DNA of 64,000 nt from Planctomycetaceae bacterium (GTDB lineage Bacteria; Planctomycetota; Planctomycetia; Pirellulales; Pirellulaceae): NCBI GenBank assembly GCA_007121535.1, contig SKKK01000168.1, positions 16,956-80,955 of the forward strand. The letters are read 5' to 3'. The translations under genes and the position numbers were made by a program. Below are positions 1 through 64,000 of this stretch, piece after piece; within the stretch, counting starts at the first letter, position 1, and every line of letters starts with the position of its first letter. The notes beneath the pieces were generated by a model. That model saw only the letters and a list, made by a program, of their open reading frames with translations. It ran no database searches and had not been told where the DNA came from.

Positions 1-318
1 GAAGCGTCCGGTTCGAAACGCGCCAGTAGCGTGCGCACCATTTTCGATCTGGCCGTGCATCGGCAAACAATCGAAGCGTTCGATCGCATCGTGATCGAAG
101 TCGAAGCCGACGGGTTCCTGTATAACATGGTGCGAAATATCGTCGGCACGCTTGTCCAGGTCGGACGCGGCAAGCGGCCGGTCAACTGGGTGGCCGAGGT
201 ACTGAAAGCCAAAGACCGAAAGCGGGCGGGGTCGACCGCGCCGCCCGAAGGCCTGTTTCTGCTTCGCGTCTGGTGCGTGGGCGATCGGGAACAAGGATTG
301 AAGGACGGATCGTCCTGA
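1..318 (+). CDS. truA: tRNA pseudouridine(38-40) synthase TruA, C-terminal fragment (5' end outside window)
   Basis: Translation [22 protein letters not shown]...[19 protein letters not shown] matches the conserved TruA C-terminus. The frame is open back to the window edge. Confidence 0.85.
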
Positions 319-351
319 TTCGAAATCGCAGCGAAGTGGGAAATAGAATCC

Positions 352-1506
352 ATGCGTATTGCGCACATCATTACTCGGATGATCGTTGGCGGAGCCCAGG
401 AAAACACCTTGTTGTGCTGCCAGGATTTGATCCGTCGGTACGGCGACGAAGTGTTGTTGATCACCGGACCGGCGCTGGGGCCCGAAGGTGATCTGCTGGA
501 GCAGGGCAGGGCAGGGGGGGTACCGCTGGCGATGGTGCCTTCGTTGCGGCGATCGATCCATCCATGGCGGGATATCGCCAGTTATCGAACCCTGCGGCAG
601 GTACTCGGCGACTTTCGACCGGATGTCGTCCACACGCACAGCGCTAAAGGCGGCTTCCTGGGCCGCTTGGTGGCGCATGCATTAAAGGTGTCCGCCATCG
701 TGCATACGGTGCACGGCGCGCCGTTTCATCCTTACCAACCGTGGTACGCTCGCCAGTTGTTTCGCTGGTGCGAGACCTATGCCGCACGTCGCTGCCATGC
801 GATCGTCAGCGTCGCCGATGCGATGACGGATTTGCTGGTTCAGGCCCGCGTGACGCCGCGAGAAAAATGTTGCACGGTGTACAGCGGCATGGACGTGGAA
901 CCCTTTCTGCAGGCCGATCAGCACCGCGGGACCATCCGTCGCGAATTGGGATTTTCTGAAGAGGACTTCGTCATCGGCAAGATCGCTCGATTGTTTCACC
1001 TGAAAGGCCACGACGACTTGATCCAGGCGGCTCGGCCCGTCGTCGCTCGATGCCCCCACGTGCGCTTTCTGCTGGTCGGCGACGGCATCCTTCGCCCGCA
1101 GCTCCAGCAGCAGATCGCCCAGGCGGGCTTGACCCAAGCTTTTCACTTCACCGGTCTGGTCCCTCCGGACCGAGTTCCTGTCCTGCTGGGAGCCATGGAC
1201 ATGCTGGTCCATGTAAGCCTTCGCGAAGGCTTGGCTCGCGCCCTGCCTCAGGCCCTGATCGCCGGTCGACCGGCGGTCAGTTACGACATCGACGGCGCGG
1301 CCGAAGTCGTGCTACCAAGCGAAACGGGCTATTTGATTGCCCCTCGGGATACAGATGATTTGACCGCAGCGATGATCCGATTGGCCGAAGATCGCCAGCT
1401 TTGTCGTCGTTTGGGGCAGGCTGGCCGCGATCGGTTTACCGAGCGCTTTGATTATCGGACGATGACCGCCCAGTTGCGACAGATCTACCAGCGGTTGCTG
1501 GGGTAG
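352..1506 (+). CDS. glycosyltransferase family 4 (GT-B fold)
   Basis: 384-aa ORF. N-terminal MRIAHIITRMIVGGAQENTL and C-terminal EGLARALPQALIAGRPAVSYDIDGAAEVV are typical of GT4/GT1 enzymes (E-x7-E region). Confidence 0.85.
   Translation: MRIAHIITRMIVGGAQENTLLCCQDLIRRYGDEVLLITGPALGPEGDLLEQGRAGGVPLAMVPSLRRSIHPWRDIASYRTLRQVLGDFRPDVVHTHSAKGGFLGRLVAHALKVSAIVHTVHGAPFHPYQPWYARQLFRWCETYAARRCHAIVSVADAMTDLLVQARVTPREKCCTVYSGMDVEPFLQADQHRGTIRRELGFSEEDFVIGKIARLFHLKGHDDLIQAARPVVARCPHVRFLLVGDGILRPQLQQQIAQAGLTQAFHFTGLVPPDRVPVLLGAMDMLVHVSLREGLARALPQALIAGRPAVSYDIDGAAEVVLPSETGYLIAPRDTDDLTAAMIRLAEDRQLCRRLGQAGRDRFTERFDYRTMTAQLRQIYQRLLG
501..520 (+). repeat. G-tract motif GCAGGGCAGGGCAGGGGGGG inside the GT4 CDS (encodes EQGRAGG)
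   Basis: Same motif as the intergenic C-rich/G-rich repeat family listed below. G-rich on the sense strand. Confidence 0.7.
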
Positions 1507-1515
1507 GGCAGGGGG
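1500..1515 (+). repeat. G-tract motif GGGGTAGGGCAGGGGG overlapping the GT4 stop codon
   Basis: Direct reading. Member of the GGGYAGGGCAGGGG family. Confidence 0.7.
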
Positions 1516-1586
1516 CCGCGAACGGCTGAAGGCCCCCTATTCGGAGCAATACCAGCCAGCATGGGCCGAGGACTGTTCTTTTTCGG

Positions 1587-2648
<1,062 letters not shown>

Positions 2649-2654
2649 CGACGG

Positions 2655-3686
2655 ATGGACTCCCCTACACCCGCCTTGTCTTTCGAGCAACCGATCCACG
2701 ACCTGGAGGTCCGGCTGCAGAAACTGGTGCGCGAAACCGATCGCCGCCCGGAAACGGAGCAAGAGATCCGCCGTCTGCGGCGCGAGCTGGCCGAGGAGAC
2801 CAAGCAGATCTACGATCATCTGGACCCTTGGCAGACGGTCCAGGTCGCCAGGCACAAAGACCGCCCCTACACGGCCGACTACCTGTCCCTGGTGTTCGAT
2901 GAATTCGTCGAGCTGCATGGCGATCGCCATTTCGGAGACGATCGAGCCCTGCTAGCGGGCTTCGCCAAGCTGGACCGGTTCAAGGTTCTGGTGATCGGGC
3001 ATCAGAAGGGCCGCACGTACAAAGAGCGGGCTGCCTGCTTCTTCGGTTGCGCGCACCCCGAGGGATATCGCAAGGCAATGGCCAAGATGCGGATGGCCGC
3101 CAAGTACCGCTTGCCGGTCATCGCGTTTATCGACACCCCCGGGGCCTACCCGGGCGTGGGCGCGGAAGAACGCGGCCAGGCGTGGGTCATCGCCGAGAAC
3201 ATGTACGAGATGTCGCGCTTGCCCACCCCGATCATCTGCGTGGTCATCGGTGAAGGCGGCAGCGGCGGCGCGCTGGGGATCGGAGTCGGCGATCGGATCG
3301 CCATGTTGCAACACGCCTACTATTCGGTGATCAGCCCCGAAGGCTGTGCCGGCATTTTGTGGAAGGGTCACGAGCACGCCGAGAAAGCCGCGCACGCGCT
3401 GCGATTCACGGCCAAGGATCTGCTCGGATTCGGGATCGTCGACAACGTCATCCCCGAACCGCTCGGCGGCGCGCATCGCGACCACCACCAGATGGCTTCC
3501 CGGATGAAGATTTTCCTGTTGAAAACGCTCCGCGAATTGATCGACGTCCCCACGGATCGGCTGTTGAGCAAACGTTACGAAAAGTTTCGACGGATGGGCG
3601 TCTTCCTGGAAGAACCGGCGGCGGCCGGCGCCGCAGAGAATTGCCCGAATTCTGGCGAATTCGGCTACGATAGCGCAAGGCCGTGA
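2655..3686 (+). CDS. accA: acetyl-CoA carboxylase carboxyltransferase subunit alpha
   Basis: LSFEQPIHDLEVRLQKL..., FIDTPGAYPGVGAEERGQ and IGEGGSGGALGIGVGD are AccA hallmarks. The last ~20 codons and the stop lie in a REP-like repeat. Confidence 0.95.
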   Translation: MDSPTPALSFEQPIHDLEVRLQKLVRETDRRPETEQEIRRLRRELAEETKQIYDHLDPWQTVQVARHKDRPYTADYLSLVFDEFVELHGDRHFGDDRALLAGFAKLDRFKVLVIGHQKGRTYKERAACFFGCAHPEGYRKAMAKMRMAAKYRLPVIAFIDTPGAYPGVGAEERGQAWVIAENMYEMSRLPTPIICVVIGEGGSGGALGIGVGDRIAMLQHAYYSVISPEGCAGILWKGHEHAEKAAHALRFTAKDLLGFGIVDNVIPEPLGGAHRDHHQMASRMKIFLLKTLRELIDVPTDRLLSKRYEKFRRMGVFLEEPAAAGAAENCPNSGEFGYDSARP

Positions 3687-3760
3687 AGGATTTTTGTAGT
3701 CGAATTCTCCAGAATTCGGACAATCTCTTGGGTATTCCGAATTCTGGCGAATTCGGCTAC
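3645..3760. repeat. BIME/REP-like cluster: three GAATTC-palindrome units (3645-3668, 3700-3720, 3737-3760)
   Basis: Units are CCGAATTC-TGGC-GAATTCGG(CTAC), an 8-bp stem with a 4-nt loop, and an oppositely oriented variant CGAATTCTCCAGAATTCGG. The same units recur at 48228-48318 and 63851-63912. Confidence 0.85.
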
Positions 3761-3857
3761 TTCTGCCTGCAACGTCCGATAATGTTTCTTATGTTCGGTT
3801 GCCAGGCGGTTTTTCGCTGGAAAACGGCCATAGGCTCGATCCGGGGGCCATCGATGG

Positions 3858-4568
3858 TCAATCCGCCGTCGATCGGCGGTTTAACCAACGCCGGATGGCG
3901 TCGTCTTCGGCCGTTTCGGCCTCGTTGTCCGGCTGGATGCCGATTCCCAACGGCAGCCATCCGGAGTCCGAATCGTCGACCGCACTGCCTTCGCCGACGC
4001 CCTCATCCGGCGATGGCGACAACCAACGAGGCGACGATTCCGCTCGTTGATCCAGCGACCGCATGTACGGCGCCAAAACATCGCGCAATTCGTCCGGCAT
4101 GACCCCTCGCGCCCGATCCAACAGCATGGCGATGTAGTACCCTGAGCGGGAATGGACGATCGCCTGTTGCTGCGACTGGCCCAGCAGGGTGACCGCGAAC
4201 AGGGTGATGATCACGCACCACAGGACGCCGCGAGCCAGCCCTAGGACGGCGCCCGCATGCCGGTCGAACTCCTTCAGCTTGACCCGCTCGATCAAGTCCG
4301 AAACGAATCGGAAGGCGATCCAGATGATCAGCGAGCACCCCAGGAACAGGATCAGCATTGCCAGGAATTTGTTCCAGGGGGGCGAGGCGCGTAGCAGAGC
4401 CCCCACCGGCTCGCGGAATTGGCAAGCGACAAAAAAGCTGACGACGATGGAGGCGATCGATGCCACCTGCCAAGCGAGGCCCTTCCATGCTCCGAACAGC
4501 GTTGCTAGCACCAGCACGCCCAGCATGATCAAATCGTAAACTTGCATCGCAACGAATTCCCGTGACAC
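3858..4568 (-). CDS. cvpA: CvpA family membrane protein
   Basis: N-terminus MQVYDLIMLGVLVLATLFGAWKGLAWQVASIASIVVSFFVA plus four hydrophobic helices, typical of CvpA. Confidence 0.8.
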   Translation of the reverse strand: MSREFVAMQVYDLIMLGVLVLATLFGAWKGLAWQVASIASIVVSFFVACQFREPVGALLRASPPWNKFLAMLILFLGCSLIIWIAFRFVSDLIERVKLKEFDRHAGAVLGLARGVLWCVIITLFAVTLLGQSQQQAIVHSRSGYYIAMLLDRARGVMPDELRDVLAPYMRSLDQRAESSPRWLSPSPDEGVGEGSAVDDSDSGWLPLGIGIQPDNEAETAEDDAIRRWLNRRSTAD

Positions 4569-4798
4569 AGGGCGGCAGGGCCGCCAGCCAAATCTGAGCC
4601 AAGTCTTTCGGACGAGAATTGCCCGACAAGTACCCGTCGGCGGCGAGTATACCGACGAACGCCCAACCAGCGAATATCAATCGATTGGGCTTGGAGCCTT
4701 TTTCCAGCCTCGGTATAGTTTGCCCTCGCAACTCGAAACGCAAGCAGGGCGGCAGCAGTGAAAGCATCGCGCGCATCGGGCGATCGGAAAGGGGAACA

Positions 4799-5743
4799 AT
4801 GGCAGGATTCAAGACGCATATCGGTGTCAGTACCGCGCTAGGGATCGGGTACGGAGCCGTCGGATATGCAAGCGGGATACCGGCATCCACGTGCATGGTC
4901 GCCGCCGGTCTGTGCAGCGTCTCGGGAATGCTGCCCGATCTGGACAGCGATTCCGGGGTTCCCGTCCGCGAGACGATGGCCTTTTTCGCAGCCGTCGTTC
5001 CCGCGTTGATGATCCCGCGATTCATCCAGCTAGGATTCGATTGGGAACAGATCGTCGTCGCCGCCGGATTGATTTACCTGGCATTCCGGTTCTGTATCGC
5101 CGAGATCTTCAAGCGGTTTTCCGTCCACCGAGGCATGTGGCACAGCATTCCGGCCGCAGCGATCGCGGGACTGCTGGCATTCTTGATCGTATCCGGCGCC
5201 AGCCTCGAAATCCGTTTGTTCAAGACGGCTGCCGTCGTGCTGGGGTTCATGATCCATCTGGTGTTGGACGAATTCTGGAGCTTCGAGGTGCGGAGGGGCC
5301 GGCTGCGCATCAAACGATCGCTGGGAACCGCTCTGAAGCTGTGGAGTACCCGTAGCGTGTGGCCCAACCTGGCCGCCTACGGAAAACTGGCGCTGCTGGT
5401 CGTGTTGGTCGTTCAAGATCCCTACTTGATGGATCAGTTGGGCATCGAACGATCCGATCTGACCGCCAAACCGCAGCAGTGGCTGGAACACGTGGTCAAC
5501 CGCAATGAATCATGGCTGCCGGACTGGAATCTGGCAGGCAACTCTCAGGACATCGAACCGCTGACCGATACTCCCGACACGGAAATCCGCGAAAACGAAT
5601 CGAGCGGTGACAACGAAGCATCGTCGGCGTGGACGCCGGTGGAACACCACCGAGAAGAACCCCGTGACGAGCCCGCGTCGCTTGAAGAAACCGCTAGAAG
5701 GCTCTTCGGCTATCCAACAGAACCGTCACCGGTCCGTCGTTGA
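4799..5743 (+). CDS. membrane-bound metal-dependent hydrolase (YdjM/DUF457-like)
   Basis: From the ATG at 4799: [23 protein letters not shown]...LPDLDSDSG...HRGMWHS. This is the DUF457-type His/Asp pattern with multiple TM helices. The acidic C-terminal tail overlaps the dtd 3' end (convergent). Confidence 0.65.
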
Positions 5744-6143
5744 TCAACGCGACGTCCATGTGGGCCTGAAAGCGTCCGGTCGCCACGTGGACACCGTGAG
5801 ACTGCACGTCCGCGACGAATTGCGAGTACAATCGCTGGGCGATCTCCGGACCGGCCGCCTGGACAAAACTGGGCCGACGACCTTTGCGACAATCACCCAG
5901 CAAAGTGAACTGGCTGACCACCAGCATCTGACCGCCGATGTCCAGCAGCGACCGATTCATCTTGCCATCCTGGTCGTTGAAGATCCGCAGGGTCGCGATC
6001 TTTTCGGCCAGATAGGCTGCGTCTTTCGATTGATCGTCGCCGGTGACGCCCAGCAGCACGAGCAGTCCGCAACCGATCTGCCCGACGATGTGCCCGTCGA
6101 CGGTCACGCTTGCCTGGCTGACCCGCTGCACACACGCTCGCAT
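5694..6143 (-). CDS. dtd: D-aminoacyl-tRNA deacylase
   Basis: [17 protein letters not shown]...LLVLLGV...[15 protein letters not shown]...VVSQFTL...KGRRPSF is the Dtd signature. Confidence 0.95.
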
Positions 6144-6152
6144 CCGGCCGAT

Positions 6153-6191
6153 CCCCTGCCCTACACTGCCCTACCCTGCCCCGCCCTGCCC
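6153..6191 (-). repeat. array of seven G-tracts (on the minus strand) between tpx and dtd
   Basis: Plus strand reads CCCCTGCCCTACACTGCCCTACCCTGCCCCGCCCTGCCC. The minus strand therefore reads GGGCAGGGCGGGGCAGGGTAGGGCAGTGTAGGGCAGGGG. Confidence 0.8.
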
Positions 6192-6302
6192 GTCCACGAT
6201 GCCTCGTCTGAGCGGAGATTTCAGGTAGCCACGATCGCCAGCCCGTTGTCTTTCAACACGCGAACGAGTGCAGCTACCCGAAAACCAAGCGATGAACACG
6301 CA

Positions 6303-6827
6303 CTAGGAATCAAGTAGCTTCTGCAACGCAGCCAACGCCGCCTCGTAGTCCGGTTCCGAGGTCACCTCGGACACCGTTTCCGCATGGACCACGGTCCCGG
6401 CGGAATCCAAGACGAACACGCCGCGAGCCAACAGCTTCAATTCTTCGATCAGCATGCCCCAGTTCAACCCGAAGCTGCGTTCCTGGTAATCGCTGCCGAC
6501 TCGCATATTGGTGATGTTTTCGGCGCCGCAGAATCGACCTTGGGCGAACGGCAGGTCCAGACTGACCGTCAAGGCGTTGATCCGGTCGCCCAGCGCCGCC
6601 AAGTGCTGGTTGAACTTCTGAGTCTGCACCTGGCACACGGGGGTATCCAACGACGGCACCACGCTGACGATACTCGGCTTGCCCTTCAAATCCGCCAACG
6701 AGATCGTCTGCAGACCGTCCTGGTAATAATGCAGTGTAAAGTCGGGCGCGGGTTGTCCCACCTCGAGCGCTTGGCCGGCCAAAGTTAACGGAGTGCCCTT
6801 GAAAGTAACCGCAGCAGCACGCGACAT
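6303..6827 (-). CDS. tpx: thiol peroxidase
   Basis: PAPDFTL...SVVPSLDTPVCQVQTQKFN...FCGAE, the Tpx peroxidatic and resolving Cys context. Confidence 0.95.
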   Translation of the reverse strand: MSRAAAVTFKGTPLTLAGQALEVGQPAPDFTLHYYQDGLQTISLADLKGKPSIVSVVPSLDTPVCQVQTQKFNQHLAALGDRINALTVSLDLPFAQGRFCGAENITNMRVGSDYQERSFGLNWGMLIEELKLLARGVFVLDSAGTVVHAETVSEVTSEPDYEAALAALQKLLDS

Positions 6828-6917
6828 GATTCGTTCTCCTTTTCACAAAGTCATGGATTTCTTGCGAAGTGCATCTTCGACATATGCGAAGTATTGACAA
6901 ACCTTGATCGTTTGCAA

Positions 6918-6934
6918 CCCCCCTGCCCTGCCCC
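6918..6934 (-). repeat. C-rich/G-tract motif copy (CCCCCCTGCCCTGCCCC on plus)
   Basis: Direct reading. Lies upstream of the tpx start. Confidence 0.7.
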
Positions 6935-6973
6935 GACGCTGACTCGGCGCCCCGAATCACCACATTACGCATC

Positions 6974-7546
6974 TTGCGTTACGCATCGTGCGTAATTTTC
7001 GTGGATTCGCGTTCGCGAACCAGCGATCAGATGATCCAGGCCGCGCGCAGCGGACGACAGAACATTGCCGAGGGAAGCCGTGCGTCGGCAACATCATCGC
7101 AAACGGAATTGCGGCTGGTCAACGTGGCGCGGGCCAGTCTGGAAGAGCTGCTGCTGGATTTCGAGGACTACCTGCGTCATCGCGGCCTGCCGCAGCGGGC
7201 TTCCGATTCACCGCCGGCCCTGGAGGTTCGAAACGTGGGCCGTGGCCTGAACCATTCGTCCGATCAGTCGGATCTGACCCATTCGACAGATCCTCCGGAC
7301 CAAGCGGCCACTCGCATCGCAGACGATCGTCGCTACGCGAGGTACGCTCGTTGGTTGGACCACGAGCGCGCCGAAATCCGCGCCAACGCCATCATCTGTT
7401 TGATCCATCAGACAGATCCAGTTCCCCAATGTCGCCGCTGCCAAGCTTTGATGGTGTTGCGCACCGCGAAATCGGGTTCCAACGCTGGACAACAGTTTTG
7501 GGGCTGTACGCGTTACCCCGAATGCAAAGGAACCGTGAACTTGTGA
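6974..7546 (+). CDS. four-helix-bundle (TIGR02436-like) protein with C-terminal topoisomerase-type zinc ribbon; N-terminus looks truncated
   Basis: QAARSGRQNIAEGSRASATSSQTELRLVNVARASLEELLLDFEDYL matches four-helix-bundle ('23S rRNA IVS') proteins. The C-terminus is CRRCQALMVLRTAKSGSNAGQQFWGCTRYPECKG, a CxxC...GCxxYPxC ribbon. Alternative start ATG at 7031. Confidence 0.6.
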   Translation: MRYASCVIFVDSRSRTSDQMIQAARSGRQNIAEGSRASATSSQTELRLVNVARASLEELLLDFEDYLRHRGLPQRASDSPPALEVRNVGRGLNHSSDQSDLTHSTDPPDQAATRIADDRRYARYARWLDHERAEIRANAIICLIHQTDPVPQCRRCQALMVLRTAKSGSNAGQQFWGCTRYPECKGTVNL

Positions 7547-7574
7547 TTGCAAACACGTTCCTGTTTTGTCCACA

Positions 7575-7588
7575 CCCCCCTGCCCTGC
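7575..7588 (-). repeat. C-rich/G-tract motif copy
   Basis: CCCCCCTGCCCTGC at the right end of the 6998-7590 element. Confidence 0.7.
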
Positions 7589-7616
7589 TGGCCGATCTTG
7601 CTATTGGCCGTACCCG

Positions 7617-8876
7617 TCAGTGTTTCAGACGCGTCAGATCAGGCTCGACGTGCCGGTTCTCTTTCAGCAGTTCGTCCATGGTCATGAAGCCCTTCCGCAA
7701 ACAAGCTTCGCGACCCAGGATCGTCGCCAGACAACTGTCGATTCCCATGCGGACGGTCTCGTTGGCTACGTTGCCCGCCGCGACGTCCTGGTAGAACGTG
7801 GCGATGTTACGGATGGCGCCTGCAGCGTACAAATTGTCGATCGAACCGCCCGGATAATGATGCGAGCCGCCTCGGATCATCGCTCGGCCGCCATAGCCGA
7901 TCCGCATGTAGGCGTCGCCCAGAAACTCGCAGGTTGCCAGCGGATCATCGGGACCTGTCAACCCGCGAGCGTGCCGTCCGGTATGCGTCCACAGCAAGCC
8001 ATCATCGAATTCGAACGTGATGCCAAACGAGTCGTGGCTATCGCCATGCGGATCGCTACGTCGAGTGCTAGAGATCCCCGCCGCCGCCACCGGGGCTTTG
8101 TCCAAGACCCACATCATCGCTTGAATCGGGTGGATACAAGCGTTGACGTGATAACTGCCGCCGATCGCCGTGTCGTTCACCCAAACCAGCGAGCGCAAGC
8201 GGCTCTCGATCGTGTCGGTCAGCGGCGGGTCGCCGAACAGCCCGCCGTAGTAGAAGCTCTTGACCATGCTCAACGTCCTTAACGCCCCGGCCCGGAATCG
8301 TTCGGCACACTCGATCACGTGCGGATCGGTCGGCATCTGGTAGTCCACCAGAAAACACTGCTGCTGCTGGGCTGCTTTCTTGGCTGCCGCTTCGACCTTC
8401 TGGCAGCCCGGCACGTCGATCGCCACTGGCTTGGCCACGAACACGTGCAATCCGGCATCGACGGACGCCTGAATGTGGTCGGGAAAGAAGCACGGCGGAG
8501 CCTCCAACGCGACCGCCTCGACACCGCTGTCGATCAGGCGTCGATACCCGGCCAAGCCGCTGAAACGACGCGACGGCTCGACGCCCAATTCCTGGCCCGC
8601 CGCGTCTGCGACCTCTTGAAAGTAATCCGCCACAGCATGAATCTCGTAGCCTCCGTGATCGCGGAAAAGGCGAGCGATCCACAACCCGCGACCACCACAG
8701 CCGACCACTCCCAGCTTGATCTTGCGTTCCGATTTGTCGGCTGCCGCTGCGCGACCCGTCGCTAACTTGCCCATGACTGCGGACGCGGCCAACATCGCGG
8801 TACCCGCCACGAAGTCACGACGACCAAAACTACCATCCCCAATCGCTCCAATGGAACTGTCGTGTTGGTTCATCAC
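7617..8876 (-). CDS. Gfo/Idh/MocA family oxidoreductase with Tat signal
   Basis: RRDFVAGTAMLAASAV twin-arginine leader, then the KIKLGVVGCGGRG Rossmann motif. Confidence 0.9.
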   Translation of the reverse strand: MMNQHDSSIGAIGDGSFGRRDFVAGTAMLAASAVMGKLATGRAAAADKSERKIKLGVVGCGGRGLWIARLFRDHGGYEIHAVADYFQEVADAAGQELGVEPSRRFSGLAGYRRLIDSGVEAVALEAPPCFFPDHIQASVDAGLHVFVAKPVAIDVPGCQKVEAAAKKAAQQQQCFLVDYQMPTDPHVIECAERFRAGALRTLSMVKSFYYGGLFGDPPLTDTIESRLRSLVWVNDTAIGGSYHVNACIHPIQAMMWVLDKAPVAAAGISSTRRSDPHGDSHDSFGITFEFDDGLLWTHTGRHARGLTGPDDPLATCEFLGDAYMRIGYGGRAMIRGGSHHYPGGSIDNLYAAGAIRNIATFYQDVAAGNVANETVRMGIDSCLATILGREACLRKGFMTMDELLKENRHVEPDLTRLKH

Positions 8877-9128
8877 AACCTCCCTTTCCTCTTACCCAAA
8901 AAACAAGCCGAAACGATAGCACTTTTCTTCTCCCTTGATCCCATCCAGCTTAATCCATCGACACACGTTAAGAAACTACCGGAACGTTCGCATGTCGACT
9001 CGTTCCCAATAGTGTTGTTGACGAAAAGTATCATGCCTCGAATCCGAGCCAGTGGCAGCCATCGCGAACAACGCAGTTTTCAGATCGCCACTTTGACTTT
9101 CGATGCCACCTATTGGTTCTGCGATCGA

Positions 9129-9270
9129 TTCGTGGATTCGCGTTGGCGAACCTTTCCAACGTGGGACAACAGTCTTGGGGCTATATGCGTTACCCCGAAT
9201 GCAAAGGAACCCTGAAGTTGTGATTGCAAAGAAATCCCGATTCTGTCCACTGCCCCCCTGCCCTGCCCCG
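9129..9270 (+). repeat. internally deleted, decayed copy of the 6998-7590 four-helix-bundle/zinc-ribbon element
   Basis: 9129-9152 (TTCGTGGATTCGCGTTGGCGAACC) matches 6998-7021. 9153-9270 matches 7477-7590, including the terminal CCCCCCTGCCCTGCCCC. A zinc-ligand codon TGT has become TAT. Confidence 0.8.
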
Positions 9271-9462
9271 CTCGATCGCTTGGGCTCTTTGAATCGCCCA
9301 CTTTTCGTCAGACAGCAGGTCGAGAACACTGCTTCTGGGGGGCGGCATTTGCTCTGGGTAAACTGCCTGATACTCGAATCTGGCGATTTGTGATAGGATG
9401 CGTGAGAGCTTGTGTTCGAGACAAGCGGGCTCGATGCACCCTTCGCCGGGAGAATTCCTACC

Positions 9463-10209
9463 ATGCCGATACACGATTGGAGCCGGGTGGATGCGGGTAC
9501 GTTCCACGATTTCCATCAGGCTTGGACGATCGAAATTCGAAACGAATTGAATGCCGGGTTGCTGCCTGTGGGTTTCTTCGCAATGGCCGAGCAGGTTGTG
9601 GGCGGGCCGATCCCGGATGTCATCACGTTACAGCGGCGTGAGCGGCCTGGGGAAGATACGCCGCTGGTCGGTGGAACGGCGGTCGCCGAGGCGCCGCCGC
9701 GCGCGGCCTACGTGACTTCGGCAGCGAGCGACTGTTACGCGCGACGAGCGAATCGGATCGCGATTCGACACCGGTTGGGGCGGGTCGTGGCCGTGCTGGA
9801 GATCGTTTCACCGGGGAACAAGGGCAGCCACCACGCGCTGCGGACGTTGGTTGCCAAAGCGGAAGATCTCCTGCGCCAAGGCATCCATCTGCTGGTCGTC
9901 GATCTGTTTCCGCCGTCCAGTCGCGATCCGCAAGGGATCCACAAGGCGATCTGGGACTCGATCCAGGAGGAACCGTTCGAACTGCCGCCGGACAAGCCGT
10001 TGACCGTCGCCGCGTACGAGGCCGGCGAGCTGCTGACGGCCTATGTCGAACCCGTCGCCGTCGGCGATCCGCTGCCGTCCCTGCCCCTGTTCCTGGAACC
10101 GGGCCTGCACATCCCGGCGCCGCTGGAATCCACCTACCAAACCACTTGGACCAAGTGCCCCGCCGTCATCCGCGAACTGGTCGAGAGCCCCGACGGCCCG
10201 ATCGGTTAG
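9463..10209 (+). CDS. DUF4058 family protein
   Basis: MPIHDWSRVDAGTFHDFHQAWTIEIRNELNAGLLP is the characteristic DUF4058 N-terminus. Confidence 0.85.
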   Translation: MPIHDWSRVDAGTFHDFHQAWTIEIRNELNAGLLPVGFFAMAEQVVGGPIPDVITLQRRERPGEDTPLVGGTAVAEAPPRAAYVTSAASDCYARRANRIAIRHRLGRVVAVLEIVSPGNKGSHHALRTLVAKAEDLLRQGIHLLVVDLFPPSSRDPQGIHKAIWDSIQEEPFELPPDKPLTVAAYEAGELLTAYVEPVAVGDPLPSLPLFLEPGLHIPAPLESTYQTTWTKCPAVIRELVESPDGPIG

Positions 10210-10268
10210 TTCGAGAAGGCTCAAGCAGATGGCAGAAAGATTGATAGCAGAAAGATGCTTGTGAACTA

Positions 10269-10320
10269 CCCCCCCTGCCCTGCTTGGTGAGCCCGAGCCC
10301 AGGACGAGTGCTTGGATAAG
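10269..10320 (+). repeat. direct repeat, left copy, flanking the TA cassette
   Basis: CCCCCCCTGCCCTGC..GGTGAGCCCGAGCCCAGGACGAGTGCTTGGATAAG. The 35-nt core matches 11304-11338 at 30/35 positions. Confidence 0.75.
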
Positions 10321-10381
10321 TGTGTCGCGCCAAGCGGAACAGAACGACGCAGTTTTCCGCTCGGTTTCGAGATGTTGCACC

Positions 10382-10741
10382 TTATGCCCGAAGCGGAAGG
10401 TACACGACCACTCGGTTTCGGATCTCGGACTCCGACATGCACTCGGCGATCAGGAGAATGTCGTCAATGGCTGAGCCGATAGATTGGTAGTTGCTCGTAA
10501 CGATGATACCAGGGGTCGGTGTGCCGTCCGCCGCCGCTTGGTATGCGACAGCGATCATGGTGTTGCGATCGTTAGTAATGAGGATTCGGTTCTGGTCCGC
10601 AGCCCATGCAAGCACCTCTGGATCTGCGGTCCCTTCGGGCAAAGTGTCCTGAACGCGAACCAGATCAATCTCAACGCATCGTCGGCACAGGCCGCGGAGA
10701 ATCGCACCATGAACGTCGGCATCACTAGCCAAGTTGAGCAT
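10382..10741 (-). CDS. DUF5615 (PIN-like/Mut7-C) putative toxin
   Basis: MLNLASDADVHGAILRGLCRR..IDLVRVQD...EVLAWAADQNRILITNDRNTM. Overlaps the upstream DUF433 gene by 17 nt. Confidence 0.8.
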   Translation of the reverse strand: MLNLASDADVHGAILRGLCRRCVEIDLVRVQDTLPEGTADPEVLAWAADQNRILITNDRNTMIAVAYQAAADGTPTPGIIVTSNYQSIGSAIDDILLIAECMSESEIRNRVVVYLPLRA

Positions 10742-11090
10742 CAGCCGGTTCCGAGGTCGCTCGACGCGCCAATAGTGCGTATTGCGAGACCGGGGGGTTT
10801 TGGGTCTCGATCGTCACCCGCAATGACTCGGCTTCATCCCTTCGATGCTCTAGATACTTCTGCACATCGCCGCAATGCCGCAGATAGTACCCAATTGCCG
10901 AGTAGACGTCTGCCAACACCAAGGTGTCGTAAGCATGAACCATTTCCTCGGGGGTCATGCCGTTATCGTACTGTTCGACCACCAGATCGAGGCTGATGCG
11001 ACTGCTTCCAACGCGAACCACGCCGCCCGGGTCTACGCGCAACGGCGGCTTTTCGGCACAAATCGGCAACACACTTGCCGTGATGGTCAT
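10725..11090 (-). CDS. DUF433 domain protein (putative antitoxin)
   Basis: DPGGVVRVGSSRISLDLVVEQYDNGMTPEEMVHAYDTLVLADVYSAIGYYLRH is a typical DUF433 core. Confidence 0.85.
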   Translation of the reverse strand: MTITASVLPICAEKPPLRVDPGGVVRVGSSRISLDLVVEQYDNGMTPEEMVHAYDTLVLADVYSAIGYYLRHCGDVQKYLEHRRDEAESLRVTIETQNPPVSQYALLARRATSEPADAQLG

Positions 11091-11127
11091 GAAACACCTT
11101 TCTCAAATCCGAGGCCGTAACAAAAGC

Positions 11128-11169
11128 GGCCCGGGAGACCTTCGGTCGACGGGATCGGAGACCCGCGCC
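11128..11169 (-). repeat. GGTCTC-type terminator-like repeat (inverted orientation)
   Basis: GGCCCGGGAGACCTTCGGTCGACGGGATCGGAGACCCGCGCC. Its reverse complement shares GCGCGGGTCTC and CGACCGAAGGTCTCC with 19716-19808 and 25553-25622. Confidence 0.5.
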
Positions 11170-11282
11170 AAACTTTTGTTAGCGCCTTTAAGCAGCTAGT
11201 CTTTTGGTTCCAAACGGTATTATAGACGTTCGTCGTGGGTCTGTCAGTACTGACTCGGCCGGATGCTCGCAATGTCCCATGC

Positions 11283-11338
11283 CCCCCTGCCCTGCCCTGC
11301 TCGGTGAGCACGAGCCGAAAACGAGTGCTTGGAAAAGC
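11283..11338 (+). repeat. direct repeat, right copy, flanking the TA cassette
   Basis: CCCCCCTGCCCTGCCCTGCTCGGTGAGCACGAGCCGAAAACGAGTGCTTGGAAAAG. Confidence 0.75.
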
Positions 11339-11378
11339 ATACCTGACTGAGCAACTTTACCTGACCGACAACAGAGAA

Positions 11379-12464
11379 TCAGCGATGGAAGGCGTCGATC
11401 TTCCAGCCGCCGAGGGTGCGTTCGAAAGCAATGGACTGTTTCTCTTCGAAACCGCGGGCGGTCGAAAGGACCACGCCGGTCGCACGGTCCCCGTCGATCT
11501 TGACTTCCGTCAGTTCCGATTGGGCGGCGAAGGGGCCTCCTCCCGGACCGTCGGCGATCTGTCTCAAGGCGGCGATCATGTCCGCGATGAACCCGTTGCG
11601 ATCCCGGATGGGCGCCAGGACCCGGTCCACTCTTTCCGCGTCGGCAGCGCTGGGCATCGAGGGCAGCTCTTTCGCCATGCGTTGCACGGTTTCATCGTCC
11701 AGTCGGTGTCGTTGCAATACGTCCAGGATCGGCTGGAACTTTGCATCGACGGCTTGCTCCGCTCCTGTGCCACCAGTCGAGGCAAACTTGCGTGCGGCGA
11801 TAATCTGGGCCATGTTTTGAACCATACCGCCGGCCAGCAAGTCGCGGGAAGGCGGTGTCAAACAACCACAGAAGCTTCTCCAATCTTCGCGTTCCGATGC
11901 CTGTCTAGCCGCTGCAAACACGGCCTCAGGCGACCGGTAACCGCCCGAGAGCAATGGCAGCACCAAAGGGACGATCATCCACAGCGCGATCAACGCAACC
12001 AAGACGCCCGCGATGCCTCCGCCCACCATCAGCACCAGGCGGATCGAAGGGAAATTCCGCTTGGTCCTGCGTCGTACGGGCGCCCGGGCGGGAGCTGACA
12101 AGACGGTTGACGAAGTCGGACCGGGCAGCGGAGTTCCAAGGTTCGCCAAGTCGATGTCGCCCAGTCCCAACGGGTCGTCCTCGATCACCGGCGCCACCGC
12201 CGCAGCCGGCGTCGGAATCCGCAGCGGTACGCCACAAGCCGGACACGCAATCCGCTTGCCGGCCAATTCCGGCTTGGCGCGGAACGATCGGCCACATTGG
12301 CAGGTGACCGTCAGCGACGGCGGCTTCGAGCCGCTGGGAACTCGCGGGCGTGGAGCCGGAATCTGCAAGGCGTTCCCGCAAACGGGACACGGTACCCGCT
12401 GGCCCGCAAGCTCCGGCTTGGCACGAAACGATTGGCCACAAGAACAGGTGACAAGTAACGACAT
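11379..12464 (-). CDS. membrane protein with two N-terminal zinc-ribbon modules
   Basis: MSLLVTCSCGQSFRAKPELAGQRVPCPVCGNALQIP and TVTCQCGRSFRAKPELAGKRIACPACGVPLRIP, followed by one TM helix. The ORF is open to 12542, but ATG 12464 fits the module start. Confidence 0.75.
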   Translation of the reverse strand: MSLLVTCSCGQSFRAKPELAGQRVPCPVCGNALQIPAPRPRVPSGSKPPSLTVTCQCGRSFRAKPELAGKRIACPACGVPLRIPTPAAAVAPVIEDDPLGLGDIDLANLGTPLPGPTSSTVLSAPARAPVRRRTKRNFPSIRLVLMVGGGIAGVLVALIALWMIVPLVLPLLSGGYRSPEAVFAAARQASEREDWRSFCGCLTPPSRDLLAGGMVQNMAQIIAARKFASTGGTGAEQAVDAKFQPILDVLQRHRLDDETVQRMAKELPSMPSAADAERVDRVLAPIRDRNGFIADMIAALRQIADGPGGGPFAAQSELTEVKIDGDRATGVVLSTARGFEEKQSIAFERTLGGWKIDAFHR

Positions 12465-12803
12465 GGCTTGGTCTCGTTTGGCAGAACAAACGACCGACAA
12501 TTCACGAAATCGTGTTTTGATCTGACGAAACCCGACTGTCAAGACGCCACGCTCGTTTTTTGGTTCGATTTGGGATCGTTTTGGATGGTCACTTGGTATC
12601 GTGAGACGGGGCCCGGTTCACCCCCGATGACCGTGGGAATCCTTGGCCGGTGCTAGCAGTGCTTGCAAGCCGTGATTTCGTACCCGAAGCGATTTCTTTG
12701 CTCTGGCAGGTATTGCCTAACGACAAAACAACCTGGATACTAGGAAAAGTGCGAGCTGCCCAGGAAACGCCCTTCACGGCACGATTTAAGGAGGAGACGT
12801 TCG

Positions 12804-13187
12804 ATGACAGTGGACTTGGCCCCCGGGTGGAAAACCAGTTTGGAACACGGCCCCAATTGGCTTTTTGTCAAAATGCATGGGCCGTTCGGCGATACGGCGG
12901 ACGCCGCCGGTATCGCCGACAGCATCGCTCTGATGATGCAACAGGATCTGGTGGATCGAATCGTCTTGGAGCTGGACGAGCTGTCGAACATGCCCGCGGA
13001 TTTCATCCGGGAGTTGTTCGATCTTCGCGAGCGAGTGGACCGTAATGGCGGGCAGTTGCGACTGTGTGGTCTGTGCGACGATCATCGGAGTGTTCTGGAA
13101 GCTCACGATTTTTCCCGCCGGTTCGTCCCGTTCCGCAACCGCAAAGAAGCCATTCTGGGCTTCTACCGGCCTAACAAACCGCGTTAG
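12804..13187 (+). CDS. STAS-domain protein (anti-sigma-factor-antagonist-like)
   Basis: 127 aa; ...RIVLELDELSNMPADFIRELFDLRERVDRNGGQLRLCGL...VLE resembles SpoIIAA/STAS. Confidence 0.7.
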   Translation: MTVDLAPGWKTSLEHGPNWLFVKMHGPFGDTADAAGIADSIALMMQQDLVDRIVLELDELSNMPADFIRELFDLRERVDRNGGQLRLCGLCDDHRSVLEAHDFSRRFVPFRNRKEAILGFYRPNKPR

Positions 13188-13215
13188 AACGGGCGAAGAA
13201 AAGCGTTCCGTCGTC

Positions 13216-13455
13216 TCATTTGGCCCGTCGAGGCACGGTCCAGCAGACTTCCAGAAGATTTTCCACGGCATCCACACCCTCGATGCTGCGGACCGTCTCC
13301 TGAGCCATCTGCTTTTGATAGTACGAGTTGACGATGCCCTGCAACCGGACATGACCCTGATTCGCCTCGATGGTCAGACTGCGACCGGCCAAGTGAGGAT
13401 TCAAGCTGATCGCGTGTTCGATCCGATCGATCAAGGAAGCCACCGTTTCCAACAT
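13216..13455 (-). CDS. BON domain protein
   Basis: RIEHAISLNPHLAGRSLTIEANQGHVRLQGIVNSYYQKQMAQETVRSIEGVDAVENLLEV is a single BON domain. The ORF is open further upstream to 13758, so the start is uncertain. Confidence 0.7.
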   Translation of the reverse strand: MLETVASLIDRIEHAISLNPHLAGRSLTIEANQGHVRLQGIVNSYYQKQMAQETVRSIEGVDAVENLLEVCWTVPRRAK

Positions 13456-13723
13456 GATCCATTCCCTTCCGTCAGAGGAAGCGTCTCCATCCGGCTCGGT
13501 TCGTGCGAAGTGCGAGCCATCCCCGTGCACGCTGCTGGATGCATGCCTGATGAACGGCAGAAGATCAACCGATATCAGTCCAGCATGGCCAAATTCTAGT
13601 GCGCAAGCCAGTCTTGCGGCAAGACCGATTTTTTCCGCGCTTTTCGGCTGCTGGTCAAAGCGAGCACTGTTCGAGAAACAACGCATGCAACCTGCGGTAC
13701 TCGGCAGCCCCGATTCGCCGCTG

Positions 13724-13739
13724 CCCCCTGCCCTGCCCC
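13724..13739 (-). repeat. C-rich/G-tract motif copy
   Basis: CCCCCTGCCCTGCCCC followed by GCTGGCCGAT, as at 7589. Confidence 0.7.
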
Positions 13740-13804
13740 GCTGGCCGATGCGAGGCACGTTTGTGGCTCAAGGACCAGCAATTCAATAGGTATCGGATTT
13801 GGCT

Positions 13805-13930
13805 GGATGGTACGCCACGGGGTCGGGAGTCGTTTTTCGGGCAACGATCAGCCACATGGTAAGCAGTTTGCCCGAAAACGACTCCCGACCCCGTGCGCGA
13901 AACGCGACACGAATTCATTTGCCGGTCCGA
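13805..13930 (+). repeat. ~125-nt hairpin element, full copy
   Basis: Arms GGGGTCGGGAGTCGTTTTTCGGGCAA (13819-13844) and TTGCCCGAAAACGACTCCCGACCCC (13868-13892). Conserved tail ..AAACGCGACA..TTCATTTGCCGGTCC. Other copies at 28940-29060 and 56941-57001. Confidence 0.8.
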
Positions 13931-13956
13931 ACGCTACGACTTTCGCACCATCCGGG

Positions 13957-15579
13957 TCACAGCCAGGATGGCAGTTGGCTGGCCGGCGGCAGCGAGACGA
14001 CTCGTGCGTCCAGAACCCCCTTCTCGTTCAACAGTTCTTTCAGGGTGTCCTGGTTGGGGACGCCGTCCAGGTTCAGCACACCGATCGCTTCGCCACCCGG
14101 TTCGTGCCTGGTGCGACCGACGGACATTTGGGCGATATTGATACCGTTTCTGCCAAAGATCGAGCCCACGGCGCCGATGATGCCGGGGACGTCCATGTGC
14201 TTGAACGCGAACAAGTTTCCATCCAGATAGGCCTCCAGCCGATAGTCGCCCAGCCGGATTAACCTCGGCATGTTATTGCCGAACAGCGTACCGCCGACGA
14301 CCATTTTTCGGCCATCCCGAGTCAACTCGACCGTCATCGACGAACTGAAGACGCCCGCTTTGACCTGGGTCTCTTCTGTCAACTCGACGCCCAATTCGCG
14401 CATCAGCACGTCGGCGTTGACGATATTCACCTCTTCTTCCATGGCCCCTTCGAGCAGACCGGCGCAGAATGCCGAGGTCAACAGTCGCGTCTCACGATCA
14501 GCCACCTCGCCGCGATATTGCAACACGCAGGCTTCGATCGCGCCGCTCTGGTACTGGGCCAGGAAGCGTCCCAGCCGATAAGCCAAGTCGATATAGCCTC
14601 GCAGCACGGCCAACGTCTTGGGATCGACCGAAGCCGTATTGACGGCATGGCGGATCTCACCCGAGGTCAGGTAATTGATGATCAACTGACAGGCCTCGAC
14701 CGCCACTTGGGTTTGAGCCTCCTCGGTGCTGGCCCCCAGATGTGGCGTGCAGACAACGTTCGGCATCTGGAACAGGGGGCTGGCGGTACATGGTTCCTCG
14801 ATAAACACATCCAGGGCCACGCCTCCCAATTTTCCGCTCTTTAACCCTTCGACCAGCGCTTCTTCGTCATAGATCCCGCCTCGCGCCGCATTGATCAAAC
14901 GCACGCCGGGGCGCATTCGCTCGAGTTCCGCAAAGCCGATCAGATTTCTGGTTTCGGGGGTCAACGGGGTGTGGACCGTCAAGTAATCGACGTGGGGCAG
15001 CATTTCGTGGACCGTTTCGGCTCGTTCGATCCCAAGTTTCGTGGCCGTTTCGGCGGTCAGGAAAGGATCGTAGCCGATCACGCGCATATCAAAGGCCAGT
15101 GCCCGCCGCGCGACCTCCCGCCCGATTCGTCCCAAGCCCACAATACCCAACGTCTTGTCGGCCAATTGAATGCCCATGTAGGATTTGCGGTCCCACCGGC
15201 CTTCGATCAGACTCTGGTGGGCCGCGGCGATGTTGCGGGACAGGGCCAGCATCAGAGCGAATGCGTGTTCGGCCGTGCTGAGGGTATTGCCGCCGGGCGT
15301 GTTCATGACCACGATTCCCTGCCGAGTCGCCATGGTCTTGTCGATGTTGTCCGTACCCACCCCGGCGCGGGCGATGGCTCGCAAACGGCGATTTCCAGCC
15401 AGCACGTCCCCGGTAATCTTGACCCCGCTCCGACAGATCGCGCCGTCGAAATCGGACAATGCCGCTCGCAATTCGGCGCCTTTCAGCTTCGTGCGGATTT
15501 CGTACGCGATGCCTTCGGCGGCGTCCAGCAAGTCCAGTCCCTCCCGCGCGATGTCGTCCAATACGATCACCTTTTGCAT
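13957..15579 (-). CDS. serA: D-3-phosphoglycerate dehydrogenase (long form with ACT domain)
   Basis: MQKVIVLDDIAREGLDLL..., GIVGLGRIGREVARR (NAD-binding site), TPHLGAST. ~540 aa from ATG 15579. Confidence 0.95.
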   Translation of the reverse strand: MQKVIVLDDIAREGLDLLDAAEGIAYEIRTKLKGAELRAALSDFDGAICRSGVKITGDVLAGNRRLRAIARAGVGTDNIDKTMATRQGIVVMNTPGGNTLSTAEHAFALMLALSRNIAAAHQSLIEGRWDRKSYMGIQLADKTLGIVGLGRIGREVARRALAFDMRVIGYDPFLTAETATKLGIERAETVHEMLPHVDYLTVHTPLTPETRNLIGFAELERMRPGVRLINAARGGIYDEEALVEGLKSGKLGGVALDVFIEEPCTASPLFQMPNVVCTPHLGASTEEAQTQVAVEACQLIINYLTSGEIRHAVNTASVDPKTLAVLRGYIDLAYRLGRFLAQYQSGAIEACVLQYRGEVADRETRLLTSAFCAGLLEGAMEEEVNIVNADVLMRELGVELTEETQVKAGVFSSSMTVELTRDGRKMVVGGTLFGNNMPRLIRLGDYRLEAYLDGNLFAFKHMDVPGIIGAVGSIFGRNGINIAQMSVGRTRHEPGGEAIGVLNLDGVPNQDTLKELLNEKGVLDARVVSLPPASQLPSWL

Positions 15580-15634
15580 TTGCCGTTCCTTTTTTGCTAG
15601 CGAAGTAAAGACACCGGGTTGTTTCACCAAGCGA

Positions 15635-16732
15635 TCAGTTTGCATGCCGCGATGCGAAATCCTGCATAAAATCACCCAGGCAGCGGACTCCTTCGACAGG
15701 CATGGCGTTGTAGATCGACGCGCGGATGCCCCCGACGCTGCGATGACCCTTCAGCGAACTCAGGCCGTTCCGTTCGGCCTCCGTCAGGAAAGCCTTCTCC
15801 AATTCCTGGTCGGGCAAGCGGAACGTCACGTTCATCACCGATCGATCTTCCGCCCGCGCGTGTCCCCGATAGAAGCCGTTACTGGCGTCGATCACCCGGT
15901 ACAGCATCTGAGCCTTGTCGACGTTTTGAGCATACATCTTATCCAAACCGCCGATCTCCTGCTGTAACCAACGGGCGACCAGATCGAAGACGTAGATCCC
16001 GAAAACGGCCGGCGTGTTCCAGAGCGAATCGTTGTCGGCATGAATTCCATAGTTCAGGTATCCCGGCAATTCGGCCGAACTGCGAGCCAGCAGATCCTCG
16101 CGGATGATTACCAGGGTCAAGCCCGCCGGACCCGCGTTCTTTTGAGCACAAGCGTACAGCAGGCCGTAACGGGTTATGTCCAGCGGTCGATGCAAAAAGT
16201 CGGATGACGCATCGCACACCAGAGGAACCTGCCCGGTGTCCGGTTCCTCGCGAAATTGGACGCCTTCGATCGTTTCGTTCGAAGTGATATGCACGTAGGC
16301 TGCGTCCGAAGTCAATTGAAGCTGGTCGGGCGCGGGCAACCGGTCGTAACGATCCGCTTTCCCATCCCAAGCCACACGCACCGGCCCGGCTTTCACCGCC
16401 TCCTTCAACGCGCTGATACCCCACGATCCCGTCAAGATGTAATCCGCCGATGGGGTGCTGGCCGTCAGCAGATTCATCGGCACCATAGAGAACTGCAGTC
16501 GCGCACCGCCCTGCAGAAACAAGACCCGATAATTGTCCGGAATCGAAAGCAGCGCGGTCAGCCCTTTCTTCGCGGAATCCAAGATCTCTGCGAACGTCTT
16601 GCTGCGGTGGCTGATCTCCAGGACCGAAGCCCCAACACCGGGCAGTGCCAACAGGTCACGCTGAGCCTGCTGGAGGACCGGCAAAGGCAGCGTCGCAGGC
16701 CCGGCCGAAAAATTGTAAATGCGATCCTTCAT
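15635..16732 (-). CDS. serC: phosphoserine aminotransferase
   Basis: MKDRIYNFSAGPATLPLPVL...; AQKNAGPAGLTLVIIRE contains the PLP lysine region. Confidence 0.95.
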   Translation of the reverse strand: MKDRIYNFSAGPATLPLPVLQQAQRDLLALPGVGASVLEISHRSKTFAEILDSAKKGLTALLSIPDNYRVLFLQGGARLQFSMVPMNLLTASTPSADYILTGSWGISALKEAVKAGPVRVAWDGKADRYDRLPAPDQLQLTSDAAYVHITSNETIEGVQFREEPDTGQVPLVCDASSDFLHRPLDITRYGLLYACAQKNAGPAGLTLVIIREDLLARSSAELPGYLNYGIHADNDSLWNTPAVFGIYVFDLVARWLQQEIGGLDKMYAQNVDKAQMLYRVIDASNGFYRGHARAEDRSVMNVTFRLPDQELEKAFLTEAERNGLSSLKGHRSVGGIRASIYNAMPVEGVRCLGDFMQDFASRHAN

Positions 16733-16900
16733 CGTATGGGTACCGTGGCCATTTCAAGGTGGGAGGATATGTCTTCAGACGCGCCATCCGGGCGGCAACA
16801 CTCAATTCCGCCAGCGTCCGAGTCCTTCAACGAAGGCACGGATTGTAAGATATGGATAAGGGGCTGAGAAGGACCGTCGCCACGAATTGGGGGAGTCAAC

Positions 16901-17647
16901 TTAACGATTGACCGGCGGCGTCGAGGTCACGGTTCGCGTGCCAGGTGCCTGTTGAGTGCTGTTGTACGCGATGGATCGGTTCAACGAAGCGATCCGTTCG
17001 GCAACTTGGGGCTGGAAACGATTCAGACTGTAGGACTGCTGATAATTGGCCAGAGCCTGGACGTAATCTCCCGATTGTTCGCGCAGACGGCCCAACGCAT
17101 TCCAGGCCCGGGCGCTGTACTGGTCGACCTGCAACGCTTCGGCCAGATGCGCCTTGGCGGCTTCCACATCTCCGAATTCTTCATGCAGACGCGCCAATTC
17201 GATGCGAGCATCCGGGTTTCTCGGATCCCGCATCGTCCAGTTCCTTAGGAGGGTAAAAGCGCGATCGGAGCGGCCCGTCTCCGACAGCAGCACCGCCAAA
17301 CCTCGATAACATTCCGTGTGGTTGGGATCCAGGTCCAGGGACCGGTTATACAGCGTCTCCGCTTGCCCCAGCAGTTCGCTGTCGTTGCGGGCAACCCCCA
17401 TACGATGAACGGTCGCCGCCATGTTGTAGTATGCGTCTGCATTGTTCGCATCGCTGGCAACCGCTTTCTGGAACGTATGCATGGCCGCATCGTACTGACC
17501 TTGCTGGTACAATCGAACGCCCTGCAAATTCTGACCGTCGGCGGCCATCTTGCAGCCACTGGCTGCGACCACGGATAAAACAAGGATGGCGCGCAAGAAC
17601 CCCGGTCGAAAGGAGGGCACACAGGCGAAATGTTCGATTTGGTTCAC
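16901..17647 (-). CDS. tetratricopeptide-repeat lipoprotein
   Basis: Lipobox VAASGC after a signal peptide, followed by repeated TPR-like A..YYN.A/..A...Y..AL motifs. Confidence 0.85.
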   Translation of the reverse strand: MNQIEHFACVPSFRPGFLRAILVLSVVAASGCKMAADGQNLQGVRLYQQGQYDAAMHTFQKAVASDANNADAYYNMAATVHRMGVARNDSELLGQAETLYNRSLDLDPNHTECYRGLAVLLSETGRSDRAFTLLRNWTMRDPRNPDARIELARLHEEFGDVEAAKAHLAEALQVDQYSARAWNALGRLREQSGDYVQALANYQQSYSLNRFQPQVAERIASLNRSIAYNSTQQAPGTRTVTSTPPVNR

Positions 17648-17827
17648 GGCTCACACGCTTTGCTGACAGGACATGTCGAATCGAAATCCAGCCCCCGCTA
17701 CGAAGCGGTGGCTCGAAAAGCGATGCGAAGGTTAGCCGCAAGCCGTATTCAGAACAATAGCAATTTGGAGGCCAACGATCCGGGAATCGCGGATCAGGAG
17801 CGGTCCGGACCACGATAATCAGCCATC

Positions 17828-18166
17828 TCAGCCGGTGGCGACCTCGGCGTCCGCCGGGATGCGAACGTAACCCAAGGTGCGGATGACCTCCAAGATCTCG
17901 CTGCACGTCGGGAACATCCGGCCGCTGCTTCGCTTGTAAGCATCCAACGCCTGCATGAACTCGATCTCCTCCTGAGAATAATCCCGCTCGCAGGTGGTTG
18001 GGTCGATTTGGCGACGCCGGTAGGCTTTGCCACGCCGCTTGCCCCGCGTGGGTTGAGAATCTTCATCGCAGCAAGCGAGATTCGTGCTGTCGAATTCATC
18101 GACGGCGTCGCGGCTGTCGCAGTCTTGCGGTGCGAGTTCATCTACCGGGAAATAGGTCGCTGTCAT
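17828..18166 (-). CDS. hypothetical protein
   Basis: 112-aa ORF with coding-like composition (…YSQEEIEFMQALDAYKRSSGRMFPTCSEILEVIRTLGY). No family recognised. Confidence 0.5.
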   Translation of the reverse strand: MTATYFPVDELAPQDCDSRDAVDEFDSTNLACCDEDSQPTRGKRRGKAYRRRQIDPTTCERDYSQEEIEFMQALDAYKRSSGRMFPTCSEILEVIRTLGYVRIPADAEVATG

Positions 18167-18360
18167 CTGGCGTTGCTCCTATTGATCAGTCAGGGAATCT
18201 TTGTCGACTTGGCGATCCGAATCGCCTGCAACGATATTTTCGGCTATAGAAACGTACCACGAAAAATGGGATGATTGGGAAACTTGAGAAATTTTTGTCG
18301 TTTTTTCTGAAGAAACGATACTTGAATGCCGAAAACCAGGCGATGGTCAGACAATCGTGG

Positions 18361-18381
18361 CCCCCCTGCCCTCCCCGCCCC
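18361..18381 (-). repeat. C-rich/G-tract motif copy
   Basis: CCCCCCTGCCCTCCCCGCCCC. Confidence 0.65.
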
Positions 18382-18625
18382 GTCAGCACCGACCAGACCA
18401 CCACGTGTTTGTGTGGTATGTGGAATCTTTGGGGCCGGATCTCTTCTCGCAAGCACGTCAATGCCACCCTTGCTCGGCCACTGACGTTCGGATGCAGCCG
18501 CGACTGCAACGCCTGCTGTGCGTGTGGATCATTTGAAAAATTGGCTAAGTCGGCGTTTTCTGACGTCGCATGACCGATTTTAGCCAATTCTTTTGTATCC
18601 AAATCTCAGTAGGAGAATAAAGCAA

Positions 18626-18862
18626 ATGTTTGCGAATTTGATTCTTGTGTCGATGCTCACCGTGCCCGCGGCGCAGGCTGAGTCACCTGTTTGCCCGTGT
18701 GAGTCGGAGTGTGTTTGCGTGGTCTGCGCATGTTGCCAGGCGGCCGTCAAGGCAGCGTGCGAGTGCCCATGCGGTACCCAATGCGCGTGCAGCACCGACT
18801 GTGCATGCCCCGGTTGCAAGTGCTGCACTTTGGTGAAGAAGCGCTGCCGAGTGGCGGCCTAG
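18626..18862 (+). CDS. secreted cysteine-rich (metallothionein-like) small protein
   Basis: AGGAGA RBS at 18611-18616 and ATG at 18626. Signal peptide MFANLILVSMLTVPAAQA, then a 60-residue region with 18 Cys in CxC/CC patterns (CPCESECVCVVCACC...CECPCGTQCACSTDCACPGCKCC). Confidence 0.7.
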   Translation: MFANLILVSMLTVPAAQAESPVCPCESECVCVVCACCQAAVKAACECPCGTQCACSTDCACPGCKCCTLVKKRCRVAA

Positions 18863-18993
18863 TGCGTTGTCTAGGCGAAAAATGCGGATTGTGAGCGGCA
18901 CGGCACTAGCCACCGGTTCTGGACGCCAACGGCGGCTAGCGCCGCGCCGCTCACTCATCGCGACCGCAAGATTTCGCCTGGACAACGCACTAG
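18859..18993 (+). other. long nested inverted repeat (~135 nt) starting at the stop codon of the Cys-rich gene
   Basis: Outer arms CTAGTGCGTTGTCTAGGCGAAA (18859-18880) and TTTCGCCTGGACAACGCACTAG (18972-18993) pair at 21/22 positions. Inner arms GTGAGCGGC (18891-18899) and GCCGCTCAC (18946-18954). Confidence 0.7.
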
Positions 18994-19027
18994 TGGGCTG
19001 CGAACGGCGGGCTTGGTCACATCACGA

Positions 19028-19067
19028 AACGCTCCAACTCGATCCGGGTTGGAGCGTTATTTTTTTT
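19028..19067 (+). terminator. intrinsic terminator
   Basis: AACGCTCCAAC-loop-GTTGGAGCGTT followed by ATTTTTTTT. Confidence 0.8.
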
Positions 19068-19215
19068 CGCAAAGTCGAAAAACGTTGCGACATGAGGCCC
19101 CACTGTCTGGACAAAAACCCCTGAATACCATATAGTCACGGAAGGTCGACGGGGGCCTAAATACTATTCGTCAATGAATGCCTCATTTTGCTTCACTTGA
19201 AGGATTCAATTCGCC

Positions 19216-19674
19216 ATGAGCAACGAACAGACTCGCGATATTCTGGAGCACGCCCGACAGTTTCATCGTCAGGTCAGCGAGTTTTACGACCAACTGAGAT
19301 GTCAGGTTGAAAAAGAACGGATCAAGATGTTGCTCGACTACATGATCCGTCACGAAAAGAACATGGTCAAGGCGTTGGAGGATTTCGAGCGATCTGCGCC
19401 GAAACACCTCTTGGGGGCTTGTTACAAGGTGGGGCGACAGTTTCGACCTTGCTCGGACGTCGTCCGCGATATGAAGATCTCCTCGGACATGTCTGTCGAC
19501 GAGGTGATCGGGATGGGGCTGGAATTCAACGACTGTCTGATCGCCGTCTACAAGGACCGTGCCGAGAGTGCCCCGGACGAGAGAGTTCGCGGTGTGTTTC
19601 AGAATTTGGTCGCGCTTGCGCAAAAGGAGCAGCGGTTGTTATCGCGGGACGCGCAGCGCTTGCAAGACCTTTGA
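19216..19674 (+). CDS. hypothetical helical protein
   Basis: 152-aa ORF with clean coding composition (MSNEQTRDILEHARQFHRQVSEFYDQL...). No family recognised. Confidence 0.7.
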   Translation: MSNEQTRDILEHARQFHRQVSEFYDQLRCQVEKERIKMLLDYMIRHEKNMVKALEDFERSAPKHLLGACYKVGRQFRPCSDVVRDMKISSDMSVDEVIGMGLEFNDCLIAVYKDRAESAPDERVRGVFQNLVALAQKEQRLLSRDAQRLQDL

Positions 19675-19715
19675 CCGGGCGTCGCAGCCCTGAAGATCAG
19701 GGCCGTGACGCACAG

Positions 19716-19808
19716 GCACCGTTCGGCGCGGGTCTCTGCGCCCGCCCGAACCCGCCACTGTTCGGCGCCGGTCTCTGACCCCGCCGGAACCGCCGACCGT
19801 AGGTCTGC
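19716..19808. repeat. ~39-nt tandem hairpin repeat (about 2.3 units) between convergent genes
   Basis: CACCGTTCGGCGCGGGTCTCTGCGCCCGCCCGAACCCGC / CACTGTTCGGCGCCGGTCTCTGACCCCGCCGGAACCGCC / GACCGTAGGTCTGCC. Each unit is self-complementary (GTTCGG...CCGAAC). Confidence 0.65.
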
Positions 19809-19844
19809 CAAGCACGTTTTGCCAAAAACTGTTATTCCGGCGGG

Positions 19845-21449
19845 TCAATCGAGGAACCCGACCAGTTCCTGGCTTCTGCTGGGTTGCTGCAGTTTGCGAA
19901 CCGCCTTGGCCTCGATCTGCCGGATCCGTTCGCGGGTCACCCGGAAAATATGTCCGACTTCTTCGAGCGTGTAGCTGTAGCCGTCGCCCAGACCATAGCG
20001 GAGCTTGATGATTTCGCGTTCGCGATAACTGAGCGACTTCAGCACGCGATCGATCCGCGAGCGCAACATTTCTTGCGATGCGCCGTTTGAGGGGCTATCT
20101 GCCGAGACATCGGGCAGCAAATCGCCAAAGTGGCTGTCTTCACTGTTGCCGACGGGACGGTCCAAGCTGATCGGATACCGACTCATCGCCAAGACGCGTC
20201 TGGCTTCTTCCAGCGTGGTTTCGGCGCCCCGTGCCACCTCTTCCAACGTGGGGTCACGTCCCTTTTCTTGCAGCAATTGCCGCGAAACATTGCGGACGCG
20301 TGACATGGTTTCCACCATATGCACCGGGATCCGAATGGTTCGACTCTGATCGGCTACGGCGCGGGTGATCGCCTGGCGAATCCACCAGGTGGCGTAGGTG
20401 CAGAACTTGAATCCGCGACGGTACTCGAATTTATCCACCGCCCGCATTAGCCCCGCGTTGCCCTCTTGGATCAAATCCAGAAAACTCAGGCCGCGATTCC
20501 GATACTTCTTGGCAATCGAGACGACCAGCCGCAGATTCCCTTCGGACAACTCGCGCTTGGCCTGCTGGTACTCGGAATAGATGACCTTCAGGTATTGCAC
20601 GCGGTTTGCCAAACTGGCCGGAGTCTCCTGAGTGGCTACCAGGATGCTTCGCAGTTCGTTGGTCCAAGCCTCGCGGTCGGCAGCCGACTTGCGATCGCGC
20701 TTGGCGTTCATAAGCTTGGTACGCAGTTCTTGGATGCGTTCGGAAAAACTCTCCAACACCGGGATCAGTTGCTCGAATTTCTGGGTTCGCAAGCCAAGCT
20801 CTTCAATCAATCGGACGGCCCGTCTTCGGCGTCGCGACAACTGGCGCCAAGCATCTTGGCGGCGTTTCTTGGGAAAAGATGTTCCCAGGGCCACCCGATA
20901 GTCGTGACGATTTCGCTGCAATAATACTTCGATCGTCCTCAGGTTGTGAGGGATGCGTCCCAGGATTTGGTCCTTCTCCAAGCGATCGGTCACCGAAACC
21001 TGCACCGTTCGGTCGAATGGCAATTCGCCTTCGAAGACTCGCTTCAACTGTTTGAAGGCGATCTGCATCACGTAATCGCACTCCAACAGCTTGGTGCGGA
21101 ATTTGCGTCGAGTCACCTCGATCCTGCGAGCCAACCGGATCTCTTCCTGCCGAGTCAGTAGCGGGATCTCGCCCATTTGGGTTAGATACATGCGGACCGG
21201 GTCGTCGGACCACGATTCGGTGTCCCCCAACGCGATCAGCAGATCGTCTTCCTCTTTGGGCTTCTCCGAGTCGGAATCACCATCGGCCGTACCGTCGCTC
21301 AAATCCTCGTCGTCTTCGTCATCCTCATTTTCATCAACATCGGTCAAAGCAAGAGTTTGCAGACCCTCCTCGTCATCGGTTGTTCGCGTCGAATCATCAT
21401 CAAAATCGTCTAAAATCGCGTCGTACAAGGCAGTACTCCTCACCAACAC
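19845..21449 (-). CDS. rpoD: RNA polymerase sigma factor RpoD (sigma-70)
   Basis: Acidic N-terminus; [18 protein letters not shown] (region 2.3/2.4); [15 protein letters not shown]...[23 protein letters not shown] (region 4.2). Confidence 0.95.
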
Positions 21450-22036
21450 TCCGTCTGGGGATTTGGGAAAGTGCCGTTGCCAACCGGCAATCTGTCAGGC
21501 GGTGGTCCACGGCTGTCTGCAACCTGACCGACAAGCAATTCTACCACCAACAGCAGGGCTGTTTCGGGCAACGTCCCAAATGGTAAAAAATTGCAATCAG
21601 TCAGATGGAAACGCCGGCTCGCAGACATCCTAGCCTTCTCAGTTTGCCAGTCGGGAAGAATCACCAACACGCTGGCGAACTTCGAGCAAATTCGCATGCC
21701 GACTTTATGGGGTGGTCCGGAATGCTGAAAAGCACAAGTGGTGCGAATTATTGCTCTGGCGTGCAAGGTGCTAAACCAATTCTAACTAAGCGGCGGGTCG
21801 GGTCTAGTGGTTCGCTTCACCAAAACGTCAAACTATTTTCGCAAGCGGCTAGCGTTCTGGCAACCATTTTTTTTCCCGGCCACCAAAAATCCTTGACAAA
21901 AAGATCATGAACAACGGATAACGTGCGGTGTTTCGTCCTCAAATGCCGGTCCGCTTTCATTTTACTTACAGTACGGCCTCAACCCGCCATGCCTCAAAGT
22001 TCGCAGAATGGGTGGCTGACTCGGACGGTCAGCTTG

Positions 22037-22045
22037 TGCTAATAT
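22037..22045 (+). promoter_or_regulatory. possible extended -10 element (TGcTAATAT) upstream of 22170 gene
   Basis: Sequence match only. A TTGACA at 21893-21898, with GATAAC 17-18 nt downstream, is a second candidate. Confidence 0.25.
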
Positions 22046-22169
22046 GAAACAGGGTGTTCCGCTCGTATAGGCTGAACCCGCGTGCCTGCCCAAAGAATTA
22101 CCCTAAAGGAATATTTTTTTGTTCTAAAAGTGGGTCTTCAACCTCCACTTCAGGTCCAAGAGTCCATTC

Positions 22170-23150
22170 ATGAGCATCCCCGTAGCTTGCAAGTGCGGTC
22201 AGCAGTTCATGGCTCAGCCCCACTTGGCTGGCAAGCAAGTCGCTTGCCCTAGCTGTGGTAGCCCGCTGACCATCCCCTCGACAGATGACAAATCTGCGGT
22301 TGCCAAGTCCGAACCTGGGGAAACCGTGGTGTCTTGCCAATGTGGTCAGAGCTTCAAGGCGGCGCCACATCTGTTCGGTAAGCGCGTTGCTTGCCCGAGT
22401 TGCGGTCAGCCGATCGATATCCCCGGGGGCCGTCCTCCACAGAGTTCCCGACCCAAGCAGGCTTCGTCATCGGCTGCGCCAAAGGCGAAGCGCGTTGCTA
22501 AAGCCTCGACTGCCAAACCACGCTCGACAACCCCCGACTCGAAAGCCACTCAACCCCTTGCGGGGGAAACCACCGAACCGGATTCTGCTCTGGAGTGGGA
22601 CGATGCCCTGGCGATGCCCGCCGACACCGCCCCCCTGGATTCGCTGGGAACTGGACCCGTCTCCATGCCTCGCCGATCCGTCCCCGAACCCATCGAGCCG
22701 ATGACAATGTACGCGATCTGGATCGGTGGCGGTGCTGTCGTGCTGCTGATCCTGGTGATCCTGGGCCATATCGCATGGAATGCTTATTCCGCCCGACAGC
22801 GTCCTGAATCGGCCGAACCGGTATCAACCGATGTGGAAGAAGAAGGGGAAGTGGAATCACCACCGGCCGAACCACCGGCCGAACCGGCGGCAGAACAACC
22901 CGCAGAAGAACCGGCTGCTAAAGCCGCACCCGTATCACCCGCCCTTTTGAAAGAGGCTTCTGGAGTGGTCGCGTCAATCGCGATCCCGACAAGCAACCAA
23001 CCAGGCGTTTCTTGGCGGAATCAAACGAGTAAGATGGACATTCCTGTCCGTCATTTGCCGCACGACGCACTAAGGATGTCCATCGTACATTGTGCAAAGA
23101 AACGCCAGGCCGGGTGCTTAGCTAGCTTCAGCAACCCCGCCAACGGGTGA
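22170..23150 (+). CDS. membrane protein with two N-terminal zinc-ribbon modules (paralog of 11379-12464)
   Basis: MSIPVACKCGQQFMAQPHLAGKQVACPSCGSPLTIP and VVSCQCGQSFKAAPHLFGKRVACPSCGQPIDIP. Then a low-complexity linker, a TM helix and a PAEPPAEPAAEQPAEEP tract. Confidence 0.75.
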   Translation: MSIPVACKCGQQFMAQPHLAGKQVACPSCGSPLTIPSTDDKSAVAKSEPGETVVSCQCGQSFKAAPHLFGKRVACPSCGQPIDIPGGRPPQSSRPKQASSSAAPKAKRVAKASTAKPRSTTPDSKATQPLAGETTEPDSALEWDDALAMPADTAPLDSLGTGPVSMPRRSVPEPIEPMTMYAIWIGGGAVVLLILVILGHIAWNAYSARQRPESAEPVSTDVEEEGEVESPPAEPPAEPAAEQPAEEPAAKAAPVSPALLKEASGVVASIAIPTSNQPGVSWRNQTSKMDIPVRHLPHDALRMSIVHCAKKRQAGCLASFSNPANG

Positions 23151-24551
23151 ATAGCGGGTTTTTTCCACCAGACCGAAGCGGTGCAACTTCTTGTAGAGGG
23201 CGGTGCGGCTGATTCCCAAAGCGCGGGCCGTCGCCGCCCGATTATGGTTGTGGGCTCGTAGCGTTTCCATCAAAAACTCCCGTTCGGAACAAGCCAGTCG
23301 GCGATTGAGATTCCATCCAGCAGGTCGGCGCCCCGGTGGCTTGGGCTCGCTTTCAGGTTCCGCCTCGCCCGCTTCGGTCCGCAAATCGAGGGATAACGAA
23401 TCCGTCGTCAACACGCTATCTTTGCTCAGCAAGACCGCTCGCCGCATCTGATTCAATAATTCGCGAATGTTCCCGGGCCAATGATATCGCTTCAACAACG
23501 CGGCGAAATCGGACGACATGTGCGTGATGGGGATGCCGTGACGCTGACAGGTATCGTCGATAAACTGGGCAGCCAGGGGAACAATGTCTGCCGGACGCTG
23601 CCGAAGCGGTGGTAGATGGAATTCCAGGACGTTCAAGCGATAGTACAAGTCGGCGCGAAACTGATGCCGCTCGGCCAGACGCTTCAAATCAACGTTCGAA
23701 GCGACGATCAGCCGGACATCGGCCGTTTTCGTGTCCGTCGAACCGACGGGCTCGTATTTCCCCGTCTCGATGACATGCAGCAGCCGGGACTGTTCTTTCG
23801 CCCCCAGCACGTCGATCTCGTCCAGCAGCAATGTCCCGCCGCGAGCCGCTTCGAAACGGCCGACGGACGATCGCACGGCCGACGTGAACGCGCCGCGAAC
23901 ATGCCCAAACAACTCGCTTTCAATCAAGTCGGGTGGCAACGCGCCACACGCCGTAGAAAAGAAAGGTCCCGAACGCCGCTCGGACAGTTCGTGAATCAAA
24001 CGCGCCAAGTAACTCTTGCCCGTGCCCGTTTCACCGGTCAGCAACAACGTGACATCGCGGGCAGCAACTCGCTCCAACTGACCGAGTAGTGGAAACATGG
24101 CTGCCGATTGCGTTGTGAAGGACCAACCATTGGCAGCCAGCGCCCGCTGTTCGATGCTGTCGATCGGCGATACCAGACCATCCTCGTCGACCGTTAGCAA
24201 ACGCCGCAACGTCTCGGGGCAGACGGGTGTCGGGACACAACCTGCCACCAATTGGTCCAGCCAACGCCAAACGGCTCTCGGATAGCCAAGATCCGTGATG
24301 ACGAGCACCTTCACACAAACGTGATGGCTCAGACCATGCAAGTGCTCGAACAAGACTTCGGTTTCCGATGAGCCAGCCGGATCGCGAAGATCCAAAAGCA
24401 CCGTCCCATCCAACCCCTTGCGAAGCATCGTCATAACATCGGCCGCTCGTTCGACCTGCCGGACGGAAACCTCGTTCGAAAAAGCCGCGAGGATCGTGTC
24501 CAAAGCGTTGCGAAGCGTTTCATCCGGACTGATGATCAATATATTGCTCAT
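23118..24551 (-). CDS. sigma-54-dependent Fis-family transcriptional activator (REC-like + AAA+ + HTH)
   Basis: GETGTGKSYLARLIHELS (Walker A), ESELFGHVRGAFT (GAFTGA-like), LLDEIDVL (Walker B), C-terminal AATARALGISRTALYKKL HTH. Start taken at MSNILIISPDE. Confidence 0.9.
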   Translation of the reverse strand: MSNILIISPDETLRNALDTILAAFSNEVSVRQVERAADVMTMLRKGLDGTVLLDLRDPAGSSETEVLFEHLHGLSHHVCVKVLVITDLGYPRAVWRWLDQLVAGCVPTPVCPETLRRLLTVDEDGLVSPIDSIEQRALAANGWSFTTQSAAMFPLLGQLERVAARDVTLLLTGETGTGKSYLARLIHELSERRSGPFFSTACGALPPDLIESELFGHVRGAFTSAVRSSVGRFEAARGGTLLLDEIDVLGAKEQSRLLHVIETGKYEPVGSTDTKTADVRLIVASNVDLKRLAERHQFRADLYYRLNVLEFHLPPLRQRPADIVPLAAQFIDDTCQRHGIPITHMSSDFAALLKRYHWPGNIRELLNQMRRAVLLSKDSVLTTDSLSLDLRTEAGEAEPESEPKPPGRRPAGWNLNRRLACSEREFLMETLRAHNHNRAATARALGISRTALYKKLHRFGLVEKTRYSPVGGVAEAS

Positions 24552-24845
24552 GCAAATCCTAACCTCGGTCATCGTGCAACCCGGAAGAGCATCCCCCCTC
24601 ATCCCCAGACTGCCAACGTCATCTTGCGCCAACGTCCACCGATCGTTACACAGGTGCCCGCCCCACGCATCACCTTTTATTAAGGTTAGATGAAATGCGA
24701 ATTATAGTCAATGTGCGTTGACTGCGCAATTTGCGTCTGGCGGGCTGCAAAGCGAGCGACAAGATGTTAGCATTCGGTTGATGGTACTCTTGCACGCGTG
24801 TAATTGACGGATCAGAAGAATAGATACTATTTTCACCACGAGAAC

Positions 24846-25520
24846 ATGAACGTCCTGACGTTAGAAACCTCTTGTCGAAACGCATCGGTCGCCGTCTTGG
24901 ACGGAGACCGCTTGCTGAGTCACTGCGAATTTGGTGCAAATCGACGAACGGCACAGGTATTTGCAACCGAAATAGCGGGACAATTATCTGCCGTCGGTTG
25001 GGTGCCCGGTGATTTGGAATTGATCGTCGTATCGCAAGGCCCCGGTTCATTCACGGGTTTGCGCGTCGGGGTCACGGCTGCCAAAACATTGGCGTATGCG
25101 ACCGGGGCAGCGGTGCTGGGGGTGAACACCCAGCATGTCATCGCTTATCAAGCCGAGGGCGATTGGGAAGCGATCACGGTGGTGGGCGATGCTGGCCGGC
25201 AGCAGTTGTTTGTCGATCGATTTCGAAGAAGCGACGATCGTTTGCAGCCAACTTGCTCGCCGAAAATCGTCGATGCCCCCGCATGGCTGCAGTCGCTAGA
25301 AGCTGGTCAATGGGTAACGGGGCCGGGACTTTCGAAACGTTTGGACCAGTTGCCAGCCGGGGTCCGGTCCACCCCTTCCGCTGAATGGTTGCCACGCGCC
25401 GCAACGCTCGGGCGCCTTGGATACCTGGAATACCAGGCGGGTCGACGTGACAGCTTGTGGAATTTGAAGCCCATTTACTATCGTCCCAGCGCGGCCGAGG
25501 AAAAATTGGCGGAGCGGTAG
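24846..25520 (+). CDS. tsaB: tRNA threonylcarbamoyladenosine biosynthesis protein TsaB
   Basis: MNVLTLETSCRNASVAVL...GPGSFTGLRVGVTAAKTLAYA. Confidence 0.9.
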   Translation: MNVLTLETSCRNASVAVLDGDRLLSHCEFGANRRTAQVFATEIAGQLSAVGWVPGDLELIVVSQGPGSFTGLRVGVTAAKTLAYATGAAVLGVNTQHVIAYQAEGDWEAITVVGDAGRQQLFVDRFRRSDDRLQPTCSPKIVDAPAWLQSLEAGQWVTGPGLSKRLDQLPAGVRSTPSAEWLPRAATLGRLGYLEYQAGRRDSLWNLKPIYYRPSAAEEKLAER

Positions 25521-25581
25521 GCATCCGCAGGGAATAATCTTCCCGCAGCGCTGTGGCCGGTCTCTGACCGAGCCATCCCGC

Positions 25582-25622
25582 CCGACCGAAGGTCTCCAAT
25601 ATCGCGGGAGACCTTTGGTCGG
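25582..25622. terminator. 16-bp hairpin between convergent genes (no U-tract)
   Basis: CCGACCGAAGGTCTCC-9 nt-GGAGACCTTTGGTCGG. Preceded by CCGGTCTCTGACC, which is shared with 19716-19808. Confidence 0.5.
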
Positions 25623-25682
25623 CGGTTTCGGCGGGGTCAAAGACCCTCGCCGAACACGTTAGACTCTTCCTTGCGAGTTGCC

Positions 25683-27872
25683 TTAGTCGCCGGGAACTCG
25701 TTGCTTTCGCAACCGTCGTTCGTTGGCAGCTCGATCGTTGGCAGGCTGCTGGGGAACCCACCAGAGCGAACGCCAGTAGGCTTGGTCGATCGCGTACGCA
25801 TCAAAGCTATCGAAGTCCTGTTCCGATTCGGGCGGCAAGATGCCGTAGCGCCGCATTTCGCGAAGGTACAAGAGGCTGGGTTGATCGGGCGTGCCGCCAT
25901 CCATCACGGCATAGGTGCCATTGGCGGCGGCTCCGGAATCGAGCCACAAGCGAATGATGGCCATCTGCTCCGGCGACGCTCTTACCTCCTGATGGCTGCC
26001 ATCGAAACGAGACAGGAACTTGCTGCCCGAGCTGCCCATCGTACGCGGCGGGCGATTGCCGTGGGCGTTGCGTCCATCCGCCACCTCGCCCAATCGATTG
26101 ACCAGCGCCGCATAGCTGCTCAGCAATTGGCCTCGACCGTGGGACGGCTGGCTTCGGTTGGCATCCAGACGCAAATTCCCCTCTGCCCGCTCGGCGTGAT
26201 GGCATTCGATGCAATGGGTGTCCAGGATCGGTTGGACATGGCGTCGAAAATCGACGATTTCCGGAATGCCTGCCAGCGGCTGGATGTGACTAGGGCGCCG
26301 CCGCATCGCCAGCGGAGGACCGTGGGCCCGATTCTCCGGTGCATTGATCCGCGACTCGTGACAGCCCACGCAACTGGTTGTCTCTCCCGGCTGAAGCGTG
26401 ACGAAACTCTGCATGTTCTGGACGGACAGATCATGCTGGTCCAAGGCAACGAAAAACAGGCTGCGCGACGCCGGAGCCTCGAAATGCGCCGAACCATCGG
26501 CTTCGACGGGTACGGTCCCCAGGATCCGCGTCAGCGTGAAGGTGCCCCACAGGCTGATCCCGTCGAATCCCGGACTGTTGTGAAACGGGCCGGGAAGATC
26601 CTCCAGCACCAGCAGCTTTTTCACCTCGCCTTCGGCAACGCCTTCCATGTTGCGGCCGCGAGTCACATCCGCCAGGAACAGCGTCCCCGTCTCGCGTGCC
26701 AGATCGCTACGCTTCGGAACCAGCCGCTCGCGCTCGCGGGCCACCAACGGCACCGGTTCCTGCAGCATCATTTCCGGCGGCAAGTCGTTCAAAGCATGCA
26801 AGAGCCGCGTCCGGCCCTGATCGTCCATCAAGTGCAGCTCCCGGCCGCGTGCCACAAGCCACGCGGACGAGGACACGGGCCACGGATCCCGCCAATTGCC
26901 CGCAGGATGAACGCGACGTGCCGAAGGCTGGTCGTCGGGGCCTTTTCGCGGGTCGACGATCGTGACATGACCCTCGTGCTCGCGGCGCCCGTGCCCGGGG
27001 GAAAAAATGGCGACGACCTTCCGAGTCTCCGGGATGGGGCGGGCGCCCAGCATGGCGACTGCGCCGGGAACGTTTTGATAACGGACGACGTTTCCGTCTT
27101 GACTCTCCAAATGATAAGGCATCCCCGTGGGGTGCATGTTGCCATAAAACGTCATGACTCCCGTACCGTCGGGATTCATGGTCCACAGGTGGTGATAACA
27201 CAACTGACTTCGATGAACGTATTCCCAGCGCGTGTACAAGATGCGACCGTCGGGCAAAACCGCAGGCGTGTTCTCCATCGCGGCATTGCTGCTTAACGGT
27301 CGCAGATTGGTGCCGTCGGCATCGCATCGATACATTACAGCCACCGGGGTCTTCCAGCACATCACCCAGCGATTGCATCGAGTCGAGCAGAAGGCGATGC
27401 CTCCGTCCGGCAAATAGATCGGTTCGACGTCATCGAAGGGACCGTCGGTCAACTGCCGCAGCCCGCTGCCGTCCCGTTGGATCTCGTACAGATGATGATG
27501 ATCGCTGCCCCCTTTGCGATACGAAAACAGAATCGTCTGCCCGTCGTAGTGCACCACCGGATCGCGGATCCCGCCTTCATCGTCCAGCAACAGCGGGGTC
27601 AACTCGCCCGAACGCAGGCTCAAACGCCACAGCCCGCTGCCGCCCAGCGGGTACACCTTCTGCTCGGGATCAAAGCAGTAGTACCCGAAGTTCGCGTAGT
27701 AGTGACCATCGGGTCCGTAGGCCCGAGTGGCAAAAACGACTTCATCCAGATCTTTCGGAATGTCTGGTACCGCACGCTGTTCCGCCCCGATGACGCAACC
27801 AACGCCCAGTTGGTTCAGAAAGAACGTTGTCCAGACCACGGCATGGATCAGCGATAGACGACAAAAGGTCAT
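25683..27872 (-). CDS. secreted PD40/TolB-like beta-propeller protein with two CxxCH motifs (PSCyt-like)
   Basis: Signal peptide from ATG 27872 with a GGAGG RBS. SCVGCHESR and FRRHVQPILDTHCIECHH. Shares blocks with the 60344-63724 product. Confidence 0.8.
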   Translation of the reverse strand: MTFCRLSLIHAVVWTTFFLNQLGVGCVIGAEQRAVPDIPKDLDEVVFATRAYGPDGHYYANFGYYCFDPEQKVYPLGGSGLWRLSLRSGELTPLLLDDEGGIRDPVVHYDGQTILFSYRKGGSDHHHLYEIQRDGSGLRQLTDGPFDDVEPIYLPDGGIAFCSTRCNRWVMCWKTPVAVMYRCDADGTNLRPLSSNAAMENTPAVLPDGRILYTRWEYVHRSQLCYHHLWTMNPDGTGVMTFYGNMHPTGMPYHLESQDGNVVRYQNVPGAVAMLGARPIPETRKVVAIFSPGHGRREHEGHVTIVDPRKGPDDQPSARRVHPAGNWRDPWPVSSSAWLVARGRELHLMDDQGRTRLLHALNDLPPEMMLQEPVPLVARERERLVPKRSDLARETGTLFLADVTRGRNMEGVAEGEVKKLLVLEDLPGPFHNSPGFDGISLWGTFTLTRILGTVPVEADGSAHFEAPASRSLFFVALDQHDLSVQNMQSFVTLQPGETTSCVGCHESRINAPENRAHGPPLAMRRRPSHIQPLAGIPEIVDFRRHVQPILDTHCIECHHAERAEGNLRLDANRSQPSHGRGQLLSSYAALVNRLGEVADGRNAHGNRPPRTMGSSGSKFLSRFDGSHQEVRASPEQMAIIRLWLDSGAAANGTYAVMDGGTPDQPSLLYLREMRRYGILPPESEQDFDSFDAYAIDQAYWRSLWWVPQQPANDRAANERRLRKQRVPGD

Positions 27873-28111
27873 GGTGTTCGATCCTCCCTCACTTCCGTGT
27901 CGGCGTTTTCCCACTTGGATAATTCGACCTTTTTCCATTTTGTCCCGCAAGCAGCCCTGAAAACAACCCCCCCCGGATCGCGATCCGAGTTGTTGTCGTG
28001 GACGTCATGCCGGCTTGACGGTGCGATGCTTCGCGATCACAGTAGAGGGCGGGCGACAGCGGGGGATGATGGATTCCACTTCGATGCCATGCAAGCAAGG
28101 GAGAACAGAAG

Positions 28112-28897
28112 ATGCGACGACGGGAGTTTTTAGCGGTTTCCAGTGCGATGGGCGCCTTGCCCCTGACTCGAACCATCGTGCAGGCTCAGCAGCCACACGG
28201 TCATCAGCGCGATTATTACGAGCTGCGCACGTATCAGTTGGAGACCAAGGAGCAGCGCGAGGCTTTTGACCATTTCGCTACGGAAGCAGCGATCCCCGCG
28301 CTGAATCGTTTGGACGTTTCACCGGTAGGCGTCTTTTACCCGTTGGAAGAACTCGGCCCCGCCTATGTTCTGCTGACCCATCCGTCGATCGAGTCGGTCG
28401 CCACGCTCACCCAGCGGCTGGCGAATGATGATGAGTTTCTACAACGAGGTGCCGAATGGTTGGATGCACCTGCCGCTCGACCCGCCTACCAACGCATGGA
28501 GAGTTCGTTGTTCTTGGCCTTCGCGGGAATGCCTCACGTGGAGACGCCCGTCGAATCGCCTGGTCGCGTGTTCCAGTTGCGGATTTACGAAAGTCCCAGT
28601 GTCAAGACGGGCCAAAAGAAGATCGAGATGTTCAACGATGCGGGCGAAATCGCCATCTTTCGCCGTGTTGGCTTGAATCCCGTCTTCTTTGGCGAAGCGC
28701 TCGTGGGATCGAAGATGCCCAACCTGACCTATATGCTGGGCTTCGAGAGCGATGACGAACGGGCTGCAGCCTGGAAGCGATTCGGAGCAGACCCCGAATG
28801 GCAAACGCTGCGCGCGATGGAAGAATACGCTGACGAAAAGATCTTGAGCGGGATCACCAACCTGATGCTCAAACCGGCGCCTTACTCGCAAATCTAA
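28112..28897 (+). CDS. NIPSNAP family protein with Tat signal
   Basis: MRRREFLAVSSAMGALPL; YYELRTYQL and FQLRIYES duplicated NIPSNAP cores. Confidence 0.8.
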   Translation: MRRREFLAVSSAMGALPLTRTIVQAQQPHGHQRDYYELRTYQLETKEQREAFDHFATEAAIPALNRLDVSPVGVFYPLEELGPAYVLLTHPSIESVATLTQRLANDDEFLQRGAEWLDAPAARPAYQRMESSLFLAFAGMPHVETPVESPGRVFQLRIYESPSVKTGQKKIEMFNDAGEIAIFRRVGLNPVFFGEALVGSKMPNLTYMLGFESDDERAAAWKRFGADPEWQTLRAMEEYADEKILSGITNLMLKPAPYSQI

Positions 28898-28939
28898 GGA
28901 TCGGCAAAGAGATCAGCGCCGGATTTCGTGAAGTGGTAC

Positions 28940-29060
28940 CCAGCGCGAACGGGGTCGGGCGTCGTTTTCGGGCAACGACCAACCACATGGTACATACTTC
29001 ATCCGAAAGCGACTCCCGACCCCTTCCCGCAAAACGCGACAGTAGTTCATTTACCGATCC
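28940..29060 (+). repeat. ~125-nt hairpin element, full copy
   Basis: Arms GGGGTCGGGCGTCGTTTTCGGGCAA (28951-28975) and ATCCGAAAGCGACTCCCGACCCC (29001-29023). Tail ..AAAACGCGACAGTAGTTCATTTACCGATCC. Confidence 0.8.
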
Positions 29061-29878
29061 TAAGTGGCCACACGCGGGAAGCGGCGCGTGATGGCCAGGA
29101 TCGATTCGTGCAGCGGCCGACTGCAGGCAAGCGTCTCGCCGGAATGGATGGTGGGTTGTCCCGTCCAGTCCGAGAACGCCCCGCCGGCTTCCTCGATGAT
29201 CGGTTGTAATGCTGCAGCATCCCATAGACTCATCACCGCGTCGATCATCACGTCGGCGCGGCCCGTCGCGACAAGGACATAACCGTAGCAGTCCCCCCAC
29301 GTCCGCGTGATGGCCGCTTGCTGCTCCAGTTGCCGATAGGCCTCGAATGCACCGCGTTGATCGAACAGATCGAGCTGCGAGGTGAGAAAGACGGCTTGGT
29401 CTAACGACGAGCATTCGGATACTCGAGCGGCGCGAGGCGGTGAATCACCGTGACAGTACCAAGCGCCCAGCCCCGAACCAGCATAGACGCATTCGCCCAA
29501 CGCCGGGATGTCGATCACGCCCACCACACTGCGGCCCGAGTGCTCGACGCCGACCAGCGTGCCGTACAAGGGGACTCCGCAGATGAACGATTTGGTGCCA
29601 TCGATCGGGTCCAAGATCCATCGATAACCCGAAGTGCCCGGTTGTTCGCCGAATTCTTCCCCGAGAATCGCATCCTGTGGAAAACGCTCGTTGATCCGTC
29701 GACGCAACAACTGCTCGGACTCCCGATCCGCCCGGGTGACCGGAGAACGATCCTGCTTGCGATCGACTTGCAGGTCCTCGCGTCGAAAATACTGCAACGT
29801 CAAACGTCCGGCCTCACGGGCAGCAGCCAACGCCAAGTCCAAGCGTTGCGGAACGGCAGATGAATCGTCGATCGTCAT
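29060..29878 (-). CDS. inositol monophosphatase family protein (SuhB/HisN-like)
   Basis: ILGEEFG...WILDPIDGTKSFI...WDAAALQPIIEEAGG. Confidence 0.9.
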   Translation of the reverse strand: MTIDDSSAVPQRLDLALAAAREAGRLTLQYFRREDLQVDRKQDRSPVTRADRESEQLLRRRINERFPQDAILGEEFGEQPGTSGYRWILDPIDGTKSFICGVPLYGTLVGVEHSGRSVVGVIDIPALGECVYAGSGLGAWYCHGDSPPRAARVSECSSLDQAVFLTSQLDLFDQRGAFEAYRQLEQQAAITRTWGDCYGYVLVATGRADVMIDAVMSLWDAAALQPIIEEAGGAFSDWTGQPTIHSGETLACSRPLHESILAITRRFPRVAT

Positions 29879-29950
29879 GAAAATCCCTTGGGGGGCGGTT
29901 CGCGTGAACGCCGGGCCGCCTCGAAAGGCCATCCCGACGTCGGATGTCGG

Positions 29951-30529
29951 TCAGGGGGCATGATCGGGCGCTTTGACGGATTCGCGAGTTTCGCCTGGGA
30001 CCGCTGGATCATCGGGCACGAAAGGCTTAATGGAATCCGTGGCTGTATCCGCCGAAGAGGACTCTGTGTCGGTTGATTCCACTTCCTCTGAGGGGCATTC
30101 GGGCGGATCGATTTCTGGAAGTGGGGCTACAGGCGGCGGCAGCAATTGCGACAGCTTGATCGATTCTAATTGGCGGCGAGCCGTGTCGGTTACATCCTTC
30201 AAGGCATCTTGCAGCTTCGCCTCGGTCGAAGGGGAGGCCACCGTCGACCAATTTCGAGATTCGCTGTCTAACGGGCCGTCGATGGCCTCGATCACCTCGA
30301 GCAACGAGATCTGATCTGCGGGTTTGGTCAACGAATATCCGCCATCCACACCACGGGTGGAACGCAGGATGCCGTGCGTGACCAGTACACGAAGAATCTG
30401 CAGCAAAAAACGCTCGGGCATCTCGCCCTCGGATGCGAGCCGACTGCACGGAACGGGGGTTGCCGAATCACTCTGAGCCAACTGAAGTGTGGCTCGCACC
30501 GCATAAGAGACGGTCCGCGAAAGCTTCAT
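29951..30529 (-). CDS. Rrf2 family transcriptional regulator with acidic C-terminal extension
   Basis: MKLSRTVSYAVRATLQLA...ERFLLQILRVLVTHGILRSTRGVDGGYSL. Confidence 0.85.
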   Translation of the reverse strand: MKLSRTVSYAVRATLQLAQSDSATPVPCSRLASEGEMPERFLLQILRVLVTHGILRSTRGVDGGYSLTKPADQISLLEVIEAIDGPLDSESRNWSTVASPSTEAKLQDALKDVTDTARRQLESIKLSQLLPPPVAPLPEIDPPECPSEEVESTDTESSSADTATDSIKPFVPDDPAVPGETRESVKAPDHAP

Positions 30530-30709
30530 CTTTACGCCTGCTTTGCTAGTTGACCGCCGCACTGCCCCCGGATGACTTTTCCCAGTCTGCCCACTCCGAC
30601 TAACATGCAGCAATCAGTACCTCTTGCATCATTGTCAAGCTTTACCGAGCCGTCAGATATAACAAACTCTCGCAGAATGTCAATCAACAACAGCAGAAAG
30701 CCAGCTCGA

Positions 30710-31312
30710 TTATGAAGCAGTCTTGGCGGGTGGAGCCGTCTGGGCAGGCGGTTCTTTCTGCAGGAAGCCGTGACATATCAGCAGGAAAGCGCCAAAGACC
30801 AGCAGCGAATCGGCGATATTGAAGTTAGGCCAGGTAAAATCCTGATAACGCAACAGGATCCAATCTCGGACTTCGTTCCGCCATTGCCCGGGATATTCGG
30901 GATTCTGCCAGAGCCCCAGGCGGTCGTACAGATTGCCACCGATCCCGCCCATCACACTGCCCAAAGCGATCGTCAGCATCCAATCATGAGCGGCCCCCAG
31001 CCGAAAAAGCCAAAAGAGAATTCCGATGGCGGCCACGATCGATAACGCTGCGAACACATAGCCGAAACCCGAACCAATTCCGAAGACCGCACCATCATTC
31101 AGGGCGGTCTCGACTCCGACGTACCCTTCGATCAGCCACCACTGATTATCGAACTTGGGCATTCCTCGCCATTGAAATACCCAGTGCTTGGTGACGAGAT
31201 CCGCGATGCAACCGAAAACGGCTAGCGCAGCGAAAACGAGGTATCGATTCCGCGGTACGGGACTCAGCTCAGAGGTCTCCGTTGCTTTCGCGCTTACTGG
31301 CACATTTGACAC
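30710..31312 (-). CDS. lspA: lipoprotein signal peptidase II
   Basis: ...ALNDGAVFGIGSG...FNIADSLLVFGA. The 5' end overlaps the upstream DksA/TraR-like gene. Confidence 0.9.
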   Translation of the reverse strand: MSNVPVSAKATETSELSPVPRNRYLVFAALAVFGCIADLVTKHWVFQWRGMPKFDNQWWLIEGYVGVETALNDGAVFGIGSGFGYVFAALSIVAAIGILFWLFRLGAAHDWMLTIALGSVMGGIGGNLYDRLGLWQNPEYPGQWRNEVRDWILLRYQDFTWPNFNIADSLLVFGAFLLICHGFLQKEPPAQTAPPAKTAS

Positions 31313-31649
31313 AATACGGCGTAAAGGGGATGGCGTTCAAGCGGGTTTTGGGGATGATTCGTCCACATTCAGCACAATCACCATAGGTTCCTGACTCGAT
31401 TCTTTCAAGAGCACCTTCGATCGCTTCGAGCGTGTGTTCTTCGTTTTCCAACAGAGACAAAGTGAATTCCTGTTCGTAATTGTCGGTACCCACATCAGCC
31501 ATGTGGATCGGCATCATCGAAAGATCACCCGATGCCTCGGCTCTGGTCTTGTGCAATGCCGCTTCGGCCATGGCGTGAACGTCACCCCGTAACCGCGCCC
31601 GCAGCGACAGCAGGCGTTCCTTGTAGTGTTTTGCGTCTGTCTTCTTCAT
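31269..31649 (-). CDS. DksA/TraR family C4 zinc-finger protein
   Basis: MKKTDAKHYKERLLSLRARL...CAECGRIIPKTRLNAIPFTPYCVKCA. GGAGAC RBS before ATG 31649. Confidence 0.85.
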   Translation of the reverse strand: MKKTDAKHYKERLLSLRARLRGDVHAMAEAALHKTRAEASGDLSMMPIHMADVGTDNYEQEFTLSLLENEEHTLEAIEGALERIESGTYGDCAECGRIIPKTRLNAIPFTPYCVKCASKRESNGDL

Positions 31650-31726
31650 GGTCGGTCTCCCCAATATGGGCATTCCGTATTGTTGCTCAGCGGTGCTGGA
31701 TCTGCCAGAACCCAATGGCTTTTTTT

Positions 31727-32323
31727 TCAAATCTCAGGAAGTATACGCAGGCAACTGCGAGGTGTCAAACTGCCGATAACTGCATTCGACCAAACTTTTG
31801 AGACCAGCCGCATGCATCGATAGCAGAACCGGCTTAAACGAAAGATAAGTCGCTGAATAGCCCTTGATTGACTGCATATAACAAGCGGTTTATAGATACC
31901 CTGCATGGTTATCGTCGTTAAGCCTCTTATAATGGATTTTGTGTAAAGTTGCGGATCAATCGTCGGCAACGGACAATTCTCTGGTTCGTCGACGGATTCG
32001 CCCTGTGACCAGCAACACCTTTCGTCGCTGTTGGGCCAAGTGAGGATTGCTTCGCTCGGCTCATCATGTTCCCGCAACCCGAGCAATGGGCCTTCGATCT
32101 TTACATGCACCCACGCCTCGCGGGAGTCAATGAGCTTCGTGCGGTCAACGCGGATTTGATCGCGACCGGGTACGTCCGTAAGAATGCTGTCGATGACATC
32201 CGCGGTTTCCGCGTCAATGAATTCCGCGCACCATCCTCCCCACTTTGGGCCGGTGAAGTGCGAGAGCAGTCGTTCGCACTTGTCGCTATGCTCACCGGCG
32301 AAGGGAACAAGATAGCCCTCCAT
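31727..32323 (-). CDS. hypothetical protein (3' third doubtful)
   Basis: ORF from MEGYLVPFAGEHSDKCERLL.... The distal part crosses a stretch that looks AT-rich by eye, with odd composition. No family recognised. Confidence 0.35.
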   Translation of the reverse strand: MEGYLVPFAGEHSDKCERLLSHFTGPKWGGWCAEFIDAETADVIDSILTDVPGRDQIRVDRTKLIDSREAWVHVKIEGPLLGLREHDEPSEAILTWPNSDERCCWSQGESVDEPENCPLPTIDPQLYTKSIIRGLTTITMQGIYKPLVICSQSRAIQRLIFRLSRFCYRCMRLVSKVWSNAVIGSLTPRSCLRILPEI

Positions 32324-32404
32324 TTGAGCCGGCAGGCATGACCACCCGTCTGGTTCCGATAGACGATGTTGGTTGACGCCGGGACGACTTCGCATGCGCC
32401 GGGA

Positions 32405-32659
32405 TTATTCCTCGAACCGGCGACGCATTTCCTCGCGCGAAATCGCGCCCTCGGCTCGGACCCGCGACCGCGAACGTTCAATTAGGTCCAGAAATCCACG
32501 GTTCGTGCTCAATGAAACCGTTTCGAGGTCTGCGTTTTCGATAGGTACAAGTGCGGCGACCGGCTGGCCATGGCTCGTCACCACGACGGGACCGCTGTCA
32601 ATCCTTGACGCATAGTCCGCAAGGGAATCAGTCGCCTGGGTCTGCTCGATGACCTTCAT
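32405..32659 (-). CDS. Phd/YefM-type antitoxin
   Basis: MKVIEQTQATDSLADYASRIDSGPVVVTSHGQPVAALVPIE... is a typical prevent-host-death antitoxin fold sequence. Confidence 0.8.
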   Translation of the reverse strand: MKVIEQTQATDSLADYASRIDSGPVVVTSHGQPVAALVPIENADLETVSLSTNRGFLDLIERSRSRVRAEGAISREEMRRRFEE

Positions 32660-32867
32660 AGCTGGATCTCCTTCCCGCCAATCAGAACGCGGTTCCCGGC
32701 CTTGACGCCAACCGCCAGAATTGTCACAACGGCCTCCGGTTCCTCGGCAACTTCATAGTATACACGAAGAACTCGTCAACGGCACTGAAAATCATCGCAC
32801 GCTGCCGAGCGGTCAGCGATCGGAGGTGTTCATCGGTGGCAGGCGAGTACTCGATTCGGTAAGGCAA
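32656..32867 (-). pseudogene. decayed RelE/ParE-like toxin (frameshift/internal deletion) overlapping the antitoxin start
   Basis: My own minus-strand translation. One frame gives (L)PYRIEYSPATDEHLRSLTARQRAMIFSAVDEFF. A second frame continues RVYYEVAEEPEAVVTILAVGVKAGNRVLIGGKEIQL*. Its TGA overlaps the antitoxin ATG (ATGA). Confidence 0.5.
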
Positions 32868-33092
32868 ATCAGCAACACCTCCGTCATGTGTTTCGTTCTC
32901 ACGTCACCATGACGATACAGGGTGGCAGTGTCAAAGGCCAGTACGCAATGCCATCATGGCGGAGGCCGCCCGATGAGCCGACCTGTTCCTTGTTTGGATC
33001 GCAACTCGATTCTGAGCACAAAGACGACACTCATCGAACGAAGCACGATCAATGTTGTGCCAGAACGGTCCAGATCAACGTGGGCTCGATGG

Positions 33093-34757
33093 TCAGCGGA
33101 TGACCTTGCTGGCCCAAACGGCAAGTTTTTCACGCGAGATCTTGGCGTTGTGGCGGATGTCCACGGGCAGACTGCGGTGAAGCAGGATGGTCTGAACCTC
33201 GCGTGTCAGCGGGTGGGAACTGGCCAGTTCGCGGAGTTCTTGCACTAGCTGCTGACGCTGTTGGGAATTGGTGGGAAATCGTTTGGGCCAAGGTTCTACG
33301 ACGAAGATCGGGATATGCGTGCCGGGGGTTCCCACGCCGACTAGCGCGGAACGATAGACGGCTTCGTGATTGTTTAAGATGGCCTCGCACGGAACGGAGT
33401 ACATGGGGCCGTTGGCGGTCAGTACGCGATGGGCTTTGCGTCCGCAGAACCACAACCGATCGTCCTCGTCCAGGTAGCCCAAATCGCCGATCCGATGCCA
33501 GAATCGATCACCATCAGCGATCTTATGCAGAGCGTTCGCCTGGGTGCCGGTCACATACTCCGTCGTGACCACGGGGCCCTGCACAATGATCTCGCCGATC
33601 TGCCCTTGCGGCAATGGCCGTGCTTGGTCGATGGTCGCGATCGGGCCTTCTTCGATCTGGATAATCTTCCATTCGATTTGGGGAAAACGCCGCCCGACGC
33701 AGGTGCCTGCCCCGTCCTGGCTGCGCGCGGCGGTCTCCGAGAGAACTTCGCTGGCCGAAATCGATGCCACAGGCAACGACTCGGTGGCTCCGTACGGGGT
33801 ATGGATATCACCGTCGGGGTGAATGACGTTTTTCAAGCGTCGAAGCACGTGCGGTGGTACGGGCGCCCCTGCCGACAGGACGCGTTTCAACGTGGGCAGA
33901 CGAATGGAATGTTCTTCGCAGTAACGCCCCACGACATTCCACAACGCGGGCGAGCCGAATGATTGCGTCACCTGCCATTGGCGTATGGGTTCGATGATGT
34001 TGCGTGGGTCGACGGTGGCGGGGCGAGTCGGATCCATGTAGGGGACGATGGTGGTGACGCCCATGGCGCAATTGAAGAGGCCGAACAAGGGGAATCCCGC
34101 CAAGTCGATCTCGCCGGGCTGGATGGCGTAGAAATCGCGTAGTTCTTCGACTTGACAATCGAAGTTGCCATGGCGGTACAGCACGCCTTTGGGTGGACCG
34201 GTACTGCCGGTGGTGAAGATGATCGCAGCCGGATCGTGTGCCCGGGTCGGCATCGGCTGGAAGTCGTCGCTCAGTTTCCGCTGTCGCAGATCGGTCAAGG
34301 TGGGGCCGCCCCAGAACCAGCGCCGTCCGACGGTGACGTGAAAACGGGATCGAGGAAAGCGCCCCCGGAACAGGCAACGAACGGTGTGGGCCAACGGGAT
34401 GGCGACAAAACCGTCCGGCGCGACTTCCTGCAAGCAACGGATCAGAGCCGCGCGTCCCATTCCCGGATCGATCAACACGCAAACAACACCGGCCTTGAGC
34501 ATGGCGAAAACCAGTGAGATGAAATCGATTCCCGGCCGGACCATCAAAACCAATCGCATTCCGGGTTGGACACCCATATCCCGCAACCCGTCGGCCACCA
34601 AATTGCTGTCGTCTTCCAGTTGCTGGAACGTGCATTGCCGATACGGGCGGGCTCCTCGGATGCCGGGCTTGCCGGCCTGGATCACGGCGATGCCAGCGGG
34701 GTTGCGTTGGGCGGTCTGAGCCAAACGCCGACCGACATTGACCACTTGATCCATCAT
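33093..34757 (-). CDS. AMP-dependent synthetase/ligase (fatty-acyl-AMP/CoA ligase family)
   Basis: AAIIFTTGSTGPPKGVLYRHGNF (AMP-binding motif), ...TPYGATES..., GDLGYLDEDDRLWFCGRK. ATG 34757 overlaps the upstream stop codon (ATGA). Confidence 0.9.
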   Translation of the reverse strand: MMDQVVNVGRRLAQTAQRNPAGIAVIQAGKPGIRGARPYRQCTFQQLEDDSNLVADGLRDMGVQPGMRLVLMVRPGIDFISLVFAMLKAGVVCVLIDPGMGRAALIRCLQEVAPDGFVAIPLAHTVRCLFRGRFPRSRFHVTVGRRWFWGGPTLTDLRQRKLSDDFQPMPTRAHDPAAIIFTTGSTGPPKGVLYRHGNFDCQVEELRDFYAIQPGEIDLAGFPLFGLFNCAMGVTTIVPYMDPTRPATVDPRNIIEPIRQWQVTQSFGSPALWNVVGRYCEEHSIRLPTLKRVLSAGAPVPPHVLRRLKNVIHPDGDIHTPYGATESLPVASISASEVLSETAARSQDGAGTCVGRRFPQIEWKIIQIEEGPIATIDQARPLPQGQIGEIIVQGPVVTTEYVTGTQANALHKIADGDRFWHRIGDLGYLDEDDRLWFCGRKAHRVLTANGPMYSVPCEAILNNHEAVYRSALVGVGTPGTHIPIFVVEPWPKRFPTNSQQRQQLVQELRELASSHPLTREVQTILLHRSLPVDIRHNAKISREKLAVWASKVIR

Positions 34758-36094
34758 CTCGGCTCCTCCACCAGGCGAGCGTTCAGCCATAACGCGTGAT
34801 CCTGCACGTCACCGCGCTCGCCCATGTCGACGATCAGCACCATGGCCTGGGCTCCGCGAGTGTCGAGCGAGATCGGTCGAGGCGCATCGCCGCTGCGCAC
34901 CGGAGGGCTCTCCCAGGCCGTCTGCCAGCCGCCTTGTCCATCGTTGAACAGCACGCGGAACACCACGCTACCGCTGGGACCGGCCGAATCGTCCAGGGCG
35001 ACCTCGGCGGCAAACCGCTGATATCGGCCGCGCAGCGGGTATGCAACTCGCGATGCACTGGGTACGGCGATCCCTTTGGCGTACAACTTGCCGCCGGCTC
35101 GCAAGGCACCACCCAGCAAGTTCCGATCGAGTCCTTTCGGAACGGTCCGAGCCAGCAAGGGGATATGCTTGTAACCGACAGATTCCAGGTCCGACAGATA
35201 GACGATGCCGGCGCCCAAAGGCTGGACCAGGACGGTCAGCTCCCAAAGTGATGGAGGGTCGATGGTCAATTGGATGTCACTTGCCAATGTCAGCCGCGCG
35301 ATGCGTTCGGAGAGTTCGATTTTCCGAGCGTGCAGCCGCGTACCATCCGCCAGGCCCAGCAGCGTGTAGGAAACGGGTGTCGCGATGCGTTGAGCTTGCG
35401 ACGAACTGAAAGCCAACGCGGTGATCTTTTCCAATTCGATCCGCAACTCGCGGTCTCGCGTGACGAAGACCAGGCTGATCAAGAGTTCCCCCGGTCCGAT
35501 CTCTTCCTGGACCAGTCGCCGGGCGCTACCCGCGATCACATCGCCGTTTTCCAGCCACAAGCGATGATCGTCCCCCTGGAAATCGTCGATCTGCCGACGA
35601 ACGCGATCGCGTTGCAGGGGATCGACGGACGGATTGAAGATTACGCCACGGACTTGATTCTTCGGCAACGAAACGTCACCCCACAAGTTGGAAAAGATTT
35701 CCAACCGATCTTCGTCGAATTGCTCCACGTCGCCGATCAGCCAGGAGCCGTCGGCCAAGATGATCTGAGGCCCGCGGTCGCTGTCGCGGAACGCCCCCCA
35801 CGCGACAAGCTGCCCGACAGGGACATGATGGACCTGGTCCTCGGATCGCACGACGACATCCCAACTCGGCTCGATCCGCTCCAGCGAAGCCGGGAAACGG
35901 GCGTCGTGTTGCACGAGTTGTGGGGTCGCAGGTTCGCGCTGGGCTCGAACCGGCCCAGCAGCAAGCAGCAGAAAGACTCCTGCGATCGTCACCACGTCGC
36001 GCGAATGCATCGCAATGGCTGCTGGAACATCGCCGAGGATCGGTCGTCCAATCGCTTCGTCGTGGGCATCGTGCTGTTGGCCGCTATGGAACAT
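34754..36094 (-). CDS. NPCBM/NEW2 domain-containing secreted protein
   Basis: C-terminus YLSDLESVGYKHIP...GLDRNLLGGALRAGGKLYAKGIAVPSASRVAYPL...FAAEVALDD matches NPCBM-type modules. Confidence 0.8.
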   Translation of the reverse strand: MFHSGQQHDAHDEAIGRPILGDVPAAIAMHSRDVVTIAGVFLLLAAGPVRAQREPATPQLVQHDARFPASLERIEPSWDVVVRSEDQVHHVPVGQLVAWGAFRDSDRGPQIILADGSWLIGDVEQFDEDRLEIFSNLWGDVSLPKNQVRGVIFNPSVDPLQRDRVRRQIDDFQGDDHRLWLENGDVIAGSARRLVQEEIGPGELLISLVFVTRDRELRIELEKITALAFSSSQAQRIATPVSYTLLGLADGTRLHARKIELSERIARLTLASDIQLTIDPPSLWELTVLVQPLGAGIVYLSDLESVGYKHIPLLARTVPKGLDRNLLGGALRAGGKLYAKGIAVPSASRVAYPLRGRYQRFAAEVALDDSAGPSGSVVFRVLFNDGQGGWQTAWESPPVRSGDAPRPISLDTRGAQAMVLIVDMGERGDVQDHALWLNARLVEEPR

Positions 36095-36096
36095 GA

Positions 36097-37719
36097 TCAG
36101 ATCGGAAGTTTGATTTCACGTCCTTCGGAATCGCGACAGTCCAGTTCCAGGTGTTCCGGAAACAGGCCCTCGCTGCCGAGAATCTGCACGGTCATCCGGC
36201 CTTCTTCTTCCAGCAGCGTGATCTCGCGCCGTTTGCGATTGTTCAGATACGACGCCACCTCGTCGTTGACTCGCACCGTGACGCGGCAGGCGTTGGGCTG
36301 CTGGCTGGCCAGCATCAGCATGCGGATGACTTCGATGGCCATACTCTCCGCCGTCTTCACGACACCTCGACCGTTGCAGCATGGGCAATCCGTGTAGACG
36401 CTGCGTTTCAGACTGGGGCGGATGCGTTGCCGAGTCATCTCGATCAGGCCGAACGGGCTGGTGCGCAGGATTTTGGTGCGAGCCCGATCGCGGCGCATGG
36501 CATCCCGCAGCGCACGTTCCACGGCGCGGCGATGTTTTTCACGCCGCATGTCGATAAAGTCGTTGACGATCACCCCGCCCAGATCCCGCAAACGCAGTTG
36601 CCGCGCGATCTCGCGGGCCGCGGCCAGATTGAGTTGGTAGGCGGCCTCTTCGGCCGTATCATCGATTCGGAAGCTGCCGCTGTTGACGTCGATCGCCACC
36701 AACGCCTCGGTCTGGTCGATGACGATCGATCCTCCCAAACGCAAGGGGACTTCGCGCTTGTAAATGCGGCTGATCTCGCTTTCCAGCTTGTACTTGTGGA
36801 ACAGCGGTTCCTTGCCTTCGTAGCAGTGCAAGCGATGGACGTGGCGGGGCATGACCAGTTGCAGAAAATCCCGCGCTCGTTCGTAGGCTGCCTGCTGGTC
36901 GACGTAGATGGCATCGACGTCCGTGGTGCACATGTCACGGATCGTGCGAATGATCATGTCGCTTTCTTCGTAGATGTCCAGGGGTCCGGCATCTTTCTTC
37001 AGCCGCCGGACGATGACCTTCCACAAACGCAGCAGATACGCCAGATCCCGCGACAATTCCTTCTTCGTGCGTCCCGCACCCGCTGTACGAACGATAAACC
37101 CGAGCCCTTTCGGCGGGTTCAGTTCGAGCATCGTATCCCGCAGCTTTCGGCGTTCGTCTTCTTCGGCGATCTTCCGCGACACGCCCACGCGTCCCAACGC
37201 GGGCATCAGCACCAGGTACCGACCGGGGATGCTGATGTACGTGGACAGCGTCGGTCCTTTGGTGCCGATCCCTTCCTTGATCACCTGGACCAGAACCTCG
37301 TCGCCGCGGCGGAAGATCTCTTGCAGCGGTGGTTTGAAACGAGGCCGATGACCGGTCCGATTGCTCCGCGGGCGTCGTTGCGTCTGATGATGGTGGTCGT
37401 CGTCGTCGCCGACATCCAGGTCGTCGCGGCGCGAACCGCCCCCGGGAGGATCGACGCCCGCCGGATCGAAACCGCCTTGGCGGAAGTATTGCGGTTCGAC
37501 GTCACTGATGTGCAGAAAGCCGTTGCGGCCGACGCCGAAATCGACAAAAGCCGCCTGGATGCTCGGCTCGATATTGACGATTTTCCCTTTGTAAATGTTT
37601 CCTACATAGTTGTCCTGGCTGGCTCGTTCGACATACAGCTCTTCCAGGATTCCGTCTTCAATGATCGCGATCCGGCATTCCTCCGGCTGCGACACATTGA
37701 TCAGCATTTCCTTTCTCAT
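36097..37719 (-). CDS. rng: ribonuclease E/G family protein
   Basis: ECRIAIIEDGILEELYVERASQDNYVGNIYKGKIVNIEPSIQAAFVDFG (S1 domain), ...IVIDQTEALVAIDVNSG..., CPCCNGRG. Confidence 0.95.
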   Translation of the reverse strand: MRKEMLINVSQPEECRIAIIEDGILEELYVERASQDNYVGNIYKGKIVNIEPSIQAAFVDFGVGRNGFLHISDVEPQYFRQGGFDPAGVDPPGGGSRRDDLDVGDDDDHHHQTQRRPRSNRTGHRPRFKPPLQEIFRRGDEVLVQVIKEGIGTKGPTLSTYISIPGRYLVLMPALGRVGVSRKIAEEDERRKLRDTMLELNPPKGLGFIVRTAGAGRTKKELSRDLAYLLRLWKVIVRRLKKDAGPLDIYEESDMIIRTIRDMCTTDVDAIYVDQQAAYERARDFLQLVMPRHVHRLHCYEGKEPLFHKYKLESEISRIYKREVPLRLGGSIVIDQTEALVAIDVNSGSFRIDDTAEEAAYQLNLAAAREIARQLRLRDLGGVIVNDFIDMRREKHRRAVERALRDAMRRDRARTKILRTSPFGLIEMTRQRIRPSLKRSVYTDCPCCNGRGVVKTAESMAIEVIRMLMLASQQPNACRVTVRVNDEVASYLNNRKRREITLLEEEGRMTVQILGSEGLFPEHLELDCRDSEGREIKLPI

Positions 37720-37752
37720 AGACCTGATTCTTTATCCGTGAAAGTTGTACGG

Positions 37753-38406
37753 TTACCCCTCGATTTCCACCTCGCTTCTCGTCAGGCATACGCCCTCTTG
37801 CTGCAGATCGTCCAAGCCCAAAGCCTGCAAGACGTGCCGAGGCGAGAAGCCTCCCTGCAGGTTGCCTTGCAAGCGGAATTGGAGCGTTCCTGATTGGAAA
37901 TCAAGCTGGTCCAGGCCGCTGGCCGGCGAGTTGCCCTGCCGATCGCCCGTGGGCTGGATCCAAAACGACGGTTGTTTCTCAAGCTCTTGGATGCGCGCTT
38001 CCAGCGCTTCATGCCGCGCGTGGGGAATCGGCATCCGATAGGTGACTTGTCGAAGCCGAGCCTTGCGCTGGTGCGGCTGCAAACACCGGACTTCCGTCAG
38101 GTGCAACCCCTCCGGAGCCTGTTCTGCCAGACGGCGCGAGATCTCTTCCGCAGCCAACGGCTCGGCCAATTCAAATTCCATGACTTCATCCCATCCCTCG
38201 ACGCCCAACGCCAGAGCGGACGGAAAGGTCATGCGCGCTTTGGGATGGAAACCTTCGCTCATTCCCAAACGCAGGCCCGCACGCCGCATCAGACGCTCGA
38301 AGACGCGTACCAAGTCCCGGTGGCTGATCCATCGCAGATCGCCCTGTTTTCGGAATCGTACGCGTATTCGTTGACGTAGCATCGGACAGTTAACTTCCAC
38401 GGTCAC
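37753..38406 (-). CDS. TIGR03936/DUF2344 (radical-SAM-associated) protein
   Basis: RIRVRFRKQGDLRWISHRDLVRVFERLMRRAGLRLGMSEGFHPKARMTFPSALALGVEG. Confidence 0.85.
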   Translation of the reverse strand: MTVEVNCPMLRQRIRVRFRKQGDLRWISHRDLVRVFERLMRRAGLRLGMSEGFHPKARMTFPSALALGVEGWDEVMEFELAEPLAAEEISRRLAEQAPEGLHLTEVRCLQPHQRKARLRQVTYRMPIPHARHEALEARIQELEKQPSFWIQPTGDRQGNSPASGLDQLDFQSGTLQFRLQGNLQGGFSPRHVLQALGLDDLQQEGVCLTRSEVEIEG

Positions 38407-40147
38407 TCGCGGCGTTGACCGCTGTTAATTCGGCCTTCAAGTAAGCATCGATCTCGCGAGGCCCCCGCATCGTCAATGCCTGTTCCGCGACGGCCTGGCA
38501 TTGCGGGATCGTCACCTTGCGGCAGATCTGCTTGATCTCCGGAATGCTGCTGGGCGCCACGCTCAAATCGCGTAAGCCAAGCCCCAGCAGCAACATGGTA
38601 TACGTCGGGTCGCTGCACATCTGGCCGCACATGCTGGCCCGGACGTCCGTCCGGTCAGCCGCCTCCAGCGTCCGCTGGATCAGTCGCAGCACCGCAGGAT
38701 CGCTGGCCTGGTACAGATCCTTCACCGCGGGATTCCCCCGGTCGACGGCCAGCGTGTACTGGATCAGGTCGTTCGTGCCGATGCTCAGGAAATCGATTTC
38801 CTCGACGAACCGGTCGATCATCACCGCAGCCGCCGGGGATTCGACCATGATCCCCACGGGGATCTCCCGGTTGTATTCGATTCCTTCCGCCGAAAGTTCG
38901 TCCATCTCCTCGACCAACAACTGTTTGGCACGAAGCAGTTCGTCCATCGTTGAAATCAGCGGGAACATGACCCGGACATCGCCCAGAACGCTGGCTCGCA
39001 GGATGGCTCGCAGTTGCGGGCGAAAGAGCTGCAAGTTGGCCAGCGCCAGGCGGATGCTTCGCAGGCCCAAAAAGGGATTGCGATTCTCTTCCGGATCCTC
39101 TTGAGAAAATCCCAGCTTGTCGCCGCCCAGATCCAGGGTGCGGATCACCACCGGACGTCCCTTCATGGCTTGGACCACCTCGGCATACGCGCGATAATGG
39201 TCCTCCTCAGCCGGCTCGACTTTCGCCGTCAGGTACAAAAATTCGGTGCGGTACAGCCCGATCCCGTCCGCCCCGCGGTCCAAGCAAGCTTCCGATTCAT
39301 AAGGAAACTCGATGTTCGCCAGCATCTTAATCCGCACGCCGTCAAGCGTCTCGGCGGGCACGTCGCGCAAATCCCGCAAGCGCTCGACGGTCGCAAGACG
39401 CCGCTCGACGCGCTGGCGGTATTGTTGCAACGTCGCTTCATCCGGCCGCAGAATCAGCATGCCCTGGTCGCCATCGACGATCACCGTGTCGCCACTGGAT
39501 ACATCGGACAGAAACCGGCCCAAGCCGACGACCGCTGGGATTTCCATCCCCTGAGCTACGATGGCCGTGTGGCCGCCGGCGCCGCCGATTTCGGTGGCAA
39601 AGCCCAGTACGAAGCGACGGTTCAGGTGCACCGTTTCGCCGGGCGTCAGATTATGAGCCAGAACGACAACCTGCGTGTCCAGCCGGTCGAGATCCTCGCG
39701 CTGGCGACCGGTCAGGGTCTGCAGCAGACGACGTTCCAAGTCGTAGATGTCATGCACCCGCTCGGCCAGATAAGCATTGTCCATGTTCAGGAAGTGATCG
39801 GCGTACCCCCTGAGCGTGCGGCTTACAGCATACTCGGCAGAATAAAAGTCCTCGCGGATCTTCTTTTCCACGTCCTCGCGAAGCCGTGGGTCGGCCAACA
39901 AAGAAATGTGGGCGGCGAAGATGGCGCCATAACGCTCGCCCAACTGCTGGGTGACCGCATCACGACTGGCACGAATCGCGACCCCCACCTCGTCCAAGGC
40001 ATTCACGAAGCGTCGCACCTCGCCGTCCGTCGCAGTCGCCGTCGGCACAATCAAATGATGAGGGAAACGAAATCCCTCGTTGTCGATAATCAGCGATTCA
40101 CCGATCGCCAACCCGGGCGAAACCGCGATTCCTTGAATTTGTTGCAT
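38390..40147 (-). CDS. ptsI: phosphoenolpyruvate-protein phosphotransferase (PTS enzyme I)
   Basis: GGAGGHTAIVAQGMEIPAVVG (phospho-His region), LYRTEFLYL, SIGTNDLIQYTLAVDR. Confidence 0.95.
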   Translation of the reverse strand: MQQIQGIAVSPGLAIGESLIIDNEGFRFPHHLIVPTATATDGEVRRFVNALDEVGVAIRASRDAVTQQLGERYGAIFAAHISLLADPRLREDVEKKIREDFYSAEYAVSRTLRGYADHFLNMDNAYLAERVHDIYDLERRLLQTLTGRQREDLDRLDTQVVVLAHNLTPGETVHLNRRFVLGFATEIGGAGGHTAIVAQGMEIPAVVGLGRFLSDVSSGDTVIVDGDQGMLILRPDEATLQQYRQRVERRLATVERLRDLRDVPAETLDGVRIKMLANIEFPYESEACLDRGADGIGLYRTEFLYLTAKVEPAEEDHYRAYAEVVQAMKGRPVVIRTLDLGGDKLGFSQEDPEENRNPFLGLRSIRLALANLQLFRPQLRAILRASVLGDVRVMFPLISTMDELLRAKQLLVEEMDELSAEGIEYNREIPVGIMVESPAAAVMIDRFVEEIDFLSIGTNDLIQYTLAVDRGNPAVKDLYQASDPAVLRLIQRTLEAADRTDVRASMCGQMCSDPTYTMLLLGLGLRDLSVAPSSIPEIKQICRKVTIPQCQAVAEQALTMRGPREIDAYLKAELTAVNAASDRGS

Positions 40148-40278
40148 GAGGTTCCTCGGCCAGCCGTCACGTCACCCGCGGTTCGTCGCCAGCGCCGGGC
40201 TCGACATCACCGGACCGCAACGGACGACGAGCCCTTCCGCTCGCACTGGCCGCACTGTGTGTGCGTTGTATTGTATTG

Positions 40279-40584
40279 TTATGGATTGGGAGAGCTTTTC
40301 CCGCTCTCGTCGTAGGCGTTCACCTGCTCCATCAGACTCACCAAGGCCTCGATCGCATCTTCCGCGTCGCCACCCTGTGCCTCGATTGTCAATACGGTGC
40401 CTTCTTCAGCAGCTAACATCAACAGATCCAATATGCTCTTACCATTGACCCGCTGACCCTGCTTCACGACATTGATCACCGATTCGAACTGGCTGGCACG
40501 TCGCGCGAAAGCGTCCGCAGGCCGTGCGTGCAATCCGTGGGGATTGACCACAGTGACTTCCCTGGATACGACTCGATTCCACAT
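40279..40584 (-). CDS. ptsH: HPr family phosphocarrier protein
   Basis: VTVVNPHGLHARPA...VNGKSILDLLMLAA. Confidence 0.9.
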   Translation of the reverse strand: MWNRVVSREVTVVNPHGLHARPADAFARRASQFESVINVVKQGQRVNGKSILDLLMLAAEEGTVLTIEAQGGDAEDAIEALVSLMEQVNAYDESGKSSPNP

Positions 40585-40653
40585 CGAATGCCCAGCTCGC
40601 TAAAATGGTGACCACCCGCATCACGGGCTTCACTACATTTGATCGTTCGTCTT

Positions 40654-41142
40654 TTAACTCTTTTTGTCTGACTTTCGGTCGTTATCTGCTTCCTCCAGCA
40701 ATTGCCGGATGTCTTCCGGCGTTTGCGCTTGCTTCAAGAACCGACAGAAGGTGTCATCCCGCAATTGCCTGGAGATGCTCTCCAATGCCCGCAGATGATT
40801 CGTCGGCCGATCGGGTGGGGAAACCAGCAAAAAGAAAATGAACACCTTTTCGCCATCCAAGCTGCTGAACTCGACCCCCACACGGCTGATTCCGACGGTT
40901 CCGATCAGACGATTGACATTCGCGTGCTTGGTGTGGGGAACTGCGACCCCCCGGCCTATTCCCGTGCTCCCCAGTTCTTCACGCTTCATCACCGCCTCGA
41001 CGATGCTCATCTTGTCCTGCGGCTGAATCCCACCAGACTGCACCAATGCTTCCACCAGTTCCTCGATCACTGTCTCCTTGTCCAACGCCTTCAGGTCTGC
41101 CCTGATGGCGCCTACTTCAATGAAGTCCGAAAAATTCATCAT
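40654..41142 (-). CDS. ptsN: PTS IIA-like nitrogen regulatory protein PtsN
   Basis: ...REELGSTGIGRGVAVPHTKH... is the EIIA-Ntr active-site His context. Confidence 0.9.
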   Translation of the reverse strand: MMNFSDFIEVGAIRADLKALDKETVIEELVEALVQSGGIQPQDKMSIVEAVMKREELGSTGIGRGVAVPHTKHANVNRLIGTVGISRVGVEFSSLDGEKVFIFFLLVSPPDRPTNHLRALESISRQLRDDTFCRFLKQAQTPEDIRQLLEEADNDRKSDKKS

Positions 41143-41232
41143 CCAAGTCCTCTCTAAATGTTGAATCGCAGCCAGGACCCGCCTCGATCATGCTCGCCTA
41201 CCGGAAGCCACCTCGAACGGCCATACCGGATA

Positions 41233-41583
41233 TCACTGCAGGTCGATCTGTTGATCTTCCGGGACTTCAACGCGTCCTAGCCCTTGCGACCGACGGTCGC
41301 GACGTTTGTCCTTGTGTTTGCGCAACTGTTGTTCAATTTTATGGATGGCGCCGTCCAACGCCGCCATGACGCTGGCGGCAACTTCCGAAGAGACGAAATT
41401 ATCGTTTCGCTCGACCGACACTCGCAACTCGACCTGCCTCGATTCCTGATGTTCCAGGTCCACCGTCGCTTCGATCGCAGAAATGCGATCATAAAGACGA
41501 CGCAATTTTTCCAGTTTGTCGCGAATCTTATCCTGGGTTTCAGTGCTGAGGTGACCGTGCCGTGCCGAGATGTTGATTTGCAC
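41233..41583 (-). CDS. hpf: ribosome hibernation-promoting factor
   Basis: VQINISARHGHLSTETQDKIRDKLEKLRRLYDRI. GTG 41583 is preceded by an AAGGAGAG RBS. Confidence 0.9.
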   Translation of the reverse strand: MQINISARHGHLSTETQDKIRDKLEKLRRLYDRISAIEATVDLEHQESRQVELRVSVERNDNFVSSEVAASVMAALDGAIHKIEQQLRKHKDKRRDRRSQGLGRVEVPEDQQIDLQ

Positions 41584-41839
41584 CGCAGTTCTCTCCTTAA
41601 CTAAACGGATGTCTGAATGACTTGCTTTCATTTTGGATCGACAAGATGCGACCAAAATCATTTTACAGCCCTTGCCGATCGGGCACAAATCCAATTCGCA
41701 CTGTCCCCCATGAGCAAGCGAAACGCCTCAGTCTATTCACTGATCGGCGGGGCAGAAAGGGGGCGACGAGTTCCGAGGAAGGCGTTTTTGCGAACGCGTT
41801 TTCCTGGCGTCAGCTTGGAGTCGCCCCAAAGACCATCGA

Positions 41840-44122
41840 TTACCACTCTTCCGAGGTGGCCGTGGGGGGTATATCAAACATGATGGTGCGATTGTCCAAT
41901 CGCTCACGCCAGCCACGCACGCGAGATCTCCTTAAATCTTCGGATGCCTCGGGGCGATAAAGGAGTGTCATTCCTGTGATGCGGCGAAGGTTTTCGAATG
42001 CCAAAACTCGCACGCACAATGGGTGGTGTTCAAGCAGCTCCACCAGCGTTTCATCGGCGCCCTCGACAAGCTGCTGCTGACTGAAACCGAACAGCAGCGG
42101 ATAAGCTTGTTCGGCCGCATTGGGGAAGAGGCGTTCGAATTTTTCGCGCACGGCTGCCGCTGTCTCGGGGCTGCGAGCGATCGCCGAGCGAAGCGCCTCG
42201 AAGGAACCACTCCAATGCGCCCGCTGCCGCTGGTCGTCCAACTCGGCGACCAAGGCCTCGTGGCTGTCCAACTGAGACAGCGAGACGGCTGCCAATGCTC
42301 GAATCTCCGTGCGACGGTCCTGAGTCCGTTCGCGTAACGAAAGCGTGACCGGCCGATCGGCTACCAGAACGTTTGCCAGAATCGCCGAGGCACTGCGATC
42401 AATCTCCCGCAAGTCGTCCCCGAGAATCCAAGCCGGCAACTCGCCTGCTGAAATGGTCTCGGCACTGTCATCCACCAGCACGCGGACTTGGCCATCGGCT
42501 ACCGGCACCGGTGAAGCTTGGGGATCATCTTGCCACTCGATCCGACCGATCACTGAAAAAACTCGGATGACTCGCTGCGTGGGATCGACTTCGGGATCGG
42601 CGCCCAAAGGCAGAAAACTTCGCGTTTCCACAGCAATCTCCGAAGCGGCATCCAAGAAGGTCACGACACAGGATCGATCCCCCAATGTCAGCCGCATCCT
42701 TGCGCCGGGAACCCCTGCCGTGGAAAGAAAAACGCGACCGTAATCCATGGTCAGCGTCGGATCTCCTTCCGATGTGGGAGCCGTCAAATGCACCGAGGAA
42801 GCTCCAGCAAATGTCGCCTGGACGCCGGGAGCAAGAACGATCTCTGGCTGGAAGCTGGGAAGGATGCGTAAATGGTCGCCAGAAAACAGCTTGGAACGAG
42901 CCGGCAAGCGGTACCACTCCTGAGTTCCCGGATCGATGCGCACGGGAAAATGCTGGTCCTTCATCTTCACAAAACCGACTTCCACAGGTTCCCCAACTTC
43001 TTCGTCCGGCACTGCTGGAACGGACTCGGCCAGGTCGGGTTGCTCAGCCGGTGGTTCGTCGAGTGTCGTATCGTCTTCCGCGTCGTAGGGGACGGGAGTC
43101 GTCGCAGGGAATTCTGGCGTTTCATCGACGGGATCATCCATCGGACCGCTGGGATCGGGGGCCTGACCCGGGATGGCAGGTTCCCGTTCGTCGATAATAT
43201 GCGGTTCGCGCGTCACGTCGGCATCACTGCTGTCGTCAGGTTGCCGAGCGTCCGGGTCTGCAATCGCAGGCTCATCTGTCCGATCGTCAGGATGCAAATC
43301 CGGCGACGGAGTCTCCTCGGAATCCCGTGGCAGCGGATCTTCGTCGACGACCGTCCGATCAGAACGGTCCACCTGGGCAACCGGCGCTGGCCCACCGCCG
43401 GCGAAACGCAACAACGGGTGACTGCGATCGAACGGCCCCATCGCTCGGAGTGCGACGGCGGACAGCAGGAACGCTAAACATAAGGTGATTAACAACGGTT
43501 TCCAGTTCGAACGCTGGCCGGCTCGCAAATAGTCGGGTACCTTCTTCCTTTCGACATGAATGCCCGGTATTTTCCGGCGACCCGTCGAGCCGGTTGTGGG
43601 GGGAGGGACAGGGGATACAGCCGATTCGTCCATGTCTTCCAACGCTGCGCCAACGTTGCCTGAAGGGCCGTCGGGAACCATCTGGCCGCTGTCAACCACG
43701 GCCTGCTGGCCACCCACTGCCCCGGTTCGATCGGCGTCAGGCGAACCGAGTCGACAAATGCGTTCTCTCAAGCCAGGGTCGACATGAGCCCTCTCGCCCA
43801 GCACGATCGCCAGGATCTGATGACACGATGCGACCTCCGCCAAGTGCACGTCTGATTCCAGGCAGATTCGCTCCAAGTCTGGCACGCGTTCCGGCGGCAG
43901 CGTGCTGTCCAGATACTCCGCCACGGTGTTCGGATCCAACCCGATCCCCTTGCCCATCACCGAAGGTGCGCCCAGTCGCGTTCGTCCGCTGGCGCTCTGG
44001 ATGCGTTGCACCAGCCCCTTTGCAAAATCACTGTCCTCGATCTTCTGCCGAAGCTCAGCGGAATCCTTTTCGTCCAGAATGTTGTCCAAATAAGCCAATA
44101 AAGTTCGTAGTGTCAGTCGCAT
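41840..44122 (-). CDS. large hypothetical membrane-anchored protein
   Basis: 760-aa ORF. N-terminus MRLTLRTLLAYLDNILDEKDSAELRQKIEDS..., one TM helix (WKPLLITLCLAFLLSAVAL) and an acidic/Pro-rich linker. No enzymatic motif recognised. Confidence 0.75.
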   Translation of the reverse strand: MRLTLRTLLAYLDNILDEKDSAELRQKIEDSDFAKGLVQRIQSASGRTRLGAPSVMGKGIGLDPNTVAEYLDSTLPPERVPDLERICLESDVHLAEVASCHQILAIVLGERAHVDPGLRERICRLGSPDADRTGAVGGQQAVVDSGQMVPDGPSGNVGAALEDMDESAVSPVPPPTTGSTGRRKIPGIHVERKKVPDYLRAGQRSNWKPLLITLCLAFLLSAVALRAMGPFDRSHPLLRFAGGGPAPVAQVDRSDRTVVDEDPLPRDSEETPSPDLHPDDRTDEPAIADPDARQPDDSSDADVTREPHIIDEREPAIPGQAPDPSGPMDDPVDETPEFPATTPVPYDAEDDTTLDEPPAEQPDLAESVPAVPDEEVGEPVEVGFVKMKDQHFPVRIDPGTQEWYRLPARSKLFSGDHLRILPSFQPEIVLAPGVQATFAGASSVHLTAPTSEGDPTLTMDYGRVFLSTAGVPGARMRLTLGDRSCVVTFLDAASEIAVETRSFLPLGADPEVDPTQRVIRVFSVIGRIEWQDDPQASPVPVADGQVRVLVDDSAETISAGELPAWILGDDLREIDRSASAILANVLVADRPVTLSLRERTQDRRTEIRALAAVSLSQLDSHEALVAELDDQRQRAHWSGSFEALRSAIARSPETAAAVREKFERLFPNAAEQAYPLLFGFSQQQLVEGADETLVELLEHHPLCVRVLAFENLRRITGMTLLYRPEASEDLRRSRVRGWRERLDNRTIMFDIPPTATSEEW

Positions 44123-44236
44123 CGGTTTCTTCCTCCTCGTTACCTACATTTGTGCGACACTGGGCGGAAAACCGTACAAATATTTCCGTCAGAATCCAAA
44201 AAACAGTCGATTCGGGGAAAGTCATGGGGGGTTGGA

Positions 44237-44935
44237 ATGTCGCCTGTCGGGTTTGACCTGTTGTACGAAAATGGCCCCTGTCTGGTGGTCAACAAACCGG
44301 GCGGACTGTTGACGCAAGGACCGCCGGGCATCGACAGTCTCGAGCTGCGTGTGAAGCAGTTTGTAAAGGAGCGTGACAATAAGAGCGGAAAAACCTATCT
44401 GAGCGTCCTGCACCGCCTGGACAGGCCCGTCTCCGGAGCACTGATCCTTTGCAAGAACGTGCGCGCCGCGCGGCGCGTCGCGGACCAGTTTCAACGGCGC
44501 GAAATCGAAAAGGTCTATTGGGCCCTGGTGGAGGGCCGAGTGGCTGATGATTCGGGAACTTGGACCGATTTCATGCGAAAAATCCCGGATGTGGCCAAGG
44601 CCGAGCGGGTCGATCCCGACCATCCGGGTGCCAAGAAAGGGGTGCTGCACTTTCGACGCGTGGCCGAAATGCCCGACCGTTCGTTGCTGGAGATTCGACT
44701 GGAAACCGGTCGCATGCACCAAATACGGCTACAAGCGGCTGGCCGTGGCCACGCAATCCTGGGCGATTTTCTGTACGGCAGCACGGCTTTGTTTGGCCCA
44801 GCCACAGACGATCCGCGAGGTCGTTGGATCGCCTTGCACGCGAAAAGCTTGCGGTTTCAACACCCGATGACTCGTGATGAAGTCACCATCGAGGCTCCAC
44901 TTCCGCGACCATGGTGGCCAGAAAAAAGGTTCTAA
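44237..44935 (+). CDS. RluA family pseudouridine synthase
   Basis: LVVNKPGGLL...HRLDRPVSGALIL...GRMHQIRLQAA. Confidence 0.9.
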   Translation: MSPVGFDLLYENGPCLVVNKPGGLLTQGPPGIDSLELRVKQFVKERDNKSGKTYLSVLHRLDRPVSGALILCKNVRAARRVADQFQRREIEKVYWALVEGRVADDSGTWTDFMRKIPDVAKAERVDPDHPGAKKGVLHFRRVAEMPDRSLLEIRLETGRMHQIRLQAAGRGHAILGDFLYGSTALFGPATDDPRGRWIALHAKSLRFQHPMTRDEVTIEAPLPRPWWPEKRF

Positions 44936-45121
44936 TGGTTGAATTCAATGTAACCATTCATGCCTATTTTGCGAGAACAGTCGAAACCAGCAACGTTTTG
45001 CCGGGTTGTAAAAGGGGTTAGAAAGAGGCTAGAATTGAAAGGGTAACCGCAGACATTGAACCCCTCTGTTGCAATCGCAGGGGTGCCCGCCTTCCATCAA
45101 TGTTCACTTCGAAGGAACATC

Positions 45122-46876
45122 ATGATTGTTAAATCCCAGCAGGAAACGGCCGCCGATCCCGCGGCAAAGCATCAGACGCCAAGCCCCGCCGATTCAAATC
45201 CGTACGACCTCGAGGAATTTCCCGAGGATGGATATGGATATGGCCGACGCAGGCGGATTCCGTGGAAATGGCTGTTCGTCGCCTTCGTCCTGGTCGTTGC
45301 CGTTGGATTAGCAGGCCCCCTGAATCGCCTTCGCAGTCATTTCAGTCGCGCCTCGCATGACTTGGTGCTTTATACAGTCGAGCGCGGGGATCTGCCCATC
45401 GTCGTCACCGAACGGGGCAATCTGGAGAGCCAAGTCAACATCGAGATCCTATGCGAGGTAGATGAAATTCGGTCCTCTGGCGTGTCAGGCACCCCCATCG
45501 TCTGGCTAATTCCCAATGGAACCTCGGTCAAGGCAGGTGAACTTTTGGTCGAGTTGGATTCGGCGGCGCACCAGGAACGACTTGATCAGCAGATCCTGGA
45601 AACCGATCGGGCTCGGGCCAATCAGATCCAGGCTCAGGCAAAGCATGAGAATCAGATCTCTCAAAACGAAACCAGCTTGGCCGACGCCGAATTGGACGTG
45701 CGGCTGGCCGAACTAGAAGTCGAGATGTTCACGGACGAACAGAGCGGAACGCGGCGCTTGGAGATCGATGCGATCGAACGGTTGATCGACGACGTGAACA
45801 ACGACATCCGCTCGGCTCAGGCGAATCTGATGCTGCGCGAGAACGAAAAACGAGGCATCGAAACCCTGTTCAAGTTGGGATACGCCAACAAGAGCGAACT
45901 GGATCGTATCAGTTACGATTATTTGCGAGCCGAAAACGAGTTCGCCACCCGGGTGAATCGCTTGAAGACTCAAATGGCCTCGCTGACGAAATTGCAGACT
46001 TACGATTTGAACATGCAGTCGCTGCAATTGCACGGTCGACTGGAGACCGCTCGTCGTCGCCTGGAGCAGGTTCGAAGGAACAACGAAGCATTGACCGCTC
46101 AATCTCAGGCTGCGCTGGATGCCGCCAATCAGGCACTGGATAAGGAAGAAGAGCGGCTGGAGCGTTACCGGGATCAGTTGGAAAAGTGCCGAATCTACGC
46201 GCCCCAGGATGGCATGGTGGCCTATGCCGTTTCGGCGAGCCGATGGAACCGCGTGGAAATCCGCGAAGGCGCTACCGTGCGGCAGCGTCAGCACTTGCTT
46301 TCGCTGCCCAATCTGAATCAGATGCAGGTGAAAACGGCGGTCCACGAATCCGTTGTGGATCAGATCGAACCGGGATTGTCAGCGACGGTCCGTTTGGATG
46401 CCTTTGCTGACCGGACGTACCGTGGTTCGGTCCGCTCGGTCGCTGTATTGCCGGATCCGGGAGGATTTCTCGGCAGCGACACCAAAGTGTACGAGACGGT
46501 GGTCACCATCGATGAAGAGGTTCAACAGTTGAAGCCCGGCATGACGGCCGTCGTCGAAATCCACGTCGATCGGCTCCGAGACGTGATCAGCATCCCCGTC
46601 CAGGCGGTCGTTCAAATCGAAAACGAGACGTGGGGTTACGTGGAGCAGAACGGGCTGCCGATGCGTCGACCTTTTCGATTGGGCCGAAGCAACGAGAAGT
46701 TCGTGGAAATCGTCGAGGGGCTGGAAGTGGGCGAACGCGTGGTGCTCAATCCAATGGCCATCTTTGACGAAACCAGGCATCGCAGGGATCGAAGCGATGA
46801 AGGGTTGGATGAAGCCCCCGTCGAGGATTCCGGGGCTCCGATGGCCGATGATCCCACGCCTGTTTCAGCAGAGTAG
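45122..46876 (+). CDS. HlyD/MacA-type efflux periplasmic adaptor
   Basis: TM anchor, long coiled-coil region (…LDQQILETDRARANQIQAQ…) and barrel-sandwich motifs (IYAPQDGMV, LKPGMTAVVEI). Confidence 0.85.
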   Translation: MIVKSQQETAADPAAKHQTPSPADSNPYDLEEFPEDGYGYGRRRRIPWKWLFVAFVLVVAVGLAGPLNRLRSHFSRASHDLVLYTVERGDLPIVVTERGNLESQVNIEILCEVDEIRSSGVSGTPIVWLIPNGTSVKAGELLVELDSAAHQERLDQQILETDRARANQIQAQAKHENQISQNETSLADAELDVRLAELEVEMFTDEQSGTRRLEIDAIERLIDDVNNDIRSAQANLMLRENEKRGIETLFKLGYANKSELDRISYDYLRAENEFATRVNRLKTQMASLTKLQTYDLNMQSLQLHGRLETARRRLEQVRRNNEALTAQSQAALDAANQALDKEEERLERYRDQLEKCRIYAPQDGMVAYAVSASRWNRVEIREGATVRQRQHLLSLPNLNQMQVKTAVHESVVDQIEPGLSATVRLDAFADRTYRGSVRSVAVLPDPGGFLGSDTKVYETVVTIDEEVQQLKPGMTAVVEIHVDRLRDVISIPVQAVVQIENETWGYVEQNGLPMRRPFRLGRSNEKFVEIVEGLEVGERVVLNPMAIFDETRHRRDRSDEGLDEAPVEDSGAPMADDPTPVSAE

Positions 46877-46907
46877 ATGACAGCCATCCCGAAGGACGCC
46901 TTGAACG

Positions 46908-48203
46908 ATGTGGCTTAAGATCTTTCAGCTTTCCGTGCGAAACCTGATGCTGAACAAGCTGCGCAGTCTCCTGACGATGCTGGGCACGATTCTGGGAGTC
47001 AGTTCGGTGATCGCCATGTTGGCGATCGGCGAGGGCTCGAAACGTCATGCGGTCGAGCAGATTCGACAGTTGGGCGCCACCAACGTGATCGTTCGTAGCG
47101 TCAAGCCGGGGCAAGACGATGCGGGCGATGCCTCGACGGGCAACTCGTCGCAATCGCAGACCAGTCGCGTGCTGGAATACGGTCTGCGATACGACGACCT
47201 CGAACGCCTGCAAGCGACCTTGCCCACCGTTCGTCGGGCCGTGCCCACGATCCTGCTGCGCAAAGACGCTCAACATGGCAGGTACCGAGTCAGTAACGCC
47301 CGCGTGCTTGGCACAACTCCGGAATACCAGCTTGTCAAGAACGTGCCGTTGCGTCGTGGACGGTTCCTGGTCGATCTGGACATGGATACGATGGCAAATG
47401 TCGCTGTGCTGGGCGCCGGCGCCGCACAACGGCTGTTCAGCTTCGAAGATCCGCTGAACAAGACCGTACTGCTTGGATCGGGCGCCTACCGCGTGGTCGG
47501 CATTCTGGATACGCAGGACAGCGGCTCGGCCCGCCCCGGCGCCATCGGGGGCGCGGATTTCAACAACGACATCTACGTGCCGCTGACCGCTGCTCGCAGC
47601 CGCTTCGGCGAACTGCAAACGATCCTTCGCGCCGGCAGCCGTGAAATCGAACGGGTGCAATTGAGTGAGATCACGCTGACCGTTCACGACGAAACGCTGG
47701 TCAGCCAGACGGCGGCGATGGCTGGTGCGATCCTCCGTCGCACCCACCCGACCGGCGACGATTACGAGATCCATGTCCCGCTGGAACTGCTGCAGCAGGC
47801 CGAACGAGAGAAGCGGATCTGGAATCTGGTCCTGGGCTCGATCGCGGGCATCTCGCTGCTGGTCGGCGGGATCGGCATCATGAATATCATGCTGGCGACC
47901 GTTTCGGAACGGACGCGGGAGATCGGGATTCGCCGAGCTTTGGGAGCGACCCGCACTCACATCGTGGCACAATTCCTGGTGGAAAGCACCGTGCTTTCGG
48001 CAACCGGCGGTTTGTTGGGCATCTTTCTGGGCATCGCGATCCCGATCGCGGTGACTTCGATGAGCGAGATCGAGACGGCGATCAGTGTGCTGGCGATCAT
48101 GGTGGCCTTCCTGACTTCGGTGGGCATCGGCATGATCTTTGGCGTCTATCCAGCTCGGCGAGCCGCATTGATGGACCCCATCGAAGCCCTCCGTCACGAA
48201 TGA
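46908..48203 (+). CDS. MacB-like ABC transporter permease (MacB_PCD + FtsX)
   Basis: LMLNKLRSLLTMLGTILGVSSVIAMLAIGEG...GGIGIMNIMLATVSERTREIGIRRALGAT. No ATPase domain is present in this ORF. Confidence 0.9.
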   Translation: MWLKIFQLSVRNLMLNKLRSLLTMLGTILGVSSVIAMLAIGEGSKRHAVEQIRQLGATNVIVRSVKPGQDDAGDASTGNSSQSQTSRVLEYGLRYDDLERLQATLPTVRRAVPTILLRKDAQHGRYRVSNARVLGTTPEYQLVKNVPLRRGRFLVDLDMDTMANVAVLGAGAAQRLFSFEDPLNKTVLLGSGAYRVVGILDTQDSGSARPGAIGGADFNNDIYVPLTAARSRFGELQTILRAGSREIERVQLSEITLTVHDETLVSQTAAMAGAILRRTHPTGDDYEIHVPLELLQQAEREKRIWNLVLGSIAGISLLVGGIGIMNIMLATVSERTREIGIRRALGATRTHIVAQFLVESTVLSATGGLLGIFLGIAIPIAVTSMSEIETAISVLAIMVAFLTSVGIGMIFGVYPARRAALMDPIEALRHE

Positions 48204-48227
48204 CAACGCCGTGAAGGGGTTTCGTAG

Positions 48228-48318
48228 CCGAATTCTCCAGAATTCGGTTATTCATGAACCTTCCGAATTCTGGCGAATTCAGCTACCCTCTGTTCCGAAT
48301 TCTGGCGAATTCGGCTAC
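48228..48318. repeat. BIME/REP-like cluster (units 48228-48247, 48263-48286, 48295-48318)
   Basis: Same GAATTC palindromes as 3645-3760. The leader GCCGTGAAGGGGTTTCGTAGCCGAATTCTCCAGAATTCGG also parallels 3680-3720. Confidence 0.85.
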
Positions 48319-48506
48319 GCTCTGCTTGCCTGCGTCTTTTCTTTCTTGCGAGTCGCCTTACCAGAGACGTTATGGGGGCATGTCATACTAAGCTTTCCGA
48401 GCCCACTTGCCAGCCGTTGCCGATTGGACCACAATTCACGCGGTCGATCACCGTTTTCAATTCATGACGCTTGGCGTCTTGGTTTCGGCTCGCTTGGGGT
48501 GCATTC

Positions 48507-49448
48507 ATGGAAATTCAGACGGACCGCCTGCACAACGAAGATTGTATCGAGGGCATGAGCAAACTGCCGCCGGGCTGCATCGATCTGGCGTTTGCCGATC
48601 CGCCGTTCAACATCGGCTACAAGTACGACGTGTACCGCGACGATCTGGACGATAACGATTACCTCGATTCGTGCGACCGCTGGATCGGCCAGGTCGTGCG
48701 ATTGTTGAAGGACGATGGCACCTTTTGGCTGGCCATCGGCGACGAATACGCGGCCGAGTTGAAGGTGCTGATGCAGCGTCAGCACCGGCTGGTCTGCCGC
48801 AGTTGGGTGATTTGGTACTATACGTTCGGCGTCCACTGCAAGCAGAAGTTTGCACGCTCGCACGCTCATCTGTTCCAAATGGTCAAAGACCCGAAGCGGT
48901 ACACCTTTGAAGTCGATCAGATTCGCGTACCTTCAGCCCGTCAGTTGGTCTACCAAGACGCGCGTGCCGATCCACGCGGGCGGCTGCCGGACGACACATG
49001 GATTCTACGACCGCAGGATCTGCGCGAAGGTTTCTCCGGCGACGAAGACACATGGTACTTCCCTCGAGTCGCCGGGACGTTCCACGAACGCGAGGGATTT
49101 CACGGATGCCAAATGCCCGAGCAGTTGCTGGGACGAATCCTGCGAGCGTGCAGCCGTGAGGGCGAAATCGTGTTGGACCCCTTCGCGGGTAGTGGGACCA
49201 CGTTGGCCGTCGCCAAGAAACTGGGCCGCCGTTACTTGGGATTCGAGCTGTCGGCCGACTATGCTCAGAAGATCGAGCGTCGTTTGTCCAGAATCTGCGT
49301 CGGCGATCGATTGGAGGGCGCCGAGGAACCTTTGGTCAGCGCTCCCAGCACGACCGATGGCAAGCGTTGGGCATCGACCGCGTCCACAAATACACCGAAC
49401 AACAAGCGTGCTACCGGATCCCGCCAGAAACTCTTACCGGGGTTATGA
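48507..49448 (+). CDS. site-specific DNA methyltransferase (beta-class N6A/N4C, DPPF motif)
   Basis: [30 protein letters not shown] (motif IV) lies upstream of [26 protein letters not shown] (motif I). No restriction endonuclease gene is adjacent. Confidence 0.9.
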
Positions 49449-50266
49449 TCATGAAATTCGCCATTTGCAACGAAACCTTTCGGGACTGGCCTTTCGACAA
49501 AGCGTTCGCGTTCGCTCGTCAACTGGGCTACACGGGCATCGAATTTGCGCCCTTCACCATGAACAAAGATGCGCGGAAGATCACCGCCCAGCAACGTCAG
49601 GACGTCCGGCGACAGGCGGAAGCGGCGGATCTGCAGGTCGTCGGACTGCATTGGCTGCTGGCCTTTACCGAAGGCTTCTACTTGACCAGTCCCGATCGGG
49701 CGGTCCGAGCCAATACGACCGAATACCTGGCCGATTTGGCTCGATTGTGCCGCGACCTGGGCGGTCGGGTGATGGTCCTGGGTTCGCCCCAGCAGCGCAA
49801 TCTGCTGCCCGGCGTGACCCTGGACCAAGCGATGGACTATGCCGCCGCTGTCCTGCAGGGCGCCATGCCCGCAATGGAGGAATGCGGTGTGGTGCTGGCC
49901 GTCGAACCGCTCAGCCCGGAAGAGGGCGATTTTCTGCTGACGGCCGAGTTGGGCGTCGAACTGATGCACAAAGTCGCTTCGCCCCATTGCCGCCTGCACC
50001 TGGACGTGAAGGCCATGTCCAGCGAATCGCGCCCGATCCCCGACATCATCCGCCAAAACGCTTCGTACCTGGAACACGTGCATGCCAACGACGCCAATCG
50101 TCGAGGTCCCGGGATGGGAGAGATCGATTTTGTGCCCATCCTGGCCGCGCTGCGCGAGATCGATTATCAAGGTTGGGTCTCGGTCGAGGTCTTCGACTAT
50201 GAACCCGGCGTCGAGGCGTTGGCCGGGGACAGTATCCGTTACTTGCAGCAATGCTTGGCTTCATGA
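49445..50266 (+). CDS. sugar phosphate isomerase/epimerase (xylose-isomerase-like TIM barrel)
   Basis: [35 protein letters not shown]...LAVEPL...[11 protein letters not shown] 49445 overlaps the MTase stop codon (ATGA). Alternative ATG at 49451. Confidence 0.85.
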
Positions 50267-50282
50267 ACCGGAGGACCGCACG

Positions 50283-50792
50283 ATGAGCGAGGAATCCCTT
50301 CGTCGGCAATTGTTGGATTCGTTCAAGAATCGAGCCCTTTTGTATGCGCTGATCTACGAGGAACTCAGCCAGGAGGTCGGCGAGCAGCGTGCGGAAGCGA
50401 TCATGAAGCGAGCCATCCTGCGTCGCGGTCAGCAGATCGGCCAGCAGTTTCGCGATTACGCACCGGACGACTTCGCGGGACTCTGCGAGGCCTTCGTTGC
50501 AAACGTCCCCGACGATGGGCGCTTGTTCCAACCCAACGTCATCCGTTGCGATTCGCAGGGTCTGGACATCGAGCTGCAGCAATGCCCCTTGAAGACCGCC
50601 TGGGAGGAATTGGGATTGGACGAATCGCGACGAGAAACCCTTTGTCGCATCGCCGGGGAAATCGACAAAGGCACCTTCGAAGCCGCCGGCTTCGCCTTCA
50701 CCGTCGACACCTGGAAACCCGGCCGCTCCGCCTGCTGCCACCTCCACATCCGCCCCGGTCGCTCCGACGCCGCATCCACTAGTTCCACTTGA
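50283..50792 (+). CDS. L-2-amino-thiazoline-4-carboxylic acid hydrolase-like protein
   Basis: MSEESLRRQLLDSFKNRALLYALIYEEL...CPLKTAWEELGL...LCRIAGEIDKG...ACCHLHI resembles the ATC_hydrolase family as I remember it. Confidence 0.55.
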   Translation: MSEESLRRQLLDSFKNRALLYALIYEELSQEVGEQRAEAIMKRAILRRGQQIGQQFRDYAPDDFAGLCEAFVANVPDDGRLFQPNVIRCDSQGLDIELQQCPLKTAWEELGLDESRRETLCRIAGEIDKGTFEAAGFAFTVDTWKPGRSACCHLHIRPGRSDAASTSST

Positions 50793-51060
50793 TCCGTTTT
50801 CCACGCGGCCAACTCGTTGAGCCCATTTCGCGATGGAGGATCGGTTAAGCAGGAAGCTCAGCATCTCGCTCAAGAACTCTGCGGAGTCCCGAGCGGTTGA
50901 GCTATGCGATGCTGAACTGCTATTTGCTTCTCAGAAGAACGCCCCACTGCCCTTTGGCTCGGCTCTTGCAGTGTCATACGGTGACGGCAACAATAGTGAA
51001 TGCTCCTAAATCGGCCCCATTGATCGGCTCCGGTCGTGCTGACTGGCGTGAGGATTCATC

Positions 51061-54000
51061 ATGGCTCGAAAACGACAACTTTTCGCAACATCCGTCAACA
51101 ATCCGGAGAGCCGAGATAATCTGCCCGAGGGTATTACGCTCGAGCAGCAGTTGCACGCCCTCGGAAGCCCCCAAGAATTTACCAGTCTCGCGTGGTCGCC
51201 GGATGGCCAGTCGCTGGTTGCAGGAACGGTGACCGGAGTTGTGACGTTGTGGACCGCGTCTCGGGGAAAGATTCAACACGAATCCACTTGGTTGACGAAC
51301 ATCGAACGCATCTACGCCTTGGCTTGGGCGTCGGATAGCAACCGATTCGTTGTTGGTGGTCACAGCAACCGCTTCATCTTGATCGACAGGCATGAAACGC
51401 AACCCAGGACCGGACTTCGTTCTCCACTTGGTCGCTTGATATTCGGATTAGCTTGGTCCCCGGACGGTTCGACAATCGCTGTCGGGAGTGCCGCCGAGAC
51501 CATTTCCATTGTCAATGTCCAGACGGAACAGACCCAATGGACATTGAACGGACATGGTGACGATATCGGTCGTGTGGCTTGGAACCCCGACGGGCGATTG
51601 CTGGCGTCGGCATCTGTAGACTGTACCGCTGCGATTTGGGACGTATCTTCCGGTGGGATGCTGCGCCGATTGTCTGGGCACTCTGAACCGCTTTCGTGTG
51701 TCGCTTGGCTACATCACGATCAGCACGCTGTTACGGCAGCGTTTGATCACTCGTTGCGCATATGGAACGCCGAATCGGGCGAGCAAATCGCCATGCTGGA
51801 GGGCCATGCGGACCGGGTTTGGTGTGTGTCCGTCATGTCCTGTGGCAGCTTGGCGGCGTCGTATGGCGAGGACGCGATTCGGTTCTGGCGTTTCGACAGA
51901 TTTGAACCGGTCGAAGTGATTCACCAAGAAGGGCTTTCTGGCAGATTGCAATCACTCGAATTCCATCCCACCGAGCCCATCCTTGCCGCCATCACAGACG
52001 GCGGTCAATGCATCTCGCTCTGGCGTTTGGATGTTCCTCGCTTGTTGCATTCACCCAAGCCGCCTGATACGATCCGGTACGCGAACGCCAAGGTGGTCGT
52101 GGTCGGCGATACGGGCGTGGGCAAATCCGGGCTGGCGATCCGTTTGAAGGACGACCGGTTCGAGCAGACCGAGTCGACGCACGCTCGCCGTGCGACGGTC
52201 CTGGACGCTGAGATGGTGGACGATCCGGTTGCTCCCGGGCGGCAGATCGCGCACGAGACACTGCTCTGGGACCTGGCCGGGCAACCCGGTTACCGTTTAG
52301 TCCACCAATTGTCGCTGGACGATGCGGTGGTGGCGCTGGTGTTGTTCGACGCCCGCAGCGAGACCGATCCGTTCAGCGGCGCTGCGTACTGGTCAAAGGC
52401 GCTCGGCCAGGCGCGATCCAACGTACCGATCAAGAAACTGTTGGTGGCCGCGCGCGTCGACCGCGGCGGCGTGGGCGTCAGCCGCGAGCGGATCGAGCGG
52501 TTCGTGCAGGAACACGGCTTCGACGGGTTCTACCGGACCAGCGCTTTGACCGGCGAAGGGCGCGAGGAGCTGCTGAACGCGATCCGCCGCGCGATCCCGT
52601 GGGAACGGTTGCCGATCGTCTCGTCGAACCGGTTGCTTTCCGATCTTCGAATCTTCCTCCGCCAGCGCCGTGCCGACCCCAACCAGCCGCTGATGGTCAC
52701 CGCGGGCGAACTGTGGCAGGAGGTCCGGCATTCGAACGTGCTGGACAACGTACCCGATGCCGACGGCAAGCGGACGTTCGACCAGTTCGCCGCCAGCCTG
52801 CAGCGGCTGCACGAAGCGGATGTGATCGAATTGCTGAGCTACCAGAGCACCGACCGGAAACCAACGCCGGATATCGACGTACTGCTTGAGCCTACATTCG
52901 TAGATGCCTACGCTTCGGCGGTTATCCTGGCAGCGCGGGACGAACCGGATGGACTGGGACATCTACCGGAGTCCGACATCTTGAAAGGCCGCTTCCCGCT
53001 GGATCCGGCCGAGCGTCTGACCGATGGCGACGCGGAACGCAAGGTGCTGGTAATGGTAATCGAGCGGTTCTTGGATCGGGAGATCGCGTTCCGCGAGCGC
53101 ATCGACGGCGTGGATTATTTGGTGTTTCCGTCCCAATACACCCGCGAAGCGCCGTTTCCGGGCAGCAGCTCGTATGGCATCCGATACGATTTTGCCGGCC
53201 CGCTGCTTAGCATCTTCGCCACGCTGGCCGTCCGCTTGGCTCACCATTCGGGATTCGGCAGCCGACAGTTCTATCGCAACGCGGCTGCCTACGAACCTGC
53301 GGACGGCGGGCGGTGTGCGATCTTGTTCGAGGACCTCGACGAGGGCCGTGGCCGGTTGTCGGTCTTCTTCGAAGACGGGGTGACCATCGAATCGCAGGGC
53401 GTCTTTCTGGAGTACGTCTACGAACACTTGCTGCGCAAGGCCCTGCCAGGCAGCATCGTTCGCCGACGGGCGTATCATTGTCGTAAGTGCGGTTATCTGT
53501 TCGACGATCGGGTGGTCGAACGCCGGTTGGAACGAGGCGATGATCAGATTGTTTGTTCCAATTGCGATACGCGATCGCCGCTGTACGATCTGCTGCTGGC
53601 GCCCAGCGACCGTGATCGCGAAGCGATTGCTCGGATCGATGCCGAGGCGCGCTCCGGGATGCACCGTCAGTTGGCCGTCACGGCGATCCAGGGTAAGAAA
53701 CGCAGTGGAGCGTTCGATTTGTACTTAGCGTATCCGCCTACGGACCGCGACGCGGCGTTATGGTTGGCGGAATGGCTGCAAGCGTTGGGGCTGCGTCCCT
53801 GGCTGGACGTCTGGCAAGCGGTACCGGGTCAGACTTGGGAACAGACGCTTGCATCATCGACGGACCGGATACGAGCGGTTTTGGTGGCTGCCGGTTCAAG
53901 CGAACGGCAGGTTTGGCACGATACGTCACAAGCGAAGGTGCTGGCTGCGTTCGCCGAACGGCAAGCCCGCTTCTCGATGGCGCGGCTGCCGCGGGCCGAC

Positions 54001-55836
54001 CCCCCGGAATCGGTGCGCGAGACAGCGCTCCAAGAGGCTCCGGGAGCCGACGTTGCCCCGTCGATCAAATTCCTCCGAAACCGAACTTGGGTCGATCTGC
54101 GCTGGCCGGATGCGGAGGATGTGGAACCGTTCGAAGAATGCCTGCGGCAATTTCTTGGGCGACCTTCGCACGAGTTTGGAGCATCCGAACGGACCCGGGA
54201 AGTGCTGGCATGGAAGCTGGAAGACGAGCGGCGACGGCGACAGTGGGTCGATGCACACCGCGATGCTGCCACCCTGATTCGCTTGGTCCCCGATTCGAAA
54301 CCGGAGACATTCGGCAGCGATGGTCCGGAATCGTTGCGTCTTCAGATTGCGGAAGCGATCGGGATGCCGTCTGCATTCGTCTCGGTTTTTAACCAACAGA
54401 TCTCACCGCCGCGAGTCACGCTCCGGTTCGCGGTCCCCGAGGACGCTGAGCGGCTGCTCGCGATGGTCCAAATCGACGATCCGTTCCTGATCGAAGTGCT
54501 GAACCGCTGGGCGGTCGATCGCACGAGGTTCCACAGCCACAACCAGAATGCACTGGCGCCCCTGAAAACGCACTTAGCAGGGAAGTCGCTCACGTCAACG
54601 CGTGCAGTAGGCCGGATTGAACCCCGGGAAAGGCCGCCGGAGCAGCAACCAGCCGTTCAGATCCTGCGCGTTCGGATGAAAAACTTCCGTTGCTTTGAGG
54701 AACTCTCGTTGGATTTGGACCGTCCCTCGACACTCGGCGGCTTCTGGACTTGCTTGGTCGGTATTAACGGCTCGGGAAAATCGTCCATCTTGCAAGCGAT
54801 CTGTATCGGACTGCTCAGTCAGCCGACGGTCCACGAGTTGGGCCACGGCTCGCTCGAGCGGCTGCGCCGATTGCATGACGGTCGCCGCCAGGATCTGGAA
54901 GTGACGATCCACTGTCGCGACATGGACGGCAACGAATTCGACGAATGGATCACCATCAAAGCGGACGGGGTTCGGTCGGGCCGGCGGGCGCGGCGTCTGC
55001 TTAAACCGGCAGCGATGGACCGATCGCTGCTGGTCGTCTCCTACGGGGCGACGCGGAATCTGTCCGAAGCGACGGATACACGGCACGCGGACAAGAGCGA
55101 CGAAGCACAACGGCAGATGACGCTGTTCGATCCGCTGGCAAGTGTCGCCAGCGCGGAATCTCTGTTGACCGCAAGAAACCAGGATACGGGGTTTCTGCGA
55201 TTGTTTGCGCAATTGGTGAGCGAGGTTTTCGGCGAGCATTTGCGGATTGAGCCGCGAGACGGCGGCGTGGCGTTCCGTACCGAAGGAGAGATACTGGACG
55301 CCGTCGAGTTGCCGGACGGATTCCGATCGAGTGTAGCGTGGATGGCCGATCTGTGCCAGGCATGGTGCCTGCGGTTCCCCGAGCGGGCGAGCCAAGCCAG
55401 TCCGGCCGACATCGAAGCGGTCGTCTTGATCGACGAAATCGATCTGCACCTGCATATGTCGCTGCAAAGAGAACTGGTGCCGGCGTTGCGAAAAGTGCTG
55501 CCGCGGGTCCAATGGATCGTCTCGACGCACTCGCCAATGATTCTGACCAGTTTCGACCGTCACGAGATCATGGCCTTGGATCGAAGCGAGCCCAACGGCC
55601 TGCGGGATTTGGACCGGCAGATTCTCGGCTGGACGACCGACGAGGTGATCCACTGGCTGATGGAAACTCCGGCGACCAGTCTGGTCATGGAGGAGAAGTT
55701 GCGCGAGACTGCGCGATCGGGCGGTGATCAATCGGATTTGGCGGTCCTCCTGGAAACATCCGACCAGGTGGATGAAAAGGACGCTCGTCGCCGGGTGGCT
55801 GCCCTGAAATCGCGTCTGGAGAAATACAAGCCATGA
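51061..55836 (+). CDS. 1591-aa multidomain protein: WD40 repeats - Roc-type GTPase/COR-like - zinc ribbon - TIR-like - PtuA-like ABC/AAA_15-21 ATPase
   Basis: - WD40 blades (LAWSPDG.., AWNPDGRLLASASVDCTAAIWD, DHSLRIWN), ~51170-52040.
- GTPase G1 GDTGVGKS (52105-52128), G3 DLAGQ (52270-52284), G5 TSAL.
- CRKCG...CSNCD ribbon (53479-53570).
- FDLYLAYPPTDRDAALWLAEWLQALGLRPWLDVW (from 53713).
- NFRCFEEL + GINGSGKS Walker A (54760-54783), VVLIDEID Walker B (55420-55443), STHSP. Confidence 0.9.
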   Translation: MARKRQLFATSVNNPESRDNLPEGITLEQQLHALGSPQEFTSLAWSPDGQSLVAGTVTGVVTLWTASRGKIQHESTWLTNIERIYALAWASDSNRFVVGGHSNRFILIDRHETQPRTGLRSPLGRLIFGLAWSPDGSTIAVGSAAETISIVNVQTEQTQWTLNGHGDDIGRVAWNPDGRLLASASVDCTAAIWDVSSGGMLRRLSGHSEPLSCVAWLHHDQHAVTAAFDHSLRIWNAESGEQIAMLEGHADRVWCVSVMSCGSLAASYGEDAIRFWRFDRFEPVEVIHQEGLSGRLQSLEFHPTEPILAAITDGGQCISLWRLDVPRLLHSPKPPDTIRYANAKVVVVGDTGVGKSGLAIRLKDDRFEQTESTHARRATVLDAEMVDDPVAPGRQIAHETLLWDLAGQPGYRLVHQLSLDDAVVALVLFDARSETDPFSGAAYWSKALGQARSNVPIKKLLVAARVDRGGVGVSRERIERFVQEHGFDGFYRTSALTGEGREELLNAIRRAIPWERLPIVSSNRLLSDLRIFLRQRRADPNQPLMVTAGELWQEVRHSNVLDNVPDADGKRTFDQFAASLQRLHEADVIELLSYQSTDRKPTPDIDVLLEPTFVDAYASAVILAARDEPDGLGHLPESDILKGRFPLDPAERLTDGDAERKVLVMVIERFLDREIAFRERIDGVDYLVFPSQYTREAPFPGSSSYGIRYDFAGPLLSIFATLAVRLAHHSGFGSRQFYRNAAAYEPADGGRCAILFEDLDEGRGRLSVFFEDGVTIESQGVFLEYVYEHLLRKALPGSIVRRRAYHCRKCGYLFDDRVVERRLERGDDQIVCSNCDTRSPLYDLLLAPSDRDREAIARIDAEARSGMHRQLAVTAIQGKKRSGAFDLYLAYPPTDRDAALWLAEWLQALGLRPWLDVWQAVPGQTWEQTLASSTDRIRAVLVAAGSSERQVWHDTSQAKVLAAFAERQARFSMARLPRADPPESVRETALQEAPGADVAPSIKFLRNRTWVDLRWPDAEDVEPFEECLRQFLGRPSHEFGASERTREVLAWKLEDERRRRQWVDAHRDAATLIRLVPDSKPETFGSDGPESLRLQIAEAIGMPSAFVSVFNQQISPPRVTLRFAVPEDAERLLAMVQIDDPFLIEVLNRWAVDRTRFHSHNQNALAPLKTHLAGKSLTSTRAVGRIEPRERPPEQQPAVQILRVRMKNFRCFEELSLDLDRPSTLGGFWTCLVGINGSGKSSILQAICIGLLSQPTVHELGHGSLERLRRLHDGRRQDLEVTIHCRDMDGNEFDEWITIKADGVRSGRRARRLLKPAAMDRSLLVVSYGATRNLSEATDTRHADKSDEAQRQMTLFDPLASVASAESLLTARNQDTGFLRLFAQLVSEVFGEHLRIEPRDGGVAFRTEGEILDAVELPDGFRSSVAWMADLCQAWCLRFPERASQASPADIEAVVLIDEIDLHLHMSLQRELVPALRKVLPRVQWIVSTHSPMILTSFDRHEIMALDRSEPNGLRDLDRQILGWTTDEVIHWLMETPATSLVMEEKLRETARSGGDQSDLAVLLETSDQVDEKDARRRVAALKSRLEKYKP

Positions 55837-56840
55837 GGACGTTGGTGCCGACGAGCCTGTTATCGCCGACTCTGACCAAAGAGGGTGTGGGCGGCCGACT
55901 GGCCGCAAGACACGTCAATGACCGCCACGAAGATTCCACCGCGCGACTCACCTTTCCCAGCCATTGGAACTTACCGGACGTGCGCGGCCTGCTGTACGCG
56001 CGGCATTGGCGCGTCTGCGCGTTCTGCGGTTGCGATTTGCCTCGCAATGACCGAGGCGACGTCGAACATTTTCGGCCCAAAGGAAAGGTAGAAGAAGATG
56101 CCGATCACGGCGGATACTGGTGGTTGGCCTACGATCTGAATAACTACCTGCTCAGTTGTTCGCTGTGCAATCGCGTTCGCAAGCGAGACCGTTTTCCGTT
56201 GCGGCCCGGCGCTCGAGTCCGGACCACATATTCGCAGCGCCGGCGTCTGCGGACAGAAGGACGATTACTGCTGCACCCTGAGTGGGATCCGGTAGAGGAT
56301 TGGCTGCGGGTCCGATGGGAAGAATCGTTATGTTTGATCACGCCTCAGCAGCACCTGTCCCCAGCCGCGCGAAAACGTGTGCAGTTGGTTATCGACTTCT
56401 TCAGTCTGAATCACGATGTGCGGCTGGTGCGTGAGCGAAATCGACTTCGTGACGACGTACTGGACGCCTTGGATCAGGAACGCGGCGAGGATGCAAAGTA
56501 CATGGCACTCCGATTTCGACCGCACAGTCTGGTAGCCAAACAGATCTTGGCGAATCGTGCGCTGCAATACCTTCCGACCATCGAGGAAGAACTGCGGTGG
56601 TTGCTGCACGTCGCCTTGAAGGAATTGCTCGTTGCAGTCGAATTGCAGGACCGGTCGGGCTTGACGGACAGTCCTCATGAACGGCTGACGAAAGAACTAC
56701 TGTGGACTTTGGCAGCGTTGTGCTTGGAACCTTTGACGGGCAACCGCGCCGATGTCGAATCGCTGTTAGAGGATGCTGACATGACAGAAATCGTACGGCC
56801 TTTCATAGATGCTTTCGCACGTGCATATGAAAACCCATAG
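55833..56840 (+). CDS. PtuB/TIGR02646-like HNH endonuclease
   Basis: The ATG overlaps the upstream TGA (ATGA). CAFCGCDL..RGDVEHFRPKG...GYWWLAYDLNNYLLSCSLCNRVRKRDRFPL is the CxxC...(D/E)HFxPK...CxxCNxxK HNH pattern (core 56016-56200). Confidence 0.85.
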   Translation: MRTLVPTSLLSPTLTKEGVGGRLAARHVNDRHEDSTARLTFPSHWNLPDVRGLLYARHWRVCAFCGCDLPRNDRGDVEHFRPKGKVEEDADHGGYWWLAYDLNNYLLSCSLCNRVRKRDRFPLRPGARVRTTYSQRRRLRTEGRLLLHPEWDPVEDWLRVRWEESLCLITPQQHLSPAARKRVQLVIDFFSLNHDVRLVRERNRLRDDVLDALDQERGEDAKYMALRFRPHSLVAKQILANRALQYLPTIEEELRWLLHVALKELLVAVELQDRSGLTDSPHERLTKELLWTLAALCLEPLTGNRADVESLLEDADMTEIVRPFIDAFARAYENP

Positions 56841-56940
56841 GCCAAGGGCGGCAGATTCCGCTGCATCGAAAACGCCGTCCAACCGTTTAACCGGCAGCCG
56901 AAGGCGCCCGCTGAAACGATCAACCAACTACAAAGCGGCT

Positions 56941-57001
56941 TTTCCGAAAACGACTCCCGGCCCCTTCCGAAAAACGCAACACCAATTCATTTGCCGATCG
57001 G
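56941..57001 (+). repeat. truncated copy (right arm + tail only) of the ~125-nt hairpin element
   Basis: TTTCCGAAAACGACTCCCGGCCCC + TTCCGAAAAACGCAACACCAATTCATTTGCCGATCGG. The left arm is absent. Confidence 0.7.
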
Positions 57002-57015
57002 AAGGCGTCGGGGCG

Positions 57016-57633
57016 ATGCTTAGGCAAGGGATCGAGACGATGATTGAAATCAAATACACTGGCGACGCACTTTGGGAAAGGATTGAACGAGCCGTGGAAA
57101 AAGTGAAGGACCGCCTGCGTCGTGTAACTCGCGCGTTGAATTCCGCCAACATTCCGTACGCGGTCATTGGGGGTAACGCCGTACAGCACTGGGTTTCCCA
57201 AGTCGACGAATCGGTCGTCCGAAACACGCGCGACGTGGACATTATAATGAATGAATCGGATTTGGAGCGAGCCATCCGGGCTTTGGCGGTCGAGGGATTC
57301 ATCTATCGACGAACTGCCGGAGTCACCATGTTTCTGGATGGCGCGGACGCCAAAGCGCGTGACGCAGTCCACGTCGTATTCGCGGGAAAGAAAGTCCGCG
57401 AAGAATACCCCGAACCGGTTCCAGAAATCGACAGGTACGAACTCATGGAAGACGTCCGTACGTTACCGTTCGAGCGCTTGGTCGCGATGAAGTTGACCTC
57501 CTTTCGAGACAAGGACCGTGTTCATCTCCGCGATTTGATATCCATCGGCCTGATCGACCGGAGCTGGCTCAATCGCCTGAGTCCAGAACTGCGAATACGA
57601 TTGGACAAACTGCTGAACGACCCCGATGGCTAA
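57016..57633 (+). CDS. nucleotidyltransferase-fold protein (AbiEii/DUF6036-like), putative
   Basis: IPYAVIGGNAVQHWV....RNTRDVDIIM (GG..[n]..D.D NTase pattern) and C-terminal KLTSFRDKDRVHLRDL. Alternative start ATG at 57040. Confidence 0.55.
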   Translation: MLRQGIETMIEIKYTGDALWERIERAVEKVKDRLRRVTRALNSANIPYAVIGGNAVQHWVSQVDESVVRNTRDVDIIMNESDLERAIRALAVEGFIYRRTAGVTMFLDGADAKARDAVHVVFAGKKVREEYPEPVPEIDRYELMEDVRTLPFERLVAMKLTSFRDKDRVHLRDLISIGLIDRSWLNRLSPELRIRLDKLLNDPDG

Positions 57634-57857
57634 TGGCCGCGTCTGGTCCTTCAATGCTATGTCTCACAGTTTAGAACGAAATCCCGTCACCGGATTGGGA
57701 ACTCGATTGGCATCAATATCTGATTCTGTTGAAGTGGAGTCCCGCAAGATCAGCGTGGCTGAATCGGAACGAGCGTGTTCAGTTTGTCGCATTCTGGCCT
57801 GATTTCGAAGTTTCTCGCACGCCCATTTCCATTCCGTGACCGGTGGTAGCCTGGCAT

Positions 57858-59906
57858 TCAGTCGATGGCTGCTTGCAAGTCTGGCAGATCGTAGACGGTC
57901 AGCGCTCCCTGGACCGTGTGGACCAGTTGATCGGAAGCCAATGGTTTCTCGACAACCTGCTCGAAGGACGGCAATGCTCCGTGGATCTCCACCGCACCGA
58001 AGAAACTGCGTTCCAGGGCGGCAGCGTGCAGAGCCGGAATGGCCGTTTGGGCACCGTGGGCGACCAGATGCACGCCGCCATCGCCGGGGACCAGGCTGCG
58101 AGCCACCCGAGCGGTGACCAGGATATCCTCTGCCCGCATCGCCACGTAGGAGCGGCCCAGCATGTACGCCACCGCGACGTTAGCGCCGTCGTGACCGTTG
58201 CGCGCACCGTACCACTGGTTCTGCTCGCTTCGCGTCTCGCCCAACCCCCGCAGATCGACGGCCAGCACCGCTTGGCCCGCCGCCACTCGCTGCTTGATAC
58301 CGGCAATCGCCGCGTCCGCCGACTTGCCCTGCTCGTCCAGCCACAACACGACTTGTTCCGCACCGTCGTCCGGAACGAACGCCAGCGCCGGCAGGACAAT
58401 TCCCGGTTCCGGCTCGATTACCCATTGATCGACTCGAAAGCCGTCGCGCTGGAACTGGCCCACGTGCCGCGGTTCGGGCACTTTCAACTGCTCCAGCCGC
58501 CGGATGCCCGTGATACGTCGCACTTCGTCCCACATCGCTTGCCCTCGGTCGCGCCAGGCCGCCTGGCGCTGCTGCCGCAGACGCACCATCAGGTCCCGGT
58601 TGATCGCATACACGTCCCGCGCGCCCTCGATATCCATCACCTGCCCCGTCGGTGTCACCTGGATCTCGGCCTCTGTCAAGACCTCCAGATCCTCCGGCTC
58701 ACGCACCTCTCGCTCCTGGCCGACCAGCCAGCGCAGCATCCAGGCGACGGTCGCTTCGCGCAGCCGGGTATGCCAACCGTGGGGGCCGACGGTTTCCACC
58801 AGGTCGATTTTTTCCGCGGCATTCAACCGCTGGAAGACAACTTGGGCTGTTTCGACCGAACTTCGCGTCCCATCGATCGGGAAGAAATCTTCGGTCGCCG
58901 CACAGACCAGCACGGGCATCGGCGCCCGCATGACCAGGTATCCCCAGTGATCCAAGCCCACACCCAACTGGCCCGCTACATTCTGCTCGGCGTCACCCGG
59001 CACGTCGCCCCGCTCCCGGATCCGGCCCAGCCAATGCTGGAAATCCGTAATGTAGCACGCCGGCGCTGCCGCCTTTAGACGGTCCTCGATGCCCATCACC
59101 AGCGACGTTTGAGTCCCGCCGCCACTGTTGCCGGTCATCCCCAGCCGGTTCGCGTCGATGTCCGCTCGCGACTCCAGATAGTCCAGGCAGCGCATGGCGT
59201 CGTGGATCATGAACTGAGCCGTATTGTTACCCAGCAGCATCGATCCGACTCCCAACGCATTGTGAGCCTGCGTGCCCCACACCACGGTGCGCCCCTGCTC
59301 GTCGCGCAACTGAATCCGCTCGCCCTGGTCGATCGGATCGAAGATCAAAGCGGCGATCCCATTCAAAGCCAGCAGCGCGGCGCCTTGTTGATATCTTGGA
59401 CTCGCCTTGCCATTCTGGGCGTGTCCACAGGCCAGCAGCACCGCAGGATACGGCGGCTTATAAGGTTCCGAGTCGGGCAGGAACAGGGCCGCCGTCACAT
59501 AATGTCCCGGCTGAGCTTCCAACAGCACCTTCTCGACCTGATACGCGTCCCGCTGGAGCGTGCCCGTCACTCGGGCATTCAACGGGGTGTCCATCGGCGG
59601 CAAGCCGCCGATTGCTTCGACGAACCAAGTTCGCATCGTCTGCTGCCACTGCCGGATCTGCTCGGGATCGGTGCGGTCCAGCATCGCTTGTCGAGCCTGC
59701 TGCATCTGCTGGTTGGCCTGGTCCAACAGGTAGCGGACCATCATCTGCTCCGCAGGCGCCTCGCCTGCCTTCCCGTCGAGCACATCCCACGCGGGCGGAT
59801 CAGCCCCCGCCGTTTGAACGTCCCCAACGCACCACAGACTGACCAACAATACGGCAAGAAGCCCCCCGCCGCAAGATCCCCGCAACGACCCAAAGCATTT
59901 CGTCAT
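57858..59906 (-). CDS. secreted alpha/beta hydrolase (GxSxGG nucleophile elbow)
   Basis: Signal peptide MTKCFGSLRGSCGGGLLAVLLVSLWCV.., LGMTGNSGGGTQTS. 682 aa. Confidence 0.8.
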   Translation of the reverse strand: MTKCFGSLRGSCGGGLLAVLLVSLWCVGDVQTAGADPPAWDVLDGKAGEAPAEQMMVRYLLDQANQQMQQARQAMLDRTDPEQIRQWQQTMRTWFVEAIGGLPPMDTPLNARVTGTLQRDAYQVEKVLLEAQPGHYVTAALFLPDSEPYKPPYPAVLLACGHAQNGKASPRYQQGAALLALNGIAALIFDPIDQGERIQLRDEQGRTVVWGTQAHNALGVGSMLLGNNTAQFMIHDAMRCLDYLESRADIDANRLGMTGNSGGGTQTSLVMGIEDRLKAAAPACYITDFQHWLGRIRERGDVPGDAEQNVAGQLGVGLDHWGYLVMRAPMPVLVCAATEDFFPIDGTRSSVETAQVVFQRLNAAEKIDLVETVGPHGWHTRLREATVAWMLRWLVGQEREVREPEDLEVLTEAEIQVTPTGQVMDIEGARDVYAINRDLMVRLRQQRQAAWRDRGQAMWDEVRRITGIRRLEQLKVPEPRHVGQFQRDGFRVDQWVIEPEPGIVLPALAFVPDDGAEQVVLWLDEQGKSADAAIAGIKQRVAAGQAVLAVDLRGLGETRSEQNQWYGARNGHDGANVAVAYMLGRSYVAMRAEDILVTARVARSLVPGDGGVHLVAHGAQTAIPALHAAALERSFFGAVEIHGALPSFEQVVEKPLASDQLVHTVQGALTVYDLPDLQAAID

Positions 59907-60343
59907 CTGTTTTTCTCCTGGTAAGCATCACGACCGCCACTTGACCCCGCCCAATATACCACAAACCATTCCAGGCCGCACTCTTCCGAAAAGGTGCCGC
60001 CCACCAATCTTGGCCGCAGTTCGTCTGCCGGTTCGCCGCACGCGATGTCGGCGGATGCACAGCGCAACGGCAAGCATCATCGTTCGGGGCAACGTCTGGT
60101 CCGTGAATGTTTTTCCGGCACGGCCGGGTAGATGGCTCGCAAGGCCTCGACAGATCGCATGAGTTTGTTGACGTTCCGTTCCGAATCTCGCGTGGCCTCA
60201 GTTTCGATGGCGGCTTTTGCCGGCATTTGCCGTAGCGCGTGAATTCGGACCGAAACAGCATTGTTTTTCCGGTAGGGCCGAGCCACAATAGGAAACGGTA
60301 CGGGCATCATGGCCAAGGCTTTGGTTGCTTGAAGGAGGTTCGC

Positions 60344-63300
60344 ATGCGGGTTCTAGCCATCTCCTGCTGGGTATTGAGCGTGTTGTGGTGCGCGATCGGT
60401 TGGTCCGATGGCGGAACGACGCCGTCCGGTTCGAACATCGAGGCGTCCACTTGTCGCACCCGAGAGTTGATCGACCTTGATTACGTCGAACAGTTCTTGC
60501 TGTATCAGATCCGGACCTTGCGAGATCTTCCGGCGCGAGCCGGGCCCGTTTCGACGTCTGCCGATGCGATGGGTGCGGTGGATGGGATCAAGGATGGTAA
60601 GTATGGATTCCATACCGGCCGGGAACCTCATCCCTGGTGGCAGGTGGACTTGGAGGACGCCGGTTTGGATGGCATCGAACGAGTGGTGATCTACAACCGC
60701 TTGGATTACCCGCCCGGCGTCGCCAATGCTACCCGGTTGGCGATTTTGACTTCGAACGACGGCCACACGTGGACGGAGCGATACCGGCACGACGGCAGTC
60801 CCATCGGTGGGGCGATCGAAAACGATCCTTTGGTCGTGCGCTTTGCACCGCAGCAGGTGTCGGCGCGATGGGTGCGAATTCAACTGATCAGCGAAGAAGC
60901 CATCTGGCACCACCTGGATCAAGTGGAGGTTTACGGTACCGCCGATCCGCAAAAGAACCTGGCCGCCGGTCGTCCTGCAGACCAAAGCAGTATCAGCCCC
61001 TGGTCGGTGAATCGCGTGGTGGCACTGGACTTGCCGCCCGAACAGCGGCGCGCTGCGGGTCAGTGGCTGTCCGCGATGGATGCACGCGATGGATTGAATC
61101 CAAGACCCGTTTCCGGATTCATCTCCGGTCCGCTGCTCAAGCGATACGGAGCGATATGCGCGGATCGAGGCCGCGCTCAAGCCGAACGTCTGGCACGGCA
61201 GGGCGTGTCGGTCGGCGACGCGGTCGCGGAACTCGACTATGCGGCGGGGCGCCTAAAGGCTCTGCCGGACGATGCACCGACCGAACGGTTGTTGGACGCC
61301 TATCTGGAACTGAGATGGGCGGTGCGCCAGATCGTTTGGCGGCACCCGGCATGGGATGTCGAAGCGTTGCTTTTCTACACGCGTCGCGATGGTTTGATCT
61401 TCCCGGATGTCTCCAGCATCGCTTTGCCGTGGGTGGGATCGCCCGGCGGTGACTTGCAGGTGCTGACCGTAGATCGGACAGGTCAAACCTTTGGCTCAGT
61501 CCGTCCGTTGTTGAAAGACCGTCTGGCTCCCGGCCACGTCCGGGGATTCGATTTGCACTTCGATGCCCGTCGCCTGGTGTTCGCCTGGACGCACAGCGAC
61601 AAGGATTTTTCCCGGCATCCCGTTCGGCCGGGCCACGAAACCTTCCAGCAGATGGGCTCGGGGTGGATCTACGAACTGTGCCTGGACAGCGACACCATCC
61701 GGCAAATCACCAGTGGCCAACGGGTGCATGATGCCGAGCCCGCCTACCTGGCCGACGAACGAATCGTTTTCATGTCCAACCGCAGCCGATCCAGCATGCA
61801 GTGCAACCAGGGGCAACACGAAATCCACCCCAGTCTGTACGCTTGTGACCCGGACGGTAGTCGCCTGGAACGCTTGGACAACAATCTGACGGGCGACTAC
61901 AACCCGCGTCTGCTGAACGATGGCCGGATCGGCTATATGCGATGGGAGTACAACGAGCGCTCGTTCAACAATCCGCATGCCTTCTGGGTCATGCGACCGG
62001 ACGGCACCTATCCCGAACCGATCTACGGCCAGCATCTCAGCAACCCGATCATGCACACCAATGCTCGGAACATCGCCAATAGCCGCAAATTCATGTTGGT
62101 CGTTTCGCAGCACTACAACTTTCAACGCGGCGTCCTCGGCGTGCTGGATCCCTCGCTGGGTATCCGGAACCCCGATGCCGTCCAGCCCCTCTTGCCCTGG
62201 ACCTCATGGCAAGGGATGAGCGGCATGCCGACCACCAACGCCGAACGGGGTTGGTTCGCCGACCCTTGGCCGCTGGCCGAAGATCTGGCGATCTGTTCGT
62301 ATGATTACTCGCCCGACCAGTACCAAGTGAACGGCTTCGGCTTGTATTTGGTCGATGGTAGCGGCAACCAAGAGTTGATCTACCGCGACCCGGACTTCTC
62401 TTCCCATCACCCGGTGCCGTTCCGGCCACGAACTCGACCACCTATTCTTCCGCGAAGCTGTGACTCGCCGCCCGCCCAATCGCCGCCGACGTCACCCATC
62501 GGTTACCACAACCAGGCAGGGGAAGGACTGCTGTTGCTGACCGATGTCCTGTCAGGATTGGAAAACGCCGTCTTCGAAACGCCCCAGGACGCTCCCCGTT
62601 ATCTGCGAGTCAGTGAATCGATGGTGCTGCCCTATTTCGATTGCGTGGGCCAGACCGTGTACCGGCATGACGGATGTGACAGCGAGAACTGGACCCCCAA
62701 GCGGATCGTCGGCGACGTGCTGCTGCAACCGGACGGCAGCGCGCATTTTTCGGTCCCCGCCGATCGGTCATTGTACTTCCAACTGCTCGACGGCCACGGG
62801 CGCGAAATCCGGCGTATGCGTTCCTGGGTCAGTTTGAAGTCTGGCGAGGTGCGTTCCTGTACCGGGTGTCATCAGGAACAGATGACTGCGCCGTCGGCAC
62901 ATACGGGAGTATCGTTAGCCGCCAGCCTGCCCGCTGTGACGCCCGTACCGCGAGTCTCGTGGGACGATCGACCGGTCAGCTTTCACCGCGACATTCGCCC
63001 GATCCTGGATCACGCCTGTGCGAGTTGCCATACCGGGCTGAAGCCCGCCGGCCAACTTGATGTCACCGATCCTCAGGCCGCTCAGCGGCTGCAGTCCCTG
63101 GCCGCTTTTTCGCCGGCGATGGATGGAGCTTGGGTCAGCCAAGTTCATCAGTTCGGTTCGCATCGAGCCCCCCTTTTCCAAATCCTGACAGACGAAGCGC
63201 ACGGGGAAACGTTGAACCTGAGCGAGCAACAATGGATCGACTTGCGAGCTTGGGTCGATCTGAACGCCCCCATCCACGACCGTTGCCGCATCGTGTGTTC

Positions 63301-63724
63301 CAGCGTCCAAGCCCCGTACGGCTATAGTCCCCAAGGCGATATTCTCTTGCCACCCGCCGACGCGCGTTCCGTATCGATGGAATTGGACGATACCATTCTT
63401 CATCCTGTATTCGAGCGGCGCTGCGCGGCATGCCACGAGCATCCCGAGTTAGTATTCCGCTCACACTGGGTCGACATGCAATCCCCATCGGCCAGTCTGT
63501 TCTTGCAAGGTCCGTTAGCCGCCTCTCCCGGCAGCGGGTCACGTTGCGGACCGGCCGTTTTTGCCGACGCGGATGATCCCGACTATCGGAAACTGCTCGA
63601 TCACCTGCATTCCGCCCTCGCCGATGCTTGGCGGCATCCCGATTTGGACTTGATTCCCCTGGTAGAAGATGGCCGAACGCCGCGATGGGTGACCTTTGAC
63701 CAGGGGTATAGTGCGCCAAAGTAA
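60344..63724 (+). CDS. secreted F5/8 type C (discoidin) + PD40-like propeller protein with three CxxCH motifs (paralog of 25683-27872)
   Basis: GAAGGAGG RBS and a signal peptide. AVDGIKDGKYGFHTGREPHPWWQVDLED...VVIYNRLD (discoidin); SCTGCHQEQ, FHRDIRPILDHACASCHTG, RRCAACHEH. Confidence 0.85.
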   Translation: MRVLAISCWVLSVLWCAIGWSDGGTTPSGSNIEASTCRTRELIDLDYVEQFLLYQIRTLRDLPARAGPVSTSADAMGAVDGIKDGKYGFHTGREPHPWWQVDLEDAGLDGIERVVIYNRLDYPPGVANATRLAILTSNDGHTWTERYRHDGSPIGGAIENDPLVVRFAPQQVSARWVRIQLISEEAIWHHLDQVEVYGTADPQKNLAAGRPADQSSISPWSVNRVVALDLPPEQRRAAGQWLSAMDARDGLNPRPVSGFISGPLLKRYGAICADRGRAQAERLARQGVSVGDAVAELDYAAGRLKALPDDAPTERLLDAYLELRWAVRQIVWRHPAWDVEALLFYTRRDGLIFPDVSSIALPWVGSPGGDLQVLTVDRTGQTFGSVRPLLKDRLAPGHVRGFDLHFDARRLVFAWTHSDKDFSRHPVRPGHETFQQMGSGWIYELCLDSDTIRQITSGQRVHDAEPAYLADERIVFMSNRSRSSMQCNQGQHEIHPSLYACDPDGSRLERLDNNLTGDYNPRLLNDGRIGYMRWEYNERSFNNPHAFWVMRPDGTYPEPIYGQHLSNPIMHTNARNIANSRKFMLVVSQHYNFQRGVLGVLDPSLGIRNPDAVQPLLPWTSWQGMSGMPTTNAERGWFADPWPLAEDLAICSYDYSPDQYQVNGFGLYLVDGSGNQELIYRDPDFSSHHPVPFRPRTRPPILPRSCDSPPAQSPPTSPIGYHNQAGEGLLLLTDVLSGLENAVFETPQDAPRYLRVSESMVLPYFDCVGQTVYRHDGCDSENWTPKRIVGDVLLQPDGSAHFSVPADRSLYFQLLDGHGREIRRMRSWVSLKSGEVRSCTGCHQEQMTAPSAHTGVSLAASLPAVTPVPRVSWDDRPVSFHRDIRPILDHACASCHTGLKPAGQLDVTDPQAAQRLQSLAAFSPAMDGAWVSQVHQFGSHRAPLFQILTDEAHGETLNLSEQQWIDLRAWVDLNAPIHDRCRIVCSSVQAPYGYSPQGDILLPPADARSVSMELDDTILHPVFERRCAACHEHPELVFRSHWVDMQSPSASLFLQGPLAASPGSGSRCGPAVFADADDPDYRKLLDHLHSALADAWRHPDLDLIPLVEDGRTPRWVTFDQGYSAPK

Positions 63725-63850
63725 CGTTGAACGTTGTCCGTCGAACGTGGGAGACGTTGGTTCATGGACTCATTCGTCCATTCCGTCGACAGTCGACCAG
63801 CTTCGCCAGCGATCGCCGGGGGGAATGCGACGCCGTGGAGGAGTATCGTG

Positions 63851-63912
63851 GCTGAATTCGCCAGAAGTCGGCTACTTTTTTGAGCATTCCGAATTCTGGC
63901 GAATTCGGCTAC
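63851..63912. repeat. BIME/REP-like units (63851-63875 degenerate, 63889-63912 canonical)
   Basis: GCTGAATTCGCCAGAAGTCGGCTAC and CCGAATTCTGGCGAATTCGGCTAC. Confidence 0.8.
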
Positions 63913-64000
63913 CATCCTCTTGCACGTTTCGATGCCTTCGACGCGCTGGAGTGCTTCGATTCCGATTTCGCGTCGGACATCGGCGGTGCCGGCGAGGTCA

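Follow-up and report, generated by a model that had tools for sequence, protein, structure and literature searches.

The two adjacent genes at 51061–56840 of the window, which is the whole 64,000-nucleotide stretch of a Planctomycetaceae contig (SKKK01000168.1) that was analysed, probably form a two-gene anti-phage system of the Septu type, whose ATPase subunit is fused to a ROCO (LRRK2-like) receptor. A ROCO-gated Septu-type abortive-infection or nuclease system is predicted as the best explanation of the locus, and the fusion seems to connect a receptor to a known defence effector in a manner not described before. The first gene is a single ATG-initiated open reading frame of 1591 codons with the sequence GAGGA 6 nt 5' of its start. 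Its TGA stop shares 4 nt (ATGA) with the ATG of a partner gene of 335 codons at the junction CCATGAGG. The open reading frame listing bears out the preliminary description on both the uninterrupted frame and the overlap, and all the motifs quoted there (GINGSGKS, VVLIDEID, STHSP, CAFC, DVEHFRPKG and CSLCN) were located. The features are as follows.

51061–55836, + strand: megaprotein gene, WD40 – Roc – COR – Zn ribbon – TIR (degenerate) – TRADD-N-like – PtuA, 1591 aa
51166–52026, + strand: WD40 beta-propeller, presumed sensor (aa ~36–322; Pfam WD40 and Beta-prop_THOC3, E 3.5e-62)
52069–52596, + strand: Roc-type small GTPase (aa ~337–512; Pfam Roc 57.9 bits, Ras 58.3 bits)
52615–53442, + strand: COR, with helical COR-A and alpha/beta COR-B (aa ~519–794; AF2 model and Foldseek)
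53458–53580, + strand: four-Cys zinc ribbon (Cys807, 810, 832 and 835; invariant in 120/120 relatives)
53713–54135, + strand: TIR domain, degenerate (aa ~885–1025; TIR_2, 47.9 bits)
54271–54540, + strand: probable TRADD-N-like alpha/beta adaptor (aa ~1071–1160; Pfam matches of relatives, AF2 and Foldseek)
54646–55836, + strand: PtuA-type ABC ATPase (aa 1196–1591, the C-terminal 396 aa; PADLOC PtuA, E 2.8e-44)
54760–54783, + strand: Walker A GINGSGKS (aa 1234–1241; motif match)
55309–55329, + strand: signature LPDGFRS (motif match)
55420–55443, + strand: Walker B VVLIDEID (aa 1454–1461; motif match)
55522–55536, + strand: H-loop STHSP (aa 1488–1492; motif match)
55833–56840, + strand: PtuB-type HNH nuclease gene, 335 aa (PADLOC PtuB, E 6.5e-34)

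The PtuA–PtuB module

The ATPase domain is covered by Pfam AAA_15 and AAA_21 over aa 1200–1495, and its best PDB sequence match is the Septu PtuA 8ee4 (E 4e-18). This match and the PADLOC models uphold the original proposal of a PtuA ATPase paired with a PtuB-like HNH nuclease. The PtuA motif residues are invariant across 67 relatives, as are C62, C65, D76, E78, H79, N104, C109, C112 and N113 of PtuB across five aligned partners; the predicted catalytic His79 is encoded by nt 56067–56069, where the His codon had first been placed. The NCBIfam PtuA (105.9 vs 500), NCBIfam PtuB (39.1 vs 150) and TIGR02646 (30.3 vs 52.15) scores fall below the curated cut-offs.

Septu, with which the name of Doron (2018) and the structures 8ee4 and 8ee7 are associated, reportedly consists of a PtuA ABC ATPase and a PtuB HNH nuclease. 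PtuA forms an inflammasome-like hexamer that holds PtuB, which depends on it. The locus has the same two enzymatic modules in the same order and in overlapping genes, with Walker A, Walker B, the H-loop, the HNH His and both CxxC pairs intact. The LPDGF signature carries a Phe at the position of the Gln in the retron PtuA LSDGQ, so ATP turnover by the fused PtuA may be poor. Stand-alone Septu PtuA, which has a Leu at this position and is devoid of ATPase activity, likewise lacks the Gln (PMC12819146). Unlike Septu, which comprises two stand-alone proteins, the locus has some 1195 residues, comprising receptor, switch and adaptor, fused before PtuA. Its PtuA lies in a distant clade, with the phmmer alignment to 8ee4 limited to the C-terminal third, and its PtuB of 335 aa has a longer helical tail than the PtuB chains of the PDB matches (215–266 aa). 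The earlier statement that canonical PtuA stands alone holds for the Septu systems studied but not for the clade of this PtuA, in which 98 of 122 representatives (~80%) carry N-terminal extensions of at least 100 aa. The heads fused to this clade include NACHT/NB-ARC with TPR or HEAT repeats, canonical LRR-Roc-COR, TIR, Metallophos, PNPase and kinase domains.

Fusion to PtuA is accompanied by PtuB without exception in the intact or frameshift-split loci that were read (at least eight). Among the ROCO-TIR-PtuA loci in these states, PtuB overlaps or closely trails the fused gene in six of six (the window, L001, L002, L003, L009 and L102), and it also lies downstream in the three readable loci of the PtuA clade with other heads (L104, L105 and L106), which bears out the proposed coupling of the giant gene to the HNH gene. 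In the close relative L008, a decayed copy, 243 aa have been deleted and the PtuB found 76 nt downstream is broken. An apparent three-gene form with separate ROCO-TIR, PtuA and PtuB (P0014/L102) proved to be a fused gene split by a frameshift in a long-read assembly: by tblastn the frame changes between aa 993 and 1094 of the query, with a tail that resembles junk and an upstream frame that stays open.

A precedent for a sensor recruiting this pair is found in the type I-A retrons (Ec78/Eco7 and Ec83), where a separate sensor recruits PtuAB via an N-terminal extension of PtuA, as is the case in retron Ec78 (PMC12819146). In contrast, this locus has its sensor joined covalently to PtuA in the form of a ROCO protein, its NCBIfam scores for PtuA and PtuB lie far under the equivalog cut-offs, and it is devoid of reverse transcriptase and ncRNA: Rfam gave no match, retron or other, in 48000–58000, and none of the ten flanking open reading frames scanned had a reverse transcriptase domain.

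The WD40 propeller and the Roc–COR switch

The N-terminal propeller has seven blades by profile and by repeat spacing (~43 aa), with repeats of the 'AW-PDG' type at aa 43, 87, 130, 172, 214, 256 and 299, in agreement with the roughly seven blades first noticed. It is followed by the Ras-like Roc GTPase that had been recognised in the same reading, which scores well above the Pfam Roc gathering score of 27. Its G motifs are intact (G1 GDTGVGKS, G3 WDLAGQ, G4 ARVD and G5 TSA) and are kept in 115–120 of 120 relatives, G1, G3 and G5 being near-invariant and G4 reading ARxD. Few parts of the family evolve as fast as the WD40 domain, and Roc is the slowest, with median identities of 31% for WD40, 29% for TIR and 57% for Roc.

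Pfam COR-A and COR-B give no match in aa 520–880, even at E 10, but structure comparison finds the Roc-COR fold, so that the COR-like region first suspected directly after Roc is confirmed by predicted structure alone. The AF2 model of this part (pLDDT 88, pTM 0.90) retrieves with Foldseek LRRK1 (8e05), LRRK2 (8fo9), the RocCOR of C. tepidum (3dpu; E 6e-15 over 529 columns), 6hlu and the M. barkeri protein (4wnr). The top matches have the Roc-COR-A-COR-B fold (E 6e-17 to 3e-11), and the Roc-COR alignments extend over 529–602 columns vs ~180 columns for GTPase-only matches. The modelled fold is shared with LRRK1, LRRK2, DAPK1 and the C. tepidum and M. barkeri Roco proteins. By contrast with these ROCO proteins, the GTPase is nearer by sequence to Rab29 and Rab32, its best PDB sequence matches, COR goes without a Pfam match, and G4 is ARxD vs NKxD; the proposed output is a nuclease complex, not the kinase of eukaryotic ROCO. 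The switch is Roc-COR and not a STAND ATPase; no STAND family (NACHT/NB-ARC) appears among the 25 Pfam families listed for the whole protein, nor in the scans of aa 520–1200. The logic of repeat sensor, NTPase switch and effector is shared with Avs/bNACHT, and sister PtuA fusions use NACHT/NB-ARC with TPR or HEAT repeats, whereas this protein has a Ras-like GTPase with COR as its switch, an N-terminal sensor and a C-terminal effector.

The N-terminal part of ~1000 residues belongs to a widespread, catalogued family, to which PtuA is a rare C-terminal add-on. The WD40-Roc-COR-Zn ribbon-TIR family has more than 5000 matches and at least 379 loci in species-representative genomes, and the architecture 'BetaPropeller+AP-GTPase+TIR' was already listed among predicted counter-invader proteins by Kaur, Burroughs, Iyer and Aravind (eLife 2021; PMC8195603). 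These authors predicted, in assignments that are themselves predictions, a counter-invader role for AP-GTPase(Roc)-COR proteins with C-terminal effectors (PMC8195603). Their proteins likewise run from repeat sensor through Roc-COR to a C-terminal effector, commonly TIR, but their text describes LRR sensors, and neither an ABC/PtuA module nor an HNH partner gene is listed there ('COR+ABC', 'COR+AAA', 'COR+SMC' and 'TIR+ABC' occur 0 times). The claim that the architecture is undescribed stands for the whole, as no description of WD40-Roc-COR-TIR-PtuA with an HNH partner was found in the literature searched, and falls for its N-terminal WD40-Roc-COR-TIR part. What follows the TIR and TRADD-N-like domains differs among relatives (PtuA, an adenylate/guanylate cyclase or an unknown tail), and PtuA is one of several interchangeable modules in this C-terminal 'effector slot'. 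No PtuA or PtuB occurs within 8 kb of any of 79 unfused ROCO-TIR loci.

It could be argued that PtuA/PtuB itself does the sensing, and that WD40-Roc-COR-TIR is a downstream or parallel regulator or scaffold, setting a GTP-dependent threshold or localisation. Stand-alone Septu reportedly becomes sensitised through a phage tail fibre protein and is under the control of the ATP level (PMC12819146), and some heads of the PtuA clade (Metallophos, PNPase, kinase and TIR) are enzymes that resemble effectors rather than sensors. This arrangement is nonetheless unlikely, since WD40 and Roc-COR are present in thousands of proteins without PtuA and are therefore a self-sufficient sensor-switch unit, and the variability of WD40 is what would be expected of a ligand-binding surface.

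The TIR domain and the adaptor

The zinc ribbon that had been read from two CxxC pairs matches Pfam weakly, and its four Cys are strictly conserved in the relatives. The next domain is a genuine TIR fold, as first suggested: TIR_2 scores above its gathering score of 28, and the AF2 model displays the alternating strand-helix pattern. The catalytic Glu of its W-x-x-x-E motif is replaced (W952-H-D-T-S956, with Ser956 at nt 53926–53928). In the alignment of relatives, 108 of 120 family members have Glu at column 956, whereas the closest PtuA-fused relatives have Ala (P0002–P0005 and P0008) or Arg (P0014). The TIR NADases studied so far need this Glu, e.g. E642 of SARM1.

These residues bear on the proposal, made at the outset, of a dual effector in which TIR would degrade NAD+ or make a signal while PtuA/PtuB cuts nucleic acid in parallel. 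The fold and the Glu kept by most of the family speak for it, as do P0052 and P0068, two distant and probably independent PtuA fusions that retain the Glu; the TIR of L009 may also retain one, in which case the loss is not uniform in the clade. Nevertheless, a dual effector is unlikely in this protein, and somewhat more so than sensing by PtuA/PtuB, because its TIR has Ser in place of the catalytic Glu of those 108 relatives and nothing acidic at +3 or +4, and its nearest fused relatives have Ala or Arg. Judged from its residues, the TIR is more likely a scaffold here.

Between TIR and PtuA sits a domain that was overlooked in the first reading. The linker at aa 1040–1195 is probably a TRADD-N-like adaptor, weakly so for this copy itself: Pfam TRADD-like_N (PF20694) is matched by 10 of 24 family copies (best E 2.6e-5) and not by the query copy. 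Among the ferredoxin-like folds that Foldseek retrieves with its AF2 model (pLDDT 89), TRADD-N 1f3v has rank 6 (E 0.038, prob 0.84). The linker profile has no significant PDB sequence match, and its HMM found nothing in 149 representatives of other PtuA fusions. Its position after TIR matches the TIR+TRADD-N architectures of Kaur et al.

Genomic setting and predicted mode of action

The identical 1591-aa protein is found on at least nine contigs from several samples, and homologs number in the thousands, so that a chance origin of the reading frame or the architecture is not an issue. Strain copies differ by 0–2 nt, too few for dN/dS. The neighbours of the locus in the window are ordinary metabolic and transport genes, and its GC content resembles that of the rest of the window. 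The locus does not lie in an obvious variable defence island, a setting that the first reading had proposed to look for in homologs: exact look-ups of the flanking proteins returned only contigs with the system, with no empty site among the strain variants. Promoter and terminator scans at the locus gave matches no more numerous than in shuffled sequence.

A non-immune ROCO signalling role (cell-cycle, developmental or DNA-repair), in which the ABC-ATPase/HNH pair would work on the DNA of the cell itself, would agree with a housekeeping-like context that is stable among strains, with the concentration of the ROCO-TIR family in filamentous or developmentally complex lineages and with cyclase-bearing sister forms that suggest second-messenger signalling, and yet it is the least probable reading, as PtuA/PtuB pairs are known from defence only (Septu and retron I-A), fused homologs lie in unrelated contexts beside a PemK toxin or a DDE transposase, L008 is decaying in a manner typical of dispensable accessory genes, and TIR, TRADD-N and NACHT partners are conflict-system vocabulary (PMC8195603).

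The proposed Septu-type system would act in four steps, with signalling predicted to begin at the propeller. An invader-derived ligand would be bound by the seven-bladed WD40 domain, and this binding would shift the Roc-COR GTPase switch to another nucleotide or dimerisation state. The zinc ribbon, the Glu-less TIR as a putative oligomerisation scaffold and the TRADD-N-like adaptor would relay the signal, so that the C-terminal PtuA ABC-ATPase domains are rearranged. PtuA would hold the PtuB HNH nuclease, as in Septu and retron Ec78, and PtuB would be licensed to cleave nucleic acid, nicking DNA and/or depleting tRNA, by which the infected cell or the phage may be stopped. Counting against this model are the housekeeping-like neighbourhood and the presence of the locus on all strain-level contigs, together with the NCBIfam and TIGR02646 scores under cut-off, the weak TRADD-N of the query, the LPDGF signature and the possible Glu of L009.

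In a wider sense, it may tentatively be proposed that prokaryotic ROCO proteins are GTP-gated immune receptors, of which this would be the first with an identifiable and assayable output, that PtuA/PtuB is a plug-in executioner, and that the dead TIR and TRADD-N-like domains are adaptors in the style of death folds. If so, PtuA/PtuB would have been captured by at least four unrelated sensor types (retron RT-msDNA, ROCO GTPases, STAND NTPases, and TIR or other enzyme heads), and 'dead' TIR and TRADD-N-like domains would assemble as in animal signalosomes. Far beyond retrons, PtuAB appears to serve as an effector cassette that can be reused; members of its nearest clade normally carry receptor-like or enzymatic heads, and this widens what 'Septu' matches in the output of defence finders may mean. 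In the lineage that gained PtuAB, the loss of the TIR Glu amounts to a natural experiment, both on the replacement of effectors and on TIR domains that work as scaffolds. In structural work on LRRK2, bacterial Roco proteins are in wide use as models, and to our knowledge they have no known biological function. A Roco protein physically linked to a nuclease pair whose biochemical read-out is known would make Roco function directly testable.

The gene pair and its surroundings

The megaprotein and its PtuB partner are encoded by consecutive genes, listed here with the other sites discussed in this section.

51061..55836, + strand: megaprotein ORF, ATG start, uninterrupted, 1591 aa
55833..56840, + strand: PtuB-type ORF, 335 aa
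51271-51273 and 51838-51840: strain-variant codons 71 and 260, WD40 propeller
57016-57633, + strand: DUF6036/NTP_transf_5 nucleotidyltransferase gene, 176 nt 3' of PtuB on every strain contig

The two ORFs form an ATGA junction, in which the ATG of the second overlaps the TGA of the first, and a GAGGA sequence lies 6 nt 5' of the megaprotein ATG. Every motif quoted in the preliminary description was found in its place, and the HNH His is encoded, as it had proposed, at nt 56067-56069. At least nine contigs, drawn from several metagenomes and MAGs, encode the 1591-aa protein unchanged, and strain copies differ by 0-2 nt across the whole 5.8-kb operon, so the pair of genes is real and intact. 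Strain copies of the operon (loci L090 and L091) vary only in the WD40 propeller, at two non-synonymous sites, a number (n=2) too small for a selection test.

The locus has unremarkable GC content. On its upstream side are MacB/FtsX genes and those for an N6/N4 DNA methyltransferase, a xylose-isomerase-like protein and an ATC-hydrolase-like protein; on its downstream side are genes for a DUF6036-type nucleotidyltransferase, an S9-type hydrolase and an HZS-alpha/discoidin protein. No Rfam family matched in 48000-58000, and no reverse transcriptase domain occurs in the ten flanking ORFs scanned. The methyltransferase gene (48471-49448, + strand; PF01555, E 7e-48) overlaps the next gene, encoding the xylose-isomerase-like TIM barrel, and no restriction enzyme was found beside it among the neighbours scanned. 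The large discoidin protein (60239-63724, + strand) combines F5/8 type C and hydrazine-synthase-alpha middle domains (PF18582, E 4e-22), and a 760-aa ORF (41840-44122, - strand) that public assemblies annotate as a gene matches no Pfam family at E < 1e-3. A small NTP_transf_2/Pol-beta nucleotidyltransferase also directly follows PtuB in the unrelated NACHT-PtuA-PtuB locus L105 (4629-4949). As none follows PtuB in the related loci L001-L003, the nucleotidyltransferase of the window may be a coincidence or an optional accessory. The contigs with the system are metagenomic, the nearest named relatives are Planctomycetota, and the name of one JGI sample (SL_1KL_011_SED) suggests lake sediment. Every strain-level contig sharing the flanking genes carries the system, so the comparison showed no island behaviour.

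Proposed receptor, switch and output slot of the megaprotein

Domains of the megaprotein (aa) and their basis
~36-322: WD40 propeller, seven blades (Pfam; repeat spacing)
344-512: small GTPase (Pfam; Ras 58.3 bits, Roc 57.9 bits)
~519-794: COR (structure only)
807-835: four-Cys zinc ribbon (Cys invariant in 120/120 relatives)
~885-1025: TIR (TIR_2 47.9 bits, gathering threshold 28)
~1071-1160: probable TRADD-N-like linker (family alignment, Pfam on relatives, model, Foldseek)
1196-1591: PtuA ABC ATPase (Pfam, PADLOC, PDB sequence match)

The GTPase motifs G1 (GDTGVGKS), G3 (WDLAGQ) and G5 (TSA) are kept in 115-120 of the 120 relatives, and G4 reads ARxD instead of NKxD, with its Arg and Asp retained in 119. 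Because the nearest GTPases by sequence are Rab29/Rab32, and a Pfam scan of aa 520-880 gave no COR match, the Roc and COR-like assignments made earlier had to be tested by structure. With 64 homologs as input, AlphaFold2 modelled aa 330-1200 at pLDDT 88 and pTM 0.90. The top PDB structure match of this model is LRRK1 (8e05; E 6e-17, 602 columns); the model also matches 3dpu, the RocCOR tandem of C. tepidum (E 6e-15, 529 columns, TM 0.58 on target), and LRRK2 (8fo9 and others), 6hlu and M. barkeri Roco2 4wnr are among the other top matches. These LRRK/Roco alignments extend well past the ~180 columns that GTPase-only structures reach at most, so the megaprotein is a true ROCO protein. Both assignments were upheld, that of the GTPase by Pfam Roc/Ras and that of COR by its structural match to LRRK1, LRRK2 and 3dpu.

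In the TIR domain, 108 of 120 aligned relatives have a Glu four residues past a conserved Trp (W952), which is the W-x-x-x-E position of the catalytic residue of TIR domains (E642 in SARM1). The megaprotein has Ser956 in this column and no acidic residue at +3/+4; among its nearest PtuA-fused relatives the residue is Ala in P0002-P0005 and in the fragment P0008, and Arg in P0014. Glu is retained in the distant PtuA fusions P0052 and P0068, and the TIR of locus L009 has lost the Trp and may retain a Glu. The Ser in place of Glu, together with Ala or Arg in the closest fused relatives, makes a TIR NADase arm unlikely in the megaprotein, and constraint on TIR catalysis is relaxed in the lineage that gained PtuAB. 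Of the dual effector initially proposed, the TIR fold is supported (47.9 bits), whereas the catalytic TIR arm is unlikely.

The linker can be aligned to a domain of other long family members, and 10 of its 24 copies match Pfam TRADD-like_N (best E 2.6e-5), the megaprotein's own copy giving no match. Modelled separately (pLDDT 89), it has a beta-alpha-beta-beta-alpha core. The matches that Foldseek returned were ferredoxin-like and weak, TRADD-N 1f3v ranking sixth (E 0.038, prob 0.84). The linker is a probable TRADD-N-like adaptor, and its placement after TIR fits the TIR+TRADD-N listings of Kaur et al.

The WD40-Roc-COR-Zn ribbon-TIR core is kept in all of the top 120 matches (median identity to the megaprotein: Roc 57%, COR 40%, WD40 31%, TIR 29%), the majority of which terminate just past TIR, at ~995 aa. 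Beyond TIR and the linker, members bear PtuA, an adenylate/guanylate cyclase or an unknown ~170-aa tail. The cyclase-bearing form accounts for about ten clusters among the top 120: in P0026, P0027, P0031, P0035, P0036, P0056, P0058, P0064, P0065 and P0111 the cyclase follows the TRADD-N-like domain, which is the slot of PtuA (assigned by a Pfam scan of P0026, PF00211; by precomputed Pfam PF00211 for P0035, P0036 and P0058; and by tail-sequence similarity for the remainder). A scan of one genome per species gave at least 379 family loci, in Planctomycetota, filamentous cyanobacteria, actinomycetes, Chloroflexota, Acidobacteriota, Methanothrix and others. PtuA is rare in the family, occurring in one of 80 reference loci (L009).

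PtuA as a fused module and its PtuB partner

The PtuA domain matches Pfam AAA_15 and AAA_21 and the PADLOC PtuA models (E down to 2.8e-44), with Septu PtuA 8ee4 as its best PDB sequence match (E 4e-18), and the 335-aa protein matches the PADLOC PtuB models (E 6.5e-34), which bears out the pairing of a PtuA-type ATPase with a PtuB-like HNH nuclease in the preliminary description. The curated NCBIfam equivalogs for retron-type PtuA/PtuB, and TIGR02646, scored below their own cut-offs. The pattern CxxC...D-x-E-H...N...CxxCN is invariant among the five PtuB partners compared. The PtuA signature motif is LPDGF, with Phe where retron PtuA has Gln; stand-alone Septu PtuA has Leu at this position and is without ATPase activity (PMC12819146).

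A PtuB gene lies directly 3' of the fused gene in all six intact or frameshift-split ROCO-TIR-PtuA loci that were readable, namely the window, L001 (51% identity), L002 and L003 (30-31% identity, different linker), L009 and L102, the two genes overlapping by up to 4 nt or lying up to 13 nt apart. The co-occurrence of giant gene and HNH gene, for which a survey had been suggested, was thus found, and neither PtuA nor PtuB occurs within 8 kb of any of 79 unfused ROCO-TIR loci. Fused homologs sit in unrelated surroundings, one adjoining a PemK toxin and another a DDE transposase. L102 (8001-13727) was rejected as a three-gene version, being a fused gene split by a frameshift between TIR and PtuA; as the assembly is long-read, the frameshift may be a sequencing error. 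L008 (2075-6827, 86% identity) is decaying: it lacks the equivalent of aa 228-470 (243 aa, WD40 and Roc), and its broken PtuB, 76 nt downstream of the fused gene, is split over two frames.

An exhaustive PtuA-domain search returned 13,685 relatives, 153 of them at E < 1e-30. Of the 122 representatives whose PtuA N-terminus is complete, 98 have an N-terminal head of at least 100 aa, and 62 one of at least 250 aa, so the statement that canonical PtuA stands alone does not apply to this clade; the PtuA clade nearest the megaprotein is normally a C-terminal module. By Pfam, the heads found in this set of proteins (P0121-P0269) include TIR, calcineurin-like phosphoesterase (Metallophos), PNPase, kinase, SEFIR, NACHT/NB-ARC with TPR/HEAT arrays, and canonical LRR-Roc-COR-A-COR-B, and many have no Pfam match. 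An overlapping PtuB follows the fusion in all three readable loci of other types:

L104, 945-5752: LRR-Roc-COR-PtuA, PtuB overlapping by 13 nt
L105, 184-4580: NACHT-PtuA, PtuB overlapping by 4 nt
L106, 5001-8272: unknown head-PtuA, PtuB overlapping by 4 nt

The PtuA of the megaprotein shares 45-50% identity with that of non-ROCO fusions, against only 24-25% with the PtuA of the ROCO fusions P0052 and P0068, whose linker also differs, so that the ROCO-PtuA fusion probably arose more than once.

Relation to known systems and proposed mechanism

PADLOC-type tools would probably label this locus Septu, which is functionally the nearest system. Septu, however, consists of two stand-alone proteins, and here PtuA is fused; nor does the locus belong with the retron effector pair. 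The N-terminal 1000 residues belong among the AP-GTPase/ROCO predicted counter-invader proteins of Kaur et al., whose tables (PMC8195603) list BetaPropeller+AP-GTPase+TIR and AP-GTPase+COR+TIR+ACYC and no ABC/PtuA fusion. The architecture had been called undescribed, which is retained for sensor-fused PtuA, of which the literature search found no description, and withdrawn for these 1000 residues. The search likewise found no experimentally tested bacterial ROCO defence.

In published PtuAB studies, PtuA oligomers grip PtuB via a PtuA C-terminal extension, PtuB requires PtuA, extra sequence at the N-terminus of PtuA lets retron Ec78 control PtuAB, and the pair is reported to nick DNA and to deplete tRNA-Tyr (PMC12819146; PMC13096335, PMC12673091). 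For Ec78, the reported interface between PtuA and PtuB is a nine-helix bundle. The mechanism judged most likely combines this behaviour with ROCO logic and the variable output slot: the repeat sensor would act on a GTPase/COR dimer switch, and the switch on a C-terminal output, held in a slot after TIR and linker that carries differing modules across the family. The Phe of LPDGF, and a Septu PtuA devoid of ATPase activity, suggest that ATP binding, and not fast turnover, may matter. The sensor-fused Septu locus is real, coherent and testable, its support being computational throughout. No description was found of a 'sensor-fused Septu' class, which spans ROCO, NACHT and other heads.

Follow-up and report, generated by a model that had tools for sequence, protein, structure and literature searches.

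A predicted Septu-type PtuA/PtuB pair with the ATPase fused to a WD40-Roc-TIR protein

Closest described systems

In Septu (PADLOC PtuA1/PtuB1; E. coli structures 8EE4, 8EEA and 8SUX), a stand-alone PtuA ATPase of ~400-550 aa is encoded ahead of the HNH nuclease PtuB on one strand. PMC12065111, citing Li 2024, gives the Septu complex as PtuA6:PtuB2 with PtuB held between the PtuA C-terminal domains, and another solved PtuAB complex is PtuA4:PtuB2 (PMC12819146). DNA nicking and tRNA cleavage are the activities reported for Septu and retron Eco7; the nicking by stand-alone PtuAB is lowered by ATP (PMC12819146), and tRNA-Tyr is a cleavage target of Septu (PMC13096335). In type I-A retrons (Ec78/Eco7, Ec83), PtuAB is under the control of a distinct unit for sensing and regulation, and an N-terminal extension of PtuA docks the regulator (PMC12819146). 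Kaur et al. 2021 (PMC8195603) describe prokaryotic Roc-COR proteins as predicted conflict systems in which N-terminal repeats are combined with C-terminal effectors that vary and include TIR; the passages considered here do not mention, among the C-terminal modules, an ABC ATPase accompanied by an HNH partner gene.

The locus described here lies in a 64,000-nucleotide stretch of DNA (the window) and resembles each of these systems in part. As in Septu, an ATPase is followed by an HNH nuclease on one strand (ORF A and ORF B), with full-domain PtuA and PtuB profile matches, matching folds, and intact Walker A, Walker B, H-loop and HNH residues. However, PtuA makes up the last quarter of a 1591-aa protein, and ORF B has a ~107-aa helical C-terminal extension that the solved PtuBs (206-234 aa) lack. 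As in type I-A retrons, PtuAB would be subordinate to a sensing and regulating unit, but here the unit is made of protein and joined covalently to PtuA (WD40, GTPase, TIR), reverse transcriptase, ncRNA and msDNA play no part (no reverse transcriptase was found among the neighboring genes), and the PtuA domain gives no evidence of the msDNA-binding flap of retron PtuA. ORF A shares with the AP-GTPase (Roc)-COR conflict proteins and with eukaryotic and bacterial Roco proteins a repeat sensor, a Roc-like GTPase, a conserved domain and an effector slot (TIR), but its repeats are WD40 instead of LRR and its TIR appears catalytically dead.

Two-gene systems of TIR-PtuA and a long PtuB (e.g., P0297 with L094, Bryobacteraceae) belong to the same PtuA subfamily as ORF A (40-50% identity), and Metallophos-, PNP_UDP_1-, TPR- and SIR2-PtuA variants group with them. 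All have the long PtuB with the extension and an overlap or near-overlap of the genes, as in ORF A/B. Unlike ORF A, these proteins carry just one small effector-like domain at the N-terminus, with no WD40 propeller, GTPase or post-Roc domain, and where that domain is a TIR it is of another subtype, with the Glu kept.

The PtuA and PtuB assignments

The gene pair, taken from the open reading frame list (ORF A with its translation), comprises the following features.

51061-55836, + strand: ORF A, 1591 aa, ATG start
54646-55836, + strand: PtuA-type ABC ATPase domain, aa 1196-1591 (396 residues)
54760-54783, + strand: PtuA Walker A, GINGSGKS, aa 1234-1241
55309-55329, + strand: PtuA signature-like motif, LPDGFRS, aa 1417-1423
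55420-55455, + strand: PtuA Walker B/D-loop, VVLIDEIDLHLH, aa 1454-1465
55519-55536, + strand: PtuA H-loop, VSTHSP, aa 1487-1492
55833-56840, + strand: ORF B, 335 aa, ATG start
56016-56171, + strand: PtuB-type HNH nuclease core, C62xxC65, DVEH79FRPK, N104...C109xxC112-N113
56517-56837, + strand: C-terminal helical extension of the "long" PtuB, aa 229-335, ~107 aa

The first-pass annotation had placed all ABC motifs in the last ~390 residues of the giant ORF and proposed a PtuA/PtuB pair; the motifs from Walker A to the H-loop were located there, and the profile and fold matches of both proteins agree with the pairing. The ATPase domain was matched by the PADLOC PtuA profile (2.8e-44), by Pfam AAA_15 (4.7e-19) and AAA_21 (3.4e-17), by the NCBIfam PtuA model (2.5e-30, under the family cut-off) and, among PDB sequences, by PtuA 8ee4 (1e-19). 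When its AF2 model was searched with Foldseek, the best 50 matches were PtuA chains throughout. The catalytic motifs of the domain are intact. PtuA does not stand alone here as in canonical Septu, since it occupies aa 1196-1591 of a multidomain ORF.

ORF B was matched by PADLOC PtuB (6.5e-34) and by the NCBIfam models PtuB and TIGR02646 (the latter at 3.6e-07, under its cut-off). A profile of the ORF B family found PtuB chains only in the PDB (5e-11), and in this search H79 paired with H57, the catalytic residue of Ec78 PtuB (PMC12819146). The AF2 model of ORF B (pLDDT 94) retrieved PtuB chains only, with probability 1.0. Thus the possibility raised earlier, that the HNH protein might cluster with unrelated HNH families, was checked with PADLOC, NCBIfam, PDB profile and fold, all of which group ORF B with PtuB; sequence and model alike identify it as a PtuB-type HNH nuclease whose active site is intact. 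The models of both proteins match only Septu and retron I-A PtuA/PtuB chains, the closest structural matches coming from type I-A complexes. Nevertheless, ORF A scored 105.9 bits with NF041760 (retron Ec78 PtuA; cut-off 500) and ORF B 39.1 with NF041761 (PtuB; cut-off 150), indicating that they are distant subfamily members and not retron-type equivalogs. On these profile and model matches, the locus is a Septu pair made of the ATPase tail of ORF A and the nuclease ORF B.

The ATPase domain also gave weak matches to the N-terminal regions of Rad50, SbcC, RecF and SMC, and ordinary metabolic and transport genes flank the pair, as might be expected if ORF A/B were a housekeeping or signaling protein in which an SMC/Rad50-like ATPase and an HNH enzyme serve DNA repair or recombination and are controlled by the GTPase. 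We regard this as very improbable. The Rad50/SMC matches span only the Walker A region (E 1e-4 to 1e-6), whereas the PtuA matches span the whole domain (1e-30 to 1e-44), and the structure matches are exclusively PtuA and PtuB. In addition, the patchy distribution, the frequent decay (L004, L009 and L093 among several relatives) and the swapping of effector domains (TIR, SIR2, PNP, Metallophos) are typical of defense genes and not of core repair genes. The decayed relatives further suggest that the system may be costly or often lost.

The PtuB profiles and the solved PtuB folds reach over aa ~30-228 of ORF B, and what follows is the extension. A helical C-terminal region of ~200 residues (56200-56840) had been noted before; its helical nature holds, with five helices in the AF2 model, but its length is ~107 aa. 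It is conserved over 40 aligned homologues, with an invariant W291 and the motif ELLWxLAxLWxDPP. An exhaustive search found it in PtuB C-termini only, apart from two repeat proteins, and it bears a weak likeness to armadillo repeats. By sequence, the extension marks a "long PtuB" subfamily, and it is this long PtuB that partners the PtuA variants of the subfamily throughout, even with differing N-termini. Because the extension is constant while the N-terminal extensions of PtuA vary, its most likely contact is with the PtuA core or with the substrate, and not with the N-terminal modules.

Fused N-terminal modules and the TIR domain

The unusual feature of the locus is the fusion of PtuA to the rest of the giant ORF A, which the first-pass annotation treated as background. 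Upstream of the ATPase, ORF A contains, in order:

51148-52035, + strand: WD40 beta-propeller, presumed sensor, aa ~30-325; Pfam WD40 and many beta-propeller models, best 3.5e-62
52084-52605, + strand: Roc/Ras-like small GTPase, aa 342-515; Pfam Ras 1.4e-16, Roc 3.9e-14; G1 GDTGVGKS (349-356), G3 DLAGQ (404-408), G4-like AARVD (463-467), G5 TSAL (493-496)
52606-53445, + strand: conserved post-Roc domain, ~280 aa, where Roco proteins have COR
53446-53700, + strand: Zn-ribbon-like segment, weak Pfam zinc-ribbon and FYVE matches; CRKCG (aa 807-811), CSNCD (aa 832-836)
53701-54150, + strand: TIR domain, aa 881-1030; Pfam TIR_2 2.8e-11
54151-54645, + strand: linker domain "LNK", aa 1031-1195; an alpha/beta fold followed by a flexible linker

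The first 1030 residues place the N-terminal part of ORF A in a large WD40-Roc-X-ZnR-TIR family whose members, ~1000 aa long, usually end at the TIR (86 of the best 120 matches); modules swapped within this family include guanylate cyclase, PD40 and an extra N-terminal TIR. Members fused to PtuA are rare (7 of the best 120 matches), but the fused architecture extends from 86% to ~30% identity: it is the same in P0004 and P0005 (51% identity) and in L011/L021, and recurs in P0052 and P0068 at 30%. In sequence terms the WD40-Roc-TIR-PtuA fusion is real and old. No clean case of a split form, with a sensor gene and a separate PtuA gene, was found among the relatives, the apparent ones being frameshifted copies; therefore the fusion has no Rosetta-stone support.

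The Roc domain has the features of the GTPase of Roco proteins (Pfam Roc, with G1, G3 and G5 present), and its best matches among PDB sequences were Rab7L1, Rab32 and Rab38. The post-Roc domain gave no match when a 13-sequence family profile was searched against the PDB or when family members were searched against Pfam, COR models included. As these searches bring out no homology to COR, a "Roco-like switch" formed by the two domains is proposed by analogy. Compared with P0004/P0005, identity was 69-72% for Roc and 60-62% for the post-Roc domain, while it was 32-40% for WD40 and 37-38% for TIR. The Zn-ribbon-like segment is kept across the ORF A family and is, like Roc and the post-Roc domain, well conserved; WD40, TIR and LNK are the least conserved domains among relatives. 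This pattern fits the roles of sensor, switch and scaffold.

The Glu at W+4 of the W-x-x-x-E motif, taken as the TIR catalytic residue after the SARM1 and plant TIR motifs, was present in 105/110 aligned relatives without PtuA, but ORF A has Ser956 at this position (W952-H-D-T-S956) and its four closest PtuA-fused relatives have Ala. In these alignments, loss of the Glu is restricted to the PtuA-fused clade, and the TIR of this clade is probably inactive. One interpretation this suggests is that PtuAB took over the role of effector from TIR in the ORF A clade. A different arrangement would be a dual-effector system in which NAD+ depletion or signaling by TIR is the main output and PtuA/PtuB an accessory arm. 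The Glu is retained in the more distant PtuA fusions P0052 and P0068, and the abundant TIR-PtuA two-gene systems retain that of "CRKE", so a combined TIR and nuclease output is plausible in parts of the family. For ORF A itself it seems quite improbable, given the Ser and Ala substitutions and the poor conservation of TIR relative to Roc.

The fusion could also be functionally incidental, with an ordinary Septu pair and an independent TIR-type system merely sharing a polypeptide. Both halves are abundant alone: the ~1000-aa WD40-Roc-TIR proteins are common, and in the same subfamily there are PtuA proteins whose N-terminal extension is short or absent (P0269, P0290). Moreover, in the AF2 model the pLDDT is ~80-93 over segment residues 13-148, the folded part of LNK, and under 50 over residues 147-160, leaving a flexible, low-confidence link to PtuA; LNK is present also in some relatives without PtuA. 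We nevertheless find this explanation unlikely, as the architecture is kept down to ~30% identity and, with the TIR Glu gone, the N-terminal half would have no effector of its own. In addition, the PtuA subfamily habitually bears N-terminal modules (TIR with an intact Glu, Metallophos, PNP_UDP_1, TPR or SIR2, though some members have none), which makes functional integration the more natural reading.

The gene junction and a proposed mechanism

55833-55836, + strand: ATGA overlap in ...aagccATGAgg..., ORF B ATG at 55833-55835 and ORF A TGA at 55834-55836

The four nucleotides shared by the HNH start codon and the upstream stop codon, reported by the first-pass annotation, are seen in the sequence. 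The ATG is the true start, because the N-terminus of ORF B (MRTLVP..PTL) aligns from residue 1 with the MRxLRRPxxxxPTL of 39 homologues. The order ptuA then ptuB on one strand, here with a 4-nt overlap, was common to all related loci examined. In every fused homologue the PtuB gene lies directly 3', and all 80 genome loci retrieved through the PtuB profile carry a PtuA-type ATPase gene next to it on the 5' side, contig-cut loci excepted. The NTGA overlap geometry was found at 21/26 related loci (15/20 non-redundant) with ATG, GTG or TTG starts; at the other 5/26 the genes are separated by gaps of 1-88 nt. This comparison supports the translational coupling proposed earlier, and the retention of the overlap in 15/20 non-redundant loci with differing starts points to tight coupling as a conserved trait. 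Stoichiometric co-production had also been proposed; a fixed ratio is consistent with the junction, but an equimolar one is not what the solved 6:2 and 4:2 complexes would require.

Among gene overlaps in bacterial operons, those of 4 nt are the most frequent. The ATGA may reflect operon compaction with no regulatory meaning, with a separate ribosome-binding site serving for independent translation of PtuB; the ORF B ATG is preceded by a GGAG at a distance of 11 nt, and the loci with gaps dispense with the overlap. This possibility deserves attention but is doubtful, since the geometry persists while the start codon and the flanks change, suggesting selection on the junction, and the weak starts GTG and TTG would require initiation by the terminating ribosome.

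Our preferred reading, which we consider probable, is that ORF A/B is a Septu-type effector module against phage, with its ATPase incorporated in one large sensor-switch protein. We infer its function and mechanism from sequence and structural models. The variable WD40 propeller would bind a phage-derived ligand, and the Roc-type GTPase with the post-Roc domain would act as a nucleotide-dependent switch altering the oligomeric state. The non-catalytic TIR and the linker domain may provide assembly surfaces that gather the PtuA heads. As the solved Septu structures show, PtuB would then sit between the C-terminal domains of PtuA dimers or oligomers, which would enable its HNH site to attack nucleic acid, by DNA nicking or tRNA cleavage, so that the infected cell is arrested. 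Through the ATGA, PtuB synthesis would depend on translation of the very long ORF A; the toxic nuclease would thus be made only alongside its keeper, at a fixed and probably sub-stoichiometric ratio to ORF A.

More tentatively, a WD40-fed Ras-like GTPase may directly control a Septu ABC-ATPase/HNH nuclease in one polypeptide, with an ancestral TIR NADase now serving as a non-catalytic scaffold. If so, ORF A/B would be the first GTPase-gated Septu-type nuclease, and its demoted TIR a natural case of effector replacement. The fusion in ORF A suggests how Septu nucleases can be connected directly to a sensor and a switch.

The immediate surroundings of ORF A/B form no clear defense island. A type II-like methylase with no recognized nuclease lies nearby, as does a weak match to an AbiEii-like nucleotidyltransferase. 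The ORF A protein occurs in identical form on 8 contigs, which derive from several independent samples.

The giant protein and its relatives

Our analysis supports reading the locus as a Septu-type ATPase-nuclease pair fused to a putative WD40-GTPase-TIR sensor-switch, with a subfamily-specific extension of PtuB and an apparently inactivated TIR. The two genes and the parts of the giant protein (ORF A) are as follows.

Gene pair in the window and domains of ORF A
51061..55836, + strand: ORF A, 1591 aa (ORF list)
55833..56840, + strand: ORF B, 335 aa (ORF list)
ORF A aa ~30-325: WD40 propeller (Pfam)
ORF A aa 342-515: Ras/Roc GTPase (Pfam; G1 GDTGVGKS, G3 DLAGQ and G5 TSAL present)
ORF A aa 516-795: conserved ~280-aa post-Roc domain, without Pfam or PDB match
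ORF A aa 796-880: Zn-ribbon-like segment (two CxxC pairs, weak Pfam matches)
ORF A aa 881-1030: TIR_2 (Pfam, 2.8e-11)
ORF A aa 1031-1195 (window 54151-54645): linker region, LNK, predicted to be a folded alpha/beta domain (AF2 pLDDT 80-93)
ORF A aa 1196-1591: PtuA (PADLOC, PDB, AF2/Foldseek)

LNK gave no Pfam match, and the same domain also follows the TIR in relatives with other C-termini (P0018, P0021 and P0024). A COR label for the post-Roc domain was dropped, because COR homology was found neither with the family profile against PDB nor in Pfam scans of 13 members.

Thousands of ORF A relatives came up among the 5.8 billion proteins searched. Among the best 120 of these, 86 had the architecture WD40-Roc-X-ZnR-TIR, were ~1000 aa long and ended shortly after the TIR; 13 carried an extra N-terminal TIR, 10 an added linker domain and 7 PtuA, and others had C-terminal guanylate cyclase or PD40 modules. 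Eight contigs (from ENA, NCBI and three Logan runs) encode the identical ORF A protein, which argues against an assembly artefact as the source of this large ORF. P0004 and P0005 (51% identity; P0005 in locus L001), a 1621-aa protein of a marine Planctomycetota MAG (L011/L012/L021, >20 contigs) and P0052 and P0068 (30% identity; L003 and L002) share the architecture and are likewise followed by PtuB. An independent origin of the two fused clades was considered: the PtuA of P0052 and P0068 is only 24-25% identical to that of the window, yet their loci match the same PADLOC PtuA and PtuB models.

WD40-Roc-TIR variants (P0033, P0044, P0045, P0053, P0057, P0062 and P0067; P0035, P0036, P0043 and P0058) had a second N-terminal TIR or a C-terminal guanylate-cyclase module (PF00211), so that the effector positions at either end of these proteins are modular. 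Damaged copies were found as well: in L004 (86% identity) most of Roc is gone and PtuB is frameshifted, L009 is a decayed relative broken into many pieces, and L093 has a frameshift inside the giant gene, with its PtuA and PtuB fragments separated by a 440-aa gene. An apparent split operon at L010 (sensor gene, PtuA, PtuB) was rejected, as three-frame reading revealed one frameshift in the TIR C-terminus with the next frame open; since L010 is a frameshifted fusion, a Rosetta-stone argument was abandoned. Some of the decayed or frameshifted copies among L004, L009, L010 and L093 may be long-read sequencing errors.

None of the parts of the locus is new; what is rare is their combination, and the literature searched gave no account of Septu or PtuA fused to WD40, Roc or TIR, although an earlier one may exist elsewhere. 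The computational study of Kaur et al. (PMC8195603) describes prokaryotic conflict proteins of the AP-GTPase/COR type, in which repeats stand at the N-terminus and the C-terminal effectors, TIR among them, vary. These proteins share the class layout of the ORF A relatives, whereas the ORF A family differs by its WD40 repeats and by the COR homology that was not found in PDB or Pfam comparisons.

The PtuA-PtuB pair and its subfamily

The first-pass annotation had placed all ABC-type ATPase motifs in the last ~390 residues of ORF A, and a motif search located each of them there.

ATPase motifs of ORF A (motif search)
aa 1234-1241: Walker A, GINGSGKS
aa 1417-1423: signature-like, LPDGFRS
aa 1454-1465: Walker B/D-loop, VVLIDEIDLHLH
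aa 1487-1492: H-loop, VSTHSP

With PADLOC, aa 1200-1512 at the C-terminus of ORF A were called PtuA (best E=2.8e-44) and aa 30-208 of ORF B were called PtuB (E=6.5e-34). NCBIfam matches were to the retron-Ec78 PtuA and PtuB models and TIGR02646; because all scored far under the equivalog cut-offs, we regard both ORFs as distant family members rather than retron-type equivalogs. Pfam placed AAA_15 and AAA_21 on the ATPase domain and gave no match for ORF B. Against PDB sequences, the ATPase domain matched E. coli Septu PtuA (8EE4, 1e-19) and the PtuA of retrons Ec83 and Ec78, and the family profile of ORF B matched only PtuB chains (5e-11 to 2e-9). The HNH core residues of ORF B were C62xxC65, DVEH79FRPK and N104...C109xxC112-N113, and H79 was aligned with the histidine of IEH57FRPRGK in Ec78 PtuB, where H57A abolishes HNH function (PMC12819146).

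Structure prediction gave the same picture. Only PtuB chains were significant Foldseek matches of the AlphaFold2 model of ORF B (pLDDT 94, pTM 0.91); they came from retron Eco7/Ec78 and from E. coli Septu (8EEA_G), at probability 1.0 and a target-normalised TM of 0.55-0.64. The top 50 matches of the model of ORF A aa 1031-1591 (pLDDT 83.6) were all PtuA chains. The PtuA/PtuB assignment made at first reading is thus borne out by PADLOC, PDB profiles and predicted folds, and by profile and fold the HNH protein groups with PtuB chains and not with unrelated HNH families. At the level of sequence, the domain identities are established, as are the catalytic motifs, which are intact in Roc, in PtuA and in PtuB, the missing Glu of the TIR, and the conservation of both the gene pairing and the overlap. 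The ATPase domain also has Rad50/SMC matches, which could point to a housekeeping repair role; these are restricted to the P-loop region and the distribution of the family is defence-like, so that we consider such a role extremely unlikely.

A subfamily search with ORF A aa 1031-1591 (proteins P0241-P0360) revealed PtuAs at 40-50% identity with different N-terminal modules: many had TIR (~560-700 aa) or a calcineurin-like phosphoesterase (~750 aa), and others had PNP_UDP_1 (~770 aa) or no module (~400-480 aa). Genome loci (L013-L037, L094) also contained PtuA with TPR alone or SIR2, and the complete genome of Corallococcus coralloides KYC2213 (NZ_CP172866, L027) has PtuA with Metallophos+TPR in a 1332-aa stop-to-stop ORF. 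The small TIRs of TIR-PtuA proteins kept the 'CRKE' Glu. TIR-PtuA was paired with a long PtuB, the PtuB subfamily with a C-terminal helical extension (e.g., L094), and wherever examined the gene downstream of a subfamily PtuA was a long PtuB. Because the subfamily carries varied N-terminal modules together with long PtuB, the window gene is the most elaborate known system of the type 'N-terminal module + PtuA, plus long PtuB'. Such swappable modules (TIR, SIR2, PNP, Metallophos, TPR) beside a long PtuB suggest that annotation tools may under-describe Septu diversity. At L049 (7503-9866) a PtuB-like HNH region was fused N-terminally to PtuA and a separate PtuB gene still followed. The window PtuB also matched the N-terminal part of three PADLOC models of 726-773-aa 'PtuA' (PDLC00292, PDLC00288 and PDLC00291).

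PtuB profiles and solved PtuB folds cover ORF B aa ~30-228, and aa 229-335 form five helices in the AlphaFold2 model. A ~200-residue helical C-terminal region had been described at first reading; the helical character held, but the extra part is only aa 229-335, the rest belonging to the PtuB fold. The tail was conserved throughout the long PtuB subfamily (most of 286 matches were 320-337 aa, at 93-99% coverage), with an invariant W291 and the motif ELLWxLAxLWxDPP. When the tail by itself was used in an exhaustive HMMER search, the 28 matches were PtuB C-termini or short fragments and two long repeat proteins. The multi-stretch matches in these two proteins, together with a weak similarity of the tail to a single armadillo repeat, suggest a HEAT/ARM-like stack of helical hairpins. 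The tail stays the same although partner PtuAs have N-terminal extensions of anything from ~70 to >1200 aa; it therefore probably makes contact with the PtuA core or the substrate, and not with the sensor modules.

The ATGA junction

The ATGA overlap at 55833-55836 reported in the first-pass annotation was seen in the sequence ...tacaagccATGAggacg..., where the ATG of ORF B and the TGA of ORF A share 4 bases. The N-terminus of ORF B, MRTLVPTSLLSPTL, aligned from residue 1 with the MRxLRRPxxxxPTL of 39 homologues, indicating that this start is not an ORF-calling artefact. Placing the PtuA stop and the PtuB start via the conserved MR..RR N-terminus in loci with the same PtuB subfamily, we found an exact 4-nt NTGA overlap in 21/26 loci, or 15/20 once same-organism duplicates were removed, with ATG, GTG or TTG as the start codon; the other 5 of the 26 had gaps of 1-88 nt. 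In the distant fused relatives, the gap was 2 nt in L002 and 13 nt, with GGAG, in L003.

The geometry of the junction is kept while the surrounding sequence diverges, and this is the signature expected of termination-reinitiation, pointing to translational coupling of PtuA and PtuB via the overlap. An overlap without translational coupling is a somewhat unlikely alternative, as the geometry is conserved together with weak start codons. Stoichiometric co-production had been proposed from the coupling; conservation of the overlap in those 15 of 20 non-redundant loci fits a fixed ratio, but that ratio need not be 1:1. Coupling would set the PtuA:PtuB ratio, and solved complexes are PtuA6:PtuB2 (PMC12065111, citing Li et al. 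2024) and PtuA4:PtuB2 (PMC12819146). No promoter came out of scans of 50000-58200, where terminator-like sites were fewer than in shuffled sequence; both scans are uninformative for this organism.

Loss of the TIR glutamate, a possible mechanism and the neighbourhood

In the C-terminal TIR alignment, 105/110 relatives without PtuA had a Glu four residues past a conserved Trp (e.g., PWQDMEI), which we take to be the catalytic Glu position of SARM1 and plant TIRs. The window TIR has W952-H-D-T-S956 in place of W-x-x-x-E (53908-53928, ORF A aa 950-956); the residue at this position is Ala in the four closest PtuA-fused relatives, Arg in P0014, which is a frameshifted fusion, and Ala again in P0008, and the distant fusions P0052 and P0068 kept the Glu. 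The window TIR is thus probably catalytically dead. Within the window's clade, identity to P0004/P0005 was lowest for TIR, WD40 and LNK (32-41%), highest for Roc, the post-Roc domain and the Zn-ribbon (60-72%) and intermediate for PtuA (54-56%).

The simplest reading of these alignments is that PtuAB took over the effector role and that the TIR remains as a structural or assembly element; the loss of the catalytic residue precisely in the PtuA-fused clade is a clear evolutionary hint of effector replacement. That the TIR is still the main effector is possible for P0052/P0068 but not for the window's clade, and we judge it very unlikely overall. An incidental fusion of two independent systems also appears quite unlikely, since the fusion persists and the TIR is probably dead.

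Understanding of infection sensing by Septu, and of the control of PtuB by PtuA, is still incomplete. To our knowledge, the regulator in solved PtuAB systems is either self-assembly or a retron. The natural fusion, which placed PtuA behind a putative WD40 sensor and a GTPase, offers a testable model of Septu regulation; its steps are drawn from what is known of Septu, retron I-A and Roco/STAND-like switches. The WD40 propeller would sense a phage product, the GTPase and the post-Roc domain would switch the oligomeric state, and TIR and LNK may help to assemble the PtuA heads. PtuB would then be held between the C-terminal domains of PtuA dimers, which would license its HNH site to cleave DNA or tRNA and thereby stop the infected cell, and the ATGA overlap would allow the toxic nuclease to be made only just after translation of its 1591-aa keeper. 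Under this model the same nuclease would be hard-wired to a regulator of a third type, and the fusion joins two separately studied fields, namely Roco/AP-GTPase conflict proteins, which to date are predictions only, and Septu. Stand-alone PtuAB nicks less when ATP is present, and in retron Ec78 PtuA's N-terminal extension is the contact to the regulator (PMC12819146).

Neighbouring genes in the window
57016-57633, + strand: nucleotidyltransferase, 205 aa (NTP_transf_5/DUF6036, weak AbiEii), 176 nt downstream of PtuB
48507-49448, + strand: type II-like N6/N4 DNA methyltransferase
49445-50266, + strand: xylose-isomerase-like TIM-barrel (AP_endonuc_2) gene, with a 4-nt overlap with the methyltransferase

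The nucleotidyltransferase was not conserved beside the relatives' loci and is therefore placed outside the system; a 274-aa ORF from 56809 that overlaps the end of PtuB was rejected as an over-extended call of this gene. No restriction endonuclease was recognised near the methyltransferase. The further gene content suggests that the host is one of the Planctomycetota: a large protein at 60239-63724 (+ strand) has F5/8 type C and hydrazine-synthase-alpha middle domains, a BBP7 gene lies on the flanking contig (seen in L005), and PSCyt/PSD genes occur in loci of related organisms.
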